From: Candidatus Woesearchaeota archaeon
Lineage (GTDB): Archaea > Nanobdellota > Nanobdellia > Pacearchaeales > GW2011-AR1
DNA: 64,000 nucleotides
NCBI GenBank assembly: GCA_964437455.1
Contig: CAYTGG010000001.1
Span: 20,930 to 84,929 of the forward strand
Direction of reading: 5' to 3'
In this document: positions 1 to 64,000 of the stretch, piece by piece
How positions within the stretch are numbered: position 1 is the first letter of the stretch
Layout of the letters: every line of letters begins with the position of its first letter
Notes under the pieces: generated by a model
The model's database searches: none
What the model was told of the DNA's origin: nothing
The model's input: the letters and a program-made list of their open reading frames with translations, nothing else
Made by a program: the position numbers and the translations under genes

Positions 1-1
1 A

Positions 2-118
2 ATTCCTGCTGAATCTTTTTTATTAGGAAGAAAATTTACTTTACTTAGAAATCTTCTTAGCTTCCTCTTTGCAATAATCGTCGCTATTTTGACAGTAATC
101 ATTTTAGGAGTTTTATGA
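2..118 (+). CDS. C-terminal end of a membrane protein truncated by the window start; ATGA overlap with the next ORF, so probably the first half of a split permease
   Basis: Frame 2 reads IPAESFLLGRKFTLLRNLLSFLFAIIVAILTVIILGVL* with stop at 116-118, overlapping the ATG at 115; hydrophobic. Confidence 0.3.
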   Translation: MPAESFLLGRKFTLLRNLLSFLFAIIVAILTVIILGVL

Positions 119-657
119 TGTTAAGAGAAAAAAAAGAAAAAAGAATAATACAAAGATTAAGAGAAAGGGAGATAGGTGGAACTTGGTATTTTCTTTCTGC
201 AATGATTTTAGTTTATATAATATTACTTTTTGTTAATTCTGGGATATTTTTATCTTCTCTAAATTTATTTTTTGATATTTTCTCAACAATAATTCCAATT
301 TTCTTTGTTGTTTTTATTTTAATGGCTATTTCAAACTATTTTATTACTCCAGAAATTAGTATTAAATATTTAAAAAGAAAAGGACCAAAAAAATGGTTTT
401 TTACTATTATAGGAGGAATTTTATCTTCAGGACCTATTTATATGTGGTATCCTCTTTTAGCTGATTTAAAAGAGAAAGGAATTTCTAATGGACTTATTGC
501 TTGCTTTTTGTATAATCGTTCTGTTAAAATTCCTTTAATTCCTATTATGCTTGTTTATTTTAATTGGAAATATGTTTTTGTTTTACTTTTTATTATGATC
601 TTTATTTCAGTTATTCAAGGAATAATAATAAATAAATTTTATGAGGAGGAAAAATGA
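115..657 (+). CDS. Polytopic membrane protein, putative permease (COG0701/DUF318-like)
   Basis: 180 aa with 4-5 hydrophobic helices; start overlaps the upstream stop. Confidence 0.4.
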   Translation: MMLREKKEKRIIQRLREREIGGTWYFLSAMILVYIILLFVNSGIFLSSLNLFFDIFSTIIPIFFVVFILMAISNYFITPEISIKYLKRKGPKKWFFTIIGGILSSGPIYMWYPLLADLKEKGISNGLIACFLYNRSVKIPLIPIMLVYFNWKYVFVLLFIMIFISVIQGIIINKFYEEEK

Positions 658-956
658 AAATAGGAATAGCAACTGAAAAAGAGAATGTAGAAGGAGAAGT
701 TAGTATGAGGGCTGGAAGAGCTCCGTATTATCTAATCTTTGAGAATAAGAAATTAGTTAAAAAGATGAAAAATCCTTTTGCAGTTGGTGGAGGAGGTGCT
801 GGATTTTCAGTAGCAAAAATGCTTTCTGATGAAGGAGTTAAGAAAGTTGTTTCTGGAAGTCTTGGAGGAAATATGAAAACTGCTTTAGAAGGAAGAGGAG
901 TTAAATCTGAAGAATTTACAGGAAGCATAAAAGAAGCTCTTGAAAAGTTTAGTTAA
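654..956 (+). CDS. NifX/NifB-type dinitrogenase FeMo-cofactor family domain protein (PF02579-like)
   Basis: MKIGIAT...GRAPYYLIF...GGGGAGFSVAKMLSDEGVKKVVSGSLGGN matches the MKIA.as.....HFG.ap.f.iyd...GGG.G.....l...gv..vi.g..G pattern; GGAGG-like RBS upstream (gaggagg). Confidence 0.6.
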   Translation: MKIGIATEKENVEGEVSMRAGRAPYYLIFENKKLVKKMKNPFAVGGGGAGFSVAKMLSDEGVKKVVSGSLGGNMKTALEGRGVKSEEFTGSIKEALEKFS

Positions 957-965
957 ATTTATTAA

Positions 966-1172
966 TTGTATAAACTAAATTCTTTTATGAATAATCTAAG
1001 TAGAACTCTTACTGGAGGAATTATGATACTAATTGGAATTTTCTTAATTGTTGTTTCATTTTTTTTAGATTACTTTTTTTTAATCTATGGAATTGTACTT
1101 TTTGTTATAGGTCTTATAATCTATTTTAATAAAAAAGAAGATGAAATAGAAAAAATTAAAAAGCAGAAATGA
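966..1172 (+). CDS. Small membrane protein (2 TM)
   Basis: 68 aa, two hydrophobic helices, ATGA overlap with the next gene. Confidence 0.3.
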   Translation: MYKLNSFMNNLSRTLTGGIMILIGIFLIVVSFFLDYFFLIYGIVLFVIGLIIYFNKKEDEIEKIKKQK

Positions 1173-1507
1173 ATAATAAAAAGATGAAAGATATTATTGC
1201 CACTACTGGTAATGAGATTCCAGAAAAGCAGATTAAAGAAATTTTAGGAGTAGTTAAAGGAAATACTGTAAGAGCGAGAAACATAGGAAGAGATATTGGT
1301 GCTGGATTTAAGAATCTCATAGGAGGAGAAGTAAAGACTTATACTCAAATGACTAGTGACTCTAGAGATGAAGCTTTTAATAGGATGGTAAATCAAGCAG
1401 TTGATCTCAAAGCAGACGCTATTATTGGAATAAGATTTATGACTTCTATGGTAATGCAAGGAGCATCTGAAATGCTTGCTTATGGAACTGCAGTTAAATT
1501 GAAATAA
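1169..1507 (+). CDS. YbjQ/UPF0145 (DUF74) family protein
   Basis: I..TTG.EIP...I.E.LG.V.G..V.A.NIGRD..AGFKN..GGE...Y........EAF.RM...A..L.ADAIIGIRF......GASEMLAYGTAVKL is the typical YbjQ signature. Confidence 0.7.
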   Translation: MNNKKMKDIIATTGNEIPEKQIKEILGVVKGNTVRARNIGRDIGAGFKNLIGGEVKTYTQMTSDSRDEAFNRMVNQAVDLKADAIIGIRFMTSMVMQGASEMLAYGTAVKLK

Positions 1508-1542
1508 ATTAAATTTAGATAAATTAAATAAGAAAAATTAAA

Positions 1543-1683
1543 ATGACAGAAGAATCTTGTATCTTTCCAAAATGTCCAAAATGTAATAAAGGATATTTAG
1601 TTCCTTTTTCATATAAAGAAGATGTTTTTGAAAAATGGAAATGTACTAATCCTGAATGTGGTTATGTTGTTCAAAAAAGATAA
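1543..1683 (+). CDS. Small zinc-ribbon protein (46 aa), missed by the ORF track because it is under 60 aa
   Basis: MTEESCIFPKCPKCNKGYLVPFSYKEDVFEKWKCTNPECGYVVQKR*; two CxxC pairs. Confidence 0.35.
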   Translation: MTEESCIFPKCPKCNKGYLVPFSYKEDVFEKWKCTNPECGYVVQKR

Positions 1684-1938
1684 CTATTTTTTATAGATTA
1701 TTGATTGAATTAAGAGAATCATCCATAGAATAGCATTAAATAAAGTTATTCCACTTGATAAATATAATTTTAATGTTAAAAAAGTTGTTCCCATAATATA
1801 AAGTGCTATAGTAGTTATGATTCCTGTTTGTACTGTGATATAATTTTTTCTACTCTTAAATCCTTTATAGATTTGAGGAATTAATGCATATCCCATTAGA
1901 ATATTCGCGATAGTTATAATTATATCTTGCCAAATCAT
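1684..1938 (-). CDS. SemiSWEET-like PQ-loop 3-TM transporter
   Basis: 84 aa, 3 TM, PQ motif in the first helix (ALIPQIYKGFKSRK); the size and topology fit the semiSWEET half-transporter. Confidence 0.5.
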   Translation of the reverse strand: MIWQDIIITIANILMGYALIPQIYKGFKSRKNYITVQTGIITTIALYIMGTTFLTLKLYLSSGITLFNAILWMILLIQSIIYKK

Positions 1939-1956
1939 TTTATATTATTTAAAAAA

Positions 1957-2028
1957 AGCCTGCAGAGGGATTCAAACCCCCGGCCTACTGATTACAGGTC
2001 AGTCGCTCTATCACTGAGCTATGCAGGC
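1957..2028 (-). tRNA. tRNA-Thr(UGU) candidate
   Basis: Reverse complement folds as a cloverleaf: GCCTGCA/TGCAGGC acceptor, GCTC/GAGC D-stem, ACTGA/TCAGT anticodon stem with loop CCTGTAA (anticodon TGT, unusual C33), GGGGG-TTTGAAT-CCCTC T-arm; discriminator U. Confidence 0.55.
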
Positions 2029-2082
2029 ATTTTAAAATTTAAGAGCTTAAATTAGTTTAAGCAGAAGTATTTAAAAGATTTC

Positions 2083-2634
2083 TTATTGTTCTTTTTTTTC
2101 AAATCTTTTCTCAACATTTAAAATTCTAATTTCACAAAGACTTAGTGGATAGATTTTTTTTAATTTTAAACTTAGAGATTTTTGAAGAATGCTCTTTAAA
2201 GTATCACTAAATATTTCATCTACTTTCTTGTTTTTAGAATAATCTAATAATTCTTCTTTTGTTTTTTCTCTTAAAGCTTTTCTTACTCTTTTAGAAATCT
2301 TTCTTCTAGTAACCAAAAGTGGCTTTATTCTTATCTGAGCATCCTTACATTCTAAAGAAATAGAGTCTTCAACATAATTAGTTCTCTTTCTGACAACTTT
2401 TCTTATGAATGTTTGAACTATTTCAAACTTTTTTGGTATAGAAGTAGCTTTCTCTCCATCTATTCTGACTTCTGTACTCAATAAAGCATTTTTTCCTTTA
2501 AGTATTCTTGTCAAATCGTATTTGATTATTCTTTTTTCTGTATCTTTAAGAGTATATGCATATAAATAAGTAGTTTTATTTATAATTGGAATATCTACTT
2601 CAAAAAATCTTTTTTTCTTTTTTGCTATTGCCAT
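2083..2634 (-). CDS. rps3ae: 30S ribosomal protein S3Ae (eS1)
   Basis: MAIAKKKKRFFEVDIP... the N-terminal pattern and ~185 aa length are typical of S3Ae. Confidence 0.8.
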   Translation of the reverse strand: MAIAKKKKRFFEVDIPIINKTTYLYAYTLKDTEKRIIKYDLTRILKGKNALLSTEVRIDGEKATSIPKKFEIVQTFIRKVVRKRTNYVEDSISLECKDAQIRIKPLLVTRRKISKRVRKALREKTKEELLDYSKNKKVDEIFSDTLKSILQKSLSLKLKKIYPLSLCEIRILNVEKRFEKKEQ

Positions 2635-2635
2635 T

Positions 2636-2950
2636 TTATTCTTGTATTAACTTATTTGTTCTTTTATTTCTTCTTGATTGACGATAATGTGCTTTTCCAC
2701 ATTCACTACAAATATACATAATATTTGTCTTTTTGTTTGTCTTTGTCTTCCTTTTAAATTTGCTAACTGCAGGTTTTGAATATTTTCCTTTATTTCCTAC
2801 TCCTCTACTCTGTCCTCTCAACTTTGCTCTTGATTTGCTTCCTCTAGTCAAAGTTCCTCTTTTAGAACCTGTTCCTACTACTTTAATCTTATGCTCTGTT
2901 TTTTTCCTACAATAAGGACAATATCTCTGAATCTTCTTTGGAATTTTCAT
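2636..2950 (-). CDS. rpl44e: 50S ribosomal protein L44e (eL42)
   Basis: MKIPKKIQRYCPYCRKKTEHK...YICSECGKAHYRQ matches the L44e zinc ribbon (YCP.C..H...Y.C.ECGKAH). Confidence 0.85.
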   Translation of the reverse strand: MKIPKKIQRYCPYCRKKTEHKIKVVGTGSKRGTLTRGSKSRAKLRGQSRGVGNKGKYSKPAVSKFKRKTKTNKKTNIMYICSECGKAHYRQSRRNKRTNKLIQE

Positions 2951-2988
2951 AAAGAAGAAAAATAAGTTGGGTTTTTAAAGTTAATTAA

Positions 2989-3060
2989 TGGTTCCATCCG
3001 GAATCGAACCGGAGTTACATCCACGTCAAGGATGTGTCTTAACCACTGGACTATGGAACC
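2989..3060 (-). tRNA. tRNA-Val(GAC)
   Basis: Reverse complement GGTTCCA..CATCC-TTGACGT-GGATG..TCCGG-TTCGATT-CCGGA-TGGAACC-A; anticodon GAC, discriminator A. Confidence 0.8.
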
Positions 3061-3113
3061 TGCTAAAAAATGACTCTCGGAATATTTAAATATAATCATT
3101 TCTTTTTTTAGTA

Positions 3114-3341
3114 ATGTTCTTGAAAAAAAGCCCTCCACAGTATATTCCAGTTAGACCCAGAAGAATGAATCATCTTATCTTTCTAGGTTATTTAATTATA
3201 GGCTTTTATTTTATAAATTATCCTTTTGAATTTATAGAAGTTCCTGATTTTATTTTAGATTTTAATCAATGGATAATTCTTGCTGGAGGAATTCTTATGT
3301 TGATAGGCGCATTAAATTATTTTAAATTAAAAAAGAGATAA
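3114..3341 (+). CDS. Small membrane protein (2 TM), hypothetical
   Basis: 75 aa, hydrophobic; no recognisable family. Confidence 0.25.
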   Translation: MFLKKSPPQYIPVRPRRMNHLIFLGYLIIGFYFINYPFEFIEVPDFILDFNQWIILAGGILMLIGALNYFKLKKR

Positions 3342-3503
3342 TTTTTTAAAACAATTTCTAAAATTTTATCCTATCTTACATTTTTCTGATTAGCTTAGTA
3401 ACTTACTTAGTAACTTAGTTAATAAGTTAATTATTAAGAAACATTTATATATTTAAATTTTATATTATATTATACTAAATTAGAATTTTTAAAAAAAAGA
3501 TTT

Positions 3504-3636
3504 ATGAAGAAATATTTGCTTCTCATAGAAGATGAAAAGGTCTGGCAGAAATTTAAAGATATTATTAATAAAGATATCAATACAGAAATTATAGATTTAA
3601 TAAAGAAAAGAATTAATTCGGAAGTTAAAAAAAATG
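3504..3636 (+). CDS. Small ORF (44 aa), stop overlapping the start of the 621-aa gene (ATGA); possible leader or first gene of the giant-protein array
   Basis: MKKYLLLIEDEKVWQKFKDIINKDINTEIIDLIKKRINSEVKKNDK*; ATGA overlap at 3634-3637. Confidence 0.3.
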
Positions 3637-5499
3637 ATAAGTAAATTTTTTCCTAAATATAAGAAGTCACAAGTAACTTTATTTATCATATTGGCTATAA
3701 TGATTGTTGCAGGAACAGTCTCTTTTATAGTATTTAAAGATCTTTTTATTCCTGGAGAAATTCCACATAATTTAGAACCAGTTTATGATACTTTTCTTTC
3801 TTGTTTAAATGAGGATATAAAAGTTGGAATTGATATTTTAGAAAGTCAAGGAGGTTATATTAAATTACCAGAATTTGAATCTGGATCAGATTATATGCCC
3901 TTTTCCTCTCAATTGAACTTTGTTGGAACTTCTATTCCTTATTGGTATTATGTTTCTGGAAATAATATCCAAAAAGAACAAATTCCTAGTAAGATAGAAA
4001 TGGAAAAACAATTAGAAAGTTTTGTTGAGGAGAAAATTTATGATTGTTCATTTGAAGATTATTATAAACAAGGTTTTGAAATATCTTTTGGAGAACCTAA
4101 AGTAAATATTAAAATACTCAAAAAAGGAGTTGAAGCTGATATTAATATGAATTTAGCTATTAAAAAAGGAAATGATAGTGTTAGAGTAGAAAATCATAGT
4201 ATTTTAGTTAACTCTAATCTAGGAAATTTGTATGAATCTGCTAAAAAAATTTATGATAAAGAACAGGAAGAATTATTTTTAGAAAAATATACTCTAGATG
4301 TTTTAAGATTATATGCTCCTGTAGATGGAGTTGAATTAACCTGCAGTCCTCTTATATGGAATGCTAACGAAGTTTTTGATGAACTTGAAAATTCAATAGA
4401 AGCAAATATTCTTGCTTTGAAAACAAAAGGAGGAGATTATTCTTTAAAGAAAAAAGAAGATAAATACTTTGTCTTAGACTTAGATGAAAATGCAAGATTT
4501 ATCACTTCTAAAAATTTTAGTCATTCTTTTGAGGTCTCACCCTCTGAAGGATCTATTCTAATTGCTGAACCAGTAGGAAATCAACCAGGTTTAGGTGCAT
4601 TAGGATTTTGTTATGTACCCTATCATTTTGTTTATTCCTTAAAATATCCTGTTCTAGTTCAGGTATATTCTAATAAATTCCAAGAAATTTTTCAATTTCC
4701 AGTCGCAGTTATTATTCAAGGAAATCAACCTAGAGAACCTTTAGAAACTAATGCAATTGAATTCGGAATTCCTGATTTTTGTAAATATAAAAATACATTA
4801 ATGAAAGTAAAAACTTATGATATGAGTTCAAATTCTATTGACTCTCAAATTTCTTATGAATGTCTTGGAACTGTTTGTGATATTGGAGAGACAGAAAACG
4901 GAATTTTAACTTCAGCATTTCCACAATGTGTTAATGGTTATATAATTGCAAAATCAGAAGGATTTGAAGAAACAAAGTATCTATCTTCTACAACTTCTTC
5001 AAAAAATGTAGAAATATTCTTATATAAACTTTATAATTTGAGTATAGATCTGAATTTAGAAGGAAGAGAATATAATGGAAATGCTATAATTCACTTTAAT
5101 TCTGATAAGAATTCGAAAACAATAGTATATCCAGAAAGAAAAAGCGTTGAATTAAGCGAAGGACAGTATGAAATTAAAGTTTATATTTATAGAAATTCTT
5201 CATTAAAATTGGAAGAAGTTACTTATGAACAATGTGTAGATGTTCCTAAATCAGGTTTAGGAAGTTTTTTTGGTTTAACAGAAGAAAAATGTTTTGAAAT
5301 GAAAGTTCCTGAGCAAATAATTCCTCAATCTTTAGCAGGAGGAGGAACACAAAATCATTATATTTTAGATTCTGATTTAAAAAATTCAAGAAATATTAAA
5401 ATAAATGTACAAAGTCTTCCTGAACCAAAAACTATTGAAGATTTACAAAATAATTATTTATTATTTGAAGATAAAGGCTTAAATATTTTATTTAGATAA
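3634..5499 (+). CDS. Membrane-anchored (N-terminal TM) extracellular protein, 621 aa; partner of the giant protein
   Basis: N-terminal TM helix LFIILAIMIVAGTVSFIVF, then a large Cys-containing ectodomain; a 24-nt gap to the 2051-aa gene suggests co-transcription. Confidence 0.6.
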   Translation: MISKFFPKYKKSQVTLFIILAIMIVAGTVSFIVFKDLFIPGEIPHNLEPVYDTFLSCLNEDIKVGIDILESQGGYIKLPEFESGSDYMPFSSQLNFVGTSIPYWYYVSGNNIQKEQIPSKIEMEKQLESFVEEKIYDCSFEDYYKQGFEISFGEPKVNIKILKKGVEADINMNLAIKKGNDSVRVENHSILVNSNLGNLYESAKKIYDKEQEELFLEKYTLDVLRLYAPVDGVELTCSPLIWNANEVFDELENSIEANILALKTKGGDYSLKKKEDKYFVLDLDENARFITSKNFSHSFEVSPSEGSILIAEPVGNQPGLGALGFCYVPYHFVYSLKYPVLVQVYSNKFQEIFQFPVAVIIQGNQPREPLETNAIEFGIPDFCKYKNTLMKVKTYDMSSNSIDSQISYECLGTVCDIGETENGILTSAFPQCVNGYIIAKSEGFEETKYLSSTTSSKNVEIFLYKLYNLSIDLNLEGREYNGNAIIHFNSDKNSKTIVYPERKSVELSEGQYEIKVYIYRNSSLKLEEVTYEQCVDVPKSGLGSFFGLTEEKCFEMKVPEQIIPQSLAGGGTQNHYILDSDLKNSRNIKINVQSLPEPKTIEDLQNNYLLFEDKGLNILFR

Positions 5500-5522
5500 A
5501 ATGAAAAATAAAGAAATAAAAA

Positions 5523-8500
5523 ATGAATAAAAAAATCCTAATAATTTTTGGAATGTTTCTTTTAATAGGAATTTTCTTAATAATAAGTATCTCAGCAACT
5601 TATATGCGTTCTAATGCTGCTTATACTACTTCTGGAACAAGTTTTAATTATAATTATGGATATTCAGGAGAATGGCAGGTTGATAGTTCTATGTGCGAGG
5701 CTGGACAAGATTTTGTAATTCAAATTGCTCCTTTTGGATGTGAGCCAGCTGTTGTCAGAAGTGATTTACTTGAAGAGCAGAATGTTCCTGTTTATTGTCA
5801 ATTAGGAGCTACTAAAATAAATCCTTTAATAGAAGTTGAAGCTATTGAAAGCATAGATTTTTCTGGAAATTATCCTAAAGAAATTGCTGGAGTTGGTTTT
5901 CATCCTGCAAAGGCAGCTTTGGGATTAGATGGAGATTTAAATTCTCCAATTTTGAATAATATTGGTTATGTAGTTATATTATTAAGACAACAATCAAATG
6001 AGTCAGAAATGCCAGATTATGTATCAGGAAATTTAACTGCTAAAATAAGATATGATATAGAAGATGCTTATGGTATCGGAGATGCAACTTTTTATCTTCC
6101 TAAATTAGATGATTTAGAATGGAATTCAAGAAAGAATCAGTATAGTTTTTGGAAAGGAAGAGGTTATCTAAGAGCAGAAGGAATTGAAACAGATGGAGCT
6201 TCAGTTTCTCTTTATGATGGAAAAATGGAAAAAATAACTTCTGTTAATCTAAAAAGAGGAGAAATCTCCAATAAGATTTATCTTCCTGGATTTGATTGTT
6301 TAGCTGGACTTAAATTGAAATTAGAAGGTTTAGAAGCTCCAGATACTCGAGCTAAGTTAGATATTAATGGAGAAATAATAGAAGTTGCAAAAGGTGAAAA
6401 GTTTTTAGAAGAAAGATGTCAGATTGAAGATATTAATAAAAAGGGACTTATAGATTTTGTTGAGATAAAATGCAGAGAAGATGAGCAAGGATTATTTGGA
6501 GGAGAAACTTTTCCTCTAAAAATTAGTCCTAAAATTAATTTGAGTATTTATAACAAAGAAGGAAATTTAATCAAAAAGGGTAGCTTTGACATAGGAGATT
6601 ATCTGTATGATTATGGGCACAAGAGAGTATATTTAGGATATGCTAATACTTTTGGATATAGTAATGAAGAAAAAGATTTGTATGTCCATCTTGTTGCTAT
6701 TCCTTCTTCTGTTAATAAGGATAAATTAACTAATGAAGAAATTGATTCTTTTACATCTTATGATAAAGGAGTTATGGGTAAAGAAGAAGTGAAAAGTATT
6801 TCTAATTTAATAAAAAGTTCATTTGAAACTTATAAGAGTATCTCTATAAATATAGGGAAGTGGATGATAAAAGGACAAAATCTAAGAGCTCTTTCTCTTG
6901 AAGAGGGAAAAACTGAGATTTTTGATTCTCAAATACAACTTCATGGTTTTGCAGGAGCACAAAATATTAAATTTGATAATAAAAAAATTGAATATTATTA
7001 TGAGAAATCTATGGAAAGTTATGATAAAATTGTAAATTCATATTCTAATGAGAAACTTCCTTATGGATTATATGAAGAAGGAATAACTTCTGGAGAAGAA
7101 GCTTTTTACAGAAAAATTTCTCTTGCATTTAGCTTAGGACAAAAAAAGACTGCTTATGATTTGTGTGAAGAGTTTAAACAAAAATATCCTAATTCAGAAA
7201 AGAATTTAAATGAATTTCTTAATGAACTTTATAAATTCTCAAATAAAGAACTTTCAAGTATAGATGTTATAATTAATGGAAAATCAAGGAAAATCTCTTT
7301 TGAAGGAATATTTGAACCAAGTATAAATGATTATTCTGCTAAAATTTTTATAGAAGGAACAGATGGAAAAATTAATGAGATTACTCTGACTAAAGGGCAG
7401 ATATATTCCTTAGGAGAATTAAGAGGAGATAAAGACTTTATCTATACTTCTTATCTGGGAGAAGCTTATCCTCTACATTTTTCATTTATATCAAATAAAT
7501 GGCATTGGTCCTTTGATAAAAAAATCTGGAAAGAAGTTTCTATAGAAGAAGGAAATAAAATTAAAGAAAATATTGATGAATACTTTACAGGAAAATTAAT
7601 TTATCCAGATTTCATTCCCTCTTCTACTATAGTAAATTCTGAGGAAATTGATTCAACAAAGAAATTATTTTATTATTTAAGTAATTTAGATGATATAAAT
7701 AGTTTTGAAAAGGGAAAAGATAAATTAAGTGAAGAAGGATATAGTGGAAGTGTTACAGAAGAGTATATTAAACTTGTAGAACTTGAAGATAACTCAGCAA
7801 AATTAGAATTTAATCTTCATCCAAAGGGTTTTTGGAGCACTGCTAAGACAGTTACAATATCAAATGATAAAGGAACATTAACAGAAGATACTCCTGAGGA
7901 CTTTGGAAGTGATTTTATTTTTACACTTACTGATGTAACTCTTAAAAAATCAGCAAAAGTTTCTGTAATACCTACAATAGATTATGCAGGCTCTGAAACC
8001 AACTTTTCTTTTAAAATTGGAATTGATAAAAGAGCAATAAAACTTTCTCCTGATAAAATTGAAGAAAAGATAGAAAATTTAAATAAGAGCATTACAGATT
8101 GGGAAGAGAAATCAGAGAAATTAGGAAAAGTTGTGAAAGGACTTAAAACTGCTTGTTTAGCTACTGGTTTATATCTTGTTACTAAGAATTTTCTTTCAAA
8201 TGCAGGAGGAAAATCAATAGCAAGACAAAATATAATGAGATCAAAAGGAGGATGGAATGAAGAATGTAGTAAGCTGGTTAAAGAAGGAAACTATTCTTCT
8301 TTAAATGAATGCTTTACTAAAAATGGAGATAAAATAGAAAGTGATGTGAATAAATATTATGAACAATTAGAAAAACAAAATAATGAAATTAAGAATATGC
8401 AAGAGCCTTTTGAGAATAAAAACTGGTGGGGTGAAAAAAATGTAAATACCGAGGAATTTAAAAAAGTTTATTGTAAGAATGTAAGAAATGAGTTAAATGG

Positions 8501-11500
8501 TCTAGAAAGTACAAAGAAAATAGATTTAGGAGGAGGACAAACAAAGACAGTTTCTGAAATATTAAATGTTATACAAAATGATTGTGAAGGAATTACAGTA
8601 GAACAATTAAGAAGAATGCAGTTAAATTATAGATTGGAGAATATTGATTTGAATTTAAATGTTGCTGGAGAACAATTGGATATAGATTTAGCAAATGTTT
8701 GGGAGGATAATTATAAAGAAGCTGAGAGAGAGAATTTTGAAAAAGAAGCGATTGAAAAAGGAGTAATGAATCCTAATGCTATAAATATTCCTTCAAAAGA
8801 CTCAATAGACATTGCTTATTTTGGTTCTAAGGTTGCTTCATCTAGTAAATTAAGCATAAAAGAAGGAACTCCAATTCAATTAATAACATTTAATCATCAA
8901 GAGTATTATCTAGAATTAGAAGAAACAAAAAAAGGAGAGTTATATATTATAAAGAATGTTTATAATAGTGGTGGTAGCCTTCTAAAAGAAAATGATTTAA
9001 ATGTTGTATCTATTAAAGAAAGAGTAGGAACTATTAAGAAATATGACAAAAAATCTTATGAGAACAAATATGTAAACTCTGTTAGTGATCCTAAAAAACC
9101 TGTTTTGAAATATTATGAAACAGAGCCATATAAAGAGATGCCTGCTTTGGTTCCAGTTGATTTAGATAAAGGTTGGTATGTTTCTATAAAGCAAACTCTT
9201 CCTGTAATGGGAAATATTCAAAGTTATGATAAATCTGGAAAAGTTACTAGCTTTTATCTTTGTAATATTGGAGAAAATGGAAAAGAAGAGGATAGAGGAG
9301 GAGATGATATCTGTGAAATGATAAATACAGGAACAGGACAGCCATACAATCAATTTTATGGATTAGATGATTCAGAAGCTTTAAAAATTGTAAAATGTGC
9401 TGTAGAATCAATCGAACAAGCATCAAAACAATATGGAAATAGTAGAGTTACAATTAGGAATTCTTGTGATACTTTTACTGTTTATGTTGGAGAACCTGCT
9501 GTTGATGTTCCAGACGTTCAATGTCAAGATTTTATGTCTCCTAAAGAATGTCAGTGGTTATTTAATGTGTGTGATCCTGTTATCTGTCCTTCTAGTAGAT
9601 GTAATCTAGGAGGAAATTATCATGTAGCAGATGTAATTCAATCAGGAATTATTGGAAGCATTGTATTATGTTTTCCAAATATAGGAGAAGGAATATATAT
9701 TCCAGTATGTCTTACAGGAGTTCAAGCTGGACTTGACGCATATCTCTCTGTATTAAAATCTTATAGAGATTGTTTAACAGATTCATTAAAAGAAGGAGAA
9801 TTGATAGGAATCTGCGATGAAATATACTCTATACATTTATGCGAGTTTTTCTGGAGACAGACTCTACCTTTAGCAGAAATAGCAATACCTAAATTAACAG
9901 AATTTGCAATGGGACAGAATATTCATGGTGGAGGAGAATATCTTGGAGTTCAGGCTGCATGGGATAATGCTGGAAAATCTGCAGAATATTTTGCAAATTA
10001 TTATGCTTCAACTTCTTTTGAAGCATTTAAATCTAAAATAGTCGAGAAAGTAGGAAGTGAGATATGTGGAAGTTACTCCTCTGCTGTTTATCCTGAAGGA
10101 GGAGATTTATTAGATTCTCTAACAGAACCAGATTCTCCTCCTCAATATTATGGAAGATTTGATGAAATTACTTTAACTACTGTAACTAATCCTCCAACAT
10201 CACAGTATAAGGTATATTATCATATATATGCTGGAAAAGAATCAAGAGCTTATTATCAAGTTTATTTAAAAGAAGGTTATAAAAGCTCTTTTTATAAGGA
10301 TACCTCTTATAATAAAATAGTTGATTCAGGTTATATTTCTAAAGGAGAATATGTTTCTGAGACAAAAGACTTTACTGCACCTTCAGGATATCAACAAATG
10401 TGTATAGTTGTTAATGGAAAAGAAGAATGTGGTTTTAAACAAGTTTCAACATCTTTTGCTATTAATTATGTGGAAGATAAATATTTAGAAGAACAAGCAA
10501 GTCAAAAGGATATAACTTCAGAAAAAGAATGTATTTCTGGAAGTGCAAGCATTTATAGTGTCCTAAATCCAAATCTTCAAAGTGCTGTAGAAGAAATGAT
10601 TAGTCCTGAAATTTATAATAGAGGAATAACTAGAATATGCGCTACTAAGAATCCTGGAATAGGAACAGATACTAATGTAGAAGAGAAAAACTCTAGATGG
10701 ATAGATGTTGGTTATTGTGACGATGAGAATATGAGATGCTGGCTTGATTTAAGTAGTGTTAAAGAGGTTATAGAAATTCTTTATATTGAAAATGAAACAT
10801 TAGATTCTCTTACAAATAAATCTCTTAATGCTTTACAATCTGATGGATTTTTATCAGAAGAAAAATTTAAGGATATTCTTAATGAAATATCTCAGTGTGA
10901 AACTCCAGAAGAAAAAGTTAATAAAATAGATAAAACTCTTGATGAAGAAGATCTTCTCAATAGTCAAAAAGTCAGATTGTTTTTACAAAAAGGAGATATT
11001 TGTAAAGAATTAGCTGAAAAGAGTTATGGAGAAGAAAATGCTAAGAATATTCTAATTAAAGATTCAGATGAAGGTCCAGGAGTTTATGATTCTGATTCTG
11101 ATCAATTAGGAGATGAAGAAAAGAGAACTTGCCAGGAATTATTAGGTGAAGAAATAATAAAGATAGCTAGAGAAATTAAAAATGAGAAGAATATTGATGA
11201 CTCTAAAGTTAAAAATGATACAGGAGTTAAGAATTTTGAATGTTTAATATTGCAACTTGCTATGCAGGAAAGCTCTCTTAAACATTGTAAAGAGATTAAA
11301 GAAGGGGACTGTTTATATTGTGATGGGAATTTAGATAAAGTTTTAAAAGCTTCTGGAGATGGAAAAAGTTATGGAGTTATGCAAATAAATTTAGGAGCTC
11401 ATAGTAATATTGATGTTGAGAATTTTGAAGAGAATGTTAGATATGGAATTAATTATTTAATTAGTAGTTATTCTGAAACTTCTAAATATTACGAATGTCT

Positions 11501-11678
11501 TGATATTTATTATAACGGATGGAATCGGGCTTTAAGATATTATAATGGATGGAATACAGATTGTAGTAAAGGAAATGTTAATTATGTAGAAGAATTAACA
11601 GGTAAAAAGGATAAATCTTATTCTGGAAATACTAAAGAGGAAGTAATTAAATTATTTCCTAATATCTGCGGAGAGTAA
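5523..11678 (+). CDS. Giant secreted/surface protein (2051 aa) with N-terminal signal/TM, a Cys-rich central module and a C-terminal lytic transglycosylase (GH23/SLT, lysozyme-like) domain
   Basis: N-terminal hydrophobic ILIIFGMFLLIGIFLIISISA; the C-terminal ~180 aa carry SLT signature motifs in order (LQLAMQESSL, catalytic Glu, around nt 11268), SYGVMQIN, IYYNGWNRALRYYNGWN, i.e. the E-S / GLMQ / AYNAG pattern of family GH23. Confidence 0.8.
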   Translation: MNKKILIIFGMFLLIGIFLIISISATYMRSNAAYTTSGTSFNYNYGYSGEWQVDSSMCEAGQDFVIQIAPFGCEPAVVRSDLLEEQNVPVYCQLGATKINPLIEVEAIESIDFSGNYPKEIAGVGFHPAKAALGLDGDLNSPILNNIGYVVILLRQQSNESEMPDYVSGNLTAKIRYDIEDAYGIGDATFYLPKLDDLEWNSRKNQYSFWKGRGYLRAEGIETDGASVSLYDGKMEKITSVNLKRGEISNKIYLPGFDCLAGLKLKLEGLEAPDTRAKLDINGEIIEVAKGEKFLEERCQIEDINKKGLIDFVEIKCREDEQGLFGGETFPLKISPKINLSIYNKEGNLIKKGSFDIGDYLYDYGHKRVYLGYANTFGYSNEEKDLYVHLVAIPSSVNKDKLTNEEIDSFTSYDKGVMGKEEVKSISNLIKSSFETYKSISINIGKWMIKGQNLRALSLEEGKTEIFDSQIQLHGFAGAQNIKFDNKKIEYYYEKSMESYDKIVNSYSNEKLPYGLYEEGITSGEEAFYRKISLAFSLGQKKTAYDLCEEFKQKYPNSEKNLNEFLNELYKFSNKELSSIDVIINGKSRKISFEGIFEPSINDYSAKIFIEGTDGKINEITLTKGQIYSLGELRGDKDFIYTSYLGEAYPLHFSFISNKWHWSFDKKIWKEVSIEEGNKIKENIDEYFTGKLIYPDFIPSSTIVNSEEIDSTKKLFYYLSNLDDINSFEKGKDKLSEEGYSGSVTEEYIKLVELEDNSAKLEFNLHPKGFWSTAKTVTISNDKGTLTEDTPEDFGSDFIFTLTDVTLKKSAKVSVIPTIDYAGSETNFSFKIGIDKRAIKLSPDKIEEKIENLNKSITDWEEKSEKLGKVVKGLKTACLATGLYLVTKNFLSNAGGKSIARQNIMRSKGGWNEECSKLVKEGNYSSLNECFTKNGDKIESDVNKYYEQLEKQNNEIKNMQEPFENKNWWGEKNVNTEEFKKVYCKNVRNELNGLESTKKIDLGGGQTKTVSEILNVIQNDCEGITVEQLRRMQLNYRLENIDLNLNVAGEQLDIDLANVWEDNYKEAERENFEKEAIEKGVMNPNAINIPSKDSIDIAYFGSKVASSSKLSIKEGTPIQLITFNHQEYYLELEETKKGELYIIKNVYNSGGSLLKENDLNVVSIKERVGTIKKYDKKSYENKYVNSVSDPKKPVLKYYETEPYKEMPALVPVDLDKGWYVSIKQTLPVMGNIQSYDKSGKVTSFYLCNIGENGKEEDRGGDDICEMINTGTGQPYNQFYGLDDSEALKIVKCAVESIEQASKQYGNSRVTIRNSCDTFTVYVGEPAVDVPDVQCQDFMSPKECQWLFNVCDPVICPSSRCNLGGNYHVADVIQSGIIGSIVLCFPNIGEGIYIPVCLTGVQAGLDAYLSVLKSYRDCLTDSLKEGELIGICDEIYSIHLCEFFWRQTLPLAEIAIPKLTEFAMGQNIHGGGEYLGVQAAWDNAGKSAEYFANYYASTSFEAFKSKIVEKVGSEICGSYSSAVYPEGGDLLDSLTEPDSPPQYYGRFDEITLTTVTNPPTSQYKVYYHIYAGKESRAYYQVYLKEGYKSSFYKDTSYNKIVDSGYISKGEYVSETKDFTAPSGYQQMCIVVNGKEECGFKQVSTSFAINYVEDKYLEEQASQKDITSEKECISGSASIYSVLNPNLQSAVEEMISPEIYNRGITRICATKNPGIGTDTNVEEKNSRWIDVGYCDDENMRCWLDLSSVKEVIEILYIENETLDSLTNKSLNALQSDGFLSEEKFKDILNEISQCETPEEKVNKIDKTLDEEDLLNSQKVRLFLQKGDICKELAEKSYGEENAKNILIKDSDEGPGVYDSDSDQLGDEEKRTCQELLGEEIIKIAREIKNEKNIDDSKVKNDTGVKNFECLILQLAMQESSLKHCKEIKEGDCLYCDGNLDKVLKASGDGKSYGVMQINLGAHSNIDVENFEENVRYGINYLISSYSETSKYYECLDIYYNGWNRALRYYNGWNTDCSKGNVNYVEELTGKKDKSYSGNTKEEVIKLFPNICGE

Positions 11679-11692
11679 ATAAAAATAAATAA

Positions 11693-11776
11693 TGTGGAAG
11701 AAAGGATTCGAACCTTCGCAGGCACTAAGCCACGAGGGCCTAAACCTCGCCCGTTTGACCACTCCGGCACTTCCAC
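11693..11776 (-). tRNA. tRNA-Leu(UAG), long variable arm
   Basis: Reverse complement GTGGAAG..CGAGG-TTTAGGC-CCTCG..GGC-TTAGT-GCC variable hairpin..GAAGG-TTCGAAT-CCTTT-CTTCCAC-A; anticodon TAG. Confidence 0.8.
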
Positions 11777-11842
11777 ATATTCTGCTCAAAACAGATACTA
11801 CTTAAATGAAAAAATTTATATAAAAACTTATGGTTATGCTTT

Positions 11843-12058
11843 ATGGAAAATTATTTTTCAACAATTTTTATTATTATTCTATCTTTAACAATTTTCTTAA
11901 TAATTATCAATCAACTTTTTTCTTTTAATTCTTTTTTAATTCTTTTATTATTTCTCTACTTGAATTTATTTGTGATTTATGATTATATATTAAAAAGAAG
12001 ACAAATTATTGAAAATCTAAAAGTGAGAAATAGAAAAAAAATTAGATTAGTGTGGTGA
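11843..12058 (+). CDS. Small hydrophobic ORF, hypothetical
   Basis: 71 aa, two hydrophobic stretches; low-complexity AT-rich region, may be non-coding. Confidence 0.2.
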   Translation: MENYFSTIFIIILSLTIFLIIINQLFSFNSFLILLLFLYLNLFVIYDYILKRRQIIENLKVRNRKKIRLVW

Positions 12059-12060
12059 TA

Positions 12061-12987
12061 TTATTTCTTTTTGTTGAGTTCTTTTTCTTTTTGTTTTATT
12101 TTCTCTTCTAATCTTAATTTTTCTATTAGTTCTTTGTATCTATTTCTTATTGTAACTTCTGTAATTCCTGCTATGTCTGCAACTTCTCTTTGTGTTTTTT
12201 TCTCATCATTTATTAACGCAGCAACATATAATGCAGCTGCAGCAATTCCTGCAGGACCTCTTCCTGATGTAAGTTCAACTTTCTCTGCTTGTTTTAAAAC
12301 TTTAAGAGCTTCATTTTGTGTTCTTGGAGATAATTTTAGAACAGAGGAAAATCTAGAGATATAATCCTCTGGAGAAGATTGTTTAACTTTAATTCCTAAT
12401 TTTCTTATTATAAATCTATAAGTTCTTCCAATTTCTTTTCTTTCAACATCTGAAGCTGTTGCCATTTCATCAAGAGTTCTTGGAATATTATAAGAGCGAC
12501 ATGCAGCATAAAGGCAAGCTGCTATTACAGATTCCATACTTCTTCCTCTTACTAATCCTCTTTGTAGGACATAATTATAGATTCTTGAAGCCTCATCTCT
12601 TACTACATTTGGAAGATTAAGATAAGAAGCAATAACTCTTAATTCAGCCATAGCTAATCTTAAATTTCTCTCAATAGAAGTTGAAACTCTTTCTTGCCAT
12701 TTCTTTAATCTTAGAAATTTTCTAGTCTGTCCTGGTTCTAATCTATAAATATCTGAAATTTCTCCAACATTAGTAGTTAAACCTTTATCAAATTTTTGCA
12801 TGCTCATAGGAGCTCCACCTCTACCCTTTTTTTCACTTTTATCAAATTTTCCTTGAAGGTCTACTCCTGTATCTACCATCTTCTCTTCTATAACTAATCC
12901 ACAATCTTTACAGATTAGTTCTCCGAGTTGAGGATTATAAACTATATTCACACTTCCACATTCGGGACATTGCTTAATATTTCCCAT
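12061..12987 (-). CDS. tfb: Transcription initiation factor IIB (TFB)
   Basis: N-terminal zinc ribbon CPECGS...CKDCG followed by two cyclin-fold repeats; 308 aa. Confidence 0.9.
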   Translation of the reverse strand: MGNIKQCPECGSVNIVYNPQLGELICKDCGLVIEEKMVDTGVDLQGKFDKSEKKGRGGAPMSMQKFDKGLTTNVGEISDIYRLEPGQTRKFLRLKKWQERVSTSIERNLRLAMAELRVIASYLNLPNVVRDEASRIYNYVLQRGLVRGRSMESVIAACLYAACRSYNIPRTLDEMATASDVERKEIGRTYRFIIRKLGIKVKQSSPEDYISRFSSVLKLSPRTQNEALKVLKQAEKVELTSGRGPAGIAAAALYVAALINDEKKTQREVADIAGITEVTIRNRYKELIEKLRLEEKIKQKEKELNKKK

Positions 12988-13107
12988 ATTTTTACTACCG
13001 TAAGATTTATAAAGAGTTAGCTTTTATAAAGCTTTCTATTTTTATAGTTATGGAATAATAGTAAAAAATACTTTCTGAGAATTAATTATTTTTATTTTTA
13101 ATTAACT

Positions 13108-13476
13108 TTATTCTATTAAAATTCCATTTAGAATACTCTCTTGACTTGGTTTGTTGGTTATTTTAACTTTTCCAAGATCTGTCTTTACAATAGTCCCTTT
13201 AGTTAATACATTCTGTCTTGCTAAAAATCTATTAGAAGGAGTTTCAAGAACATTCTTTATTTCAACTTTTTCTGCTTTTCTTCCTTTAATCTGAACATTT
13301 ATAAATTTGCCTTTTAAAAGTATCAATTTTTTATTTCCTCCAGAAATTTTTTTAGTTTTTATTTTTTCTTCTCCCAATTTAACTATATTTTTCTGACCTC
13401 CTCTTTCATATTTTTTCTTCTTTCTTTCTTTAATATACTTCTTTCCTGTTTTCTTTTTTCCTTTATTTATCGTCAT
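13108..13476 (-). CDS. rps8e: 30S ribosomal protein S8e
   Basis: Lys-rich N-terminus with KKRKKYERGG / GGNKK motifs and a C-terminal LTKGTIVKTD resemble eS8. Confidence 0.7.
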   Translation of the reverse strand: MTINKGKKKTGKKYIKERKKKKYERGGQKNIVKLGEEKIKTKKISGGNKKLILLKGKFINVQIKGRKAEKVEIKNVLETPSNRFLARQNVLTKGTIVKTDLGKVKITNKPSQESILNGILIE

Positions 13477-13582
13477 ATTGAAAATGAATAAAATTTATTT
13501 AAATATGTTTCTGTTTTAATTCTATAAATATAGATTATTTCAATATAAAAAAGTTTAAAAACATATATCTACAAAGCTAATT

Positions 13583-13831
13583 ATGGCTAACGGAATTGAG
13601 AGACCATTGGATTTGTTAAATAATTCCAAAGGAAGAGAAGTTTTAGTTCACCTAAAAGGAGATAAACAGTTTGTAGGAACTCTATTAGCTTTTGATATTC
13701 ATCTCAACTTAGTTCTTGATAATATCAAAGAGATGCAGAATGGAGAAATAAAAAAGAATTTAGGTTTAACTTTCTTAAGAGGAGATACAATAATATTTAT
13801 ATCTCCAGCTTCTACTGCTTTGAAAGAATAA
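13583..13831 (+). CDS. Sm-like archaeal protein (LSm)
   Basis: Sm1/Sm2 motifs: RPLDLLNNSKGREVLVHLKGDKQFVGTLLAFDIHLNLVLDN...LRGDTIIFI. Confidence 0.85.
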   Translation: MANGIERPLDLLNNSKGREVLVHLKGDKQFVGTLLAFDIHLNLVLDNIKEMQNGEIKKNLGLTFLRGDTIIFISPASTALKE

Positions 13832-13963
13832 ATTTAATCTCTTAAATTAATAATAAATTGAAAATTATCTTAGAAATTACTAAATAAGTTGTTAAACTCT
13901 TCTTACTAATTTGTTCTCTTTTAATCTCGATACTTATTTAAATTATATTATCTTTTTTAAATT

Positions 13964-14875
13964 ATGTCAGAAAAAATAAAGCTTACCTTTCTTGGAACTG
14001 CTGATGCAATACCTAGTGCTAAAAGAAATCATACTTCTATTTTATTAAATTATAAAGAAGAGAACATATTAATTGATTGTGGTGAAGGAACTCAAAGGCA
14101 ATTTAGAAAGAAAAAATTAAATCCTTGTAAGGTTACTCGTATTTTAATAACTCATTGGCATGGAGATCATGTTTTAGGTATTCCTGGTTTATTATCTACT
14201 TTAGCATTTAGTGGTTATAATAAGACTCTTTATATCTATGGGCCTCAAGGAACTGAACTTTCTATAAAAAGAATTCTAGAATTATTTAATTTTAAAAGAG
14301 ATTATGAGATTAAAGTTGAGGAAATTAAAGGAGAAGGTAGAATATTTTTTGAAAATGATGATTTCTATTTAGAAGCAGAATCTATGACTCATAGAATTCC
14401 TTGTAATTCTTATACTTTTGTCAAAAAAGGTTTGAGAAAAATAGATAAAAAAAAATTGTTAAAAGTAAAATTACCTGCTGGACCTTTATTAAAAAAATTA
14501 AAAGAAGGAGAGAATATAATATATCAAGGAAAGAAGTTTTATTCTAAAGATTTAACTTTTGAGGAAAAAAATAAAAAAATCTCTTTTGTTTTGGATACCT
14601 CCTTAAATAATAAAATTGTCCCTTTTGTAAAAAACTCTGATTTATTAATTTGTGAATCTACTTTTGGTTCTGAACTTGAGGAACATGCTAAAAAATATAA
14701 ACATCTTACTTCTATCCAATCTGCACAAATTGCAAAAAGTGCTAAAGTTAAAGAACTTATTCTGATTCATATAAGTCAAAGATATAAAAATTCTAAAAAA
14801 ATTCTACAGGAAGCAAAAAAGATTTTTAAGAATGTTCAAATAGCAGAAGATTTTGATAGAATAGAAATAGAATAG
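13964..14875 (+). CDS. rnz: Ribonuclease Z (tRNase Z, metallo-beta-lactamase fold)
   Basis: LTFLGT..AIPS..RN.TS....... ILIDCGEGTQ ... ILITHWHGDHVLGIPGLL (HxHxDH motif). Confidence 0.85.
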   Translation: MSEKIKLTFLGTADAIPSAKRNHTSILLNYKEENILIDCGEGTQRQFRKKKLNPCKVTRILITHWHGDHVLGIPGLLSTLAFSGYNKTLYIYGPQGTELSIKRILELFNFKRDYEIKVEEIKGEGRIFFENDDFYLEAESMTHRIPCNSYTFVKKGLRKIDKKKLLKVKLPAGPLLKKLKEGENIIYQGKKFYSKDLTFEEKNKKISFVLDTSLNNKIVPFVKNSDLLICESTFGSELEEHAKKYKHLTSIQSAQIAKSAKVKELILIHISQRYKNSKKILQEAKKIFKNVQIAEDFDRIEIE

Positions 14876-14912
14876 AAAACCTTTTAATAGTTTTTATTTC
14901 TTCTTTTTCTAT

Positions 14913-14986
14913 GCCTCCGTAGCTCAGCTGGATAGAGCATTAGCCTTCTAAGCTAGGGGTCGCAGGTTCGAATCCTGTCGGGGGCA
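14913..14986 (+). tRNA. tRNA-Arg(UCU)
   Basis: GCCTCCG-TA-GCTC-AGCTGGATA-GAGC-A-TTAGC-CTTCTAA-GCTAG-GGGTC-GCAGG-TTCGAAT-CCTGT-CGGGGGC-A; anticodon TCT. Confidence 0.85.
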
Positions 14987-15046
14987 TTTTTATATTTTAT
15001 TTATTATCCAAAAATTTTAATACTCTGTAATTCTCTAAAAAAATAT

Positions 15047-15245
15047 GCGGAGATGGCACAGCGGCTACTGCAATCGGTTGCAGCTGAGGGGCACCAAGGT
15101 TCCCCTTACACTAACTCTTCCTTTTTGGAAAGAAGAAATGTAAGGAATTAAATGGCCTAAACCTCTTACACTAACTCTTCCTTTTTCGGAAGGGAAAGGA
15201 AAGGCAAAACCCGATTTTTCGTGGGTTCGAGTCCCACTCTCCGCT
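15047..15245 (+). tRNA. tRNA-Cys(GCA) interrupted by a 126-nt intron at the canonical 37/38 position
   Basis: Exon 1 is 15047-15083 (acceptor GCGGAGA, D-arm GCAC-AGCGGCTA-CTGC, anticodon stem ATCGG, loop TTGCAG). Exon 2 is 15210-15245 (C38, CCGAT, TTTTC, GTGGG-TTCGAGT-CCCAC, TCTCCGC, discriminator U73, the Cys identity element). The acceptor and T stems are perfect. Confidence 0.7.
15084..15209 (+). other. tRNA intron (126 nt) with a bulge-helix-bulge splice motif and an internal duplication of about 30 nt
   Basis: Exon nucleotides 32-35 (TTGC) pair with intron nucleotides n-5..n-2 (GCAA), giving a 4-bp central helix flanked by 3-nt bulges A-G|C and A-A|C. The intron holds two copies of CTTACACTAACTCTTCCTTTTT(C)GGAAG, each a CTTCC-TTTTT-GGAAG hairpin. 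Confidence 0.6.
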
Positions 15246-15264
15246 TTAAATAGATTAATAAAAT

Positions 15265-15300
15265 AATAAATTGGACGAAGAAAGGATGCTGGATCGAAAA
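15265..15300 (+). repeat. 36-nt element AATAAATTGGACGAAGAAAGGATGCTGGATCGAAAA downstream of tRNA-Cys; a near-identical copy lies downstream of tRNA-Asn at 52310-52345 (minus)
   Basis: Two mismatches between the copies; both lie about 20 nt past a tRNA 3' end in the same relative orientation. Confidence 0.6.
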
Positions 15301-15373
15301 TTTTACACAGATTTAAATAAAAATTTATGAAGATTTAGAAAAATAAATAAATCTTAATCTATTTATTATAAAG

Positions 15374-15610
15374 ATGTATGATAAAATTTTTTTGATAGGA
15401 ATACTCTTTATTCTTTTTGGAATTCTATTAATAATTCTAGGAGGTTTTATTGGAATTTCTGGAGAGAATAGTAAAACTAATCTTGCTATAGGAGGATTTA
15501 TCGGGCCTATTCCGTTTGGTTTTTTTACAAATAAAAAAATGTTTTGGATTTTTTGTATACTATTTCTTGTTAGTTTTTTATTCTGGTTTTTATTGAGAAA
15601 TAAAATTTGA
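15374..15610 (+). CDS. Small membrane protein (3 TM), hypothetical
   Basis: 78 aa, Gly-rich hydrophobic helices. Confidence 0.3.
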   Translation: MYDKIFLIGILFILFGILLIILGGFIGISGENSKTNLAIGGFIGPIPFGFFTNKKMFWIFCILFLVSFLFWFLLRNKI

Positions 15611-15694
15611 GATTTAATTTATTTAATTTTATGTAATTTTTTAATATCTAAAAATTTTTAAAGCAGATACTCTTAATTTTTATTAAGAAAAAAG

Positions 15695-17194
15695 ATGAAA
15701 ATAAAAATAAAAAAAGAGGATGTTTATCTAATCATTGCAATTATAATTGCTTTAGGAACTATATTTCTTACATATTTGGGAGGAAAATCAACAGGTTTTG
15801 GAATTCTAGAAGATTATAATACAGAAGAAGAATGTGTAATTTCAGGATATTCTTGGATAAATGAAACTAACACAACTTGTACAAATATAACCACTTGTAT
15901 AAATGAAACAATTGAACAGTGTGAATGTTTAGAATATGAAATCATTAATGAAACAACTAATGAAACTGGAGACTGTATTAATTGGTCTTCTTTTGTTAAT
16001 GAAACCTGTTCTGAACAAGAAAATTGTGTAGAAGCTGTGATTGGAGGATATTGTACTGGAGATTGTAGCCCTTCTCATTTAGAGTTATGTAATGAAACAA
16101 ATTGTGAGGATATTGGAGGAGGATATTGGTATGATGAAACTTGTAATGTAGAAGAAGAATCTTCTTGTAGCAATAATTTAGAATTATGTAATGAAACAAA
16201 TTGTGAGGATATTGGAGGAGGATATTGGTATGATGAAACTTGTAATGAGGATGAATGTGATTCAGATGAACAATGTGATTCTGGTTATGAATGTGATGAT
16301 GGAGAATGTGTAATTTTAGAAAATGAAACTGAAATCTCTGAAGAAACTGAAACAACAGAATCTGCTTCTGAAAGTTCTGAAATTTCTGAGAGTATTACTC
16401 AAATAACTCCTAATTCTGAAGAGGTAATTTCCACAACAGAATTAACTATTTATGATATTTCAAAAATAGAATTAAAATCTTTACAATCTCAGGAAAATGT
16501 TTTGATAGCTAAAAATACAGGAACAGAACCTTTAAGCTCTTGTATACTTAAAGCTACAGGAGATTTATCTGATTGGATTAGTATTTCTGGAGAATCTAAG
16601 AATATAGGCTCTGGAGAAGAAAAGTCATTTAATTTTGTCTTGAATATTCCTGAAGGAACTAATCCCGGATCTTACAATATGGGTCTTTCAATAGAGTGCT
16701 CTGAATTAAGCAAAGGAAAAGAATTTTCTGTTAGTGTTATTAAAGAAACTTTTGAATTTGATCTTCTTAAAGTAAAGAAAATAAGAGATGAAAGAGTTAA
16801 AGCAGAATATACTCTTTCAGATTTATCAGGATTAGACCAAAGTATTAAATTAGATTTTAAACTTATAGATAATCAAAGTAAAAAAGTTTCTGAAACCACT
16901 GAGTTCAAAAATCTAAGTGCTAATCTTTCAAACAAGTTTTATACCCTTTTAGAAATTAATGAATCAGTAGAGGGAAATTTAACTTTAATGGTAGACTTAA
17001 ACTCAGAAACTTATTCAAGTTCTGTCCAAGAGCCAATAGTTCTTACTTCTCCACCAATTTTAGGTTTTGCTGTCTTTGATAACATAGGAGATTTAGGAAA
17101 CATAATTCTTTTAGTATCTTCTTTACTAGTATTATTTCTCTTAATCTTTTTAATAAGAAGAATTAGAAAGAGATCTAAAAAGAAAAATTCTTAA
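15695..17194 (+). CDS. Acidic Cys-rich repeat surface protein with N-terminal signal/TM, many N-x-T/S sequons, a C-terminal Ig-like region and a C-terminal TM anchor with basic tail
   Basis: Internal exact repeat LELCNETNCEDIGGGYWYDETCN x2 (nt 16083-16150 and 16176-16243); many sequons of the NET/NIT/NES type; C-terminus ...SPPILGFAVF...LLVLFLLIFLIRRIRKRSKKK resembles a PGF-CTERM-like sorting signal. Confidence 0.55.
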   Translation: MKIKIKKEDVYLIIAIIIALGTIFLTYLGGKSTGFGILEDYNTEEECVISGYSWINETNTTCTNITTCINETIEQCECLEYEIINETTNETGDCINWSSFVNETCSEQENCVEAVIGGYCTGDCSPSHLELCNETNCEDIGGGYWYDETCNVEEESSCSNNLELCNETNCEDIGGGYWYDETCNEDECDSDEQCDSGYECDDGECVILENETEISEETETTESASESSEISESITQITPNSEEVISTTELTIYDISKIELKSLQSQENVLIAKNTGTEPLSSCILKATGDLSDWISISGESKNIGSGEEKSFNFVLNIPEGTNPGSYNMGLSIECSELSKGKEFSVSVIKETFEFDLLKVKKIRDERVKAEYTLSDLSGLDQSIKLDFKLIDNQSKKVSETTEFKNLSANLSNKFYTLLEINESVEGNLTLMVDLNSETYSSSVQEPIVLTSPPILGFAVFDNIGDLGNIILLVSSLLVLFLLIFLIRRIRKRSKKKNS

Positions 17195-17218
17195 AAACTC
17201 TTTTTTATACTATTACTA

Positions 17219-18673
17219 ATGGAAGAAAATCTCACAATAGAAGAACTTGCTAATTTTTGCAAGAGAAAAGGTTTTGTTTTTAGAAACTCTGATATTTATG
17301 GAGGTATAGCAGGTTTTTGGGATTTTGGCCCTTTAGGTATTGAATTATTTAATAATATAAAACAAAACTGGTGGAGTTATTTTGTTAATCAAAGAGAGGA
17401 TATAATTGGTATAGATTCTAGTATTATCTCTCATCCTAAGATATGGGAAGCTTCAGGACATTTAAGTAATTTTAAAGATATTGCAGTAATCTGTAAAAAA
17501 TGTAGAAAGTCTACTAAAATAGATCCAAATGAATTTGGAATAGTTAAATGTGAATGTGGAGGAGAATATGAAAAGCAAGGAGAGTTTCATTTATTATTTA
17601 AAACTGAAATAGGAGCATTAGATAAACAAGAAGCTTATCTTAGAGGAGAAACTGCTCAAGGTATGTTTACTGATTTTAAAATTATACAACAAACTTCTAG
17701 AATGCAACTTCCCTTTGGTATAGCACAGATTGGAAAAGTCTTTAGAAATGAAATAGCTCCAAGAGATTTTCTGTTCCGTTCAAGAGAGTTTCATATAGGA
17801 GAATTTGAATTTTTTATAAATCCAAAAGAAAAAAAATGTAATTTATTAGATAAAGAACATCTTGAATTAAACTTTAATTTTTTGGACGAAGAATCTCAAA
17901 AGAAAGGAAAATATCTTCCTAAAGAGGTTAAAATAAAAGATTTGATTTCTAAGAAGAAATTAGGAGAATGGCATGCTTATTGGTTAGCAGAACAAATAAA
18001 ATGGTTTAAGAGTTTAGGATTGAGCGAGATTAAAATAAGAGAACATACTAAAGAGGAATTGTCTCATTATTCTTCTGGAACTTTTGATATTGATTATGAA
18101 TATTCTTTTGGAAGTAAAGAGGTTGCTGGAAATGCAGATAGAGGACAATTTGATTTAACTCAACATCAAAAAGAGAGTAAAAAAGATTTGGAGATATTTG
18201 ATGATAAAACAGGAAAAAAAGTTATTCCTTTAGTTATAGAACCTACATTTGGTATGGAAAGAGTATTTCTAGCAATATTAACAAAAGCATATTCCTATGA
18301 TAAAGAGAGAAAGAATATAGTATTGAAATTACCTCCAAGTTTAGCTCCAATAAAGGCAGCCATTCTTCCTATTGTAAAAAATAAGAAAGAATTTATAGAT
18401 CTATCTAAAGAAGTTTATGATTCTCTAAAAAAAGAATTTAATGTTGTTCAGGATGTTTCAGGAAGCATAGGAAGAAGATATTCTAGAAATGATGAAATAG
18501 GAACTCCTTATTGTATAACTATTGATGGAGATTCCTTAAGAAATAAAGATGTTACTATTAGAAATAGGGACGATACAAAACAAATTCGTGTTAAAATTTC
18601 AGAACTAAAGACTATTTTAAAAAGTTTGATTGATGAAGAAGTTGATTTTGAGAAATGTGGTAGAATTATATGA
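17219..18673 (+). CDS. glyS: Glycyl-tRNA synthetase (archaeal/eukaryal alpha2 type)
   Basis: KRKGFVFRNSDIYGGIAGFWDFGPLG is the class II GlyRS N-terminal signature; 484 aa. Confidence 0.9.
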   Translation: MEENLTIEELANFCKRKGFVFRNSDIYGGIAGFWDFGPLGIELFNNIKQNWWSYFVNQREDIIGIDSSIISHPKIWEASGHLSNFKDIAVICKKCRKSTKIDPNEFGIVKCECGGEYEKQGEFHLLFKTEIGALDKQEAYLRGETAQGMFTDFKIIQQTSRMQLPFGIAQIGKVFRNEIAPRDFLFRSREFHIGEFEFFINPKEKKCNLLDKEHLELNFNFLDEESQKKGKYLPKEVKIKDLISKKKLGEWHAYWLAEQIKWFKSLGLSEIKIREHTKEELSHYSSGTFDIDYEYSFGSKEVAGNADRGQFDLTQHQKESKKDLEIFDDKTGKKVIPLVIEPTFGMERVFLAILTKAYSYDKERKNIVLKLPPSLAPIKAAILPIVKNKKEFIDLSKEVYDSLKKEFNVVQDVSGSIGRRYSRNDEIGTPYCITIDGDSLRNKDVTIRNRDDTKQIRVKISELKTILKSLIDEEVDFEKCGRII

Positions 18674-18737
18674 ATAACTAAGAGAGATTTTTAAATTAGA
18701 GAAAAAGATATAAAAACATAAATTTATTCTTTTTATA

Positions 18738-19796
18738 ATGTTTATTGAAAATATTCTAAACTTTTTTTTAGAAAATAACTCTTCTAGAGACTATATCATT
18801 TCAGCAGGAATATTTCTAGGACTTTTCTTAATTCTTAAGTTTTTTAATTCTTATTTTGTTTATATTCTAAAAAAGATTACCAAAAAATTAAAAACAACTT
18901 GGAAAAATCTTGTTATTGATTTTCTTGAGGCAATTAAATGGCCCTTTTATGCTTATTTAGCATTTTATATTGCTACAGCATACTTAGTATTGTCAGAAAT
19001 TCTTAGTAAGATTCTTTTTTATATATTAATTGTTTTTATTACTTTTTATATTTCTAAAGGAGTAATTAGTATTTCTAATCATTTTTTTGAAAGATATAGA
19101 GAAAAGAAAAAAAGAAAGAATGAAAAGACAAGCGAATCAATGATTAATGTAATGAAATTTATTGTTAAAATTCTTATTTGGACATTTGCTTTATTGATGA
19201 TTCTTTATAATTTTGGAATTCAAATAACTCCTTTAATTGCTGGTTTAGGTGTTGGAGGTATTGCTATTGGTTTAGCATTACAAAATATTCTTAGTGATTT
19301 GTTTTCAGCTTTTGCAATTTATTTTGATAAACCTTTTGAGGAGGGCGATTTTATAATTGTGGGAAATGATATGGGTGTGGTAAAGTATATTGGAATAAAA
19401 TCAACAAGAATTCAAGCATTAGGAGGACAAGAATTAGTTGTTTCTAACAGGGAACTCACATCTATAAGAATTAATAATTATAAAAAGATGAACACAAGAA
19501 GAGTCTTATTTAATTTTGGTGTAGAGTATGGTACTAGCAATAATAAATTAAAAAAAATAAAAAAAATCTTAGAAGAGATTATAAAAAAAGAAGAACATGC
19601 AAATTTAGATAGAGTTCATTTTAAAGAGTTTGGAAATTCAAGTTTGAATTTTGAAGTTGTTTATTATGTTGACTCAAAAGATTATAATGTTTATATGGAT
19701 ACTCAAGAAAAAATTAATCTAAAGATAAAAGAATCTCTAGAGAAAGAGAAAATTAGTTTTGCATTTCCTTCTACGAGTGTTTATATGAAAGATTAA
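18738..19796 (+). CDS. Small-conductance mechanosensitive channel (MscS family)
   Basis: TM3 with GLGVGGIAIGLALQNILSDLFS followed by the beta domain (GDFIIVGNDMGVVKYIGIKSTRIQALGGQELVVSN). Confidence 0.85.
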   Translation: MFIENILNFFLENNSSRDYIISAGIFLGLFLILKFFNSYFVYILKKITKKLKTTWKNLVIDFLEAIKWPFYAYLAFYIATAYLVLSEILSKILFYILIVFITFYISKGVISISNHFFERYREKKKRKNEKTSESMINVMKFIVKILIWTFALLMILYNFGIQITPLIAGLGVGGIAIGLALQNILSDLFSAFAIYFDKPFEEGDFIIVGNDMGVVKYIGIKSTRIQALGGQELVVSNRELTSIRINNYKKMNTRRVLFNFGVEYGTSNNKLKKIKKILEEIIKKEEHANLDRVHFKEFGNSSLNFEVVYYVDSKDYNVYMDTQEKINLKIKESLEKEKISFAFPSTSVYMKD

Positions 19797-19871
19797 TTTC
19801 TAATAAAATTTACCGAAGAATTTTTAAATAAAGTTTTCTTTTTTAATATAATTAAAAAGAGGATTTAAAAA

Positions 19872-20051
19872 ATGGCTAAAGCTAAAACACCAAAGCAGAT
19901 TGATATAAAGATAAGATCTCTTAAAAAACAGATAACAAAGTTAGAGGGTCAAAAAAAGAGAGCAAAGATAACAAAGAAACCTAAGAAGACAGCAAAGAAA
20001 AAATCTGTAAAGAAAAAAGTAACAAGAAAAGGAACTAAGAAAAGAAGATAA
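19872..20051 (+). CDS. Small Lys-rich basic protein (59 aa), possible nucleic-acid-binding protein
   Basis: MAKAKTPKQIDIKIRSLKKQITKLEGQKKRAKITKKPKKTAKKKSVKKKVTRKGTKKRR*; AAAGAGGA RBS-like motif about 8 nt upstream; not in the ORF track. Confidence 0.3.
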   Translation: MAKAKTPKQIDIKIRSLKKQITKLEGQKKRAKITKKPKKTAKKKSVKKKVTRKGTKKRR

Positions 20052-20125
20052 TCTGACTTTTTTTTGAGTTTTAGATTTTATCTCTTTATAATTTTAATCA
20101 TAAAAATTTTTAAACTCCGATAATT

Positions 20126-20485
20126 TTGTTTTTTATGGAAGAATGTATTTTTTGTAGAATTGCAAGAGGAGAATTTTCTAATCAAGAAAAGATTTACGAA
20201 AATGATAATTTCTTTTCAATTCCAGACGCTAAGCCTGTTTTAGAAGGACATTCTTTAGTAATTTCAAAAAAACATTTTGAGAACTCTTTAGAATTACCTG
20301 ATTCTTTGGGACCAGATCTTTTAGATTGTATAAAAAATACAGCTTTGATACTAATGAAAAAATTCAATGCAGAAGGATTTAATATAATAAATAATAATTT
20401 TAGAGTTTCTGGACAAATTGTTAATCATGTTCACTTTCATATTATACCAAGAAAAAAAGATGATGGATTTAGAACTGCGGTTTAA
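20126..20485 (+). CDS. HIT-family (histidine triad) nucleotide hydrolase
   Basis: CIFCRIARGE ... NHVHFHIIPR (HxHxHxx). Confidence 0.85.
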   Translation: MFFMEECIFCRIARGEFSNQEKIYENDNFFSIPDAKPVLEGHSLVISKKHFENSLELPDSLGPDLLDCIKNTALILMKKFNAEGFNIINNNFRVSGQIVNHVHFHIIPRKKDDGFRTAV

Positions 20486-20867
20486 TTTTCTTATTTTTAT
20501 AATTAATATAAAGATAGATAAAAGAGGAGAAAAGAATTCCTGTATTATTTATTAGGATATCTGATGTGCTTGGTATTCTGAAAGGAGTAAATATCTGATG
20601 AATTTCATCTAGAATTGAATATATAGTAGAAATAAAGATTACAATTATTACATGTTCTATTCTTATTTCTTTTTTTCCTTTTATAGTTATAAAGAGAAAA
20701 AATGTAAATAGAAAGAAAATGACAAAATGATATATTATAGAGATATCAAAGGTTGAAATTCCAGAACCTTGTGAACTAGAAATACTTGAAAAATAGAATA
20801 TCTCTAGAGCTATTAATAAAGTTATTATTAAAGAAATTTTCCTATTATCTTCTAACTTATTTATCAT
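20469..20867 (-). CDS. VanZ-like membrane protein
   Basis: 3-4 TM plus LDEIHQIFTPFRIPSTSDILINNTG, matching the VanZ DE.HQ...P.R..S..D...N..G motif. Confidence 0.5.
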   Translation of the reverse strand: MINKLEDNRKISLIITLLIALEIFYFSSISSSQGSGISTFDISIIYHFVIFFLFTFFLFITIKGKKEIRIEHVIIVIFISTIYSILDEIHQIFTPFRIPSTSDILINNTGILFSSFIYLYINYKNKKIKPQF

Positions 20868-21039
20868 TTTAGAAAAATAAAAAAAGGATATTTATAAGGA
20901 TTATTATTTCTAATAGAGAAATTTATAGATATTACTCTCCTATTTTATTATATAAATAAAAAATAAATAATTACTTTTAGAAGAAAAAAGATTTTTGTGT
21001 AGACTTTATGATTAAGATTAAGAAAGAACTAAAACAAAA

Positions 21040-21111
21040 TGGCTGCACTGGGAGTTGAACCCAGGACCCCAAGCTCATGAGACTTGTACTCTACCACTGA
21101 GCTATGCAGCC
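21040..21111 (-). tRNA. tRNA with CAU anticodon (elongator Met or Ile2)
   Basis: Reverse complement GGCTGCA-TA-GCTC-AGTGGTA-GAGT-A-CAAGT-CTCATGA-GCTTG-GGGTC-CTGGG-TTCAACT-CCCAG-TGCAGCC-A; G1-C72, so not the initiator. Confidence 0.75.
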
Positions 21112-21326
21112 AATTCTAGAAGAAGTTTCACATTTAAAAGTTTTAGTGATATTGAATTAAGCAAAATAAATCTTTAAATTAATATAAATTTTTATGATTT
21201 AATGGATAATAATATCATTTATAAGTGTAAATATTAAATTAAGTTGCTTATCTTTCTAAAATTAATAATTTAAAAATCTTCTTCTTTTTACGATAAAATT
21301 AAAAACTAATTTTTCTTTTTACTTTT

Positions 21327-21557
21327 ATGGTTGCAGAAGAATTGGTTAATATAATTCCTATAGAATTAATCAAAGAGATTAGTTTTCTCACTAAAACTCT
21401 TCAAGCAGTAGGAGGAATAATTTTATTATACATAATTTTTGGTGTTATTAATTTATTAATAAATAAGAAAAAGAATAAAGAAATAAGAAGTATTAAAGAG
21501 AGTTTAGAAGAAATAAAAAAAATTCTTAAAAAAATAAGAAATAATAAGAAAATTTAA
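21327..21557 (+). CDS. Small protein with one TM and a Lys-rich tail, hypothetical
   Basis: 76 aa. Confidence 0.25.
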   Translation: MVAEELVNIIPIELIKEISFLTKTLQAVGGIILLYIIFGVINLLINKKKNKEIRSIKESLEEIKKILKKIRNNKKI

Positions 21558-21564
21558 AAAAAGA

Positions 21565-21867
21565 TTATTTTTTGTTTAATGTTATTTCTATTGCAGAGAC
21601 ATTAACTTTTCTTCCTTGTTTGTTATCAAATTCTTCACTGCTTACTTTTATGTCTTTAATCTCTACTTGTTGTTTGTCTAAAAATCTTCTCTTGACAACT
21701 TCAGCAACATCAACAGCTTTATTTATGAACTTTCCTCGAGCTTTTATGACAACTTCATTTCTGTTCTGAACTGTAAACTGTAAAAAAACACTTGTTACAT
21801 AATTCATAAAGGGTTTAGTACCAATAAAAACAATGTTGTCATCTGCTTTTGTAGTTTCTTCTGTCAT
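21565..21867 (-). CDS. albA: Alba (Sso10b) DNA/RNA-binding protein
   Basis: NIVFIGTKPFMNYVTSVFLQF...NEVVIKARGKFINKAVDVAEVV...VSAIEITL matches Alba throughout. Confidence 0.85.
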   Translation of the reverse strand: MTEETTKADDNIVFIGTKPFMNYVTSVFLQFTVQNRNEVVIKARGKFINKAVDVAEVVKRRFLDKQQVEIKDIKVSSEEFDNKQGRKVNVSAIEITLNKK

Positions 21868-21868
21868 T

Positions 21869-22060
21869 TTAGCCTCCTTGTTTATTTTTTATCTTTTTTA
21901 GCCTTGCTAAATATCCTGCCATTTGATTTCTCATTTTCTTATTTGGTAGAGTATCTCCTAATATTTCTTTGTTCTTTTCAAAATCTGAAGTGAATTTTAT
22001 ATCTTTATCTAAAAGCATTTCTGCATTCTTTTTTATTGGTTTAGATTTTATTTTTCCCAT
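21869..22060 (-). CDS. rps17e: 30S ribosomal protein S17e
   Basis: MGKIKSKPIKKNAEMLL...FTSDFEKNK...RNQMAGYLARL matches the eS17 MG.I.....K.A..L..FT.DFE.NK...RN..AGY..RL pattern. Confidence 0.8.
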   Translation of the reverse strand: MGKIKSKPIKKNAEMLLDKDIKFTSDFEKNKEILGDTLPNKKMRNQMAGYLARLKKIKNKQGG

Positions 22061-22091
22061 ACTTATAAATTTACTACTCTATTTTTAAAGT

Positions 22092-22943
22092 TTATTGCTT
22101 TATGATTTCTATATCTGATAGTCTTTTTATTGCTTCAATAAGATTCTTTAGCCTTTTTAGAGGTTCTCCTAAGCTCAAAAGAACATATTCTAAATTAAGT
22201 TCTACAGCCTTTTTATTTGCTTTTAATATATCAATTTCACTTATTCTTTTTTTATTTAATGCTACTAAAAGTTTTTCCTTTCCATCTTTTCTTATTCTAA
22301 GAAATAAATCATTTTTACTAAAACTTTCTATATTTAAAGTTTCAATTGATTTCTCCGATAAATAATCTTTTACTCTATTAAAAAATTTATCATTTCTTTT
22401 TTGAGGAATTCTTTTTGTTTTTTTCTTAATTTCTTTTTTTTCTTTTTCCTTATCAAAAATGTTTAAATCTACCTTTTCTTCAATTTTTTTAATTTCTTCT
22501 TCTCTAATTTCCTTTTCTTCTTTAAAATCTGATTCTTTTGTTTTAAAATATCTCCAATAAACTTCTCCTTTTTCATTTTTAAAAGGTAGAGCATAATCTC
22601 TAATCTGTCTTAAAGCAACTTTTATTGCTGGTTCTTGTTCATCATCTTTTAAGACTTTTTCTTTTTGTATTAATAAAAATGCTTCTTTTTCTTTACTCTT
22701 TAAATGTTCTGAGAATCTCTCAAGTAGAAATTCCTGTCCTGAGATTAAATATACTGGAGAACTTCCAACTCTAATATTACTAATTTTTATCTTTTTCTCA
22801 GAAAGTAATTCAGAGAGAAAAGCTGATGCAAATAGAATACTTAGATTCATCTCTTTTGCTACATGAACAGGTAGGCTTGGACCGTTTCTTTTTAGAAAAG
22901 AAAGAATTCTCTCTTTTATTTGTGAAGTTTCTTGAATAACCAT
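22092..22943 (-). CDS. Winged-helix protein with a coiled-coil/Lys-Glu-rich middle and a second C-terminal helical domain (ScpA/kleisin-like or transcription-factor-like); function unknown
   Basis: N-terminal WH-like ILSFLKRNGPSLPVHVAKEMNLSILFASAFLSELLSEKKI; no Cys, so not TFE-alpha or TFE-beta. Confidence 0.35.
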   Translation of the reverse strand: MVIQETSQIKERILSFLKRNGPSLPVHVAKEMNLSILFASAFLSELLSEKKIKISNIRVGSSPVYLISGQEFLLERFSEHLKSKEKEAFLLIQKEKVLKDDEQEPAIKVALRQIRDYALPFKNEKGEVYWRYFKTKESDFKEEKEIREEEIKKIEEKVDLNIFDKEKEKKEIKKKTKRIPQKRNDKFFNRVKDYLSEKSIETLNIESFSKNDLFLRIRKDGKEKLLVALNKKRISEIDILKANKKAVELNLEYVLLSLGEPLKRLKNLIEAIKRLSDIEIIKQ

Positions 22944-23008
22944 AATAAAAAAAGATTTGTATTAGTTATAAAGATTTTTATAGAGAACTCTTTAATTTTT
23001 ATTAATAT

Positions 23009-23533
23009 TTACGGTTTTATCCATCCAACTTCATAATAAGTTATGTCTCCTTCTTCATCTACAATCGCCAGGAGTAATTTCTTCTTTGTACTATGTGCTA
23101 CTCGATTTTTCGCAGAGAATTCATGCCAAGTAATTTTTTCAGATTCATATTCTGTAAAAACTATCCATCTAGCATGTTCTTTTCCTGGTTTTATTCCTTT
23201 ATCATAAACTCTAAAATCTGCACCAAACTTCAAAGCTGTTTTTACAACATATCCTCTTTCTCTTAAATCTTTAAATACAGAATATTTTATTTGTATTCTT
23301 TTATCTATTCTTTTAATCTTATTAAATAATTCATCTTTTGATAATTCCTTTTTTCCAGAAAATATAACCATCTTTCCTTTCTCAGTTAAATAAATCCCTT
23401 CAGAAAGCATATAATGGATTCTGTTTTCTTGTACTTCTCCAAATCTACTTTTCTCATAAATTGAGTAAGCATTAGAATCATTACTTGTAATTATTCTTCC
23501 ATCTAGATATGCTTTAATTTTTTGTTTTTCCAT
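23009..23533 (-). CDS. endA: tRNA-splicing endonuclease catalytic subunit (EndA)
   Basis: FGADFRVYDKG...HARWIV...NRVAHSTKKKLLLAIVD..YYEV.W carries the Y/H/K catalytic triad motifs; 174 aa. Confidence 0.8.
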   Translation of the reverse strand: MEKQKIKAYLDGRIITSNDSNAYSIYEKSRFGEVQENRIHYMLSEGIYLTEKGKMVIFSGKKELSKDELFNKIKRIDKRIQIKYSVFKDLRERGYVVKTALKFGADFRVYDKGIKPGKEHARWIVFTEYESEKITWHEFSAKNRVAHSTKKKLLLAIVDEEGDITYYEVGWIKP

Positions 23534-23737
23534 TTAAAACAAAAGAAAAAGCAATATTTAAAAATATTCTTTCTTAATTTCTTTTATGGGAAACACTAAA
23601 ACAAAGAATTTTAACTCTGTTTTAGAAATAATTCTCTTAAAATTATAAATAAATCTTTAAAAATTTAAGTAAAAAGTATTTTTTAATAAGAGAATTAGGA
23701 GCATAAACAATATAAATTATATTTAGCTGATAGAAAA

Positions 23738-26170
23738 ATGAAAGAATTTAACATAAAAGAAATAGAAGAGAAATGGCAAAAAAAATGGGAAAAAGAGAAG
23801 ATATTCAAAGTAAAAGAGAATAGCAAAAAAAAGAAATTTTATGTTCTTGAAATGTATCCCTATCCTTCTGGAACTGGTTTGCATATGGGTCATGCTTTTA
23901 ATTATACTTTAGGAGATATATATGCAAGATTTAAAAGAATGAAAGGTTTTAATGTTCTTTATCCTATGGGATATGATTCTCTTGGATTGCCTGCTGAAAA
24001 TGCTGCTATAAAGATAGGAAAACATCCTAAAGAAACTACTAACGAGGCAATTAAAAATTATATTAAACAACAAAAAGCATTAGGATTAAGTTATGATTGG
24101 AATAGACTTTTGATGAGTCATGATATAGAATATTACAAATGGAATCAATTTTTCTTTTTGAAGTTCTTAGAAAAAGGTTTGATATATAGAAAAAAAGCTC
24201 CTGTTAATTGGTGTCCAAAATGTAATACAGTTCTTGCTAATGAACAAGTTCAAGGAGGAAGATGCTGGAGACATAGAGATACTGAAATTGAAATTAAACA
24301 TTTAGAACAATGGTTTATTAAAACAACAGATTATGCTGAGGAGCTTTTAAATTGTATAGATGACCTACAATGGCCAGAAAGAATAAAAATTATGCAGAAA
24401 AATTGGATTGGAAAAAGTTATGGAACTGAAATAGATTTTGAGATTAATGGAGAAATAATTCCTATCTTTACAACTCGTCCTGATACTATTTATGGAGTCA
24501 CATTTGTGGTTATTTCTGCTCAACATCAAAGATTAATGGATTTTGTTAGTCCAGAACAAGAAAAAGAAGTTAAAGAATTTCTTAGAAGAATTAAAAGTGT
24601 TTCTGAAAAAGAACAAGATGAATTAAATAAAGAAGGAGTTTTCACAGGAAGTTATGCAATAAATCCTATTACTAAAGATAAAGTTCCTGTTTATGCAGGA
24701 AATTTTGTTGTTGCTGATTATGGAAGCGGAATGGTAATGGCTGTTCCAGCACATGATTCAAGAGATTTTGATTTTGCAAAAAAGTATAATATTCCAATAA
24801 AAGTAGTTGTCTCTCCTTCTTCTCTTAAATTGAATTCTAAGAAAATCTTAAGTGCATATACTGGAGGTGGGAAATTAATAAATTCGAAAGAGTTTAATGG
24901 AGAAAATAATAAAGACGCTATAATAAAAATAACTAAACTTCTAGAAGAAAAAGGTTTAGGAAGAAAGAAAGTCCAATATAAATTAAAAGATTGGCTTATC
25001 TCAAGACAGAGATATTGGGGGACTCCTATTCCTATTATTTATTGTGATAAATGTGGAATTGTTCCTGTTCCTGAAAAAGATTTACCAGTTAAATTACCTA
25101 CAAAAGTTAAGTTTGGAGAGGGAAATCCTCTTGAAACTGCAGAGAATTGGATTAATGTTAAGTGTCCTAAATGTGGAGGAAAAGCAAAGAGAGAAAGAGA
25201 TACAATGGACACTTTCTTTGATTCTAGTTGGTATTATATGAGATATGTTGATAATAAAAATAAAAAAAGATTTTTTGAGAGAAAGAAAATAGATTATTGG
25301 CTTCCTGTTGATCAATATATTGGAGGAGCAGAGCACGCATGTCTTCACCTGCTTTATTCAAGATTCTTTACTAAAGCTTTGAGAGATATGGGAATTGTGA
25401 ATTTTAGTGAACCTTTTACAAAATTATTTAATCAAGGAATGGTTCATGCAGAAGATGGAAAAGTAATGGCAAAATCACTTGGAAATGCTATAGATCCTAT
25501 TAAAGTAGCAGAGAAATTTGGAGTTGATTCTTTAAGATTTTTTATTGTGAGTGTAGCAGGACCTGATAAAGATTTTAATTGGAGTACAAATGGAATTGAG
25601 GGGATCTTTAAGTTCATTAAAAAAGTTATGAATTACTTTGAAAGAGTTAAGATAGGAAAAGCAGATGAAAAAATTGAAAGTAAATTAAATAAAGTTATAA
25701 TGAATGTTAGTGATTATATAGAAAATTTAAAATACAACTTAGCTGTAATAGAGATTAGAGATTTATTTGATTCTCTTCCTGAAGAAACTTCTAAGGAAAT
25801 TCTGGAAAAAAGTTTAAAATTACTTCATCCTTTCTGTCCTCATATAACAGAGGAAAATTGGAAAAAAATTGGAAATAAATCTTTCATTAGTTTAGAGAAA
25901 TGGCCAATAGCAGATGAAAGTAAAATAAATAAGAAATTTGAAATACAAGAGGATGCAATTAAAAAATTGAAATCAGATATAGAGCAGATAAAAAAGATTA
26001 CTGGAAAGACAGAAGCAAAAATTTATGTTTATGTTTTACCTAATGAATTTGAGATTTATAAAAACATAAAAGAAATTAAACTTTTTTTAGTTAATGATCC
26101 TGAGAAATATGATCCTGAGAATAAATCAAAAAAAGTTAAACCTGGAAAACCTGGAATTTATATAGAGTAG
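23738..26170 (+). CDS. leuS: Leucyl-tRNA synthetase (short archaeal form, 810 aa)
   Basis: [34 protein letters not shown] (HIGH-region equivalent), CP1 editing region, KMAKSLGN (KMSKS). Confidence 0.9.
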
Positions 26171-26195
26171 AAATAATTAAATAATTGTTTTTTTT

Positions 26196-27236
26196 GTGTT
26201 ATATATGAAAAATCAGGTGATTTCTGAAGATATTACTAAAAAGAATATTAATAGAAAAAGAATAAAAATTATTTTTATTTTTTCTTTAAGTGCAATAATT
26301 TTATTCTTATTCTTATTTCTTCCTAGTAAAGGAAGTTGTGGAGATGGAACTTTAAATGGAAATTGCTCAGAGAATAAACCTTATTTCTGTGAGAATGAAA
26401 TTCTTGTAGAAAATCCTTCTGTATGTGGATGTCCTGAAATCTTAACTTTAAGTCAGAATAAATGTATATTTAAACACTTTACTGGTAGAAAAAAAGTAAC
26501 TTTAGATTATATTTTAAGAGGAGATAAAGGAGAAATTGATTTAACTGTTTATGAAGGTGTAAGAGATTACTTATCTTCTTTATACAAATCTTCTAGTGGA
26601 ATCTCTAGAAAAGATCTTAAACTAGATATAGTCAATGAAGAAAAACAAAGAGATTTACTTATTCCTCTTGTAGTTAAAATACAGAATATAACAAAAAATA
26701 AAGAAGATCAGATGAGAATCGCAGTAAGTCTAGTTCAAAATATTCCTTATGGTTCTTCTAAAGATAATATAACTATAGGTTATTATGAATTGTCTTATAG
26801 GAGATTTCCTTATGAAGTAATTTATGACAATGAAGGAGTATGTGATGAGAAATCGGTATTATTAATCTTCTTGCTTAAAGAATTAGGTTATGATGTTTCT
26901 TTGTTTTATTATCCTAATGAAAATCACGAAGCTGTGGGAATTAAATGTCCCACTGAGTATAGTTTAGGAAATACAAGCTATTGTTTTGTAGAGGCTTCAG
27001 GGCCTTCTATAATATCTAATTCTGAACAGTTTTATTTTGGAGGTTCTAAGTTATCTTCAGATTTTGAATTGATACATTTATTTAATGGAACTTCTTTAAA
27101 CAAAGATTTATATGAATTTAGTGATGCTAAGAATTGGATGAATCTTAATAAAATTCTGGAAGAGAAAGGAGAACTTAATTTTTTTAGATATTACAAACTG
27201 AAAAATATAAAAGAAAAATATGGATTACTCTTCTAA
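26196..27236 (+). CDS. Membrane-anchored extracellular protein with a Cys-rich region and a transglutaminase-like (papain-fold) core
   Basis: N-terminal TM; GVCDEKSVLLIFLLKELGYDVSLFYY matches the transglutaminase-core G.C...a.l...lLr.lGipar.v.Gy pattern, followed by NHEAVGI (the His of HAWvEv) and FVEASG. Confidence 0.4.
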   Translation: MLYMKNQVISEDITKKNINRKRIKIIFIFSLSAIILFLFLFLPSKGSCGDGTLNGNCSENKPYFCENEILVENPSVCGCPEILTLSQNKCIFKHFTGRKKVTLDYILRGDKGEIDLTVYEGVRDYLSSLYKSSSGISRKDLKLDIVNEEKQRDLLIPLVVKIQNITKNKEDQMRIAVSLVQNIPYGSSKDNITIGYYELSYRRFPYEVIYDNEGVCDEKSVLLIFLLKELGYDVSLFYYPNENHEAVGIKCPTEYSLGNTSYCFVEASGPSIISNSEQFYFGGSKLSSDFELIHLFNGTSLNKDLYEFSDAKNWMNLNKILEEKGELNFFRYYKLKNIKEKYGLLF

Positions 27237-28982
27237 AATAGCTTTAATTCTTCTTACTCCAAAACTTGATGATTCCTCTTTTTTAATTTTGAAATGACCT
27301 AATTTCCAAGTGTTTTTTACATGAGGTCCAGAACAAATTTCTTTACTGAAATCTCCTATTGTGTAAACAGATACTTTTTCTCCATATTTACTTTCAAAGA
27401 TTCCTAAAGCTCCAGATTTTTTAGCTTCTTTTAAAGACATTTCTTCTCTTATTACTTCGCAAGACTTTTGAATCTGGGCATTTACTAAATCTTCAATTTT
27501 TTTTAATTCTTCTTTAGTTATTTTTCTAGGAAAAGAAAAATCTAATCTTAATCTTTCTGAAGTTATATTACTTCCTTTTTGTATTATACTTTCATCTTTA
27601 AGTATCAATCTTAAAGCTGCTAAAAGAAGATGAGTTGCTGTATGTAATTTAGTTGTTTTTTCAGAGTCGTCTGCTAATCCTGATTTAAATTTTCCAGCAG
27701 TAGCTGTTCTTGATAAGTTCTGATGATTTATGAGCTCTTTCTGGAATTCTTTCTCGTTAATCTTAATTCCTCTTTCTTTTACTATCTCCTTTGTAATCTC
27801 TATCGGAAATCCATAACTTTGATAAAGTAAGAAAGAATCTTTTCCTGAAATCTCTTTTTTATTTTTTGCTATCTCATTTAAAATATTCATTCCTTTTTCT
27901 AAAGTTTTCTTGAATCTTTCTTCTTCTTTTCTTATTTCTTCTAAAACTCTCTCTTTGTTTTTACTTAAATCTCTATAATCATCATATATTTTAAAAACTG
28001 GTTCTGTTATTTCTATTAGAGAATTTTTTATTCCTAGATATTTTCCATATCTTATGGCTCTTCTTAATAGTCTTCTTAAAATATATCCTTGTTCTGTATT
28101 ACTGGGAACTATTCCGTCAGAGATTATAAAAACAGATGCTTTTATATGATCTGCAATTATTCTAATTGCTTTAGTATCTTCTTTCTTTTTTCCATATCTT
28201 TTTCCAGATAATCTTTCTATCTTTTTTATAATAGGATTCCACATATCTGCATAATAATTATCTTCAAGTCCATTTAATACTGCAACAGTTCTTTCTACTC
28301 CTCCACCAAAATCTACATTTTTCTGCTCTGAAATATTATAATTTCCTTCTTCATCTTTTTTGTATTGCATCAAAACATTATTTCCTATCTCAATCCAATT
28401 TTCATCTTTTATATTAAATTTTTTTGGAGCAGGTTTATTCTTTGATCTCCAATAGAATATCTCAGTGTCAGGACCACACGGTCCTTTTTTTCCTATAGGC
28501 CCCCACCAATTTCCTTTTTTTCCTAAAAGAATAATTCTATCTTTAGAAAATCCAAGATTTTTCCATATATTTACTGATTCAGTATCTTTTGGAATTTCTT
28601 TTTCTCCTTTAAAACAACTAACCGCTAATCTCTCTATTGGAATATTTAATATTTTTGTTAGAAATTCAAAAGTATATTCTATAGCCTCTTTTTTCCAATA
28701 ATCTCCTAATGACCAATTACCAAGCATCTCAAAAAAAGTATGATGATATGTATCTCCTACTTCATCTATATCATTAGTTCTTATACATCTTTGAACATTG
28801 TATAATCTTTTTCCTAGAGGATGTTTTTGTCCTAGTAAGTATGGAACAATAGAATGCATTCCAGCTGAAATAAAAAGCGCAGTAGGATCATTCTCTGGAA
28901 TTAAATTTACATTAGGAATTTCTTTATGATTTCTTAATTTGAAAAAGTTCTTATATTCTTTAATAAGTTCTTTTCTCTTCAT
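27225..28982 (-). CDS. alaS: Alanyl-tRNA synthetase, truncated form (585 aa: catalytic plus editing region, no C-Ala domain)
   Basis: NDPTALFISAGMHSIVPYLLGQ...YNVQRCIRTNDIDEVGDTYHHTFFEMLGNWSLGDYWKKEAIEY is the canonical AlaRS motif block; C-terminal HTATHLL...SGPHV is the editing-domain zinc motif. Confidence 0.8.
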   Translation of the reverse strand: MKRKELIKEYKNFFKLRNHKEIPNVNLIPENDPTALFISAGMHSIVPYLLGQKHPLGKRLYNVQRCIRTNDIDEVGDTYHHTFFEMLGNWSLGDYWKKEAIEYTFEFLTKILNIPIERLAVSCFKGEKEIPKDTESVNIWKNLGFSKDRIILLGKKGNWWGPIGKKGPCGPDTEIFYWRSKNKPAPKKFNIKDENWIEIGNNVLMQYKKDEEGNYNISEQKNVDFGGGVERTVAVLNGLEDNYYADMWNPIIKKIERLSGKRYGKKKEDTKAIRIIADHIKASVFIISDGIVPSNTEQGYILRRLLRRAIRYGKYLGIKNSLIEITEPVFKIYDDYRDLSKNKERVLEEIRKEEERFKKTLEKGMNILNEIAKNKKEISGKDSFLLYQSYGFPIEITKEIVKERGIKINEKEFQKELINHQNLSRTATAGKFKSGLADDSEKTTKLHTATHLLLAALRLILKDESIIQKGSNITSERLRLDFSFPRKITKEELKKIEDLVNAQIQKSCEVIREEMSLKEAKKSGALGIFESKYGEKVSVYTIGDFSKEICSGPHVKNTWKLGHFKIKKEESSSFGVRRIKAILEE

Positions 28983-29045
28983 AATTCTTAATAGATGAAT
29001 ACCTTTTAAATTAATTATGGTTGTTAGAAAAAATTAAGTTAAAAT

Positions 29046-29381
29046 TTATCTACCTAATGATTTTAATCTACTTCTTATCTCCTGAAGTTGAATTTCAATA
29101 TCTTCTTTTGGTTCTTCTTTTTTCTCTTCTTTCTTATTCTCTTTTTTATTCTTCTCTTCAATTTTTGGAAATAGCTTTTCTAATTTTCTTATTCCAATCA
29201 TAATCTCTTTTGTTCTCTTATAGATAATATCTTTTATTCTTAATTCCTCTATTCTTAAATTCTTATATCTCTTAATAGTTTTTATTGTTTCCAATAATTC
29301 CTCTTCAGTTATTAGAATACTTTTTTTTGATTCTATTGTTTCATTATATCCTAATCTTACATGAATTGGACTTTCATTCAT
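29046..29381 (-). CDS. Coiled-coil protein, hypothetical (second gene of a two-gene coiled-coil unit)
   Basis: 111 aa, heptad-like Lys/Glu-rich; ATGA overlap with the upstream ORF. Confidence 0.35.
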   Translation of the reverse strand: MNESPIHVRLGYNETIESKKSILITEEELLETIKTIKRYKNLRIEELRIKDIIYKRTKEIMIGIRKLEKLFPKIEEKNKKENKKEEKKEEPKEDIEIQLQEIRSRLKSLGR

Positions 29382-29908
29382 TCTGCTTTAGAAAAAATCT
29401 CTATATCTATCTTTTCAATTTGTTGTTTAGTTGCTTTTATTTTATTTTCCCAATCTTGTAATTCTTTTTCTTCTTTTTCTTTAAGTTCTTTTGTATTATT
29501 AAGCATCTTTTCTATTTGATTTACTTTTTCTTTTATATTCTCTAAAATCTTATTACACTCTTTAAATTTTTCAATCTTTACAAATAAAGGTTCAGCTTCT
29601 CTTACTCTTCTTTCTGCTTCTATTACTTCTTTAGGAATTTCTTCTCTAAAGATTCTTTTTTGAAGAAATGGTTTTGGAGGTTCAGGCATCATTCTTTCTT
29701 CTTCGAATTCATCTACCTCTTCTCCAATATCCTCTTTTCCCCCTCCTACAGCTTCTTTAATGCTATTTTGAGAAAATCTTTCTCCAAGAGAGTTAGTAGG
29801 AAAACTAGGTAATCTAGGAATATCTAAATTTGGAACTTCTGGAATTTCTGGAAGTTCAGGCAGAGAGGATATCTCCTCTTTCTTTTTATCTTTTTTAAAC
29901 CAGCTCAT
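29378..29908 (-). CDS. Coiled-coil protein with Pro-rich N-terminal region, hypothetical (start set at MSWFKKDKKKEE, not the long track ORF)
   Basis: The track ORF 29378-30106 has an N-terminal extension overlapping the divergent tfe promoter/start; the internal Met at 29906-29908 gives about 176 aa with LPELPEIPEVPNLDIPRLP followed by a long coiled coil. Confidence 0.4.
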   Translation of the reverse strand: MSWFKKDKKKEEISSLPELPEIPEVPNLDIPRLPSFPTNSLGERFSQNSIKEAVGGGKEDIGEEVDEFEEERMMPEPPKPFLQKRIFREEIPKEVIEAERRVREAEPLFVKIEKFKECNKILENIKEKVNQIEKMLNNTKELKEKEEKELQDWENKIKATKQQIEKIDIEIFSKAE

Positions 29909-30011
29909 TTTATGTAACTTTAATATATACAAAGTAAAATATACTTTAAAAACTTTTATTTTTCTGAATCTATACCGAAAGGTATTTATTTCATTTTTTT
30001 TTAATATTAAG

Positions 30012-30824
30012 ATGTCAAAAGATTTTCTAAGGGAGGCAATATCTATTATAGTCGGAAAACAGTCAGAAGGAATAGCAGATTTATTAGATAGTAAAAAACC
30101 AGTCAATGAATTTTTAATAGCTAAAAAATTAGAACTTACTATAAATCAAACTAGAAATCTCCTTTATAGAATTACAGATCAAGGATTAGTTTCTTCTATA
30201 AGAAAAAAAGATAAGAAAAAAGGATGGTATACTTACTTCTGGAAAATAGAACCTTTAAAATGCCTTGAATTTTTGAGGAAAATTTTAATTAATAAGATAG
30301 AACAAACTAATTATCAAATTAATAGTAGGCAAACTAGAAGATTCTATATATGTGAAAAATGCAATTTAGAATTCAATGAAGAAAATGCCTTGTTATGTGA
30401 TTTTACTTGTAGAGAATGTGGTAATGTTCTTAAATTAGAAGATAATACAAAATTATTGAAAGAACTTAAGAGAAATCTTTTAAGATTTGAAGGCGAATTG
30501 GAAGATATAAAAGAGGAGATTGACAGAGAACATGAAAAAGAGGAGAAGATAAAACTTAGAGAATTGAAAAAGAAGAAAGCTGAAAAAATAAAAAATAGAA
30601 AGTTAGAAAGATCTTCTAAAAATTCTAAGAAATTAAAAGATACTAAAGAGAATAAGAAATTAGGCAATATTAAAAAAACTAAAAAATTAATGAAGAATAA
30701 GAAGAGAATTAAAGAGAATACAAAAACAAATAAGAATAATCAGAAGAGGATAATTCCAAAGAAAAAAGATTCAAGAAAACTTAATGTAAAGAAGCAAAAG
30801 AGAATTATTAAAAAGAAAAAGTAA
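30012..30824 (+). CDS. tfe: Transcription factor E alpha (TFE/TFIIE-alpha homolog) with a Lys-rich C-terminal tail
   Basis: N-terminal winged helix (EFLIAKKLELTINQTRNLLYRITDQGLV), then a zinc ribbon YICEKC...CRECG. Confidence 0.75.
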   Translation: MSKDFLREAISIIVGKQSEGIADLLDSKKPVNEFLIAKKLELTINQTRNLLYRITDQGLVSSIRKKDKKKGWYTYFWKIEPLKCLEFLRKILINKIEQTNYQINSRQTRRFYICEKCNLEFNEENALLCDFTCRECGNVLKLEDNTKLLKELKRNLLRFEGELEDIKEEIDREHEKEEKIKLRELKKKKAEKIKNRKLERSSKNSKKLKDTKENKKLGNIKKTKKLMKNKKRIKENTKTNKNNQKRIIPKKKDSRKLNVKKQKRIIKKKK

Positions 30825-30825
30825 A

Positions 30826-31521
30826 ATGACTGTTTATCAAATCTTTCCTAAAAAAAGAAAATTTTTCTTAAGTAATTTTAATATAACTTTAAATTTAGTT
30901 ATAATAAATGTCTTCTTCTTTTTCTTATCAATAATTGTTGTTTCTATTAATCCTTCTTTAATAAAATATCTTGCTCTACAACCAGCCTCTTTCATACATG
31001 GACAGTATTTATGGACTATTTTGACAAGTATGTTTTCTCATGTATTTCTTTGGCATATTTTTGCAAATATGATAACTTTGATTTTTATAGGAGGATTTGT
31101 TGAAAAGATTATAGGAAAAAAAAGATATTTGTGGTTTTATCTAACTTCTGGAATAATTGCTTCTTTATTTTTTATTTTTCTTTCTGTTCTATTCGGGAAT
31201 TCTTTAATAGGAGAGAAACTTTTTGGAAGTCCTGAAATCTTTGCACTTGGAGCTTCAGGCGCAATATTTGGTTTAGCTGGATTAATAACTATTCTTATTC
31301 CAAAAATGAAAGTTCTTGTATTTTTTATTATTCCTATGCCTATCTGGGCAGCTATGGTCTTCTTTTTAGGTTTCTTTTGGTTTTTATCTGTTTTTGGAGG
31401 ATTACCTATAGGAAATAGTGCTCATTTAGGAGGATTTCTTACAGGAGTAGTATATGGATTATATCTAAAGAATAAATTTCCAAGAAGAACTCAAATCATA
31501 AATAGGTACTTTAATCAATGA
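30826..31521 (+). CDS. Rhomboid-family intramembrane serine protease
   Basis: GASGAIFGLAG (GxSG catalytic Ser) and AHLGGFLTGV (catalytic His); 6 TM. Confidence 0.85.
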   Translation: MTVYQIFPKKRKFFLSNFNITLNLVIINVFFFFLSIIVVSINPSLIKYLALQPASFIHGQYLWTILTSMFSHVFLWHIFANMITLIFIGGFVEKIIGKKRYLWFYLTSGIIASLFFIFLSVLFGNSLIGEKLFGSPEIFALGASGAIFGLAGLITILIPKMKVLVFFIIPMPIWAAMVFFLGFFWFLSVFGGLPIGNSAHLGGFLTGVVYGLYLKNKFPRRTQIINRYFNQ

Positions 31522-32306
31522 GAGAAAATAAAAAAGGAAAAAGAAAAGATAATAAAAAGGATTATTTTATATATAAAAAAGAAAATTTAATTATTCTTTT
31601 AGGAATATTTTTATTTTTATTTAACTCTTTTTATAAAATATTTTTTTTAAATGGAATTTCTAACAATTTTATCTATTATTTTCAAATAATTAGTTTTTCT
31701 TTAATTTATTTTGGATTAATTATTCATCCTTCTTTTAAGAAAGATAATCCTATTTTAAAATCTTGGAATTATATTAAGAAATTAAAAATGTTCATTTATT
31801 TATCAGTTATCCTCTTTTTATTCTCTTCTTTAATTGGTTTTTTTATTCTTCCTCCAGATTTTATAATTGAAGAGATTTTAAAGCTTATTCAAGATATTCT
31901 AGCTCAGACAGAAGGAATGTCTTCTATTGAACTAATTAGTTTCATTTTTTTTAATAATCTTAAAAGCACTTTATTAGTGGTTCTTTTTGGAATATTTTTG
32001 GGAATTCTTCCTTTAATATCAATTTTGTTTAATGGTTATTTATTGGGCTTTGTTTCTTCTATGGCTGTAGGAAAATCTAGCCTTCTTGAATTATTGAGAC
32101 TTTTTCCTCACGGAATCTTTGAGTTGCCTGCAATCTTTATTTCAGTAGGAGTAGGTCTAAAATTAGGAACCTTTTTATTTCAAGATAATAAATCTGAATT
32201 TCTTAAAGAAAATTTTCTTAATTCATTAAAAGTTTTTTTCTTTATTGTGATTCCACTTCTGATAATAGCTGCCATAATAGAAGGACTTTTTATATCTCTT
32301 AGTTAA
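31518..32306 (+). CDS. SpoIIM-like (DUF95) membrane protein
   Basis: Multi-TM with NGYLLGFV...LFPHGIFELPAIFISVGVGLKLG, a typical DUF95 core; ATGA overlap with the rhomboid gene. Confidence 0.55.
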   Translation: MRENKKGKRKDNKKDYFIYKKENLIILLGIFLFLFNSFYKIFFLNGISNNFIYYFQIISFSLIYFGLIIHPSFKKDNPILKSWNYIKKLKMFIYLSVILFLFSSLIGFFILPPDFIIEEILKLIQDILAQTEGMSSIELISFIFFNNLKSTLLVVLFGIFLGILPLISILFNGYLLGFVSSMAVGKSSLLELLRLFPHGIFELPAIFISVGVGLKLGTFLFQDNKSEFLKENFLNSLKVFFFIVIPLLIIAAIIEGLFISLS

Positions 32307-32357
32307 ATTTATATATTATAAGATTCTTATATTCTTAATTAAAGAGGAGGTTATTAA

Positions 32358-32543
32358 ATGGTTTGGTATCATAAAATTGCTTTAGTTTTATCTGCTATAG
32401 GTGCTATAAACTGGGGACTTGCTGAACTTGGATGGAATGCAGTTGAACAATTGTTGGGATTTGTAGAATGGTTACCTATGATTGTTTACTATATTGTAGC
32501 TCTATGTGGAGTTTATGCTTTAGTTAAAGCATTCAATAAGTAA
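32358..32543 (+). CDS. DUF378-family small membrane protein
   Basis: IALVLSAIGAINWGLAELGWNAVEQLLG...IVYYIVALCGVYAL matches DUF378 (ALNWGL motif); GAGGAGG RBS upstream. Confidence 0.6.
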   Translation: MVWYHKIALVLSAIGAINWGLAELGWNAVEQLLGFVEWLPMIVYYIVALCGVYALVKAFNK

Positions 32544-32624
32544 ATTTTTTTATTTTTAAAAATTCTTTAAAATTAGATTTTTGTTAAAGAAGTATTTTTT
32601 CTTAATCTATTTTGTAATCTGTTC

Positions 32625-32825
32625 TTATTCTTTTATATCATTAATTCCTAATATAATTAACAATAAGCCTATCATTAATATTATCCAAACTAGGCCTCCT
32701 TTAAAGAATTCCCATGCAGCATGTTTAAAATTCCAAAAACTGCCGAATTCAGAGGAATACCATCCTAAAAGAATAGTTCCATTAAGGATTATTAATCCTA
32801 TCAGAATCTCAAGCCATTTATTCAT
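32625..32825 (-). CDS. Small 2-TM membrane protein, hypothetical
   Basis: 66 aa with a clear two-helix hydrophobicity pattern; preferred over the overlapping +strand ORF 32581-32868. Confidence 0.3.
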   Translation of the reverse strand: MNKWLEILIGLIILNGTILLGWYSSEFGSFWNFKHAAWEFFKGGLVWIILMIGLLLIILGINDIKE

Positions 32826-32946
32826 TGTAATTTTAATTGTTTTTTATCATTTAAAAAGATTCTTGTGATGAAGAGAATAAAAGAAATGCTTAAAAAGGAA
32901 ATTTTTTCTAATTATATAAGCTTTATAGGAGTTTTTAGTTATTAAT

Positions 32947-33891
32947 ATGAGAAAAGTAAAAGATTTTTTATGGGAACCTAATATGTCAATTAGGAAATGT
33001 GTAGATGCATTTGGAAATCTAGGTTATCAAGCAACTGAACTTAAGGAAGCTACAGAGGTTATTCTAAAAATGAAAAGGTCAAATGCTAAAATTTTTCTTA
33101 CTTTTACTTCTAATATGGTAACTTCTGGATTAAGGGGTTTTTTTGCACAATTATGTAAGTTTAAAATTCCAAATGTTCTTGTTACAACCTCTGGAAGTAT
33201 AGAAGAGGATATTATGAAAGCTGTGGGAGAGAATTTTGAATTATCTAATTTTAATGCTGATGATGTACAAATGCATGAAAGAGGAGAAAATAGAGTTGGA
33301 AATTTACTAATAAGAAACGAGAGTTATATGAAATTTGAAGATTTAATGAAAGAATATCTCTTGGAGATTTATAGAAAAAAGAAAAGAATTTCTTCTTCAG
33401 AATTAATTAGAGAAATTGGATTAATATTAAATGATGAAAATTCTATTTTATATCAAGCTTCAAGAAATAACATTCCTATTTATTGTCCTGGAATTGCTGA
33501 TTCAAGTTTCGGTTTTCAATTATTTCTATTTCAACAAAAATATCCTGATTTTATTGTAGATTCTGTGCAGGATATGAATAGAATTGTAAGTGATTTAGGA
33601 TTTGATGAGAAAAAAGGTTTGATATCTTTAGGAGGAAGTATCTCAAAACATTATGCTATTTTTTCTACTTTACTTTCAGGAGGTTTTGATTACGCTGTAT
33701 ATATGACCACTTCACATAGGGATTCTGGAAGTTTTTCAGGAGCAACAACTCAAGAAGCAAAATCATGGGGAAAAATAAAAGATGATGCTGAAGCAGCTAA
33801 TGTAAATGGAGATGTTTGTATAACTTTTCCTTTAGCAATGTGTAGTGTCCTAGATAAATTGAAAGAAGAAGGGCTTTTTGAAGATGAATAA
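32947..33891 (+). CDS. dys: Deoxyhypusine synthase
   Basis: IFLTFTSNMVTSGLRG...PNVLVTTSGSIEEDIMK and the C-terminal GGSISKHY... are typical DHS blocks; 314 aa. Confidence 0.85.
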   Translation: MRKVKDFLWEPNMSIRKCVDAFGNLGYQATELKEATEVILKMKRSNAKIFLTFTSNMVTSGLRGFFAQLCKFKIPNVLVTTSGSIEEDIMKAVGENFELSNFNADDVQMHERGENRVGNLLIRNESYMKFEDLMKEYLLEIYRKKKRISSSELIREIGLILNDENSILYQASRNNIPIYCPGIADSSFGFQLFLFQQKYPDFIVDSVQDMNRIVSDLGFDEKKGLISLGGSISKHYAIFSTLLSGGFDYAVYMTTSHRDSGSFSGATTQEAKSWGKIKDDAEAANVNGDVCITFPLAMCSVLDKLKEEGLFEDE

Positions 33892-34927
33892 TGCGAGATT
33901 TATACTTTCTAAAGAAAAATTATTAGAAAAACTTAATTTTCTAGAAGATTTAGGATTAAAAATTTCTTATTCTTATAAGACCAATAAAGAAGTTGGAAAA
34001 CTATTACAAGAGATCTCTGATGTTAATTTTTCAATTCATTCTCAAGAAGAAATTAATGAAATTAAAAATAAGAAGAAAATTTGGTTTTTTATTCAAGCGG
34101 AAGATAAAAAAGAATTAGAAGATTTACTAAAAAAAGGAGTTAAAACTTTTGTAATAGATAATAAATTAGATTTAGATAATCTTTTAGAAGTTATTTCTGA
34201 AAAAAATTTTAAGATTAATCTTTCTTTGAGAATGAAATTTTCTGAACATAGAATTGGAAGTGGAAAATATTTTGTTTATGGAATGAATTCTAATGATATT
34301 AATGGAATAATTAAAGAGATAAAAAATAATAAAAATATTGATAAGATTGGAATATCTATTCATAGAAAGAGTCAAAATGTCTCAGAATGGGAAATAAAAA
34401 GAGAAATTGAAGATTCTTTAGATAAAGAGGTTTTAGAGAAAATTTCTTTTATTAATTTAGGAGGAGGACTTCCTTCAGAATACAGAAGTTTTAATTCAAA
34501 AGTTTTTGATTATATTTTTGAAAAGATATTAGAAATAAAGAATTTCCTTGATGAAAATAAAATTGAGACTTGGATAGAACCAGGAAGATTTTTAGCTGCT
34601 CCATGTATAAAATTAGAAACAGAGATTGTTCAAATTCAAGAAAATAATCTAATTGTTAATACCACTATCTATAATTGTGCTCTAGACACTTTGTTGACAG
34701 GAACAAAAATGTTAATAGAAGGAGAGTTGGAAAATGAGGAAGCTGGAAGTTACTTTTTAATTAAAGGAAATTCTCCTACTAGAGATGATATTTTTCGTTA
34801 TAAAGTAAAACTAAAAAATCCTAAATTAGGAGATAAAATAATCTTCTTGAATGCAGGAGCTTATAATTATTCTACTGATTTTTTTGGTTATAATAAACTA
34901 AAAACAGATATTGTAGATTATTTTTAG
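33878..34927 (+). CDS. PLP-dependent decarboxylase, fold-type III (Orn/Arg/DAP decarboxylase-like), short form
   Basis: YSYKTNKEV matches the PLP-lysine motif (yAvKaN); GGGLPSEY matches the GGG(F/L) motif; overlaps the dys stop. Confidence 0.5.
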   Translation: MKMNNARFILSKEKLLEKLNFLEDLGLKISYSYKTNKEVGKLLQEISDVNFSIHSQEEINEIKNKKKIWFFIQAEDKKELEDLLKKGVKTFVIDNKLDLDNLLEVISEKNFKINLSLRMKFSEHRIGSGKYFVYGMNSNDINGIIKEIKNNKNIDKIGISIHRKSQNVSEWEIKREIEDSLDKEVLEKISFINLGGGLPSEYRSFNSKVFDYIFEKILEIKNFLDENKIETWIEPGRFLAAPCIKLETEIVQIQENNLIVNTTIYNCALDTLLTGTKMLIEGELENEEAGSYFLIKGNSPTRDDIFRYKVKLKNPKLGDKIIFLNAGAYNYSTDFFGYNKLKTDIVDYF

Positions 34928-34987
34928 AGATTTCTAGTTGTAAAAAATTTACAAAATCTTAAATAGTCTTTTCTTTAATTTTATTCT

Positions 34988-36037
34988 ATGATAAGTCAAA
35001 AACAAATTGAAGAGATTAGAGAACATTTAGAGAAAGCTCAAAATCCTATTTTTCTTTTTGATAATGATCCTGATGGTCTATGTAGTTTCCTTTTATTAAG
35101 AAGGTACATAGGAAGAGGAAAAGGATTTCCTGTTAAATCTTTTCCAGGACTTACAGATTCTTATGTTAGAAAAGTCAACGAGTTAAATGCTGATTATGTT
35201 TTTATTCTTGATAAACCAGTAGTAGATGAAGACTTTTTTAAGGAAATAGAAAAAACAAATGTTCCTGTAGTCTGGATAGACCATCACAAATTACAACAAA
35301 AAGTACCTCCTTTTGTAAATTATTATAATTCTCTAAAGAACTCAGAAGGTGGAGAACCAGTTACTTATATGTCTTATAAAATTTCAGATAAGAAAGAAGA
35401 TTTATGGATCGCTCTGATAGGTTGTATATCTGATATGTTCTTTCCAGAATTTTATTCAGATTTTAAGAAAAAATATCCTGATTTAGCTATTAATTCAGAT
35501 AATGCTCCAGAAGTTTTATATAAATCTGTAATTGGAAAAATGTGTAGGATTATGAGCTTTGCTTTGAAGGATAGAACTACTAATGTTATTAGTATGATAA
35601 GATTTTTGATTGAATCTGAAACTCCTTATGATATTCTAGAAAAAAATTCTAAAAATTATAATATGCATAAAAGATTTGAGCAAATTGATAGAAAGTATCA
35701 GAAATTCTTAAATAAAGCAAGAGAAGTTGAGAAAAACTCTGATAATAAGAATATTTTATTTTTTCAATATGGAGGAGATTTGAGTATTAGTAGTGATATA
35801 TCTAACGAACTTAAATATGATTTTCCTGAGAAAGTAGTAGTAGTTGCTTATGTAATAGGTGCTAAGACAAATATTTCTGTAAGAGGAAAAAAGATAAGAG
35901 AAAAAGTTTTAGATGTTATTAAGAATTTAGAGGATGCAACTGGAGGAGGACATGAAGATGCTGTTGGAGCTAGAGTTAAGACAGAGGACCTAGAGAGATT
36001 TAGAAATAACCTAGAAAATATGATAGATTCTAAATAA
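34988..36037 (+). CDS. DHH/DHHA1-family phosphoesterase (RecJ/NrnA-like)
   Basis: DNDPDGLCS (motif I), VWIDHHK (DHH), C-terminal GGGHEDAVGARV (DHHA1 GGGH). Confidence 0.7.
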   Translation: MISQKQIEEIREHLEKAQNPIFLFDNDPDGLCSFLLLRRYIGRGKGFPVKSFPGLTDSYVRKVNELNADYVFILDKPVVDEDFFKEIEKTNVPVVWIDHHKLQQKVPPFVNYYNSLKNSEGGEPVTYMSYKISDKKEDLWIALIGCISDMFFPEFYSDFKKKYPDLAINSDNAPEVLYKSVIGKMCRIMSFALKDRTTNVISMIRFLIESETPYDILEKNSKNYNMHKRFEQIDRKYQKFLNKAREVEKNSDNKNILFFQYGGDLSISSDISNELKYDFPEKVVVVAYVIGAKTNISVRGKKIREKVLDVIKNLEDATGGGHEDAVGARVKTEDLERFRNNLENMIDSK

Positions 36038-36416
36038 AAAAATATTTAAACTCATTTTTTTTAATAGAAATATGAGTAAACAAAGCCAATATAAATATAA
36101 TTGTAACTTTGGTTTAGTTTACACTAAAATTAAAACTTTAATTTAATTCAGATTTCTTCTTTATGTCTGAATTAAATTGGAGAGAAAATTATTTCTTAAT
36201 TCGGACTTTATAGGAGATTTCTGTTTTTGAATTTAATAAAAATGGAAACAGAACAACTGTTAATAAAAGGTGAAATAGATTTTTTAGAAGAGGAATTGGC
36301 TGAATTATTTAGAATAACTCTTCGTTTAGAAACAGAACTTGAAACTGTTATTAAGAGAAATTAATCTTTATAGGAGAAAGAAAGTGTTTTGTATTAGTCA
36401 GTATGCGGTTTAAAAT

Positions 36417-36475
36417 AATCCTTCTTAAAAGAATAATCCTCCTTAAAAGAATAATCCTCCTTAAAAAAGGTTATT
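36417..36475. repeat. Tandem repeat, 3 x about 18 nt (AATAATCCT(C/T)CTTAAAAG), inside a 650-bp non-coding region
   Basis: cttcttaaaagaataatcctccttaaaagaataatcctccttaaaaaagg read directly. Confidence 0.6.
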
Positions 36476-36684
36476 CATTAAGAGATTATGAATAATAAAC
36501 TAAATGAATTTGTTGTGTTTTGTAAATTTAAATTTACTGGATTGTCTAAATTAACTAAATGGAGAAAAATATCTTAATTAAATAAAAGAATTTTTACTTT
36601 TTTAAAAGAGCAGTATTTAGAATAGAAAGAAATTTTAAGAAAAGAAGAAGAATCTAGAAGAGATTATAATAATAAATTTCTTTA

Positions 36685-38136
36685 TTAGTAACTCTTTCCT
36701 ATATAAACAAAATAATCTGCTTGTTTTCCACATATAATACACTTTTTATCTTTTATTTCTAATTGCTTTTCTGGAATATTTAAAGTCTTAGCTCCATTTA
36801 CCTTTTCTTTTATCAAATTCTCACATTCTGAATTTTTGCATAGAGGAGCAAGAGTTATCTTTTTACTATCAATTGCTTTTTTAACTTGTTCTAAAGTCTC
36901 ACATTTAACAATACTTTTTTCTAATAGATTTCTCGCTTTTTCATAAATTTCAGAATGAACCTCATTTAACAATTTAGGAATTTCTATCTTAAGATTTTTA
37001 ATCTTTATTTCTTTTTTATCTCCTGTTCTTTTCTTAACTATAACTTGATTTTTTTCAATATCTCTTGGGCCTATTTCTATTTGTAAAGGAATACCTTTTA
37101 ATTCCCATTCATTATATTTCCATCCAGGAGTAAATTCAGATCTATCATCTATAAAACAATCAAATTTGCTTAATTTTTTGTTTATCTCTTTTGCTTTTTC
37201 TAATATCCTTTTTTTAGTTTTATCAAATAAAATAGGAATTATAACTACTTTTTTTTCTGCTAATTTTGGAGGAATGACCAATCCTTTATTATCAGAATGT
37301 ATAGCAAACATAACTCCCAAAAGTCTAGTAGAGATAGCATAAGTTGATTGATAACAATATTGTTCTTTTTTATCTTTATCTAGAAACTTTATTCCATATG
37401 CTTTTGCGAAATTTTGTCCATCATCATGATAGTCAGGCCCTTGAATAGCTTTTCCATTAGGTAGTAATAATTCAAAGGAATAACTTGCTAAAGCTCCTGC
37501 AAATTTTTCTTTTTCTGTTTTTTTACCAAATAAGGAAGGAAGAGCCATATATTCTTCCATAATCTTTTTATATATTTTAGTTATTGCTATCTTATCTTTT
37601 TCTAAATCTTTTTTATTAGAATAAACATGATGTCCTTCATTCCATAAAAATTCTCTTGTTCTTAAAAAAGGAACTGGATGTCTAAACTCCCATCTTATTA
37701 CATTATTCCATTGATTTAATCTTAGAGGTAAATCTCTCCAGCTTCTTATCCATTTTTTATAAGAATCATACATTATTGCCTCACTAGTAGGGCGAATTGC
37801 AAGCTTTTCATTTAATTCTTTATCTCCAGTGTGAGTTATCCAAGCAACCTCAGGAGAAAAACCTTCTACATGTTCTTCTTCTTTAGATAAAAGAGATTCT
37901 GGAATAAGCAGAGGAAAATAACAATTTTTTATGTTTATTTTCTTAAACTCTTTATCAACTTTATTTTTTATTTCTTCCCATATAGAATATGACCTTGGTC
38001 TAAATACTATACATCCTGAGACTTTAGTATAATCTGCTAAATCAGATTTTAAAATTAATTGTTGATACCATTCGGAGAAATTTTCCTCTTTCTTTACTGT
38101 TATTCCTTCTTCTGAATTTTTATTTTTTTTAACCAT
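36685..38136 (-). CDS. proS: Prolyl-tRNA synthetase (archaeal/eukaryal type)
   Basis: Class II motifs, a C-terminal zinc-binding domain ending in ...CGKQADYFVYIGKSY (terminal Tyr typical of archaeal ProRS). Confidence 0.9.
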   Translation of the reverse strand: MVKKNKNSEEGITVKKEENFSEWYQQLILKSDLADYTKVSGCIVFRPRSYSIWEEIKNKVDKEFKKINIKNCYFPLLIPESLLSKEEEHVEGFSPEVAWITHTGDKELNEKLAIRPTSEAIMYDSYKKWIRSWRDLPLRLNQWNNVIRWEFRHPVPFLRTREFLWNEGHHVYSNKKDLEKDKIAITKIYKKIMEEYMALPSLFGKKTEKEKFAGALASYSFELLLPNGKAIQGPDYHDDGQNFAKAYGIKFLDKDKKEQYCYQSTYAISTRLLGVMFAIHSDNKGLVIPPKLAEKKVVIIPILFDKTKKRILEKAKEINKKLSKFDCFIDDRSEFTPGWKYNEWELKGIPLQIEIGPRDIEKNQVIVKKRTGDKKEIKIKNLKIEIPKLLNEVHSEIYEKARNLLEKSIVKCETLEQVKKAIDSKKITLAPLCKNSECENLIKEKVNGAKTLNIPEKQLEIKDKKCIICGKQADYFVYIGKSY

Positions 38137-38183
38137 AGAGAGATTAAGAAATTCTTATTTAAAATGGTTTGGTTAGTTTAATT

Positions 38184-39065
38184 CTAAATTAAAGTCTGTT
38201 CTAAAATCTCTTGAGAGATATTATTAACTGTTTCTTTAATATAATTTGATTCTAATGCAAATCCTAAACCCTCACTTTCACTCAGTTTAAAATTATTTAT
38301 TCCAATAACTTCTTTATTCTTGTTTATTAAAGGTCCTCCAGAATTTCCTGAATTAAGTTCTGCAGTTGTTTGAATATAAATATTTAATCCATTAGGGCCT
38401 ATTCTATTAGTAGCAGAAACTATTCCTTCTGAGACAGAAAATGATAATCCATAAGGATTTCCTATAGCAAGGACTTTCTCTGCTTGAATAATCTTATCAG
38501 AATCTGCTAATTTTAATTCAGGATAATCTTTCTCTATCTTTAATAATGCAATATCCATATTAATATCTTGTCCTATACTAGATACAGCATGCACTTTTCC
38601 ATCATAAGTATAAATTCCTGCTGCAGAAGCTCCTTTTAGAACATGATAATTTGTTATTAGATATCCTTCATCTGCTATAAAAAATCCACTTCCTTGTCCT
38701 ACATCTGTGCTAATAGTAACTACTGATTTTATTAATTCTTCTGTAATCTCTGAGAAATCTGAACTTACACTAGATTTTAATTTTATAAATTCTTCTCCAA
38801 GTTGAACAAACTCATTATCAATTGAACTTATCTCTGTGCTTAAAGTTCTTATATTCCTTTTATTCTCTAATAAATTTTCTGTTATCTCATTAAACTGATT
38901 TTGATTTTTAGTATTCATATCCTTTATAGCAGATTCAAGTTTATTGTAGCTTAATTGTAACTGTCCATATAATAAATAGATAAAAAGACTGTTTGATATG
39001 AGTAGTACTATAAGAAAAAAACTGAAACCTCCAATCATGATTTTATGATGTTTTTTTAATACCAT
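38184..39065 (-). CDS. Trypsin-like serine protease (S1/HtrA-like catalytic domain, no obvious PDZ) with N-terminal TM and coiled coil
   Basis: GNSGGPLINKNKEVIGIN (catalytic Ser), TNYHVL (His), DIALLKI (Asp). Confidence 0.8.
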   Translation of the reverse strand: MVLKKHHKIMIGGFSFFLIVLLISNSLFIYLLYGQLQLSYNKLESAIKDMNTKNQNQFNEITENLLENKRNIRTLSTEISSIDNEFVQLGEEFIKLKSSVSSDFSEITEELIKSVVTISTDVGQGSGFFIADEGYLITNYHVLKGASAAGIYTYDGKVHAVSSIGQDINMDIALLKIEKDYPELKLADSDKIIQAEKVLAIGNPYGLSFSVSEGIVSATNRIGPNGLNIYIQTTAELNSGNSGGPLINKNKEVIGINNFKLSESEGLGFALESNYIKETVNNISQEILEQTLI

Positions 39066-39127
39066 TTCAACTCTTTTTTAAAATGAGAACCTTAAACTAT
39101 AAAAATATAACTATCTTTTAATATTTT

Positions 39128-39199
39128 AGGCTGATAGTTTAATGGATAGAATCACAGGTTTCGGCCCTGTTGATGGGGGTTCGAATCCCTCTCAGCCTG
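39128..39199 (+). tRNA. tRNA-Arg(UCG) candidate
   Basis: AGGCTGA-TA-GTTT-AATGGATA-GAAT-C-ACAGG-TTTCGGC-CCTGT-TGAT-GGGGG-TTCGAAT-CCCTC-TCAGCCT-G; the D-stem depends on G-U pairs. Confidence 0.6.
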
Positions 39200-39207
39200 T
39201 TTTTCAT

Positions 39208-39366
39208 AATCTTTTTAGAATTATCTAGAATTATTTAGAATTATCTCAGAATTATCTCATAATCTTTTTAGAATTATCTTAGAATTATCTTAGAATTATC
39301 TCATAATCTTTTTAGAATTATCTCATAATCTTTTTAGAATTATCTCAGAATTATCTCAGAATTATC
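39208..39366. repeat. Complex tandem minisatellite of 11-nt units (AGAATTATCT(C/T)) interleaved with CATAATCTTTTT, about 14 units
   Basis: Directly readable; starts 9 nt after tRNA-Arg(UCG); no spacers, so not CRISPR. Confidence 0.8.
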
Positions 39367-39751
39367 TATCTTCATATATTGGAAGATTAACTACTTTTCC
39401 TGCAACTAGTTCTTTTCCATTATTAAATCTATGTTGAATATAAGGATAAATTTCATCTGCTCTTATAGTTTTTAATTTATTAAATTTTTTTTGTAAATCT
39501 TTTGCATATTCTAAATAAGTGTCGTTTTTTTCAATATTCTTTCTTTCTGTTCCTACATAATCTTCTAAAATCTCTGATGCTTTTGGAGAGATAGTTGACA
39601 TCCTTTCTGATAAAACTTCTTCTAATTTAGTAGATTTTTTATTTTTGTCAGGAAAAACATTTTTAGGAAAAAAATTCTCAAGATTATCACATCCAGCTAT
39701 TGCTAAAAGAACTAATATTGAACTTGCATAATCTGTTATTCTTTTTTTCAT
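39362..39751 (-). CDS. Putative lipoprotein (lipobox LAIAGC), hypothetical
   Basis: MKKRITDYASSILVLLAIAGCDNL has a signal peptide plus lipobox Cys. Confidence 0.4.
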   Translation of the reverse strand: MKKRITDYASSILVLLAIAGCDNLENFFPKNVFPDKNKKSTKLEEVLSERMSTISPKASEILEDYVGTERKNIEKNDTYLEYAKDLQKKFNKLKTIRADEIYPYIQHRFNNGKELVAGKVVNLPIYEDR

Positions 39752-39866
39752 ATAATTTTAAGAAAATGTTATTTTATAAATCTTTCTATTTGTTACTACT
39801 ACTTAGAGAATAAGTTTTCCTTTTTATTATCATTAGTTTTTTATACTAATTTCTTTTTTTATTTTT

Positions 39867-41147
39867 ATGAATTCCAAAATTGAATTTGGAGATAAAGTTA
39901 GAATTATTCTTGCAAAAGAGGAATATGAAGGAATTCTATTAGAATCTCCAAAATCTGAGAAGAATCTTGTTCTTTTAAAATTGGATTCAGGATATAATAT
40001 AGGATTTGATAAGAAAAAAATTTTTAATATAGAATTAATAAAAAAAAGAGAATTAGAAGAAGAAGTTCTAAATATAAAGAAAGATTCTTCAAAGCCAAAT
40101 ATAGCAATGATTATTACAGGAGGAACTATCGCATCTCGTTATGATTCAAAAACTGGAGGAGTCCGTCCTTTGGATACTCCTGAATCTCTTTTTAAATTTT
40201 ATCCTGAAATTTTTGAGAAAGTTAATGTTTTAAAAGTTGAAATTCCATTTATGAAAGCTTCTGAGGATATAGAATTTAAAGATTGGAAAAAGATTGCTAA
40301 ATTAACTGCAGAACTTTTAAATGATTTTAATATTAAAGGAGTTATTATTACACATGGAACTGATTTTCTTCATTATACTGCAGCTGCTTTATCTTTTTTC
40401 TTAAGAGATTTAAATAAGCCAGTTGTTTTAACTTATTCCCAGAGAAGTATTGATAGAGCAAGTAGTGATGCTAATCTTAATCTGCAATGTTCTGCTCTTG
40501 CAGCTATTTCAGATATAGCAGAAGTTATGCTAGTAGGACATGCTTCTACAAACGATAATTTTTGTTATGCTATTCCTGGAACTAAAGTAAGAAAAATGCA
40601 TACATCAAGAAGAGATGCATTTAAACCAATAAATTCTTCTCCCCTTGCTAAAATTTATCAAGATAGAATTGAGAAAATCTCAAAACATAAAATTAGAAAT
40701 AAAAATAAAATTAAAGTAGATGCTAAATATAATGAGAAAGTTGCTCTAATAAAATTTTATCCAGGACAGAATCCAAAAATTCTAGATTATTATTTAAAGG
40801 AAAAATACAAGGGAATTGTTATTGAAATGTCTGGTCTAGGACATGTTAATACAAAGACTACAGGAAGTTCTTGGATTAAAAAATTAAAAGAAATTCAGAA
40901 TAAAGGAGTAATTGTATGTGCGACTTCTCAATGCATTTATGGAAGAGTGAATCCTTTAGTTTATTCTAATGGAAGAAAAGTGTTAGAAACAGGAGTTATT
41001 TATTTAGAGGATATGCTTTCAGAAACAGCATTAGTAAAACTTGGATGGATCTTAGGACATAAGGAATGGATAAAAGATAAGAAGAAAATAAAAGAAAAAA
41101 TGTTAGAGAATATTTCTAATGAGATAAATGAGAGATTAAAAGAATAA
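39867..41147 (+). CDS. gatD: Glutamyl-tRNA(Gln) amidotransferase subunit D (GatD)
   Basis: N-terminal GatD-specific domain, then an asparaginase-like domain (IAMIITGGTIASRYDSKTGG ... HGTDFLHYTAAAL); 426 aa. Confidence 0.85.
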   Translation: MNSKIEFGDKVRIILAKEEYEGILLESPKSEKNLVLLKLDSGYNIGFDKKKIFNIELIKKRELEEEVLNIKKDSSKPNIAMIITGGTIASRYDSKTGGVRPLDTPESLFKFYPEIFEKVNVLKVEIPFMKASEDIEFKDWKKIAKLTAELLNDFNIKGVIITHGTDFLHYTAAALSFFLRDLNKPVVLTYSQRSIDRASSDANLNLQCSALAAISDIAEVMLVGHASTNDNFCYAIPGTKVRKMHTSRRDAFKPINSSPLAKIYQDRIEKISKHKIRNKNKIKVDAKYNEKVALIKFYPGQNPKILDYYLKEKYKGIVIEMSGLGHVNTKTTGSSWIKKLKEIQNKGVIVCATSQCIYGRVNPLVYSNGRKVLETGVIYLEDMLSETALVKLGWILGHKEWIKDKKKIKEKMLENISNEINERLKE

Positions 41148-41537
41148 TTATCTTCTTTTTTCTAGTAATTTTTTTATTTCTCTAATTTCTTTTTCTGCTT
41201 TTCTGTTTAAAGCATAATCATATTCAGATCTGATTCTATCTCTTTGTGCTTGTCTATTCTGACTCATTAAGATTACTGGTGCTTGAAGTGCTGCTAAACA
41301 AGATAAACATAAATTCAGAATTATAAATGGCCAAGGATCCCAATGTTCAACATAAGCAGTTATATTCAGATAAATCCAAATTGAAATTAGTACTCCTATA
41401 AATATAATAAAAGACCAACTTCCTGCCCATTTAGTAAGTCCATCTGCTGCTTTCTGTCCAAAGGTCCTTGGAATTTTAAGAATAACAGGAATTTCTTCAT
41501 GCTTCCTCTTTTTTTCTCTTTTTTTTATCATCTTCAA
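41148..41537 (-). CDS. DUF1003-family membrane protein
   Basis: TKWAGSWSFIIFIGVLISIWIYLN...PWPFIILNLCLSCLAALQAPVILMSQNRQAQRDRIR is the typical DUF1003 core. Confidence 0.6.
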   Translation of the reverse strand: MKMIKKREKKRKHEEIPVILKIPRTFGQKAADGLTKWAGSWSFIIFIGVLISIWIYLNITAYVEHWDPWPFIILNLCLSCLAALQAPVILMSQNRQAQRDRIRSEYDYALNRKAEKEIREIKKLLEKRR

Positions 41538-41655
41538 CTTTTTATTATTAAATAAATAAGATTGTTTCTATTTTTATAATTATCTAATAGTAATTTTAAA
41601 TTTTACTGATATTCTTTTTAATAAATTTTATTAACTCTCTTTCTCTTTTTAAATA

Positions 41656-43095
41656 ATGGAAAAAGAAGAATATACAAAATTAGGTTTTAAATGTGGACTA
41701 GAAATTCATCAACAATTAGACACTAATAAACTTTTTTGTTCTTGTCCTTCTGTTTTAAGAAGTGATAATCCAGATTATACTGTAGAAAGAAGACTTCATG
41801 CTATTGCTGGAGAATCAGGAGAAATAGATATAGCTGCTAAACATGAAGCTGAATTAGGAAAAAAGTTCTTTTATCAAGGATATGATACTACTTGCCTTGT
41901 TGAATTAGATGAAGAACCTCCTCATAAATTAAATAGAGAAGCATTAGAAATAACTTTACAAATATCAATTTTTCTTAAAGCTAAAATCTCTTCTTTTAGC
42001 CAAATTATGAGAAAGACAGTTATAGATGGAAGTAATACTACTGGATTTCAAAGAACTGTTTTAATAGCAAAAAATGGATATATTGAGACTAGTCAAGGAA
42101 AAGTAAAGATTGAAAGTATTTGTCTAGAAGAAGATGCTGCTAGAATTATAGAAAGAGATAAAGATAAAGTTATTTATCGTCTTGATAGACTAGGAATTCC
42201 TCTAGTTGAAATAACTACTTCTTCAGATATAAAGAATCCTGAACAAGCAAAAGAGGTAGCATTACTTCTTGGAAATATTCTGAGAAGTTGTAAAGTAAAG
42301 AGAGGAATAGGAACAATAAGACAAGATGTAAATATATCCATTAAAGGACATCCAAGAGTAGAACTTAAAGGAGTTCAGAATATGAAGACTTTTATAAAAA
42401 CAATAGAAAATGAAGTTGAGAGACAAAAAAATAATATCAAAATTAAAAGATTATTCTCTGAAGTAAGAAGAGTAAATATAGATAGTAATTCAGAATTTTT
42501 AAGACCGGTTCCTGGAGCAGCGAGAATGTATCCTGAAACAGATTTGCCTTTATTAAAAATTTCTAGAAAATTGATAGATAATGCTAAAAAGAATCTTCCT
42601 GAGTTGAGAACAGATATAGAGGATGAATTGAAGCAAAAAGGATTGAATTCTGAAATGATTAAACTTCTTCTAAAACAGAATAAACTTGAAGAGTTTAAAC
42701 AACTTTTAGAGATAATTCCTAAACCAAAATTAATTGCTAAGATTCTTTTAATTTTTCCAAAAGAAATATCAAGTCATAAGAAAATTTCAATAGAGAGGAT
42801 AAATAAGATTCTAGAAGAACAAATTTTTGATGTTTTATCTTTAGTTAAAAAAGAAAAAATTTCTGAGTCTCAAATTAAACATATTTTAGAAGAGATTATT
42901 GAAGGGAAAAATTTAGAAGAAGCAGTGAAAAATGAAGAAGTTGATATGCTAGATGTAGAGGAAAGGATTTTAAGAATAATTAAGAGTAAACAAGGACTTT
43001 CTGAAAAAGCTTATATGGGTTTGGTTATGAAAGAACTAAAAGGAAAGATAGATGGTAAAAAAGCTTTTGAAATTATAAAAAAATATCTTAAATAG
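41656..43095 (+). CDS. gatE: Glutamyl-tRNA(Gln) amidotransferase subunit E-type (GatE/GatB family; short, 479 aa)
   Basis: LGFKCGLEIHQQLDTNKLFCSCPS (GatE-style GLEIHQQL), LVELDEEPP, ICLEEDAARI, GIPLVEIT; the GatD partner is nearby. The length is closer to GatB, so the subtype is unsure. Confidence 0.7.
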   Translation: MEKEEYTKLGFKCGLEIHQQLDTNKLFCSCPSVLRSDNPDYTVERRLHAIAGESGEIDIAAKHEAELGKKFFYQGYDTTCLVELDEEPPHKLNREALEITLQISIFLKAKISSFSQIMRKTVIDGSNTTGFQRTVLIAKNGYIETSQGKVKIESICLEEDAARIIERDKDKVIYRLDRLGIPLVEITTSSDIKNPEQAKEVALLLGNILRSCKVKRGIGTIRQDVNISIKGHPRVELKGVQNMKTFIKTIENEVERQKNNIKIKRLFSEVRRVNIDSNSEFLRPVPGAARMYPETDLPLLKISRKLIDNAKKNLPELRTDIEDELKQKGLNSEMIKLLLKQNKLEEFKQLLEIIPKPKLIAKILLIFPKEISSHKKISIERINKILEEQIFDVLSLVKKEKISESQIKHILEEIIEGKNLEEAVKNEEVDMLDVEERILRIIKSKQGLSEKAYMGLVMKELKGKIDGKKAFEIIKKYLK

Positions 43096-43140
43096 GAATT
43101 TTAACCAAAAATTAATAAAGAGTATTTTTATTTTATTATT

Positions 43141-43449
43141 ATGAGTCCAACAACTATAAGAGGAATTATTAAAACATCTATTGTTACTGCATTTACTATT
43201 ACAGCTGCGTTAATCTGGAAAGAGGTTTTTTCAGAAACTATACATTTATTTTTTCCTCAAAGTACTCTTTTTTATGAATTTTTAGGAGCTGTAATTATAA
43301 CTATTTTTGTTATAATTGCTATATATATAACTCTAAAAACTGAACATGAAGCTGGAGTGATTCTTGAGGGTATAAAAAGAATGAATAAAAATAAAAGAAA
43401 ACAGATTATCAAAGAAATTGAAAAAAATAGAAAGAAAAATATAAAATAA
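43141..43449 (+). CDS. Small 2-TM membrane protein with basic tail, hypothetical
   Basis: 102 aa. Confidence 0.3.
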   Translation: MSPTTIRGIIKTSIVTAFTITAALIWKEVFSETIHLFFPQSTLFYEFLGAVIITIFVIIAIYITLKTEHEAGVILEGIKRMNKNKRKQIIKEIEKNRKKNIK

Positions 43450-43501
43450 ACTGAAGAAAAATAACCAAAACTTAATAAATAATATTCTTCTTTAAATAAA
43501 T

Positions 43502-44773
43502 ATGAAAAGAACTTATATTAATGAACTAAATATTGGAAAAGAAATTTTATTAAAAGGATGGGTTCATGAGATTAGAGAATTGGCTAAATTAAAATTTATT
43601 CTAATTAGAGATTGTACCGGAGTTGTTCAAACTGTTTTTAAAAGTAAAGAACTTATAGATAAAATTTCTAATCTTAGTTTAGAAAGTATAGTTGAAATAA
43701 CTGGAATAGTTAAAAAAGCAAAGATTAAAGCAGATCTTGCAGAAAAAAACTTTGAAATTGAAGTTTCAGATATTAAAATTTTAAATAAAGCAGAAAAGAC
43801 TCCAATTCATGTTAATGAAAAGACAACTATTACAGACTTATCAAAAAGATTGGATTATCGTTCTCTTGATTTGAGAAAACCAAAAATTTCAGCTATCTTT
43901 AAAATTCAGTCAGAAATTGCAAAGTATTTTAGAGAATATTTTAATAAAAAAAATTTTACAGAAGTTTTTCTTCCAAGCATTATTTCAAATTCAAGTGAAG
44001 GAGGAACTGATTTATTTTCTGTTAATTATTTTGAAAAAAAAGCATATCTTGCTCAGAGTCCTCAGTTATATAAGCAAATGATGGCTTGTTCTATTGAAAA
44101 TGTTTTTACTATATCTCCTGTTTGGAGAGCTGAGAAACATAATACAATTAGACATCTGAATGAATCTCGGCAAATGGATATTGAGATGGCTTTTTCTAAT
44201 CAGTTTTCTGTTATGAAGGAACTTGAGAAAGCTGTTGTTTATATTGTTAAAAATATTTTAAAAAGCTGTGAAAAAGAGATTAAATTACTTAATTTAAATC
44301 TGGAAATTCCAAAAGCTAAATATCTAAGTTATGACGAAACTGTTAAAATTTTAAATATGAAATACGGAGAAGATTTAACTCCTGAAGATGAGAAAACTCT
44401 TAATAAAAAATTTCCAAATTCATTAGTCTTTGTTCATTCCTGGCCTGTTGAACTTAAACCATTTTATATTATGCCCAAAAATGAAAATATTAATGCGAAA
44501 TTAAGCGAGGGTTTTGATTGTATTTATAGGGGTTTAGAAATAACTTCTGGAGGACAAAGAATTCATATTCCTCAATTACTTGAAGAAATGTTGAAAAAAA
44601 AGAAGTTAAATCCTAAGGATTTTAAAGATTATATTGATAGTTTTAGATTTGGAAGTCCACCTCATGCTGGTTGGAGTATTGGTCTTGAGAGAATCACTCA
44701 GTTAATTACTGAGCAGAAAAATATAAGGGAGGCTTGTATTTTTCCAAGAGATAGAACAAGAGTAAGTCCATAA
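43502..44773 (+). CDS. aspS: Aspartyl-tRNA synthetase (class IIb, archaeal type)
   Basis: LAQSPQLYKQ (AspRS QSPQ motif), QMDIEMAF, motif 3 GSPPHAGWSIGLERI, FPRDRTRVSP. Confidence 0.85.
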   Translation: MKRTYINELNIGKEILLKGWVHEIRELAKLKFILIRDCTGVVQTVFKSKELIDKISNLSLESIVEITGIVKKAKIKADLAEKNFEIEVSDIKILNKAEKTPIHVNEKTTITDLSKRLDYRSLDLRKPKISAIFKIQSEIAKYFREYFNKKNFTEVFLPSIISNSSEGGTDLFSVNYFEKKAYLAQSPQLYKQMMACSIENVFTISPVWRAEKHNTIRHLNESRQMDIEMAFSNQFSVMKELEKAVVYIVKNILKSCEKEIKLLNLNLEIPKAKYLSYDETVKILNMKYGEDLTPEDEKTLNKKFPNSLVFVHSWPVELKPFYIMPKNENINAKLSEGFDCIYRGLEITSGGQRIHIPQLLEEMLKKKKLNPKDFKDYIDSFRFGSPPHAGWSIGLERITQLITEQKNIREACIFPRDRTRVSP

Positions 44774-44807
44774 TGCTTATGTATCTTTTTTTAAAATAAT
44801 ATTTTTA

Positions 44808-45386
44808 ATGAATTCAGTAAAATTATCTTTAAATAAAATATTACATAAAAAACAGGAATATGTTAAGTTAATTTCTAATGAATTGGGTTTTGAAATAACT
44901 GGATTAGAGCATAAAATTTCTACAGATACCTGCTTTGAAAAAGCAAAGTTATTAGGATGGAAAACAAATCGGATTATAAAAGCAATTTATCTGAGTAATA
45001 GGATAGAGAGATATGGATTTATATTTCCGGAATTAGGAGAAGGAATATCTCCTCAGAGAATTTCTACAGAGAATCTTTCAGAATTGTTAGGAATATCAAA
45101 AAAGAAAGCAAAAAGTTTCTGTAATATTGATTGTCCTGAAGGAATGGAATGGGGGACTTGCACTCCTTTTGTTTTTGATAACGCTTTTGATAATAATTTG
45201 GATGGAAAATTAAATCAGCTCTTTTATCATAATTTTGATTCTTTAAATTGTGAAAATGTTGATATCTCTATTGGAGGTTTTGGTGAAAGAGCTCATAGGA
45301 TCTCTCTTCATTTGCAATATAAAGGAATTTACGAAATATTGAAATATAAATTTGGAGATAAGATTACTAAAACAGAATTATTTTAA
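44808..45386 (+). CDS. Possible YbaK/ProX-like aminoacyl-tRNA deacylase (trans-editing) domain protein
   Basis: Weak resemblance (GTCTPFVFDN..., DISIGGFGER) to the YbaK Gly-rich and deacylase blocks; sits between aspS and asnS. Confidence 0.3.
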   Translation: MNSVKLSLNKILHKKQEYVKLISNELGFEITGLEHKISTDTCFEKAKLLGWKTNRIIKAIYLSNRIERYGFIFPELGEGISPQRISTENLSELLGISKKKAKSFCNIDCPEGMEWGTCTPFVFDNAFDNNLDGKLNQLFYHNFDSLNCENVDISIGGFGERAHRISLHLQYKGIYEILKYKFGDKITKTELF

Positions 45387-45420
45387 AAACATTTAAAAAA
45401 AACACTTCCTCTAACTTAAT

Positions 45421-46713
45421 ATGGAATTTATCTCTATTGAAGAAGCAATTAATAAAAAAAAAGGTAATGTAGCTGTAAGAGGATGGGTGTATAGAGAGAG
45501 AGGAAGTAATGAAATTAAATTTATTGTTCTTAGAGATTCAACAGGAATTGTACAGTGTGTTTTATCTAAGAAAAAATTTGAATCACAGTGGGAAGAAATT
45601 GATAAACTTCATATAGAAAGTTCTATTGAGATTTATGGAAAAATAAAAGAAGATAAAAGAGCTCCTACAGGATATGAAATCGAAGTTGATAAAATAAACA
45701 TTATTGGAAAAGCAGAAGAGTTTCCTATTCAAAAAGATTTGAATGAGGAGCTTTTAGGAGATAGAAGACATCTTTGGTTGAGAAGTCAAAAAATGAATTC
45801 TATTCTTAAAATAAGAAGTACTGTTTTTGGAGCTCTACATGAATATTTTAGAAGTAAAGGTTTTTATGAGTTTCAGAGTCCAATAATAATTCCTGGAGGT
45901 GCAGAAGAAGGACCTACTTTATTTGAAATTAATTATTTTGGGAAAAAGATGTATCTAACTCAGACATGGCAGTTATATGCTGAAGCTGCAATTTATTCTT
46001 TAGAAAAAGTTTATTGTATAGCTCCTTCTTTTAGAGCTGAAAAATCAAAAACTTCTCGCCATCTTACTGAATATTGGCACACTGAAATGGAAGTTGCTTG
46101 GGCAAATCTAGACGATATTATGAATTATGCTGAAGAGATGGTTAAATTTGTCTTGAAGAAAGTTTTAGAGAAAAATAAAAAAGAATTGAAAATTCTGAAA
46201 AGAGATATCAAAAGATTAGAACCTTCTCTTAAAAAGAAATTTTCTAGAATAACCTATGATGAAGCATTAAAACTTCTTAAAGAAAAGAAAAAAATAAATA
46301 TTAAATGGGGAAAAGATTTGAGAACAATAGAAGAAGAGAAGCTTATGGAACTTTATGATACTCCTATCTTTGTTACTTCTTATCCTAAAGAAATAATGGC
46401 TTTTTATAAACCAAGAGATTCGAAAAATCCTAAAACAGCTCGTTGTTTTGATATGCTTGCTCCTGAAGCAAATGGAGAGTTAGTTGGAGGAAGTGAAAGA
46501 GATATTAATTTAGATGAGCTTAAAGAGGCTCTAAAATCAAAAGGAGAAAACTTAGAAGATTATTCATACTATTTTGAAACACATTCTTATGGGGCTGTTC
46601 TCCATGGAGGTTATGGTTTAGGAACTGAGAGATTAATAAAATGGATTTGTGGTTTGGATACAATAAAAGATGCAATTCCATTTCCAAGAACTGTTAGCAG
46701 AATGAAACCTTAA
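45421..46713 (+). CDS. asnS: Asparaginyl-tRNA synthetase (class IIb)
   Basis: LTQTWQLYAEAA and TEYWHTEMEVAW (AsnRS-type rather than the AspRS QSPQ/QLDxEM), motif 3 HGGYGLGTERLIKWI, IPFPR. Confidence 0.75.
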   Translation: MEFISIEEAINKKKGNVAVRGWVYRERGSNEIKFIVLRDSTGIVQCVLSKKKFESQWEEIDKLHIESSIEIYGKIKEDKRAPTGYEIEVDKINIIGKAEEFPIQKDLNEELLGDRRHLWLRSQKMNSILKIRSTVFGALHEYFRSKGFYEFQSPIIIPGGAEEGPTLFEINYFGKKMYLTQTWQLYAEAAIYSLEKVYCIAPSFRAEKSKTSRHLTEYWHTEMEVAWANLDDIMNYAEEMVKFVLKKVLEKNKKELKILKRDIKRLEPSLKKKFSRITYDEALKLLKEKKKINIKWGKDLRTIEEEKLMELYDTPIFVTSYPKEIMAFYKPRDSKNPKTARCFDMLAPEANGELVGGSERDINLDELKEALKSKGENLEDYSYYFETHSYGAVLHGGYGLGTERLIKWICGLDTIKDAIPFPRTVSRMKP

Positions 46714-46714
46714 A

Positions 46715-47191
46715 ATGAAATATGTAAAAAAAAGAGATTTAGTAATAATTGGCATTCTTTTAATACTAATTCTTGTTCTAACTATTTTGGTAGTTGATTA
46801 TTCTAAAACTTATTTTTCTAGATCAACAGGAGTTGATTTTGATGGAGATGTTGAATTTAATGAATTTCTCTTAGAAAAAGATATTTCTTCTAATGATTCC
46901 TCCTCTTTTAAAGATAAAGTGATTAGTTATGGATGGATTAATGATTCTATTCTTGAAATCAATGCTTCTTTATTTCTTGTTTGTGGTTGTGAGAAGATTA
47001 AAAAAGTTAATTATATGATTTACTCTGATAAAAATTCTCTAAATAAACTTGCTATTTATTATGAAACTTTTATTGATAATGAGGAATCATGTGCAAATTG
47101 TGTTCTTCCACATGGAATTAGATTTAGAGTAAGAGATATTTCAAAAGAAGATTATGACATAATTTTAGTAAAATTTCATGAATCATCTTGA
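46715..47191 (+). CDS. N-terminally anchored extracytoplasmic Cys-containing protein, hypothetical
   Basis: TM ILLILILVLTILVV then a soluble domain with CGCEKIKK...CANC. Confidence 0.35.
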   Translation: MKYVKKRDLVIIGILLILILVLTILVVDYSKTYFSRSTGVDFDGDVEFNEFLLEKDISSNDSSSFKDKVISYGWINDSILEINASLFLVCGCEKIKKVNYMIYSDKNSLNKLAIYYETFIDNEESCANCVLPHGIRFRVRDISKEDYDIILVKFHESS

Positions 47192-47234
47192 GATATAAAA
47201 TTTCTTTATAATCATCTATCTAAAATTTTGGAAA

Positions 47235-47669
47235 TTATTGAATTTCAAGAATTTTTACTTTAAAATTTAAATTTTCTCCTGCTAAAGGATGATTTAAATC
47301 AATTGTAATATTCTCTTCTGTAACTTCTGTAACTTTTACTGGAACCTGATTTCCTTGAGGAGTTTGTAATCCTAAAATACTTCCAGACTTAACTTTTTCT
47401 CTTGCTTCTTCAGGAAGCTGTTGCTTTGGTACTTTTTGAATCAATTCTTGTTTTCTTTCACCATAAGCATCTTTAGATTCAATTTTTATTTCTTTTTCTT
47501 GTCCCTCTTCCATTTCTTTAATGGCATTCTCAAATCCTGGAATAACTTTTCCTTCTCCAATTGTAAATTCTAAAGGCTGTCCGTGTCTCTCAGAGCTATC
47601 AAAAACTTCTCCACTATCTAATTTACCTTCATATTCAATCTTAATTTTTCTTCCGTTTTCTATAGTCAT
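47235..47669 (-). CDS. FKBP-type peptidyl-prolyl cis-trans isomerase (SlyD-like, with IF insert)
   Basis: KIEYEGKLDSGEVFDSS...PLEFTIGEGKVIPGFENAIKEM...LAGENLNFKV. Confidence 0.85.
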   Translation of the reverse strand: MTIENGRKIKIEYEGKLDSGEVFDSSERHGQPLEFTIGEGKVIPGFENAIKEMEEGQEKEIKIESKDAYGERKQELIQKVPKQQLPEEAREKVKSGSILGLQTPQGNQVPVKVTEVTEENITIDLNHPLAGENLNFKVKILEIQ

Positions 47670-47793
47670 TTTAATACTTTAATAAACAAAAAGAACTTGT
47701 TTATACTAAAACCAAAAAAAAGAGTCTTTTAAATTTTTTGGTTTTCATATTTTTAAATTAAAAAATCTATAAAATAAAATTAATATTTATAAT

Positions 47794-48831
47794 TTATAAT
47801 TTTAAATACTTAAACTTTAATAAAAATAAAAATTCATCTTCTTTTTCATCATCTGAACGATAAGATGTTTCAAAAGAAAAATTTTTAGCTTTAGATATTT
47901 CCTTTACAAAATTAAGATTAAAACCCATCTTTTTAATCTTCCATGAATAAGAAGTTTCTAATTCAAATTCTAATTTTGGATTTATCTTATAATTCATTAC
48001 TATTTTATTGTAATTGTCTTTTCTATCAAAATTATATTCATTTTTTGCTAAAATTGAGAGTTTATTCTTTAGAAAATTCTTTTTTGCTTCAAGATTTATT
48101 TCATCATTCATAAAATTAAATGATAATGATGGACTTATATTTCTATATTTTAGAGAAGTATAAAAGTTTATATCATATTTTCTTATTTTTAATAAATCTT
48201 CTAACTTCTCTGGAGGATTTTCTATATTAAATCCTGTCTCTAATCTAAATTCTAGATTCTTCTTTTTTTCATTTTCTTCTAGTTCTAATCTTTTTTTATT
48301 TGCAAGATAAAACAAACCCATTGATTCTAATTTATTGACTTCTTCATCTAATCTATCAATTTTAATATCAAGAGGATCTATCTTTCTATTTAGTGATATT
48401 GGGTTTATTTTCATTTTTTTTCCTTTTATTTTCTCTAATCCAATCGTGGTTATTCCTTTAATTTTTTCTTTAAGATTATTAAATATTTTTGTCTCTCTGA
48501 CAATTTCTCCAATAGTGTCTAAATAAGCTTCTTCAGTTGAGTCTTTTACTCTATCAATCCAGTTTTTAGTCATATCTGTTAAAGGAGTGTCTTTCTCTAA
48601 ACTATCTATTAATTGGAGAGGTATTTTTGGAATAACTCCATTTTCCCATAGGTTAATTCTAAATTCATAATCTAATTTTTTTCTGAATTTTTCTTTTAAA
48701 TTTTCTTCCTTTTTTGAATTCTGAGTTTCTAAATTATTAGTATTTTTAGAATAAATATAATCAGGATTTGAAAGAGAAATGATACTTGCTAATATCAAAG
48801 GCAAGATTATTTTATTAATATTTTTCATCAC
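47794..48831 (-). CDS. Secreted protein with signal peptide, a coiled-coil middle and a beta-strand-rich C-terminal region, hypothetical
   Basis: MMKNINKIILPLILASIISLS signal; alternating hydrophobic pattern at the C-terminus. Confidence 0.45.
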   Translation of the reverse strand: MMKNINKIILPLILASIISLSNPDYIYSKNTNNLETQNSKKEENLKEKFRKKLDYEFRINLWENGVIPKIPLQLIDSLEKDTPLTDMTKNWIDRVKDSTEEAYLDTIGEIVRETKIFNNLKEKIKGITTIGLEKIKGKKMKINPISLNRKIDPLDIKIDRLDEEVNKLESMGLFYLANKKRLELEENEKKKNLEFRLETGFNIENPPEKLEDLLKIRKYDINFYTSLKYRNISPSLSFNFMNDEINLEAKKNFLKNKLSILAKNEYNFDRKDNYNKIVMNYKINPKLEFELETSYSWKIKKMGFNLNFVKEISKAKNFSFETSYRSDDEKEDEFLFLLKFKYLKL

Positions 48832-48880
48832 TTAAGAATGATTAATCATCATTTATAAAGTTTTTTTATTAACCAACTTT

Positions 48881-49165
48881 TTAACTATAGAATTTATTCA
48901 TTGCTTCTTTAAGCTCTTTCTCTAAAAAGTATTTTCTTCTATGAAATATCTTTTTTTCTGATAAAATCTCTTTTGTATTTTCTAGATTTTTAATACCCTC
49001 TGATATTTCTGAGGAATATATTCCAGGAATTTCTTTTAAATCTTTCTTTGTTAATCCCTCATTATTTCTGTCATTATTAAATAAAGCATATGCTATGACA
49101 ATTCCTGGATTGGGTTTTGACCATACTTTTGGATTCTGTCTTTCAAATTCTTCTAAAATTCTCAT
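48881..49165 (-). CDS. Small soluble protein, hypothetical
   Basis: 94 aa, no recognisable motif. Confidence 0.3.
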   Translation of the reverse strand: MRILEEFERQNPKVWSKPNPGIVIAYALFNNDRNNEGLTKKDLKEIPGIYSSEISEGIKNLENTKEILSEKKIFHRRKYFLEKELKEAMNKFYS

Positions 49166-49344
49166 AAAATTACTCTTTACTTTATCTTTTTAATATTTTC
49201 GGTTTTCTTATTGATTATTAATATAAATCTTAGACTTGAATATTCTTCTGAAACTTTTATTTTTGTTAATAAGAGATTATCTTAGAGAAATAGAGATAGA
49301 AGTATTATTGAAAGATTTTTAAATAGTTATTTCTCTCTAAAAAA

Positions 49345-49584
49345 ATGGTAATAGAAAAAATTGAATTAGATAGATTAAGGAGTACTTATCCTAATCCTCC
49401 AAGAAATAGAATAGAACAAATAAAAGAACTTATCATAAAGGATAATTGTGTTGATTTAATTCCTCCTATTTTATGTAGTAAAAAGAATAAACTTCTTTAT
49501 ATACTTGATGGAAATAAAAGATTTCAAGCTGTAAAAGAATTAAAATCAAAATTTAATTTTAATTATATGTGGGCAGAATATTAA
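49345..49584 (+). CDS. ParB/Srx-like N-terminal domain mini-protein
   Basis: LLYILDGNKRFQAVKEL resembles the ParB-N y.iidGhhR..A motif; 79 aa. Confidence 0.35.
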   Translation: MVIEKIELDRLRSTYPNPPRNRIEQIKELIIKDNCVDLIPPILCSKKNKLLYILDGNKRFQAVKELKSKFNFNYMWAEY

Positions 49585-49627
49585 TCTTTATAAAAATCTT
49601 TAAAAAGTATCTATAATTTTTTTTGTT

Positions 49628-50296
49628 ATGAAGATAGAGAATATTGAAATTAAATGGCTAGGACATTCTGGTTTTTTAATTAAAAATTCTCAAATTATTT
49701 ATATAGATCCTTATAACATTAAAAATGGTCTTGAAAAGGCAGATCTTATTTTAATAACACATAGTCATTATGATCATTGTAGCATTGCAGATATACAAAA
49801 GATAATAAAAGAAGGAACAAAGATAATTCTCCCTGCTGATGCTCAAAGTAAAGTAACTAGATTTAATATTCCAATTGAAATAGAAATTATAGAAGTAGGA
49901 CAAGAGATTTCTTTTAATGGAATTAAGGTTTCTGCTTTTCCTGCTTATAATATAGACAAACCTTTTCATCCAAAAGAAGAAGGTTGGATAGGATATATAC
50001 TAAAAATAGATAATATCTCTATTTATCATGCTGGAGATACAGATATAATTCCAGAGATGCAGAAACTTACTGGATATAAACAATCCGGAAAAAAGTTTAT
50101 TGCACTTTTACCTATAGGAGGAAGATTTACAATGAATGCAGAAGAGGCTGTAGAAGCTGTAAAAATAATAAAACCTTCTTTAGCTATTCCTATGCATTAT
50201 GGAAGTATTGTTGGAAATGAAGAAGATGCAAAAGAATTTCAAGAACTTTGCGAAGAGAAAGGATTTAATGTGATAATTCTAAAGAAAGAAGGATAA
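49628..50296 (+). CDS. MBL-fold metallo-hydrolase (UPF0173-like)
   Basis: LILITHSHYDHC (HxHxDH), HAGDTD, PMHYG. Confidence 0.8.
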   Translation: MKIENIEIKWLGHSGFLIKNSQIIYIDPYNIKNGLEKADLILITHSHYDHCSIADIQKIIKEGTKIILPADAQSKVTRFNIPIEIEIIEVGQEISFNGIKVSAFPAYNIDKPFHPKEEGWIGYILKIDNISIYHAGDTDIIPEMQKLTGYKQSGKKFIALLPIGGRFTMNAEEAVEAVKIIKPSLAIPMHYGSIVGNEEDAKEFQELCEEKGFNVIILKKEG

Positions 50297-50431
50297 TTTA
50301 AATATTAAAACACTACTATTTTCTAATCAAAATATTTTTAAAGAATGAGCTTTTTATTTTCTTGTAATATTAATTTGTGGGGGCAAATTAATATTAAGGT
50401 GAATGAATCTTTTTCTATTAGTGGAAAGTTT

Positions 50432-50457
50432 GTCAACTATTTAAATGTTTTGTTGAC
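50432..50457 (+). promoter_or_regulatory. Inverted repeat GTCAAC-N14-GTTGAC upstream of ftsZ (operator-like), followed by an AGGAGG Shine-Dalgarno motif at 50484-50489
   Basis: tttGTCAACtatttaaatgttttGTTGACggt about 45 nt upstream of the ftsZ ATG; an A/T-rich TATA-like core (tatttaaatg) lies inside the spacer. Confidence 0.4.
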
Positions 50458-50500
50458 GGTTTCTCTAGGATATATTGATTGAAAGGAGGAAAAAAAAGAA

Positions 50501-51580
50501 ATGGCATTAGATTTTGCGAGAGAAGCAATAGAAAATTTAGAAACCCATAGTATTAATTTTGACGAACTTAAAGCAGGAAAAGCTAACATAAAAGTTATTG
50601 GTACTGGTGGAATGGGCTGTAATGCTGTTACATGGTTATTCAATAAAGGAATTAATGGAGCAACAGTCTATGCAGTTAATACAGATGCTCTTCATCTGAG
50701 CGTTACAAAAGCAGACGAGAAAATTCTGATAGGTAGAGAATTAACCAAAGGATTAGGATGTGGAGGACTTCCAAAAAAAGGAAGAGAAGCTGCAAAAGAA
50801 GCTTTAGTTGATTTGAAAAAATCCACTTCTAGTTCTGACATGGTTTTTGTAATTGCAGGAATGGGTGGTGGAACTGGAACAGGTGCAGCTCCAGTAATTG
50901 CTCAATTGGCTAAAGAGACAGGAGCAGTTGTTATCGGAGTTGTTACTATGCCTTTTGAACAAGAAAAAGCAAGAATAGACAAAGCTGAGTTTGGATTACA
51001 AGAATTAAGAGAAGTAACAGATACTTGTATTGTTTTAGACAATAATAGGTTAGTAGATATTGCAGGACAATTACCAATAGAATCAGCTTTTGCAGTTGCT
51101 AATGAGTTAGTAAGTACAATGGTTAAAGGAATTGTTGAAACAATAACTCTACCAAGTTTAATCAATTTAGACTATGCAGATGTTTCTTCTATCATGAGAG
51201 GAGGAGGAGTTTCTGTAATTGGAATTGGTGAAGATGATTCCTCAGAAAGAGTTAATCAAGCAGTCCAGCAAGCTCTTACACATCCTCTACTTGACGTGGA
51301 TTATAGAGGTGCTCAGGGCGCTTTAGTACACATTACTTGTGGACCAGATTTAAAATTAGAGGAATTTGATGTGATAGGAAAAACAATTTCAGAAAACTTA
51401 AATTCAGAGGCACAAGTGATTATTGGTGCAAGAATCAATAAAGATTTTGTAGGAAAAGTTAGAGTTATAACAATAATGACTGGTGTAAAATCTCCCTTTA
51501 TTTTAGGAAAAGATTTTGAAGAAAAAGCATTACCTGCCTCAAAAGAAATTTCTGATTTGGGTATAGAAGTTTTAAGATAA
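50501..51580 (+). CDS. ftsZ: Cell division GTPase FtsZ
   Basis: GTGGMGCNAV, tubulin signature VIAGMGGGTGTGAAPVIA, T7 loop NLDYADV. Confidence 0.95.
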   Translation: MALDFAREAIENLETHSINFDELKAGKANIKVIGTGGMGCNAVTWLFNKGINGATVYAVNTDALHLSVTKADEKILIGRELTKGLGCGGLPKKGREAAKEALVDLKKSTSSSDMVFVIAGMGGGTGTGAAPVIAQLAKETGAVVIGVVTMPFEQEKARIDKAEFGLQELREVTDTCIVLDNNRLVDIAGQLPIESAFAVANELVSTMVKGIVETITLPSLINLDYADVSSIMRGGGVSVIGIGEDDSSERVNQAVQQALTHPLLDVDYRGAQGALVHITCGPDLKLEEFDVIGKTISENLNSEAQVIIGARINKDFVGKVRVITIMTGVKSPFILGKDFEEKALPASKEISDLGIEVLR

Positions 51581-51581
51581 C

Positions 51582-51625
51582 TTTGTTTTTTTATTCCGGG
51601 AGAAATCCCGGATTTTTATTTTATT
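51582..51625 (+). terminator. Hairpin plus T-tracts downstream of ftsZ
   Basis: tttgtttttttat-TCCGGGAgaaaTCCCGGA-tttttatttt. Confidence 0.5.
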
Positions 51626-51675
51626 AATAAAAAATTATTAAGAAGTTGAAGAGTTCTATTGAATCTATTATATTT

Positions 51676-52230
51676 TTAAACTTCTATTTTCTTTGGATTT
51701 TTCATCTTTTTGTTTCCGTATTCTTCAAAAAACAAAATTCTATCAATATCAATTTTCTCTCTTGGCATTCTTTTTTTATATTCATATCCAATAGGAAAAA
51801 TAGCTTCTACATTTAACTCTTTTGGAATCTTAAAAATTATCTTAATTTGATTTTCTACAAAATGACCTATCCAGCAAGTTGATAATCCTACTTCTTCAAT
51901 TTTTAACAAGAAATTTTGTATAGCTGCTCCTGCTTGTTGTCTACAATAGATTTTTCCTCTTTCTTTATAAGAATTTACTAATCTACTACAATCTGAGCAT
52001 ACAATCAATACATATTTTGCTTCATTGATAAAAGGTTGTTGAGATGCTTCTGCTATACTTCTTATCTTTTCTTCATTGTTTGTTAATATAAATTTTAAAG
52101 TATAATTCTTTCCCGCTATTGGAGCGTATCTGCAAGAGTCAATACATTCAATAATCTTTCTCCAATCAGGTTTTATATCTTTAAACTTTCTTACACTTTT
52201 TCTAGATTTAATTGTTTTATCTAAGTCCAT
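51676..52230 (-). CDS. Nitroreductase-family (NADH oxidase/FMN reductase fold) protein
   Basis: IKSRKSVRKF...RYAPIAGKNYTLKFI...CWIGHF. Confidence 0.75.
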   Translation of the reverse strand: MDLDKTIKSRKSVRKFKDIKPDWRKIIECIDSCRYAPIAGKNYTLKFILTNNEEKIRSIAEASQQPFINEAKYVLIVCSDCSRLVNSYKERGKIYCRQQAGAAIQNFLLKIEEVGLSTCWIGHFVENQIKIIFKIPKELNVEAIFPIGYEYKKRMPREKIDIDRILFFEEYGNKKMKNPKKIEV

Positions 52231-52260
52231 AAAAAATAAAAGAGAGAAGTATTAATAAAG

Positions 52261-52290
52261 TTTTTTAAAACGTCCCCGGTAGGACTCAAA
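52261..52290 (-). repeat. Partial duplicate of the tRNA-Asn 3' end (T-loop to discriminator plus 10 nt of 3' flank): a direct repeat with 52348-52376
   Basis: ttttttaaaaCGTCCCCGGTAGGACTCa versus tttttttaaaaCGTCCCCGGTAGGACTCg; about 28 bp of direct repeat separated by roughly 60 bp. Confidence 0.75.
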
Positions 52291-52309
52291 CTTGAAAACC
52301 TCCTGCGGG

Positions 52310-52345
52310 TTTTCTATCCAGCATCCATTCTTCGTCCAATTTATT
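52310..52345 (-). repeat. Second copy of the 36-nt element (AATAAATTGGACGAAGAATGGATGCTGGATAGAAAA) between tRNA-Asn and its partial duplicate
   Basis: 34/36 identity with 15265-15300; the homology extends upstream (ATTAATAAA). Confidence 0.6.
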
Positions 52346-52358
52346 AATTTTTTTAAAA

Positions 52359-52432
52359 CGTCCCCGGTAGGACTCGAACCTACGACACCACGGTTAACAG
52401 CCGTGCGCTCTGACCAACTGAGCTACGGGGAC
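52359..52432 (-). tRNA. tRNA-Asn(GUU)
   Basis: Reverse complement GTCCCCG-TA-GCTC-AGTTGGTCA-GAGC-G-CACGG-CTGTTAA-CCGTG-GTGTC-GTAGG-TTCGAGT-CCTAC-CGGGGAC-G. Confidence 0.85.
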
Positions 52433-52468
52433 ATAAATGAAATAAAAGATATTTGCTTTTAAAGTTTA

Positions 52469-52966
52469 TTATCTCAAACCTAAATCAAAAATTGGTTCTG
52501 GTCTATGTCTTTCTAGATATTTATAGACATTAGCTTGTTTAGAACCTTGTATTAGAGAGATTAAAGCATTTTGAGCATTTTTTATATTCTCTGCTGAACC
52601 TATAACTCCTACATTATTATCTTTTAATTCAAAGTTACATTCAGTTAGATTACTCATAGTGCTTAATGTTCTTCCTTTAGTTCCTATTATTCTTGCTCTT
52701 ACTCTTTCAAGATTTCTTTTAGTAGTATAATCTTTAATATTGATAACTTCAAATATAAAATCCTCTTTTTTTATTTTTAATGCTATAGAAAGAGGAAATC
52801 CAAAATTCAAAGATTCAATAACTTTTTCTGCAAGAAATTCATCTTTTGGTTCTCCTTCAATAGAAATCTCTTTTTCTTTATTATCAATCTTTATATTCAA
52901 CTTTTTTTCAAGTTGCTTTTTATTTTTTATTACTTTCTGAAATTCTTCACAATTTATTATTCTCAT
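52469..52966 (-). CDS. KH-domain RNA-binding protein (Dim2/Pno1-like, two KH domains)
   Basis: IIGTKGRTLSTMSNLTECNFEL (GxxG KH core) with a second degenerate KH; conserved aIF1A/aIF2-beta neighbourhood. Confidence 0.65.
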   Translation of the reverse strand: MRIINCEEFQKVIKNKKQLEKKLNIKIDNKEKEISIEGEPKDEFLAEKVIESLNFGFPLSIALKIKKEDFIFEVINIKDYTTKRNLERVRARIIGTKGRTLSTMSNLTECNFELKDNNVGVIGSAENIKNAQNALISLIQGSKQANVYKYLERHRPEPIFDLGLR

Positions 52967-53019
52967 AATAATATAAATCTCTATAAGTTTTTAAGTTTAG
53001 TTTTATTTATTAAAATTCA

Positions 53020-53358
53020 TTAAAATTCTACTTTCTCTTTATTTAGATAATTATTTCTTTTAAGCCACTCAATTTGACTTATTCTATACTTAAAGATTAT
53101 ATCTCCTTTGTTATCATCAAGATCCCAAGGTTGAACAATAACAATATCATTAGGACGAAGCCATAATTTTCTCTTTAATCTTCCAGGAACTCTACAATTT
53201 CTAGTTTTTCCATCCATACAACTAATTCCCATCCTATTTCCTCCCAATCTTTGTTCTATAATTCCTATTACTTCCTTTCCTCTTGGAAGTCTAGCTCTGG
53301 TTATAACATTTTCTTCTTTATCTTCTTCTTTATCTTCTTTTTCTTTAAATTCTTCCAT
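53020..53358 (-). CDS. eif1a: Translation initiation factor 1A (aIF1A/eIF1A)
   Basis: RLPRGKEVIGIIEQRLGGNRMGISCMDGKTRNCRVPGRLKRKLWLRPNDIVIVQPWD is the eIF1A OB-fold signature. Confidence 0.9.
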   Translation of the reverse strand: MEEFKEKEDKEEDKEENVITRARLPRGKEVIGIIEQRLGGNRMGISCMDGKTRNCRVPGRLKRKLWLRPNDIVIVQPWDLDDNKGDIIFKYRISQIEWLKRNNYLNKEKVEF

Positions 53359-53423
53359 AACTAAAGGAAAAATAACTAAGTTTATAAAGATAATTATAAA
53401 AATTTAATTTTTATATATAGAAA

Positions 53424-53720
53424 TTAAAATAAAACCATAGTAAAAGGAATATTCTGAATTTTTTTTATATCTTCTTCAGAGATTAAATTTTCTTTTAATG
53501 CTAAGTTTACAGACCTCTTTCCTATAATATTAAAAGTAGCATCTTCTCTACTCATGTCTCTTATTATTTTTTTAATCTCTTCTTCAGAATGCTTTTCTGT
53601 TCCAAAAAAATTTTCTTTAACTTCTATCTGAAGTTTTCCTTCTTCAAACTTTTTCCCTAAAATCTCAGAATCACATATTGCTACAATATTCCTATAAGAT
53701 TTGTGTATTCTAACAAACAT
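53424..53720 (-). CDS. DUF424-family protein
   Basis: VRIHKSYRNIVAICDSEILGKKFEEGKLQIEV...NIIGKRSVNLALKENLI matches archaeal DUF424. Confidence 0.55.
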   Translation of the reverse strand: MFVRIHKSYRNIVAICDSEILGKKFEEGKLQIEVKENFFGTEKHSEEEIKKIIRDMSREDATFNIIGKRSVNLALKENLISEEDIKKIQNIPFTMVLF

Positions 53721-53754
53721 ATTAAAAATAAAAATTATAAATTAATAAACTTTT

Positions 53755-53949
53755 TTAAAATCCTTTTTTAGCTTCACCTGACTGCATTGCTTTTTCTGCA
53801 TTTTCCTTTGACATCATAGCACAGACAGTAGTCTCAGAATGAATAGGACATTTTCCTTTTGCCATATATCCTCCTCTTGCAGTCTTGGTGATTACAGGAT
53901 CTTTCATTTCTACTTGTTTCTTACATTTCATACATCTTCCTTCTACCAT
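53755..53949 (-). CDS. Small zinc-ribbon protein
   Basis: CMKCKK...(20)...KGKCPIHSETTVC. Confidence 0.4.
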   Translation of the reverse strand: MVEGRCMKCKKQVEMKDPVITKTARGGYMAKGKCPIHSETTVCAMMSKENAEKAMQSGEAKKGF

Positions 53950-54025
53950 TTTTTTACTCCAAAATTTAATTAAAAAATTCCTAAGAATTTCATTCTATTT
54001 ATAATGAAAATTTGTTTTTAAAGAT

Positions 54026-54433
54026 TTAGATTTTTCCACGAACAGAATGTTTTGCTCCACAAGCTAAACAATGAAGAAATGTTAATCTACCTTCTTTTAT
54101 TAATTCTGTATCTGGCTTTCCACATTCTTTACATATAACAAATTCTTTTAGATATCTATTTATCTTTTCGTCTATTTTATCTCTTGAAACTTTCATATTC
54201 AATACTAATCTATCTCCTTCTCTATGTCCAGAAGCAGCCAATTCTTTTAGAATAAATTTCTGAAAGTTTTCAGGATCTCTCTTTAAATATGAAGCTATCT
54301 GAAAAAAATTAACTAAAATAGTTTTTTTTCCTTCAAAATGACCTTCAATTTTTGGAATTTCAAATCTTCCATTATTATTCTTTATTTCTTTTACTTCATG
54401 ATATGCTTTATCTAAAAGTTTTTCATATTCCAT
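54026..54433 (-). CDS. eif2b: Translation initiation factor 2 beta subunit (aIF2-beta)
   Basis: N-terminal helical domain, then a C2-C2 zinc ribbon VICKECGKPDTELIKEGRLTFLHCLACGA. Confidence 0.9.
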   Translation of the reverse strand: MEYEKLLDKAYHEVKEIKNNNGRFEIPKIEGHFEGKKTILVNFFQIASYLKRDPENFQKFILKELAASGHREGDRLVLNMKVSRDKIDEKINRYLKEFVICKECGKPDTELIKEGRLTFLHCLACGAKHSVRGKI

Positions 54434-54468
54434 ATTTTAATTTAATAGGGAGGATTTATAAATCTTTT

Positions 54469-55008
54469 ATGTCTTTTTTTAATATGCAAATAAAGAATAT
54501 AATTCTTGGAATAGCAATTATAATTTTAACAATATTTGTAACTGTTTATGGAATAAATATATTTTATCCTTCTGGAGAATATAAAGATTATTGCAAAGAT
54601 GATAAAATCTATGAAATAGCTGATACACAGCAGAAATGTGAAGATCTTGGAGGAAAATGGAGAAATTATGAATTTGTTAAAGAAAATGATAGTGTTGAAG
54701 GATATTGTGATAGAGATTATTTCTGCAGACAGGAATATGATAGTGCTAGAGAAATAAGAGCTAAAAAAATATTTTTTATCTCAGTTCCTTTAGGAGTTAT
54801 AATAATTATATTTGGAGGATTTCTTTTTCATTTAGAAGCTGTTGGTGCTGGTTTAATGGGAGGAGGAGTTGGAACAATAGTTTATGGCTCGGGAAATTAT
54901 TGGCAATACGGAGATAATTTGTTTAAATTTATTCTTTCTTTGTTAGGTTTAACAGCAGTAATATATTCTTCTTATTGGTTAAATAAAAAGTTCGAGAAGA
55001 AAAAATAA
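54469..55008 (+). CDS. Membrane protein with an extracytoplasmic Cys-rich loop, hypothetical (start moved to the internal Met to avoid overlap with eif2b)
   Basis: MSFFNMQIKNIILGIAIIILTIFV (TM1) ... YCKDD..C..LGG...YCDRDYFC ... TM2-3. Confidence 0.4.
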   Translation: MSFFNMQIKNIILGIAIIILTIFVTVYGINIFYPSGEYKDYCKDDKIYEIADTQQKCEDLGGKWRNYEFVKENDSVEGYCDRDYFCRQEYDSAREIRAKKIFFISVPLGVIIIIFGGFLFHLEAVGAGLMGGGVGTIVYGSGNYWQYGDNLFKFILSLLGLTAVIYSSYWLNKKFEKKK

Positions 55009-55054
55009 TTGAGAAAAAATAGATTTCTTTGAATAATCTGTTATAAAATTTCTT

Positions 55055-55681
55055 TTATCCTAACCATCTGACTTTTCCAGGATGAGGTTCAAAAATAATT
55101 CCTTCTTCTATAAATTTCTTTATCTCTTCATTTATTACTTCTGGAGAGATTTCTCTTAAATTCATAATCATATCCTCTATGTTAATTCCACCATCTTTCT
55201 CAGAATTTTTTATTACCTCTAAAATTCTATCTTTAGCAGCAACTTTTTCTTCTTTTGTAATATTTAAACTCTCTTTATTTCTTTTTTTCTCTATTTCTAA
55301 TTTTCTCAATAAAAGATATCTAGGATCTTTCTCTTTTATTATCTCTGGACTGATATAAACTTCATTATTAAATTCTCTTAATTTTCCTATTATTAATACT
55401 GTCTTACCTAGATTTTTATCTTTTATTTTTTCTACATCATCTCCAAAAATCTTTATTTTTATCTGTCCTGAGCCATCATCTAATGTTAAAAAAGAATATC
55501 TTTTTTCATCATTTTCATATTTATCTACTACATTTGCAATAACATTTACTCTTATTATTTTTTTATCTCCTAATTCTAAGAAAGAGAACCTTTCTCCCTC
55601 TGTTATTCTTCTTCCAGCTAAGATATCTCCTATTCTAAGTTTATATGCAACGCTTCTTTTGAATTTTTCTTGTTCTGACAT
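55055..55681 (-). CDS. OB-fold protein with C-terminal winged helix (RPA32/Stn1-like architecture), adjacent to MCM
   Basis: Beta-rich N-terminal region (IRVNVIANVVDKYENDEKRYSFLTLDDGSGQIKIKIFG...VLIIGKLREFNNEVYISPEII) then a helical C-terminal ...NIEDMIMNLREISPEVINEEIKKFIEEGIIFEP WH-like. Confidence 0.35.
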   Translation of the reverse strand: MSEQEKFKRSVAYKLRIGDILAGRRITEGERFSFLELGDKKIIRVNVIANVVDKYENDEKRYSFLTLDDGSGQIKIKIFGDDVEKIKDKNLGKTVLIIGKLREFNNEVYISPEIIKEKDPRYLLLRKLEIEKKRNKESLNITKEEKVAAKDRILEVIKNSEKDGGINIEDMIMNLREISPEVINEEIKKFIEEGIIFEPHPGKVRWLG

Positions 55682-55693
55682 TTTCTAAAACTT

Positions 55694-57715
55694 TTATACT
55701 TTCTGTACATAACCTCTTCTAGGCTTAAAAATCTCTCCGTGTGCATTTAATTTATCTATAGCTTCTTCGATTTCTTCTTTTTTTAATCTTCCTTCTAATT
55801 CATTTTCAATTTCTTCAACAGGAATCATTTTTCCAATTTTACTTTCTAATTCAATTATAGTTTCTCTTACTGTTAATATTTTGTTCCTTTGAGATGAAGA
55901 GAAAGTTCCTGATATTCTATCAATATCAAAGGTTTTTGATTCATAATCATAACCTACTTGCATTAAATAATATTTCATTATATCTATTGCTCTTCTAGCA
56001 TCTTCTACTGTTACTTTTTCACTTAGTCTTAATTTTGCAGAAGCTTCTGACATTCTTATCAATGCTTGTAATTGTCTTGCTGAAATTGGAATAGGTCGCA
56101 TCGCACTTTCAGAGGTTACAGGACGATTTCTTAATTCAACATAAAATTTTTTTATTTCTGTTCCTGCTTCTTCACTTAAAACAGGTTTTATCTTTTGTTT
56201 AGCATATGCTACATACTTTCTAAAAAGATCTCTTGAAATTAACATATCCTCCCCCTGTTTTTTATGTTCTGATAAAACATGAATAGCAATAAGTTCATCT
56301 TTTTTTCTATCAGGAATATCTCTTAATGTAAAAATTATATCAAATCTATTTATTAAAGTTGGAGGCATATCAATTTGTTGTGCTATTGATTGATATGGAT
56401 CAAATCTTCCGAATTTAGGATTTGCTGCTGCTAATACACTGGTTTCTGAACGAAGAGTGGCTTGAACATTTGCTTTCGAAACTGTAATAGTCTGTTGTTC
56501 CATTGCTTCGTGCATAGAACTTCTATCATTGGGATCCATTTTTTCTAATTCATCTACACAAACTAATCCCTTATTTGCTAAAACCATGGCTCCTGCTTCT
56601 AAAGACCATCCTCTTAAATATTCATCTCTTACTACTGAAGCAGTTAATCCTGCACCAGATGCACTTTTTCCTACTACATATCTTCCTTTTGGTGAAATAC
56701 CTGCCATAAATCCTAAAGTGTGACTCTTAGCTACTCCAGGATCTCCTATTAATAAAATATGAATGTCTCCTCTGTTCTTTGAACCATCCTTGTTAATTTT
56801 TTTAACTCCTCCAAACAATTGTAAAATTAATGATTTTTTTATTTCATCATATCCCCAAATGCTTGGAGTTATACTTTGAGATAACTTATCAAATATACTG
56901 GGATCCTCAGATAGTTCAAGAATCTGCTTCTCATCCTCTTCTCCTATATCTAATTCCTCAAAGGTCTCTTCTAAGGGTATGAGATTGTTTGCTTCCATAG
57001 CTAATTGAAATCTTGTAGATAATCCTCCTGAACTTAAAGGAACTGGAACCTCTTTTAAAACTCCAATGACTTTAATTCTACTTCCTGGAGTGGTCTTCTC
57101 CTCCATTCTTGGTTCTACTAAATCTTCTTTTATAAAAATATCTAATCTTTTTGGTTGTTCTCCTCCTGATAGAGATTCTGTAGGTTCTTCTATTACTAAT
57201 CTTTGAGTATCAACCATCTCTTTACTTATTAGTCTAAATCCTCCTTTTCTTCCACAAGAGCATCTAGTTGGTTCTCTAAATTTCTTTTCAACTTGAAGAA
57301 CTGAGATTATTGTTCCACAACTTGGACATTCAAATTTAGCATTGACCACTTGAGGTCTTACATCTGAAGCTTGCCTTATTATTCCTTCTAAAGCAATCAT
57401 TTCATTTAAATGTCTAGAACGAATATCTCTTATTTTTATTTCTTGACTTTTTGGAATATTAAATAATCTAATTCTTACATTTTTTAATAAGCCTAATTCT
57501 TCAATTGCTAATTCTACGATTCCTAAAGTCTCTTCTGGATTTGAAAGAATTTCTTCTGATAATTTGCTTGAGAATTCTGTAAGTTTCATAAAATCTAAGA
57601 AAACAACACTATTTCCTTTTCTTATAGAATCTCCTAAATCTTTTTTGTAAAAATCAAAGAAATTTTTAGCTTCAATCATCAATCCGTCTTTTTTTGACCT
57701 TTCATTTTCCACCAT
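55694..57715 (-). CDS. mcm: MCM replicative helicase
   Basis: Zn finger CPSCG...CSCG, Walker A GDPGVAKS, Walker B CVDELEKM, arginine finger SRFD, C-terminal WH. Confidence 0.95.
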   Translation of the reverse strand: MVENERSKKDGLMIEAKNFFDFYKKDLGDSIRKGNSVVFLDFMKLTEFSSKLSEEILSNPEETLGIVELAIEELGLLKNVRIRLFNIPKSQEIKIRDIRSRHLNEMIALEGIIRQASDVRPQVVNAKFECPSCGTIISVLQVEKKFREPTRCSCGRKGGFRLISKEMVDTQRLVIEEPTESLSGGEQPKRLDIFIKEDLVEPRMEEKTTPGSRIKVIGVLKEVPVPLSSGGLSTRFQLAMEANNLIPLEETFEELDIGEEDEKQILELSEDPSIFDKLSQSITPSIWGYDEIKKSLILQLFGGVKKINKDGSKNRGDIHILLIGDPGVAKSHTLGFMAGISPKGRYVVGKSASGAGLTASVVRDEYLRGWSLEAGAMVLANKGLVCVDELEKMDPNDRSSMHEAMEQQTITVSKANVQATLRSETSVLAAANPKFGRFDPYQSIAQQIDMPPTLINRFDIIFTLRDIPDRKKDELIAIHVLSEHKKQGEDMLISRDLFRKYVAYAKQKIKPVLSEEAGTEIKKFYVELRNRPVTSESAMRPIPISARQLQALIRMSEASAKLRLSEKVTVEDARRAIDIMKYYLMQVGYDYESKTFDIDRISGTFSSSQRNKILTVRETIIELESKIGKMIPVEEIENELEGRLKKEEIEEAIDKLNAHGEIFKPRRGYVQKV

Positions 57716-57790
57716 AAAAAATTAAACAAGTATGAGTTTTTATAGATTTATGTAAAACACTAAATGAGTCTTTTAAAAATGAGATTATTT

Positions 57791-58123
57791 TTAAGAAGTA
57801 AAATTTGTTTTTCTTTTCCCAATTAAAAATAAGATGAAACTAATTAGAAACAATCCTAAAATCACCATTCCATTAAGCATTAAGACAATAGCAAGTCCAA
57901 TAGGATCCATTCTTCCTCCTTTTAAAAGTCCAATTGAAATAGCTATTAAAAAATATACAATTATGGGAATATTGATAATATTTATCCAGGAGCTTATTTT
58001 TATTATTTTCCCTTCTTCTTTTTCTGATTTATAGAATTTAATTGCTATTCTTAAGTACCAAATTGCGATGATTGTTAATATAAGAAAAATTAATTCAAAT
58101 GCAGTCCATTGGCTAATTCCCAA
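57791..58123 (-). CDS. Small 3-TM membrane protein, hypothetical
   Basis: 110 aa. Confidence 0.3.
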   Translation of the reverse strand: MGISQWTAFELIFLILTIIAIWYLRIAIKFYKSEKEEGKIIKISSWINIINIPIIVYFLIAISIGLLKGGRMDPIGLAIVLMLNGMVILGLFLISFILFLIGKRKTNFTS

Positions 58124-58180
58124 TATTGTTACAATAGAGAAGGATACAGATAGTGATGATATTGATTAATTGTAAGTTTT

Positions 58181-58750
58181 TCATTTCTTATATCCTTTTA
58201 GTACAGCTTTCACATTCTTTAATAATTGTTTCATACTATACTCTAATTGATCTCTATTCTTTGTTCCCGTGCATACTAATTTTCCATTGCTAAAGAGTAA
58301 AAATGTAGCATTTGGTTCTGCTAATTTATAAACTAAACCAGGAAATTGTTCTGGTTCATATTCTGTATTAATCATCTCTAAAGCAAGAAAATTTAGATTA
58401 AGTTTTAAATCAATTGTTCCAGAAGCTACAATATTCTGAACTGTTATTTTTGGATTAATAGTTATATTAACATTTATCTTCCTTAATTGTTTTATCACAG
58501 ACTGAATAGCTTTTTTTACTTGAGCTACTGATTTTGTTCCTGTACATACTAAATTTCCAGAAGAAAAAACAAGAACAGCTGATTTTGGCTCTTTTATTCT
58601 CAAGACTAGTCCAGGAAAAGTATCAGGATTATATTCTGTATTGGGTTGAGTTCTTGCTAATTTTGTTAAAGGAATAGGTTTTTCTAAAGAAGTTGTGGCT
58701 ACAATATTTTGAATTTTATAATTACTTTTTTTTGAATCTGTCTTTGTCAT
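58181..58750 (-). CDS. tbp: TATA-box-binding protein (TBP)
   Basis: Two direct repeats QNIVATTSL...FPGLVLRIKEPKSAVLVFSSGNLVCTGTKS / QNIVASGTI...FPGLVYKLAEPNATFLLFSNGKLVCTGTKN. Confidence 0.95.
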   Translation of the reverse strand: MTKTDSKKSNYKIQNIVATTSLEKPIPLTKLARTQPNTEYNPDTFPGLVLRIKEPKSAVLVFSSGNLVCTGTKSVAQVKKAIQSVIKQLRKINVNITINPKITVQNIVASGTIDLKLNLNFLALEMINTEYEPEQFPGLVYKLAEPNATFLLFSNGKLVCTGTKNRDQLEYSMKQLLKNVKAVLKGYKK

Positions 58751-58792
58751 TTAGATTTTAAGAAATTTTTATTTATAAAGGCTTCGACGGAA

Positions 58793-59887
58793 TTATTTTC
58801 TAAACCTTTTATCAATATAATCAACTAATTCACTTCCTTTTATTTGAATGCTAGAGGGACCTGTTCTTATGTAAAACTCTTCTTCATCTTTTGTAGGTTT
58901 TAAAAAAACTGGCCTATCACTTTTTTTACATTCAATTCTTAAAATAGTTTTCTTTTCTAAAGATATCAAATCAAAATTTATTAGATGTAAATATCTTTTT
59001 CCTATCTTTTCTTTTATTATATTTGTTAGATGCAGACTTAATTTATCATTGTTATCAAATCTATCTTTTTCAGTTCCAATAATTTCTCCATTATTTGAAA
59101 CTCCTATAAACAAGATACCTCCTTTAGAATTTAAAAACGCATCTATTGTTTTTAGTGAGGCATATTCTATTTTTCGATCTATTTCTTGAGTATAAAGATT
59201 TACTCTTAAAGTGGATTTAAACTCTACATTTTCATTTTCTCCTTTTTTGATAATATTTTTTATATCAGAATAATCTTTTTCTGAGAATAATTTAGGATTT
59301 ATCTTTGCAAATCTTCTTATGACTTTATTCAGTAATCCTTTTTTTTCTTTTAAATAAATATAACCAAATATAGAGGATATTAATGCTCCAAATATTACAT
59401 AAACCATATTTTTCATAGAATGATGATAAATTCCCACAGTAATTTCTTGCATTAATATTATTTTTAGAAGATACTTCAAAAACTCAAGTCCAAATCCAAA
59501 TGTAACTGCAAAATTAAATGAGAAAAAGATTATTAAAAAATAATTTTTCTTTATTTGTCCACTTGAATATAAAATTAGCAATATCATAAATCCAATTAAA
59601 CTTATTGATATTCCGAAAAAAATGGATATTATAGTTCCTCTTATACTTCCTATAAAAAAAGTAGAAATAGCAAAAAAGAATAAAATCCACTCAAATTCTA
59701 CAGGAATATTTACTTCATATCTTCTTTTTATAATCTGAGGAAGAAATAGTAGTATAAGAAGAAAAATACTGGCTGACATCATATGCCACAGTTCTAAATA
59801 AATAGCGTTGAATATTGAGATAATTAAAATAAACTTTATTGCAAATAGCATATGCTCACGAATCCAGAAAAATTTCTTTAAATTCAT
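58793..59887 (-). CDS. Polytopic membrane protein (at least 6 TM) with C-terminal cytoplasmic AlbA_2/Schlafen-like domain (PF04326-like)
   Basis: C-terminus ENVEFKSTLRVNLYTQ...LKTIDAFLNSKGGILFIGVSNNGEIIGTEKD matches the AlbA_2 core (E.K...........i.AfaN..GG.l.iGv.d.G.i.G). Confidence 0.5.
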   Translation of the reverse strand: MNLKKFFWIREHMLFAIKFILIISIFNAIYLELWHMMSASIFLLILLFLPQIIKRRYEVNIPVEFEWILFFFAISTFFIGSIRGTIISIFFGISISLIGFMILLILYSSGQIKKNYFLIIFFSFNFAVTFGFGLEFLKYLLKIILMQEITVGIYHHSMKNMVYVIFGALISSIFGYIYLKEKKGLLNKVIRRFAKINPKLFSEKDYSDIKNIIKKGENENVEFKSTLRVNLYTQEIDRKIEYASLKTIDAFLNSKGGILFIGVSNNGEIIGTEKDRFDNNDKLSLHLTNIIKEKIGKRYLHLINFDLISLEKKTILRIECKKSDRPVFLKPTKDEEEFYIRTGPSSIQIKGSELVDYIDKRFRK

Positions 59888-59939
59888 AATTTATAAAAGT
59901 ATTTAATGTTTATAGAATTTTTGAAAGATATTTTATAAA

Positions 59940-61652
59940 TTAACCATATCTCCAATTTCTCTTTTGATTAGAGAAATCTTTCTCGATTTCTTTTATATCT
60001 GCAATTTCTAAAAGAGGTTTATCTGGGCGTATAGAAGTGATTCTTGGAAATCTAAGAGCCCATTTTGAATTATAATTAGGAGAATGTTGAATTTCTTGAT
60101 AAGTCACAGCTACGATTATCTTGGGTTTAATCTCTATTTTATTTCCTTTTTCTTTTATTATCAATGGCTTAATTTTTTCTGTTAGTTCTTCAAAAGACAA
60201 TCCTTGTTCTCTTTTTTCTTTTATACCTGTTCCTACTTTTCCAACTTCTAATAATTCTCCTTTTTTTTCTCCTCTACAAGACAATATAAAACTTGAGAAC
60301 CATCCTTTTCTTTTTCCTTTTCCATATTCTGCACCTGTTATGACTAAATCCAAATCTCTTCCTTCTGGTTTCATTTTTAACATATGTCCAACTCTGCTTC
60401 CAGGATTATATTCTGACTTAAGATTTTTCATCATGACTCCCTCTTGATTATCTCTCAATGCTTTCTTGTAGAATTCTTTTGCTTTTTTTTCATCACTTGT
60501 TATAATCTGTCTTGCAGAGATTATCTTGTAAGGAAAATTCTTTACAATCTTCTTTATCAACTTAGTTCTTTTTTCAAATGGTTCATCAAGAAGAGATTTT
60601 TCATTATAATAGAGAATATCAAAAACATTTACTTCTACAGGAAGTTCCTTTTGGATTCTTTCTATGTTATACTTCCTTCTTATTCTCTGACTTATATACT
60701 GAAAAGGTTTGTACTCTTTTGTTTTTTTATCATATCCTACAGTTTCCGAATCCAGAATGAAAGATTTTCCTTTTACATATTTCTTAATATATTCTACAAC
60801 CTCTGGAAATTGTTTAGTTACATTCTCCAGTCTTCGAGTAAATAGAATTATTTCTTTTCCTTTTTTATGTATTAATAGTCTGAATCCATCATATTTATAC
60901 TCTATAGCACAAGGTTTTCCTAATGCCTTAAATCCTTCTTCGATAGTTGAAATTTTCTGAGCGAGCATAACTTTTATTGGTTTTCCTACTTGCATTAAAA
61001 TTTTTTCTAGTTCTTTTAATTTTTTATTTTTTATTCTCTTAAAGACTTCAGCTAAATCATTTGAATTGTTAATTGCTTTCTGAATCTTTTTTGAAGCTTC
61101 TGATTGTTTATCTGAGAAGAATGCTTTGGCCATAGCTTCTCTTATTGTACTTTCTTGAACACCTATTCTTAAATCTCCTATCAAAGTTCTTATTAAATAC
61201 TTAGCTTCCAGAGGTGAAGCGGAAGTTAAAAGTTCAGATATTAATGAAATCTTTTTATTTATAGTTCCTTTTCCTTCTAATTCTGGAAGTTTTCTTAAAT
61301 TGTCTAGAACCTTTTTTGTTTCTAAAACTGAAGTTTTTAATGTTGATTGACTTTTTTTTCTTGTTGATTCCTCTGAGACTTCTCCTAGGTCTCCTAAAAC
61401 TTTCCATTCTAAGATTATTTTATTCTCATTATTTCCAGTTGCTTTCGCTATTGCTTTTATTGTTAATTGATTAGAAATACCAATTCTTCTTTCATCATAT
61501 TCAGGATAGATTCTTCCTAATAAAAGATAAAGAACTTCTTTATCTTCTTCTTTTACTTCTTTTAAAAATTTAGAAAGTATCTCTATCTTTTCAAGTCTTT
61601 TTGTAGTAGAAGATAATTTTTCATAAATTTGTGCGAGTTTTAAATAATTCAT
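59940..61652 (-). CDS. lig: ATP-dependent DNA ligase
   Basis: Adenylation motif I AIEYKYDGFRLLIHK (KxDGxR), motifs III-VI, EGVMMK, LDLVITGAEYGKGKR. Confidence 0.95.
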   Translation of the reverse strand: MNYLKLAQIYEKLSSTTKRLEKIEILSKFLKEVKEEDKEVLYLLLGRIYPEYDERRIGISNQLTIKAIAKATGNNENKIILEWKVLGDLGEVSEESTRKKSQSTLKTSVLETKKVLDNLRKLPELEGKGTINKKISLISELLTSASPLEAKYLIRTLIGDLRIGVQESTIREAMAKAFFSDKQSEASKKIQKAINNSNDLAEVFKRIKNKKLKELEKILMQVGKPIKVMLAQKISTIEEGFKALGKPCAIEYKYDGFRLLIHKKGKEIILFTRRLENVTKQFPEVVEYIKKYVKGKSFILDSETVGYDKKTKEYKPFQYISQRIRRKYNIERIQKELPVEVNVFDILYYNEKSLLDEPFEKRTKLIKKIVKNFPYKIISARQIITSDEKKAKEFYKKALRDNQEGVMMKNLKSEYNPGSRVGHMLKMKPEGRDLDLVITGAEYGKGKRKGWFSSFILSCRGEKKGELLEVGKVGTGIKEKREQGLSFEELTEKIKPLIIKEKGNKIEIKPKIIVAVTYQEIQHSPNYNSKWALRFPRITSIRPDKPLLEIADIKEIEKDFSNQKRNWRYG

Positions 61653-61758
61653 GTTTACCTCAGAGAATATTAATAAAAGATTATTTTTAAGGATGTTGTT
61701 TTAAGTAAATATTCTAAATTAAACTTTTAAAGATTTAGTGGAGTTATTTATTTCTTAT

Positions 61759-62040
61759 TTATTCAGTTAATTCTTCTACTTCTTTTTTTCCTTTTTCCAA
61801 TTCTTCAATCTGTTCTTTATCTTTTTCAAGTAATAAACTCTGAAATTCTCCTACATGTGTTTTCTCTTCCTTTGCTATGTCTAATAAAATATCTTTAATT
61901 TTTTTGTCTTTAGCTTTTGCTGAAAGTTGTTCATAAAGATTAATAGCATCAAGCTCTGCAATTAAACCCAATCTTAAAATCTCTCTGTCTATATACTCTT
62001 CTTCAATTTTATCTAAATCAATTGGCTCTTTTGATAACAT
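61759..62040 (-). CDS. Small ferritin-like/rubrerythrin-like four-helix-bundle protein
   Basis: ELDAINLYEQ ... IAKEEKTHVGEF resemble the E...ExxH di-iron pattern; 93 aa. Confidence 0.35.
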   Translation of the reverse strand: MLSKEPIDLDKIEEEYIDREILRLGLIAELDAINLYEQLSAKAKDKKIKDILLDIAKEEKTHVGEFQSLLLEKDKEQIEELEKGKKEVEELTE

Positions 62041-62067
62041 ATTTATTAATATAACAATGAGTTTAAA

Positions 62068-62640
62068 TTATTTACCCTTTCTTCCTCCAGCTCTTACAGA
62101 AGGACGTGATCTGTTTGTAGGTGATTTATTTCTTAATCCTCTTGATTTCTTTCCAGCACTGGTGAGTCCTCTTAAAGCTCTTTTTGAATTAGATTTCCTT
62201 GTAATCCAATTTATTTTTTTATCATTTTTTATCTCAGATTCATTTGGATTAACACAAATTACTTCATAAAAACAGTTTACCCCATCTTTTCCTATAAGAT
62301 AGGAATTTAAAACAATTAACTCTGGATATTTTCTCTCAACTCTCTGTTCTGCAATCCATCTATAAGACATCTTCAAATTTTTTCTAATATGTAACCTTTT
62401 ACTTCTTCTTCCTTTATTAGGACGTGGACGCTTGTGTCCTCCTCTTTTTAATCTAATTCTAAAAATTACAAATCCTTTTTTGTCTTTATATCCTAAAGCT
62501 CTTGCTCTATCAATTCTTAAAGGTTTTTCTACCTCTGTAAAGACTTGAGATTTTCTCCATTCAATCATTCTTTCTCTAAGAATCTTCTTGTCAGGTTTTT
62601 TCCATGCTTTACTAATATAATGATAAAGTCCTTTTGTCAT
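62068..62640 (-). CDS. rpl15e: 50S ribosomal protein L15e
   Basis: MTKGLYHYISKAWKKP...GFVIFRIRLKRGGHKRPRPNKGRR matches eL15. Confidence 0.9.
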   Translation of the reverse strand: MTKGLYHYISKAWKKPDKKILRERMIEWRKSQVFTEVEKPLRIDRARALGYKDKKGFVIFRIRLKRGGHKRPRPNKGRRSKRLHIRKNLKMSYRWIAEQRVERKYPELIVLNSYLIGKDGVNCFYEVICVNPNESEIKNDKKINWITRKSNSKRALRGLTSAGKKSRGLRNKSPTNRSRPSVRAGGRKGK

Positions 62641-62749
62641 GGATTATGAAGAAAAATTTTATTTAAAAAGGTTGAGGTTCATTAACAAAATTTATAAATA
62701 TTCTAATTTGTGTTTAATAATAAGTCTTTTTCGTGTAACTATCGATTGC

Positions 62750-62824
62750 GAGCCTGTAGCTCAGTCTGGTTAGAGCACTACTCTGATAAGGTAGGGGTCC
62801 TCGGTTCAAATCCGAGCAGGCTCA
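62750..62824 (+). tRNA. tRNA-Ile(GAU)
   Basis: GAGCCTG-TA-GCTC-AGTCTGGTTA-GAGC-A-CTACT-CTGATAA-GGTAG-GGGTC-CTCGG-TTCAAAT-CCGAG-CAGGCTC-A. Confidence 0.85.
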
Positions 62825-62858
62825 TTTTAGAATATAAAAAATTATAGATATCTTCTTT

Positions 62859-63518
62859 TTACTTATCTTCTAATTCAAGAATAAGTTTTCCTTTTTCTAA
62901 ATTATAATCTTTTATGGGCATATTAATTGGTATCAATTTAAAATATGCTTTATCTTTTGAAACAGCTTTTATTTCGATGCTATTTTCAAGTTTGTTTATT
63001 GAAATATCTTTTACTGAATTAACTCCTGGAATTTTTATTTCGTAGATTAAGCCATCAGAAAGTCTTCTTATATTAGTAGAAGGTTCTTCTCTAGGAAGTT
63101 TTGAGAAATTTTTTAAATCTTTTCTAAGGAAATCAGAATTTTTATCTTTTTTTCTTATTTCTTCTTTTTTCTTATTCTCTGGAGAATTATCTATTGAGTT
63201 AAATTTAATTCCATTAGGTTGATTACTTGAAGTGGATATGCTTATGCTTATTCCTCCTCTTCTAGGACTCATTTTTCTTTCTTCTCCCATTTCTTTGTCT
63301 AATTGTCTAAATTGTTTATCGATATTTTTCATTAGTCCATTTATTAACATATTAAATCCTCTTGGAAGTTTTAATTCATTTATTGAGTCAAAAGAATCAT
63401 TTCTTCCTAACATTCCCCAGTCTTTTTCTTCTGTTAATCTATTTCCACAGTAAGGACAGAAATCATATTCTCTACTAACTTTTTCTCCACATTTTTTGCA
63501 TACTCTTTTCTTGAACAT
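62859..63518 (-). CDS. Zinc-ribbon protein with C-terminal Hsp20/alpha-crystallin-like (or CS) domain
   Basis: CKKCG...CPYCGN at the N-terminus; C-terminal LIYEIKIPGVNSVKDISINKLENSIEIKA resembles the sHSP v.v.lPGv.kedi.v...dn.L.I motif. Confidence 0.45.
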   Translation of the reverse strand: MFKKRVCKKCGEKVSREYDFCPYCGNRLTEEKDWGMLGRNDSFDSINELKLPRGFNMLINGLMKNIDKQFRQLDKEMGEERKMSPRRGGISISISTSSNQPNGIKFNSIDNSPENKKKEEIRKKDKNSDFLRKDLKNFSKLPREEPSTNIRRLSDGLIYEIKIPGVNSVKDISINKLENSIEIKAVSKDKAYFKLIPINMPIKDYNLEKGKLILELEDK

Positions 63519-63587
63519 ATTTTAAAAAGATAGAGAATCTTTAAATATCTTAGGGTTATCTTTTATAAGATATATATTTACAAAATA

Positions 63588-63658
63588 TGCGCCAGCCGGG
63601 ATTTGAACCCGGGTCACAAGATTGGGAATCTTGTATACTGCCACTATACTACTAGCGC
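63588..63658 (-). tRNA. tRNA-Gly(CCC) candidate
   Basis: Reverse complement GCGCTAG-TA-GTAT-AGTGGCAGT-ATAC-AAGA-TTCCCAA-TCTTG-TGAC-CCGGG-TTCAAAT-CCCGG-CTGGCGC-A; the D-stem/anticodon-stem junction is compressed by one nucleotide. Confidence 0.55.
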
Positions 63659-63764
63659 TTTAAATTTTTATATGAAAATTAATTGATAAATTTTTATATA
63701 ATCCAATTATAATTTTTTAATAATTTTTATTAAAAATGAAATATTCTAAGAATCAGTTTTTTGA

Positions 63765-64000
<236 letters not shown>

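Follow-up and report, generated by a model that had tools for sequence, protein, structure and literature searches.

A giant predicted surface protein with an exchangeable C-terminal tip, here a predicted lytic transglycosylase, is encoded in a conserved gene array of Woesearchaeota and Pacearchaeota

The 64,000-nucleotide stretch of DNA analyzed here (the window), from a Candidatus Woesearchaeota archaeon, contains what we are inclined to regard as one DPANN copy of an envelope operon that is fixed across the Woesearchaeota and Pacearchaeota and that would encode a surface scaffold, its tether p621, and a peptidoglycan-cleaving tip. The archaeal context genes (ribosomal proteins S3Ae and S8e, TFIIB, LSm, MCM, FtsZ, aminoacyl-tRNA synthetases, and, judged from its sequence, a putative L44e) and the Pacearchaeota, Woesearchaeota, or Nanoarchaeota labels of the homologs bore out an earlier sequence-only reading, which had assigned the DNA to a DPANN archaeon. 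This organism is tiny and probably symbiotic.

The array lies on the plus strand. Its first member encodes a 75-aa protein with two hydrophobic segments (positions 3114 to 3341) and was overlooked in the sequence-only reading, which had described three genes between positions 3504 and 11678. It is followed by an ORF of 46 aa (3504 to 3644; MKKYLLLIEDEKVWQKFK...), a small conserved protein also predicted by public gene callers, by the gene of p621, a predicted membrane-anchored ectoprotein of 621 aa (3634 to 5499), and by the gene of a giant protein of 2051 aa that is predicted to be exported (5523 to 11678). In the latter, for which p621 appears to be an obligatory partner, a flexible linker joins a conserved core of ~1830 aa to a GH23 (SLT-type) tip. 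The three ORFs described earlier exist, and that of the giant is the largest in the window, the second largest encoding 810 aa. Three details needed correction: the small ORF encodes 46 and not 44 aa, it overlaps the start of the p621 gene by 11 nt (ATGATAAGTAA) and not by the 4 nt of an ATGA, and the gap between the two large genes is 23 and not 24 nt. A tRNA-Leu gene is located downstream of the giant gene. Chance can be dismissed for the large ORFs: searches yielded at least 2234 homologs of p621 (600 to 690 aa) and at least 686 of the giant, the best E-value being 0 in both cases.

The p621 gene was directly upstream of a same-strand giant homolog in 83/83 related woesearchaeotal and pacearchaeotal loci, with a distance of 400 nt or less in 76 of them. 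The proposal of a three-gene operon therefore held for the two large genes, whereas near-identical homologs of the 46-aa ORF were present directly upstream of the p621 homolog in only 37 of 81 loci, with 15 invariant columns, so that no more than about half of the relatives have this ORF. Searches of Pfam and the PDB with the 46-aa protein gave no match; a ribbon-helix-helix fold would be a guess. A homolog of the 75-aa protein (median identity of 45% across relatives; no match in Pfam, PHROG, or NCBIfam) was detected by tblastn on the same strand, 40 to 750 nt upstream of the p621 homolog, in 51 of 75 related loci. The four genes are kept in the same order beside rpS3Ae and TFIIB, and the pair is framed by ribosomal-protein and TFIIB genes (rpS3Ae ... 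TFIIB-rpS8e-LSm) on contigs of 447 to 765 kb. The synteny in 83/83 loci, always at this position, indicates a fixed chromosomal operon and no mobile element.

This setting bears on the idea that the locus derives from a virus or a conjugative element, with the giant as carrier of a tape-measure-like or VirB1-like lytic transglycosylase. The giant is indeed a long protein, helical in part, that ends in an SLT domain, and the PDB matches of its tip include tape-measure and secretion-system lytic transglycosylases, namely, the phage tape-measure protein gp41 (9b45), EtgA, and the Tn916-type hydrolase 4hpe. However, the housekeeping neighborhood was identical in the related loci inspected, the flanking ORFs scanned contained no integrase or other phage genes, and the core had neither relatives in IMG/VR or among GenBank phages nor a PHROG match. 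The housekeeping context and the lack of viral relatives and of PHROG matches effectively refute such an origin, which we consider extremely improbable. The likeness to wall-breaching machines (phage tape-measure SLT, EtgA of type III secretion systems, VirB1 of type IV secretion systems, and Tn916 Orf14/17-type proteins) consists in a lytic transglycosylase that is attached to a long, large assembly and cuts locally; furthermore, in relatives of the giant SLT is accompanied by another module, a putative peptidase, much as Orf14/17-type proteins pair it with NlpC/P60 or CHAP. The array differs from phage and conjugation machines in that no such genes are nearby and the core has no viral homologs, and from wall-breaching machines in general in that the giant's enzyme would cut the wall of another organism from outside and not that of its producer.

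The core of the giant is strongly conserved. Where the organism is named, the homologs carry Pacearchaeota, Woesearchaeota, or Nanoarchaeota labels, a few being designated just "archaeon", and the single exception, a "Bacillota" contig, is probably mis-binned. The 120 homologs listed span 1700 to 3300 aa, and many giant homologs carry a precomputed PF01464 annotation. Nearly all of 119 homologs covered residues 1 to 600 and 750 to 1830, and the median identity of the core was 53%, as compared to 58.5% for ribosomal protein S3Ae in the same genomes; the ~1830-aa core is conserved like a ribosomal protein. Conservation at this housekeeping level is unusual for host-interaction proteins and was counted against such a role. 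Searches with the core in Pfam, PHROG, NCBIfam, and PDB sequences gave no match. An N-terminal export signal had been proposed earlier, and the hydrophobicity scan revealed one strongly hydrophobic segment at residues 1 to 25, a putative Sec-type signal peptide (positions 5523 to 5597; MNKKILIIFGMFLLIGIFLIISISA/TY). The family consensus ...SAxY is compatible with a signal peptidase I site, which suggests Sec export and signal-peptide cleavage. The giant contains 43 Cys residues, and ten invariant ones are located between residues 1334 and 1440, within the most conserved block of the protein in the alignments (residues 1328 to 1510; positions 9504 to 10052). This block also contains a GGGEY motif and a Gly-rich hydrophobic stretch (residues 1366 to 1411), and despite its conservation AF2 modeled it mostly with a pLDDT below 50 (<50 at residues 1328 to 1399 and 1449 to 1506; 62 to 75 in between). 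It is followed by a predicted beta-sandwich domain (residues 1541 to 1642; positions 10143 to 10448).

The C-terminal domain of the giant (residues 1869 to 2049; positions 11127 to 11669) is predicted to be a GH23, family 1-type lytic transglycosylase in which every catalytic motif is intact. The order and positions of the motifs described earlier were correct: LAMQESS at residue 1912, with the codon of Glu1916 at positions 11268 to 11270; GVMQIN at residue 1951 (11373 to 11390); and YYNGWN at residues 1996 and 2006, with YNGW at 11541 to 11552. The family assignment made from these motifs holds, but it is significant with family profiles only, not with the window sequence alone. The latter remained below the cut-off of the Pfam SLT model (PF01464; E=0.025 and 14.6 versus 21.3 bits for the last 185 aa), the sub-threshold alignment covering model positions 16 to 103 of 117; the whole-protein Pfam scan gave no SLT match, and the domain had no PHROG and no relevant NCBIfam match. 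In contrast, the family profile of the C-terminal domain matched solved GH23 enzymes in the PDB, namely, goose-type lysozyme (4.1e-8), MltC (2.5e-6), EtgA (4.8e-5), Slt70 (6e-4), and MltE (1e-3). The tail of the homolog P0009 matched PF01464 with an E-value of 7.6e-20, and an hhalign comparison of the alignment of the query subtype with Pfam-positive tails gave a probability of 93% (E=3.3e-7). The Glu that had been proposed as catalytic aligned as expected: Q-E1916-S corresponds to V-E-S of canonical SLT tails and to R-E-S of goose-type lysozyme, the Glu of which (Glu73) is catalytic. Among 38 close relatives, Glu1916, G1951, M1953, Y2007, N2008, and G2009 were invariant, Q1954 was found in 37, and the Ser adjacent to Glu1916 in 33. 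Motifs II (G-[LV]-M-Q) and III (A-x-x-Y-N-x-G) are both present, and the predicted fold may be lysozyme-like. The tip appears to be an intact enzyme domain that would cut bacterial cell walls.

The domain thus resembles GH23 family 1 enzymes and goose-type lysozymes in profile homology (E-values of 4e-8 to 1e-3), in the catalytic E-S, G-x-M-Q, and Y-N-G, and possibly in predicted fold. It differs from these enzymes (Slt70, MltC, MltE/EmtA, EtgA, and goose egg-white lysozyme) by its score below the Pfam threshold, its Cys-rich insertions, and its duplicated Y-x-G-W motif. Moreover, it forms the terminus of a giant archaeal protein predicted to be at the surface, while its bacterial GH23 counterparts serve in housekeeping as periplasmic enzymes or lipoproteins. 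Since chitinases and hydrolytic lysozymes belong to GH23 as well, homology does not fix the substrate and reaction type of the tip, which might act on an archaeal glycan or on chitin or some other polymer of GlcNAc, or be a mere glycan-binding module. We consider these options quite improbable: E-S, G-[VL]-M-Q, and A-L-R-x-Y-N-G form the family 1 lytic transglycosylase signature, their near or full invariance argues for catalysis, and the modules that co-occur in relatives are peptidoglycan peptidases (VanY).

The tip varies within the family. BLAST coverage of the giant homologs falls after about residue 1835, and the C-terminal 200 aa were covered in only about 40 of 119 homologs. The acidic linker at residues 1838 to 1866 (positions 11034 to 11120), predicted to be disordered (pLDDT of <50 for residues 689 to 717 of the AF2 model), is the point at which homologs diverge and C-terminal modules are exchanged. 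In a census restricted to the 57 species-level loci with complete tails, the tip was SLT in 25, a Cys-His module in 11, and another or no module in 21. The Cys-His module is unclassified. Individual giant homologs combine SLT with VanY/LdcB (P0069) or with the Cys-His module (P0004 and P0092), or carry a CAP domain (P0118). SLT is accordingly one among several interchangeable modules, and as the majority of family members do without it, the core function must be something other than peptidoglycan cleavage. On balance, we favor a surface scaffold as the conserved function of the locus, with peptidoglycan cleavage as an add-on in about 44% of the species. Polymorphic toxins such as Rhs, CdiA, and MuF likewise consist of a conserved delivery core and swappable C-terminal domains, and the giant shares with them the long conserved N-terminal region, the sharp recombination point at residue ~1835, and the diversity of C-terminal enzymatic modules. 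However, no immunity gene is evident downstream of the giant, where the tRNA-Leu gene is located; the core is far more conserved, single-copy, and in a housekeeping context; and the tips are wall hydrolases and not nucleases or deaminases.

The partner p621 is a widespread protein, with relatives forming 5687 clusters at 50% identity (E-value of ≤1e-3) and occurring in 387 species-representative genomes; the best 80 of these carry Woesearchaeota, Pacearchaeota, or Nanoarchaeota labels, apart from one probable mis-bin. Its median identity (57%) is level with that of S3Ae in the same genomes, and none of the 120 homologs listed contained a Pfam domain. The N terminus (positions 3634 to 3741) consists of a basic leader (residues 1 to 12, ending in KKS), Gln13, and a hydrophobic helix at residues 13 to 36, the latter corresponding to the single strongly hydrophobic N-terminal segment (residues about 13 to 36) of the hydrophobicity scan and to a helix at residues 10 to 34 of the AF2 model (mean pLDDT of 71). 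This region resembles either a signal anchor or a signal peptide of class III (type IV prepilin-like). The motif Q-[VIL]-T-[ILVM]-F was found in 114 of the 120 homologs, following a leader of variable length (5 to 29 aa) and nearly always preceded by a basic residue plus G, A, or S, and it is retained in divergent relatives; in the window protein (KKS/QVTLF) the Ser at position -1 is the least typical residue. The Pfam Class_IIIsignal model (PF04021) matched 3 of 26 p621 N termini without significance (best E=1.6), as did searches against solved pilins in the PDB (archaeal pilin 6w8u, E=0.48; archaellin, E=2.5), and neither the Pfam scan of 33 window proteins nor the flanks of the relatives revealed a prepilin peptidase or an ATPase for pilus assembly. 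The C-terminal half (positions 4789 to 5493) is predicted to form tandem beta-sandwich domains of the transthyretin-like, CnaB, or carboxypeptidase-regulatory type. Synteny and co-conservation suggest that p621 and the giant interact physically.

A membrane-bound stalk and a giant exported partner are also what an S-layer-like two-component lattice comparable to Sulfolobus SlaA/SlaB would require, with the giant as canopy and the SLT tip as a mere accessory that might, for instance, help the cell to pass through debris or bacterial biofilm. The match to SlaB is based on generic beta-sandwiches, the core is similar to no S-layer protein in sequence or fold, and p621 is predicted to be anchored N-terminally, whereas the anchor of SlaB is C-terminal; we regard a lattice as unlikely. 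It overlaps with the explanation we favor and is not exclusive of it. There is no detectable sequence homology to SlaA/SlaB or to the SPEARE proteins, giant surface proteins of another lineage, the Nanohaloarchaeota, which carry protease and nuclease domains in contrast to the SLT tip of the giant.

In the reading that we favor, the operon would comprise the 75-aa protein with two transmembrane segments, often the 46-aa protein, the anchored ectoprotein p621, and the giant. The latter would leave the cell through Sec, lose its signal peptide, and be held at the cell surface by p621, which would be anchored by its N-terminal hydrophobic helix, possibly of the prepilin type, and project a beta-sandwich stalk. 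The tethered tip would then cut the MurNAc-beta-1,4-GlcNAc bonds of the bacterial peptidoglycan that the cell touches, so that muropeptides would be released or the wall of a bacterium, be it partner or prey, would be opened locally. The apparatus may be directed at a bacterial partner, as the sequence-only reading had proposed, although Woesearchaeota and Pacearchaeota are not known to have a host. Alternatively, a cell with minimal biosynthesis may use the tip to break down peptidoglycan debris and so obtain D-amino acids, amino sugars, or muropeptides, without attacking a living partner. A muramoyl-tetrapeptide carboxypeptidase is frequently encoded in genomes of Pacearchaeota, for which acquisition of bacterial amino acids has been suggested (PMC11537232); the fusion of VanY/LdcB carboxypeptidase to SLT, as in P0069, points in the same direction. 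However, a digestive enzyme would typically diffuse, and tethering to a cell-bound scaffold of 1830 aa is rather what one expects of action on contact, and the solved relatives include wall-breaching specialists (EtgA, the phage tape-measure protein, and the Tn916-type hydrolase), so that we judge scavenging to be improbable. More speculatively, and with low confidence, the p621-giant pair may be a clade-defining host-interface organelle of Woesearchaeota and Pacearchaeota, an archaeal contact-dependent analogue of polymorphic effectors aimed across domains at bacteria. A prepilin-type anchored p621 stalk would carry the 1830-aa delivery scaffold, the Cys-rich hydrophobic block at residues 1328 to 1510 would engage the target envelope, and the "warhead" (SLT, SLT plus VanY, Cys-His hydrolase, or CAP) would be swapped between lineages according to the wall of the bacterial host.

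The sequence-only reading did not recognize the architecture of the giant as a described system, but the protein family had been reported: Castelle 2021 (PMC8204110) described DPANN fam00969, giant murein-like lytic transglycosylase proteins proposed to bind or degrade bacterial walls, and credited earlier sightings to Rinke 2013 and Castelle 2015. The same idea was repeated by Vigneron 2022 (PMC9723730), the same hypothesis is also put forward in PMC11537232, and other archaeal peptidoglycan hydrolases have been shown experimentally to kill bacteria (PMC12352652). The giant (2051 aa; homologs of 1700 to 3300 aa) shares with fam00969 the lineages (Pacearchaeota and Woesearchaeota), the size class of up to about 3000 aa, the SLT/GH23 domain, and the proposed role, and judged by this family description it is almost certainly a member. 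The accounts of the family in PMC8204110 and PMC9723730 are a few sentences long; they mention neither a conserved 1830-aa core whose tips are exchanged nor an obligatory partner of 621 aa, and neither small genes upstream nor a constant place on the chromosome. The swappable tip on a conserved core, the obligatory p621, the fourth gene at positions 3114 to 3341, and the patchy 46-aa ORF thus go beyond the published description.

Woesearchaeota and Pacearchaeota are among the most abundant DPANN archaea, and a surface protein with an apparently active murein-cleaving domain is the strongest genomic hint, already published, that some of them have bacterial and not archaeal partners. To this our data add a testable handle, a defined domain of 186 aa with a named catalytic residue (Glu1916), and a unit of study defined by p621 as obligatory partner together with the two small genes that are conserved alongside it. 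The presence of SLT is a poor proxy for the family as a whole, since most members lack it and the scaffold is conserved in a housekeeping-like manner. The type of tip varies between species on a constant scaffold, and it could therefore be compared with the co-occurring bacteria in order to predict hosts.

The three open reading frames (ORFs) that the sequence-only reading had placed at 3504-11678 were all found in the window on the forward strand, namely a 46-aa ORF (3504-3644), the gene of p621, a 621-aa predicted membrane-anchored ectoprotein (3634-5499), and that of the 2051-aa giant protein (5523-11678). However, the small ORF had been assigned 44 aa and an ATGA overlap with the p621 gene, whereas the actual overlap is 11 nt (ATGATAAGTAA). 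The spacer between p621 and the giant gene measures 23 nt, not 24. Just upstream of the array (3114-3341, +) lies the gene of a 75-aa protein that contains two hydrophobic segments; it has a same-strand homolog in 51 of 75 related loci and is probably part of the same unit. The 46-aa ORF was present in only 37 of 81 related loci, and its sequence is nearly invariant where found. The suggestion that it is a ribbon-helix-helix protein was dropped, since neither Pfam nor PDB supported it. On the other strand, a gene for tRNA-Leu(TAG) (11692-11777, -) starts 14 nt past the giant stop codon, so that neither a further operon member nor an immunity gene could fit downstream.

The window, an AT-rich stretch (GC ~27%), clearly belongs to the core chromosome of an archaeon; it contains the genes for rpS3Ae, TFIIB, rpS8e, LSm, an RNase Z-like protein, rpL15e, a putative rpL44e (identified by reading the sequence), nine tRNAs, several aminoacyl-tRNA synthetases, GatD/E, deoxyhypusine synthase, FtsZ, MCM, and DNA ligase; an essentially identical contig is present in JGI metagenome 3300001533. 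A 192-aa ORF separates two neighbouring genes for paralogous class II tRNA synthetases of the Asp/Asn/Lys type (tRNA-synt_2 and OB fold; 43502-44773 and 45421-46713, +), and GatD and GatE (39867-43095) lie just 5' of this pair. A Schlafen AlbA_2 domain is present in a 364-aa protein (58793-59887, -) whose gene is flanked on one side by a 189-aa ORF, with MCM just past it, and on the other by DNA ligase; amid otherwise housekeeping genes, this one could serve in defence or regulation. Another predicted surface protein (499 aa; 15695-17194, +), without a Pfam match, has a hydrophobic segment at the N terminus, a transmembrane anchor at the C terminus, and a Cys-rich block that is duplicated (LELCNETNCEDIGGGYWYDETCN twice).

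This chromosomal operon is conserved among relatives. Wherever a related locus extended for 1 kb or more downstream of the p621 homolog (83 loci), a giant homolog followed on the same strand, and in 76 of these loci it started within 400 nt. The surrounding gene frame, rpS3Ae(-) ... TFIIB(-), rpS8e(-), LSm(+), and metallo-beta-lactamase(+), was unchanged in contigs of 447-765 kb. Judged by median sequence identity over the same genomes, the conservation of p621 (57%) and of the C-terminal core of the giant protein (53%) is on a par with that of ribosomal protein S3Ae (58.5%). A viral or conjugative (phage, mobile-element) origin was rejected because neither IMG/VR nor the GenBank phages contained relatives and the housekeeping context is fixed. 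One related locus is labelled 'Bacillota bacterium' (DATKUW010000047.1); it contains an archaeal p621 homolog, the conserved 46-aa ORF, and a giant homolog downstream, and in all likelihood comes from Nanoarchaeota and was mis-binned.

The giant protein consists of a conserved scaffold, a flexible linker, and an exchangeable enzymatic tip. It has at least 686 homologs; the sizes of the 120 listed are 1700-3300 aa, and any organism label among these reads Pace-, Woese-, or Nanoarchaeota or simply 'archaeon' without classification, in agreement with the DPANN lineage proposed from the sequence. BLAST coverage across 119 homologs revealed that residues 1-600 and 750-1830 are covered in essentially all of them, that residues 600-750 are a variable insert, and that the C-terminal ~200 residues are common to only ~40. 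The break in coverage coincides with an acidic, disordered linker (1838-1866). Among 57 species-representative loci with complete tails, 25 had an SLT domain (query-type or canonical) and 11 an unclassified module in which Cys and His are invariant, and the tails of the other 21 (7-838 aa) were of neither type. Tips are also combined, as illustrated by P0069, with VanY/LdcB added past SLT, and by P0004 and P0092, with SLT together with the Cys-His module; the homolog P0118 has a CAP domain.

Searches of Pfam with the whole giant protein and six overlapping segments gave no significant match in the core, only TPR_6 below the cut-off (E=4e-4) and coiled-coil noise, and relatives of the core were absent from PHROGs, NCBIfam, and PDB sequences. 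The full-length profile gave only marginal matches to goose-type lysozymes in PDB, at the C terminus; the homolog alignments comprised 31-45 sequences. The structure model covers 902 aa (residues 1150-2051) and displays beta-rich domains, including a beta-sandwich at 1541-1642; a Foldseek search of PDB returned weak beta-sandwich matches only. The most conserved block, residues 1328-1510 (window 9504-10052), has ten Cys that are invariant, a hydrophobic stretch rich in Gly, and a GGGEY motif, and its AlphaFold pLDDT is mostly below 50. The giant protein differs from its public cluster representative at residues 782, 1408, 1852, 1923, and 1929, two of these five differences being within the SLT domain (K1923E and D1929S).

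At the level of homology, the tip is established as a GH23 member with intact active-site motifs (LAMQESS at 1912, GVMQIN at 1951, and YYNGWN at 1996/2006). The claimed SLT/GH23 domain stood when family profiles were used, whereas the protein's own sequence remained under the Pfam cut-off: the last 185 residues alone scored E=0.025 and 14.6 bits against SLT, with a cut-off of 21.3 bits, and SLT was not matched by the whole protein. Among 119 relatives, an HMM iterated from the query-type domain also picked up tails with precomputed or directly verified PF01464 status, e.g., P0024, P0036, and P0042; the tail of P0009 (PF01464, E=7.6e-20) was outside its reach. In profile-profile comparison, the query subtype matched canonical SLT tails with 93% probability (E=3.3e-7), pairing Q-E-S with V-E-S, GVMQI with GLMQL, and YNGW with YN-G. 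An 18-sequence domain profile retrieved from PDB goose-type lysozymes (4.1e-8), MltC (2.5e-6), EtgA (4.8e-5), a phage tape-measure protein (1.7e-4), Slt70 (6e-4), and MltE (1e-3). In this alignment the motif Glu falls on the Glu in R-E-S of goose-type lysozyme, the catalytic position predicted for it, and Glu1916, G1951, M1953, and Y2007-N2008-G2009 were invariant in 38 of 38 close relatives. That such a tip acts on a non-murein substrate, or only binds, appears highly improbable.

The alternative Cys-His tip (~170 aa) occurs in 31 of 119 giant homologs (e.g., P0119, P0060, P0004, and P0092), sometimes alongside SLT. Its alignment displays the motif NCW...GHNAIFIEW...LFDWNG with invariant Cys31 and His119 and gave no sequence match in Pfam or PDB. 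A novel papain-like wall peptidase is one possibility; given its co-occurrence with SLT, we retain purely as a guess that the module is NlpC/P60- or CHAP-like.

The partner p621 has at least 2234 homologs, which are of uniform length and without a Pfam domain among the 120 matches listed; the family comprises 5687 clusters at 50% identity and was found in 387 species-level genomes. The protein is identical to its public counterpart. Its profile matched no PDB sequence significantly, and PHROGs and NCBIfam provided no relevant match for it or for the other three proteins of the operon. Both large products carry predicted export signals, as the initial reading stated, each having a single strongly hydrophobic segment at the N terminus. 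In 114 of 120 p621 homologs, a leader of 5-29 residues is followed by Q-[VIL]-T-x-F and then a hydrophobic helix, with a basic residue and G/A/S nearly always just before the motif. Archaeal class III (prepilin-type) signals of EppA substrates have Gln at +1, and the p621 N terminus resembles them. Model-based tests were non-significant, and neither a second ORF with such a signal nor a prepilin peptidase was found in the window; we consider the odds of a class III signal to be roughly even. In the AlphaFold model of p621, the most conserved blocks (82-115, 221-242, and 300-333) have the lowest confidence (mostly pLDDT <50). This coincidence is seen in both models and may mean that the conserved blocks of p621 and the giant protein fold only in a complex or oligomer.

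The architecture had been considered undescribed, but Castelle et al. (2021; PMC8204110) introduced this family as fam00969, with proteins of up to 3000 aa, proposed that it attaches to or degrades bacterial walls, and credited earlier sightings to Rinke 2013 and Castelle 2015; the proposal was restated in PMC9723730, PMC10936187, and PMC11537232. The central idea was therefore already public, and the giant protein is almost certainly another family member. The initial interpretation is partly supported, being right on domain, export signals, synteny, and lineage but wrong on novelty; its bacterial target is a putative one. In the papers cited here, we found no description of a constant scaffold with a swappable tip, of an obligatory p621 partner with a prepilin-like N terminus, of two small co-conserved genes, or of a fixed locus. 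These features refine a known kind and do not define a new one.

In the mechanism that we propose, the giant protein would be exported through Sec, the anchored p621 would hold it at the cell surface, and the tethered GH23 tip would cut bacterial peptidoglycan upon contact. Strock et al. (2025; PMC12352652) showed that bacteria can be killed by archaeal peptidoglycan hydrolases and noted the prominence of such genes in Nanoarchaeota. That the tip instead serves to scavenge wall debris is rather unlikely. An S-layer-like structural role of the giant/p621 locus has a slightly better chance but is still doubtful. Considering that the scaffold is under housekeeping-like constraint and that SLT is absent in most species, the conserved role of the locus is that of a predicted surface structure, to which murein cleavage is accessory.

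Follow-up and report, generated by a model that had tools for sequence, protein, structure and literature searches.

Introns of archaeal tRNA genes are 11–129 nt long with medians of 12–25 nt, except for those of tRNA-Trp, which host a box C/D RNA (2014 review, PMC4090602). For Haloferax volcanii, introns of 103, 75 and 31 nt have been described that require a strict bulge-helix-bulge (BHB) motif, and excised introns were found as circles (PMC7714728). The archaeal group I introns described in PMC6125680, including those from Pacearchaeota, all reside in rRNA genes. Reports on archaeal tRNA introns of 255 nt or of at least 301 nt were not found in the literature searched.

The DNA stretch analyzed in this study (64 kb; in the following referred to as the window) features a G+C content of approximately 27% and an archaeal gene set, and the best protein matches of its encoded GlyRS are labelled Pacearchaeota, Nanoarchaeota or Woesearchaeota, which identifies the host as a DPANN archaeon. 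The window very probably harbours a working tRNA-Cys gene that is interrupted at position 37/38 by an archaeal, EndA-spliced BHB intron with a repeat-prone interior. With 126 nt, this intron comes close to the published maximum but stays within the range, whereas homologous introns of 255 nt and at least 301 nt are outside. A preliminary description of the locus had stated that the intron is several times longer than usual for archaea, which agrees with the published range and medians (PMC4090602).

The tRNA-Cys gene, its predicted splicing motif and processing enzymes

Using ARAGORN with introns allowed (option -i), a tRNA-Cys(GCA) gene was called at exactly 15047–15245 on the plus strand (199 nt including an intron of 126 nt, 73 nt after splicing, CCA not encoded). 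The Rfam tRNA model (RF00005; gathering score 29), applied with permissive filters, returned the same interval with 38.3 bits (E = 8e-7) and an insertion in the anticodon loop. The proposed tRNA-Cys(GCA) with a 126-nt intron was therefore recovered by two independent detectors. Default ARAGORN and the default (gathering-threshold) filters of Rfam missed the gene at 15047–15245, and automated pipelines would consequently score the genome as lacking tRNA-Cys. In DPANN genomes, missed calls of this kind distort completeness values as well as claims that a tRNA is 'missing'. A second tRNA-Cys gene was not found elsewhere within the 64-kb window.

Exon 1 (15047–15083, plus strand) comprises tRNA positions 1–37 and ends in the anticodon GCA (15080–15082) followed by G37, as deduced from the alignment with intron-less orthologues. 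Exon 2 (15210–15245, plus strand) was delimited by ARAGORN and the same alignment and comprises positions 38–73 with the U73 discriminator, read as T at 15245. ARAGORN recognized the hand-joined exons (37 + 36 nt) as a tRNA-Cys of 73 nt in which the acceptor stem has 7 bp and the discriminator is U; the spliced product is therefore 73 nt long and not 72 nt as given in the preliminary description. The latter had also referred to a 'perfect' tRNA-Cys. The 7-bp acceptor stem, U73, the GCA anticodon and G37 hold, but the D stem consists of three Watson-Crick pairs and one C:C mismatch.

The intron itself (15084–15209, plus strand) was delimited by means of ARAGORN, the orthologue alignment and folding. 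ARAGORN placed the junction at 35/36, and the sequence is ambiguous by two nucleotides at this site because GCAG... opens the junction region and ...GCAAAA closes the intron. Intron-less syntenic orthologues from two related species (L007 and L008) read ...GGTTGCAG/CCCGAT... and ...CCTGCAG/AGCGAA... (slash: junction). Since both run straight across the proposed junction, the intron interrupts the gene at 37/38, the canonical position, and G37 is part of the mature tRNA, as had been assumed initially. Based on these orthologues, the 35/36 junction was dropped.

The anticodon arm together with the intron was folded by unconstrained energy minimization. In the resulting structure, the 5-bp anticodon stem (helix h) continues directly into a central helix of 4 bp (ensemble probability 0.79), in which U32, U33, G34 and C35 (15078–15081, plus strand) pair with GCAA (15204–15207, plus strand) within the homologue-invariant GCAAAA. 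Two bulges of 3 nt flank this helix, namely A36-G37/C(i1) on the 5' side (15082–15084, plus strand) and A-A/C38 on the 3' side (15208–15210, plus strand), with predicted cleavage after 15083 and 15209, respectively, according to the orthologue-derived junction. The predicted geometry, with two 3-nt bulges on opposite strands, a 4-bp helix between them and the splice sites within the bulges, corresponds to the canonical BHB motif, and the unconstrained fold thus bears out the motif suggested in the preliminary description. Pairing of TTGC (positions 32–35) with GCAA was likewise recovered, but GCAA does not represent the intron terminus, since two A residues follow in the 3' bulge. Hairpin 1 of the intron (UGAGGGG...CCCCUUA, 15085–15108, plus strand), which was obtained in folds of the window and of homologues, begins at intron position 2, right after the 5' bulge, and serves as outer helix h'. 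Accordingly, h' is a local hairpin within a three-way junction, and the 5' and 3' parts of the intron do not form a continuous helix. In the predicted fold, this local hairpin represents the one departure from the textbook hBHBh' form and counts against a plain BHB reading.

The tRNA-splicing endonuclease EndA (174 aa) was confirmed at 23009–23533 on the minus strand, approximately 8 kb from tRNA-Cys, by both of its Pfam domains (PF02778 and PF01974). It aligns end-to-end with the homotetrameric enzyme of M. jannaschii (1A79; E = 3.6e-36) with a single gap of one residue, and hence was classified as a homotetramer-like single-unit enzyme. The Tyr, His and Lys positions of the catalytic triad of 1A79 are aligned and kept. 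Loop insertions known to broaden specificity were not found at the described sites (alignment to 1A79; PMC5829648), and the window does not encode an EndA paralogue. Furthermore, an RNase Z-like metallo-beta-lactamase gene (13964–14875, plus strand; Pfam Lactamase_B, Lactamase_B_2 and Lactamase_B_4) is located directly upstream of the tRNA-Arg/tRNA-Cys pair, and this synteny is kept in relatives; judging from its domains, the product is likely a tRNA 3'-end processing enzyme. An RtcB ligase was not detected among the 16 larger window ORFs scanned, which was counted against the splicing interpretation.

The adjacent tRNA-Arg(TCT) gene (14912–14987, plus strand) was called by ARAGORN as intron-less and was compared with its counterparts in relatives, of which L007, L010, L012, L013, L015, L018, L027 and L028 possess introns of 14–47 nt. 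This pattern is the reverse of that observed for tRNA-Cys and suggests frequent gain and loss of introns in this clade. Concerning further genes of the region, a public gene call for a 603-aa GlyRS in L008 (10001–11812) overlaps the tRNA-Cys gene at L008 10077–10148. Many GlyRS homologues are called at 550–600 aa compared to 484 aa in the window, and the longer calls may be over-extended at their N termini. Upstream of tRNA-Leu, ORFs of 2051 aa (5523–11678, plus strand) and 621 aa (3634–5499, plus strand) were observed; the former lacks a Pfam match in the public annotation of identical contigs and the latter in the Pfam scan performed here.

Direct repeat, strain variants and homologous introns

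Repeat search revealed two directly repeated copies of 31 nt within the intron, showing 90% identity at a spacing of 60 nt. Copy 1 (CCCCTTACACTAACTCTTCCTTTTTGGAAAG; 15102–15132, plus strand) contains a CUUCC-U5-GGAA hairpin, and copy 2 (CCTCTTACACTAACTCTTCCTTTTTCGGAAG; 15162–15192, plus strand) is part of the conserved 3' module. The internal duplication of a hairpin unit of approximately 30 nt, as noted in the preliminary description, is therefore real. An exact 22-nt core of the repeat occurs twice in the 64-kb window compared to 0.00 occurrences expected by chance, and further copies of the repeat unit are absent from both strands of the window.

Contigs of the same species were selected by GlyRS or RNase Z proteins identical to those of the window. 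The 126-nt intron recurs base for base in six independent metagenome assemblies besides the window, which rules out an assembly artefact. Samples with the 126-nt allele include JGI 3300001533, 3300001335 and 3300077562-64. An exact-match scan of a metagenome collection with the 22-nt core yielded 0 matches; since L001 and L003, both from JGI metagenomes, carry this core, the scanned collection evidently does not index those samples.

A shorter allele was detected in strain L002, which is identical to L031 (JGI 3300077567). Its intron of 66 nt differs from the 126-nt form solely by lacking exactly one period of 60 nt (15105–15164, plus strand; register ambiguous inside the 22-nt exact repeat), and the junction between both forms falls inside this repeat. 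A difference of exactly one period with its junction in 22 nt of identity is characteristic of slippage or unequal recombination. Of all haplotypes, that of the contig carrying the 66-nt allele is the most diverged (19 mismatches over 3.7 kb vs. 0–8 in the others). An MscS-type channel gene, located in the window at 18738–19796 (plus strand) between GlyRS and the next ORF, is absent from this strain. Divergence and missing MscS gene together indicate a distinct strain and not a collapsed assembly.

With respect to the 'recent expansion' proposed in the preliminary description, the repeat is indeed polymorphic between strains, but for the 66-nt allele, an origin by repeat-mediated deletion is no less likely than an ancestral state. 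The spacer of the 126-nt allele shares the 12-nt module AAGGAA(T)TTAAAT with the intron centre of the sister species contig L040 at a comparable position (p of approximately 0.015 by shuffling). This match weakly favours the 66-nt allele being a derived deletion rather than the ancestral state and is suggestive only. Two more repeats of variable copy number were found in the same 2.5-kb region of sister strains, so that the instability of repeats characterizes the locus as a whole rather than the intron in particular. As a length variant, the duplication is polymorphic and apparently neutral.

Intron distribution among relatives was determined by two scans. The first, based on the exon-1 core and one genome per species, covered 19 species with an identical core, 17 of which possess no tRNA-Cys intron; L022 and L027 contain one at the same site. 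The second scan, in which metagenomes were queried with the junction of intron end and exon 2, added L028 and L029. In total, homologous introns at the same site were counted in five other Pacearchaeota-like lineages, L029 and L040 being the same organism, with lengths of 44 nt (L027), 71 nt (L022), 73 nt (L028), 255 nt (L040) and at least 301 nt (L029). In coding genes, L022, L027 and L028 show synteny with the window and a nucleotide identity of approximately 70–79%. Their introns are nevertheless recognizable only by the GCAAAA end, the position-2 hairpin and short motifs such as CUUAC and CUUCCUUUUUGG.

All homologous introns share their last six nucleotides (GCAAAA), and their interiors are unalignable. 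The window, L002, L022, L028 and L040 possess a hairpin that begins at intron position 2. Its sequence differs in L022 (GUAAAAGAAC/GUUCUUCUUAC vs. UGAGGGG/CCCCUUA in the window) and in L028 with the structure being kept in both, and is identical to that of the window in L040. Unconstrained folding yielded the BHB motif for five of six introns (126, 66, 71, 73 and 255 nt). The 44-nt intron of L027 is the exception, with a BHB probability of 0.03, which counts against the BHB interpretation, and a predicted fold within 1.4 kcal/mol of the BHB fold.

The longest homologues originate from the sister species. L040 (c3008–3335) comprises a complete tRNA-Cys gene with a 255-nt BHB-type intron containing a 46-nt tandem array. 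L029 (1–274) features one more unit of this array, resulting in an intron of at least 301 nt. L029 was also considered as the lone 3' half of a split tRNA, which was rejected as the longer contig L040 carries exon 1 255 nt upstream. ARAGORN wrongly labels the L040/L029 gene as tRNA-Ala(TGC) by moving the junction. Compared to the window, exon 1 and the first 32 intron nucleotides of L040 are identical (32/32) and the last 40 nt or so are about 90% identical, whereas the centre of 183 nt, which holds the array, is unrelated. As judged from these alignments, conservation is confined to the intron ends, and the hypervariable centre accumulates tandem repeats. Identity of the 5' module over 32 of 32 nt beside an unrelated centre is more than the BHB motif alone obviously needs, and hence counts against considering the intron as neutral filler.

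Regarding the structural contribution of the interior, the BHB probability is 0.79 in the 126-nt and in the 66-nt allele alike. Introns with shuffled interiors reached a mean of about 0.5 compared to 0.6–0.85 for natural introns. The idea that the natural interior favours the BHB motif was discarded, as the gain over these controls was not significant. Since shuffled interiors form the motif nearly as well, the interior is probably neutral in structural terms. The whole precursor folds better than its shuffled versions (z = −3.0), whereas the intron alone does not do so significantly (z = −1.6; 16 of 200 shuffles were equally good).

Further repeats and elements were observed next to tRNA-Cys. 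In sister strains (L033 3762–4025, also L030 and L034), two to three tandem copies of a 94-nt unit directly follow the gene. Each unit consists of the last 21 nt of tRNA-Cys (GTTCGAGTCCCACTCTCCGCT), 55 nt of trailer and an 18-nt junction (CTCGCAGGAGGTTTTCAA). The single-copy equivalent in the window (15225–15300) lacks the 18-nt junction. Several contigs end at this array, which could be an attachment-site-like scar or a product of slippage. A conserved element of approximately 95 nt is located 20–40 nt 3' of the intron-less tRNA-Cys genes of L011, L016, L017, L019 and L021. It comprises a terminal stem (GGGGYG...CGCCCY), a GACUC-UUC-GAGUC hairpin, which in L017 contains 53 inserted nucleotides, and a long UUGGAAAG/CUUUCCAA hairpin. 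Its 3' end (...CCCTCCGCT) resembles that of the tRNA itself. The element has no Rfam match and is absent from the window. Moreover, the window contains a Cys-rich, repeat-containing ORF of 499 aa (15695–17194, plus strand) with an internal repeat of 99-nt period and no Pfam match; its length is 499, 501, 529 or 532 aa depending on the strain.

Alternative explanations and proposed splicing route

Modelled on the box C/D RNA inside euryarchaeal tRNA-Trp introns, the intron may be regarded as encoding a stable, probably circular, small RNA. In this case, the end modules and the CUUCC-U5-GGAAG hairpins would be functional, for instance as sites for protein binding or as a guide RNA. This explanation is unlikely, although the conserved ends shared with L040 around unrelated centres agree with it, the 5' module being the best argument, as do the good folding of the whole precursor and the knowledge that excised archaeal tRNA introns are circularised and detectable (PMC7714728). 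The preliminary description had raised a hosted small RNA and pointed to the leading CTGA, for which the results offer no support: a C box (UGAUGA, one mismatch allowed) was found neither in the linear nor in the circular intron, the single CUGA at intron positions 1–4 is missing in L022, L028 and L027, and the Rfam search of the intron gave no family at E ≤ 10. A box C/D sRNA host was rejected on these grounds. More generally, the insignificant folding of the intron alone, a natural strain dispensing with one repeat copy, the absence of the intron from most related species, and the lack of an antisense target in the window, where the repeat unit recurs on neither strand, argue against a functional RNA. 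Likewise improbable is a selected hypervariable cassette, whose excised circular RNAs would differ between strains and act in their own right, for example as a guide, a decoy or a sponge for proteins. If true, strictly conserved end modules would enclose a repeat-prone centre that attains at least 301 nt in the sister species, a length more than double the longest one published for archaea.

Delivery of the central insert and the duplication by a mobile element or integrase, with intron gain and size change reflecting repeated integration and excision at tRNA-Cys, is very unlikely. Scans of a viral collection with the repeat unit and the 5' module yielded 0 matches, and no other copy of the repeat unit exists in the window. 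Neither an integrase nor a transposase was noticed beside the locus, which is flanked by genes for S8e, an Sm-like protein, RNase Z and GlyRS as well as the unannotated repeat-rich ORF. The patchy presence of the intron among relatives at similar distance and the tandem 94-nt units of sister strains, which open with the last 21 nt of tRNA-Cys like an attachment-site scar, would fit such an origin, and element-driven tRNA disruption within an archaeal population has a precedent (PMC3293823). However, the 66-nt and 126-nt alleles differ by one repeat period with the junction in 22 nt of identity, and length differences of whole repeat units occur in the nearby ORF as well, so that instability is general in the region. 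A non-functional pseudogene, or a duplication created by assembly, has hardly any likelihood. That standard annotation tools skip the gene and several contigs of the species stop near it may raise this suspicion, but the contigs break off in the 94-nt array downstream of the gene and not in the intron, and the 126-nt sequence recurred unchanged in six independent assemblies plus the window. Furthermore, both exons are undamaged and agree with functional intron-less orthologues, different lineages have retained the ends that form the BHB, and the window offers no other tRNA-Cys. Two further candidates were dismissed, namely a group I intron (no match at E ≤ 10 for the window locus or the 255-nt homologue) and a split or permuted tRNA (exons contiguous and in order according to ARAGORN).

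For the EndA-spliced BHB intron, the following route is proposed, for which we infer actual cleavage, ligation and circularisation as well as neutrality of the interior. In the precursor, the anticodon stem would be extended by the U32–C35/GCAA helix, flanked by the bulges A36-G37/C and A-A/C38, and the hairpin beginning at intron position 2 would provide the outer helix. Cleavage within both bulges would be catalysed by the single-unit EndA, whose gene lies 8 kb away. For joining the exons to the 73-nt tRNA with G37 and for circularising the intron, a ligase of the RtcB type, which was not seen among the window ORFs scanned, would be responsible. Selection would keep only the BHB-building ends and the flanking hairpins, with the centre drifting freely and becoming longer or shorter through tandem duplication and repeat-mediated deletion. 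One of these events would have produced the 31-nt repeat with its 60-nt spacing, the copies of which would then have recombined or slipped, giving rise to the 66-nt allele of the sister strain.

Provided that splicing takes place as predicted, this intron family indicates for natural populations that an EndA-spliced intron needs its ends only. Its interior tolerates gain or loss of 60 nt between strains and reaches at least 255 nt in the sister species, beyond the published 11–129 nt. The forms of 44, 66, 126 and 255 nt constitute a natural series for studying how a plain single-unit EndA handles long and branched substrates.

Comparison with known archaeal systems

The intron resembles canonical 37/38 BHB introns (PMC4090602) in its site, in the two 3-nt bulges around a 4-bp helix of anticodon loop and intron, and in the cognate EndA being encoded. 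It differs from them by its length of 126 nt, by having a local hairpin, placed in a three-way junction, as its outer helix, and by a strain-polymorphic direct repeat. Also comparable are the tRNA-Trp (103 nt) and tRNA-Met (75 nt) introns of H. volcanii, which are likewise long, inserted at the canonical site and processed by a simple EndA, the BHB motif being predicted in the present case (PMC7714728; PMC4090602). Excised introns are circularised in H. volcanii, and a circle is presumed for the window intron. The H. volcanii tRNA-Trp intron contains a box C/D guide RNA, whereas the window intron lacks a C box, a conserved D box and an Rfam match. Moreover, the host tRNA is Cys here and Trp or Met in H. 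volcanii.

Co-existing intron-structure variants of one tRNA gene in a natural archaeal population were also described for Caldiarchaeum (PMC3293823). The Caldiarchaeum variants concern intron number and gene splitting and are linked to a putative transposable element of 1.8 kb; in contrast, those reported here differ by one 60-nt repeat period in a single intron with no element nearby. In common with previous work on disrupted tRNAs of DPANN archaea (PMC5829648), a single-unit EndA and a tRNA missed by standard predictors were found. In that study, DPANN EndAs with a C-terminal L3 loop were tied to non-canonical introns, whereas the alignment of the window EndA with its M. jannaschii counterpart has only a one-residue gap, and both position and motif of the intron are canonical. 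The intron is very probably an ordinary EndA-spliced intron, unusually long and of a well-known type, and the accepted picture of archaeal tRNA splicing is unchanged.

Follow-up and report, generated by a model that had tools for sequence, protein, structure and literature searches.

The intron of archaeal tRNA-Trp hosts a box C/D sRNA. In Caldiarchaeum, tRNA fragments lie next to a recombinase-bearing insert at the tRNA-Thr locus (PMC3293823). REP/Correia-type elements, or 'putative mobile promoters', are short structured multi-copy repeats that lie upstream of unrelated genes and supply expression signals (PMC3575422). The element described here has features in common with all three. On balance, we consider it probable that a 36-nt sequence located behind two archaeal tRNA genes forms the best-conserved part of a dispersed DPANN repeat family that is prone to tandem arrangement, and that the two copies are reduced relics of that family.

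The window (the whole stretch of 64,000 nt that was analyzed, from contig CAYTGG010000001.1 of a Candidatus Woesearchaeota archaeon) has a G+C content of 26.8%. Its genes include those for archaeal TFB, Sm, RNase Z, FtsZ, aIF1A, aIF2-beta, and MCM; homologues of its RNase Z carry the source name Candidatus Pacearchaeota/Nanoarchaeia. A pattern scan recovered exactly two copies of the 36-mer in the window, at 15265-15300 on the plus strand and at 52310-52345 on the minus strand. The identity of 34/36 given in the first-pass annotation was reproduced, and none of 100 dinucleotide-preserving shuffles contained such a match. The two tRNAs do lie on opposite strands, as had been stated, tRNA-Cys on the plus and tRNA-Asn on the minus strand. 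Each copy is located 3' of its tRNA and in the same orientation; the spacing, which had been put at about 20 nt for both, is 19 nt for tRNA-Cys and only 12 nt for tRNA-Asn. The flanks had been described as diverging on both sides, and this had to be corrected. Alignment of both loci showed that the likeness continues for approximately 9 nt upstream (ATTAATAAA) and, for the Asn copy and the strain variants of the Cys locus, for 21 nt downstream (CYCGCAGGAGGTTTTCAA), after which a second copy of the tRNA 3' end follows. The 36-mer is part of a longer element of 57-66 nt. The window copies are 95% identical, and the DNA outside of the element and the flanking tRNA-end repeats is unrelated between the two loci. 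A covariance-model scan with the filters off found no further copies in the window; a match at 56759-56825 was rejected as spurious, being located inside the MCM gene. The features of both loci are summarized in Table 1.

Table 1. Coordinates of the tRNA genes, repeated tRNA ends, and element copies in the window.
Feature	Position	Strand	Remark
tRNA-Cys(GCA)	15047..15245	+	ARAGORN, introns allowed, and on spliced sequence
tRNA-Cys exon 1	15047-15083	+	
tRNA-Cys intron, 126 nt, canonical position	15084-15209	+	
tRNA-Cys exon 2 and discriminator	15210-15245	+	
X1(Cys): last 20 nt of tRNA-Cys from G53 (GTTCGAGTCCCACTCTCCGC) and 8-nt trailer (TTTAAATA)	15225..15252	+	
Truncated element copy (GATTAATAAAATAATAAATTGGACGAAGAAAGGATGCTGGATCGAAAA)	15253..15300	+	includes 36-mer 15265-15300
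11-nt filler (TTTTACACAGA), then second TTTAAATA opening the native tRNA-Cys trailer	15301..15319	+	
tRNA-Asn(GTT)	52358..52433	-	
X1(Asn): G53 to tRNA-Asn 3' end (21 nt) and 10-nt trailer (TTTTAAAAAA)	52349..52379	-	
Complete reduced element, 57 nt: ATTAATAAATTGGACGAAGAATGGATGCTGGATAGAAAACCCGCAGGAGGTTTTCAA	52292..52348	-	
Hairpin 2: GAAAACC / CGCAGGA / GGTTTTC	52294..52314	-	
X2(Asn): displaced second tRNA-Asn 3' end and trailer (GTTTGAG...), one mismatch to X1	52261..52291	-	

The tRNA-Cys gene was missed by default scans owing to its intron, and ARAGORN calls it when introns are allowed or when the gene is spliced in silico. In the strain variants, the duplicated segment on either side of the element is X1(Cys). 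Of the conserved core, the window copy retains no more than the first 17 nt (15284-15300); it has no hairpin 2, and the truncated unit is bracketed by an 8-nt direct repeat (TTTAAATA). Complete units are present at this locus in strains L003, L004, L008, and L009; in the comparison strains L004 and L003, the array ends in a full X copy, which is followed by the same native trailer. To judge from these alignments, the window Cys copy is a truncated terminal unit. It scored 11 bits against the family covariance model, which is not significant, whereas the strain variants of the locus have the full core. The next ATG is 73 nt away from this copy.

At the tRNA-Asn locus, the element is bracketed by the two copies of a 31-nt segment, X1(Asn) and X2(Asn). 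The element contains both the 36-mer and the conserved core (52293-52326), and it scored 51 bits against the family covariance model (E about 1e-9). Its hairpin 2 carries a Shine-Dalgarno-like AGGAGGT, one half of which is in the loop and the other in the stem. The element is followed by the copy of the tRNA end, and the next ATG is located 68 nt away; 3' of X2(Asn) lies the native trailer and then a nitroreductase gene.

A scan of JGI/ENA metagenome contigs revealed 28 loci with the exact hairpin-2 string GAAAACNCGCAGGAGGTTTTC. All 28 share GGATGCTGGAT just upstream of this string, their flanks are conserved, and almost all have a G+C content of 29-37%. Exact look-ups of the neighbouring proteins identified the hosts as Nanoarchaeota/Nanoarchaeia MAGs, with one Micrarchaeia locus on contig L028 (58% G+C; host Candidatus Micrarchaeia). 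The family core reads GGATGCTGGAT-N-GAAAACC CGCAGGA GGTTTTC, with GGTTTTCA as its last arm. The usual form is a unit of approximately 70 nt with two hairpins. In hairpin 1, the stem (7 bp) varies in sequence and the loop, UCGGAGGCAA..AAAAG, is conserved; the linker between the hairpins, GGAUGCUGGAU, is invariant. Hairpin 2 is GAAAACC-CGCAGGA-GGUUUUC, including AGGAGGU, and its invariance is uninformative because it served as the search key.

A covariance model (R1) was built from 15 units and gave 63 matches in the fetched DNA. In hairpin 1, compensatory changes occur in 7/7 pairs, and 97% of the cells are paired compared to 82% in shuffles, with 0/500 shuffles reaching 97%; these counts lean on an alignment that was fitted to the model. 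Slid controls of hairpin 1 collapsed. RNAalifold, run unguided, returned the same two hairpins. G-U pairs outnumber A-C mismatches 19 to 5, which favours an RNA of the sense strand.

The two window copies differ from this usual form. In the covariance-model alignments they keep a loop-like remnant (TTGGACGAAGAA) of hairpin 1 but no stem, and unlike typical family members they have no start codon 0-3 nt downstream. Folding of the 36-mer and of the window units detected no significant structure (z of -0.4 to -0.5 relative to shuffles). The family also includes 'core-only' copies without hairpin 1, all of which begin at the same point, GGATGCTGG; the window copies resemble this subclass and by their sequence would belong to it. 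The structure that might have been expected of a small RNA gene, one of the suggestions of the first-pass annotation, is found in the covarying hairpins of the family and not in the copies behind the two tRNAs, in which hairpin 1 is missing and folding is not stronger than in shuffles. The same holds when the element is considered as a riboswitch or gene-specific leader: the family has covarying structure, the window copies do not, and the genes downstream form no coherent set.

In approximately 17 of the 23 distinct loci, the ATG of a substantial ORF follows the end of the unit within 0-3 nt, a rate that is partly ascertainment-biased through the use of hairpin 2 as search key. In these start-adjacent units, AGGAGGU precedes the start by 6-8 nt. 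It is half enclosed in hairpin 2 and is the predicted, strong Shine-Dalgarno sequence of the adjoining gene. The downstream genes are functionally unrelated (S17e, L41e-like, T2SS-F-type, DMT transporter, wHTH, SMC-like, and HAD hydrolase). The gene upstream of the units is co-directional in some loci and divergent in others; since it is sometimes divergent, the element belongs to 5' leaders and not only to intercistronic spacers. Family units are often found in tandem with a period of 67 (4.2 copies in L034), and the upstream units in these arrays are degenerate and older-looking. From covariation and position, we infer that a typical copy is a portable Shine-Dalgarno leader or repeat that acts at the RNA level. 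Such copies would be portable translation-initiation leaders that multiply head-to-tail.

Like REP/Correia-type elements, the units are located upstream of unrelated genes, the signal in this case being a Shine-Dalgarno hairpin. Unlike them, the element has neither inverted repeats at its termini nor a short target duplication of constant size, is archaeal (DPANN), is arranged in head-to-tail tandem, keeps an invariant core of approximately 35 nt across phyla, and is also found in tRNA introns. Several further candidates were rejected. A MITE does not fit because the two ends, ATTAATAAA... and ...GGTTTTCAA, do not form an inverted repeat, and because the flank duplications are not of fixed length (13, 14, 19, 28, and 31 nt). 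In a CRISPR array reading, both alternating parts turned out to be constant within a locus, and no cas families are present in the neighbourhood. Reading GGATGCTGGAT... as an upstream ORF was discarded, since copies differ by a 1-nt indel that disrupts the frame. A promoter with its TATA box in the loop of hairpin 1 was unsupported; many copies have CAAAGAAAAG at this place, which is not TATA-like.

Like intron-hosted archaeal RNAs, family members, including tandem arrays, reside in tRNA-Ile introns. The tRNA-Ile gene of L020 (93-286) has one unit and a degenerate one in its intron, and that of L039 (680-994) has about three tandem units. On L028, the Micrarchaeia contig, the intron of the tRNA-Ile gene (6114-6242) consists almost entirely of the core. 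Unlike the intron-hosted box C/D sRNA, the element has no C/D boxes, the window copies are located outside of the mature tRNA, and most copies are found in 5' leaders; a box C/D sRNA was rejected given that the C box RUGAUGA and the D box CUGA are absent from the 57-nt element and from the family consensus. One further family member, in L043, is located directly behind a tRNA.

Each family unit has four invariant GGA motifs. A factor that reads these motifs possibly binds the typical copies; that the motifs make the core the operator and decoy of a global translational regulator seems unlikely to us. Like the Csr/Rsm RNAs (RsmY, RF00195), the units combine a tandem arrangement with several invariant GGA motifs, of which two lie in hairpin loops and one overlaps the Shine-Dalgarno sequence. 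In an Rfam search with a tandem array, RsmY was the best non-tRNA match, with 21.5 bits compared to a gathering score of 57; this weak match is explained by the four GGA motifs per unit. Unlike for RsmY, no CsrA homologue was seen and the hosts are archaea and not bacteria, so that the likeness is an analogy only. The array in question is that of L034 (9857-9957), for which cmscan gave an E-value of 0.003 in a 381-nt search.

The likeness to Csr/Rsm RNAs leads to an alternative that we regard as improbable, namely that the unit behind the tRNAs is functional. It would be a small transcription unit, or it would be co-transcribed with the tRNA and released by the tRNA-processing enzymes, and its product, with three or four invariant GGA motifs, would bind a translational regulator or the anti-Shine-Dalgarno sequence as a Csr/Rsm-like decoy. 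A TATA-like trailer (TTTAAATA or TTTTAAAAAA) located approximately 20-30 nt upstream of the core, together with the tRNA 3' end and a T run at the end, is consistent with such a transcript. So are the invariance of the GGA-containing loops and linker across two DPANN phyla, the 95% identity of the two window copies in unrelated surroundings, the weak resemblance of the tandem array to RsmY, and the copies and arrays inside tRNA introns; archaea excise tRNA introns as stable RNAs. However, the RsmY score is far under the threshold of that family, approximately 600 kb of fetched DNA contain no CsrA-like gene, the folding of the window units does not exceed that of shuffled sequence, approximately 100 kb of this organism contain no 5'-UTR target copies, and the copy number is unstable between strains.

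The distribution of the family was compared among relatives. The core is not present behind tRNA-Cys in the sister species (77% RNase Z identity, from the same samples), and four further relatives (approximately 69% identity) have no copy in approximately 80 kb of syntenic DNA. The tRNA-Cys trailer of the sister species shares ACGAAGAAAG with the 5' part of the 36-mer; by this comparison, the shared part could belong to the native trailer and not to the element, or the insertion could be of greater age than our reading assumes. The contigs that KH-protein homologues retrieved in a search for the Asn locus of this species were not syntenic. Because the sister species and the other relatives are without copies, the family is patchy: it is abundant in some DPANN lineages, and here there are two reduced copies behind tRNAs, with none in the 5'-UTRs of the approximately 100 kb of this organism.

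Searches of the GTDB genomes with the 5' half of the element (GGACGAAGAANGGATGCTGGAT) returned two chance bacterial matches only, and the JGI metagenome contigs and IMG/VR returned no match to it. No copy of the element was found in IMG/VR or in phage and plasmid collections, including blastn searches against phages and plasmids. With Rfam 15, only tRNAs were detected, both in the window at gathering scores and in seven element-rich loci at E<=1. Literature searches by topic and by sequence string returned no description of the element family, and the repeat/leader family is apparently undescribed.

These distributions bear on the first suggestion made for the 36-mer, that it is a conserved tRNA 3' processing or transcription-termination signal, to which we now give almost no credence. 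Both copies are located 12-19 nt downstream of a tRNA and in its orientation, and an RNase Z gene is nearby. Against this, only two of the ten tRNAs in the window have the element and the other eight do not, the orthologous tRNA-Cys of the sister species and relatives is without the core, the copy number differs between strains, and the family mostly precedes protein start codons. An occurrence at many non-tRNA sites had been named in the first-pass annotation as the observation that would speak against a tRNA-linked role, and this is what the family shows.

At both loci, the duplicated tRNA end starts at G53 of the T arm and runs through the 8-10 nt trailer. The resulting direct repeat that flanks the element is 28 nt long at the Cys locus (in the strain variants) and 31 nt at the Asn locus (in the window). 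At the start of the duplication, tRNA-Cys and tRNA-Asn have the T-loop sequence GTTCGAGTCC in common. Like archaeal tRNA-integrating elements (those with SSV/pNOB8-type integrases, and the Caldiarchaeum insert), the locus shows an insert behind an intact tRNA that is followed by a partial copy of the tRNA 3' end, and natural populations are heterogeneous at the locus. Unlike in these elements, the insert comprises 57-66 nt and not kilobases, there is no recombinase gene or kilobase-sized cargo between the repeats, the same insert is found at two tRNAs with different repeated cores, and most of the family is not located at tRNAs.

Copy number at the two loci was compared among co-occurring strains, whose loci were fetched from independent assemblies of related samples by exact-protein look-up of the RNase Z and nitroreductase genes next to them. 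The unit of tRNA 3' piece plus element is present in 1-3 tandem copies; these numbers are from short-read metagenome assemblies in which several contigs end inside arrays, and the exact counts could be partly assembly-dependent. At the Cys locus, the unit in the strains consists of GTTCGAGTCCCACTCTCCGC TTTAAATA followed by a 66-nt element. L004 has one full unit and then the native trailer, L003 and L006 have two units, and L008/L009 have two units plus a truncated terminal unit (period 94, 2.8 copies). The window and L005 have the truncated terminal unit only, with TTTTACACAGA in place of hairpin 2 and the second tRNA end. At the Asn locus, one unit is present in the window, L013, and L014, and two are present in L015-L017. 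The units differ from one another by SNPs (CTC/CCC; GTTCGAG/GTTTGAG; CCGGGGACG/CCGGTGACG), and for this reason the alleles are real and not pure assembly noise. In L015, the internal repeat starts like X2 (GTTTGAG) and runs into the element like X1; a distal-type start with a proximal-type continuation is the expected product of an unequal exchange between X2 and X1.

The contigs of several independent assemblies (L006, L007, L010, and L047-L050) end within the tRNA-Cys array or directly behind it. Over the arrays, gene callers predict spurious ORFs on the antisense strand (e.g., one of 119 aa in L006).

The arrangement at both loci could alternatively be an attachment-site scar, which we consider unlikely. 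A plasmid or virus with an attP matching the tRNA 3' end would have integrated through site-specific recombination to give attL (the intact tRNA) and attR (the displaced copy), its cargo would later have been deleted down to the 57-66 nt of fused ends, and arrays would have formed by repeated integration or unequal exchange. The direct repeat of the tRNA 3' end that brackets the insert at both loci is the classic att arrangement, archaeal integrative elements usually insert at tRNA genes, close relatives are without the element, as is expected for foreign DNA, and contigs break at the arrays in several assemblies. In contrast, Pfam lists contain no integrase or recombinase within 10 kb of either locus, the IMG/VR, phage, and plasmid collections contain no copy, and two tRNAs with unlike repeated cores have the same insert of only 57-66 nt. 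Elsewhere, moreover, the core is found before housekeeping genes, in tRNA introns, and with flank duplications that are not derived from a tRNA. Of the three readings offered by the first-pass annotation, the edge of a mobile element that targets tRNA genes nevertheless comes closest to the evidence: the repeated tRNA ends and the variable copy number agree with it, whereas the size of 57-66 nt, the lack of an integrase, and the wider occurrence of the family do not.

Flank duplications were also detected at non-tRNA sites, with lengths of 13 nt in L019, 14 nt in L025, and 19 nt in L038. The duplication in L019 is a promoter-like sequence, CCTTTAAAAACTT; those in L025 and L038 are located at a gene end. 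Because flank duplications are not restricted to tRNA sites, a general process is favoured over a tRNA-specific integrase. No standard transposase accounts for duplications of 13-31 nt, and a flank duplication is missing from most full-length family copies.

In the orthologous locus of L025 (approximately 2560-2680, minus strand) and L038 (approximately 1990-2110, plus strand), the string ATG(C/G)CAAG... has three occurrences: one closes the upstream gene, one follows the element directly and forms a 5-codon ORF (MPSYT*/MASLT*), and one opens the downstream gene. Its sequence co-varies between the two species.

The flank duplications could also be the work of a self-inserting mini-element, an explanation to which we assign a very low probability. 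An enzyme with long staggered cuts or target-primed copying (of the Cas1/casposase or retroposon type) would make target duplications of 13-31 nt, a constant 3' end, and tandem insertions beside the element's own end, and it could seed tRNA introns. The constant right end (GGAGGTTTTCA), which is joined to different duplicated targets at five loci, would be explained, as would the short core-only forms, the head-to-tail arrays, and the presence in tRNA introns of two phyla. However, no candidate enzyme was identified, the core-only copies start at one point and not at random truncation points, and the full copies mostly have no flank duplication. Furthermore, the compensatory changes in hairpin 1 between loci point to old, individually maintained copies and not to recent transposition. 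A broader version, in which the core is an active, enzyme-light mobile RNA/DNA module that enters both tRNA genes (as introns and as T-loop/3'-end duplications) and 5' leaders, seems distinctly unlikely to us. If it were true, the family would be a living example of the origin of archaeal tRNA introns and disrupted tRNA genes.

For the reduced relics of a dispersed repeat family, which is the reading that we prefer, each window copy would have arrived in a single recombination or template-switch event, with the shared T-loop sequence GTTCGAGTCC serving as return point. Both duplications would start at the same tRNA position because this return point is common to the two tRNAs. With re-entry upstream of the exit point, the stretch in between would be duplicated automatically. 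Alternatively, a copy may have been transferred from one tRNA to the other by such an event. The duplicated tRNA ends of 28-31 nt and the element copies would then be substrates for unequal exchange or slippage, which would change the length of the arrays. Because they have no adjoining start codon and have lost hairpin 1, the window copies are most likely neutral relics and not signals for tRNA processing or termination.

The full family unit may itself have a similar origin. Its first ~20 nt (e.g., TCGAATCCATCGGAGGCA) align with the region from the T-loop to the 3' end of tRNA-Arg(TCT) (TCGAATCCTGTCGGGGGCA), and two strings of the core recur in this tRNA, GCTGGATAGA in the D loop and CGCAGG in the T stem. 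For most copies, tRNA-Arg(TCT) is the best match in the right register, with marginal p-values of about 0.04-0.12 per copy. On the basis of these alignments, the ~70-nt unit may be an old unit of tRNA 3' end, trailer, and core. If the likeness is real, the widespread unit has the same architecture that is now being generated at tRNA-Cys and tRNA-Asn.

If our reading of the family is true, a single core of approximately 35 nt, present in at least two DPANN phyla, gives ribosome-binding leaders to many unrelated genes; the same core also invades tRNA introns, duplicates tRNA 3' ends, and is polymorphic within one natural population. It would then be a testable system for translation initiation in ultra-small archaea, for the origin of archaeal tRNA introns and fragmented tRNA genes, and for the spread of short repeats without an obvious transposase. 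For annotation, it would explain the assembly breaks behind tRNA genes and the spurious ORF calls at these places.

The intron of tRNA-Cys does not match the element model. In it, a hairpin-forming unit is present twice as a 60-nt tandem duplication, with the repeats located at 15102-15132 and 15162-15192. In strain L004 (11084-11200), the intron has a single copy of this unit, and the tRNA-Cys of the sister species (L047 3480-3552) is intron-less; the intron is therefore recent and length-polymorphic. The gene order RNase Z, tRNA-Arg(TCT), and often then tRNA-Cys is kept in Pacearchaeota relatives (window 13964-14987; L047-L056). At the position of tRNA-Arg in L051/L052, the sequence reads as a tRNA-Arg(TCT) with an interruption of approximately 90 nt, which the ARAGORN default scan does not call. 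The stop codon of the RNase Z gene in the window is spanned by a perfect 11-nt tandem duplication (ATAGAATAGAA x2, 14856-14877), which is located just upstream of the tRNA-Arg promoter region.

Downstream of tRNA-Cys, a Cys/Asn/Glu-rich secreted protein (15695-17194) contains the internal repeat 'LELCNETNCEDIGGGYWYDETCN', and its length differs between strains (499, 501, 529, and 532 aa among the window, L003, L004, and L005). A gene for an MscS-type channel (18738-19796) is present in the window, L003, and L005 and is missing from L004 (around 14770-14880), a presence/absence polymorphism close to the tRNA-Cys locus.
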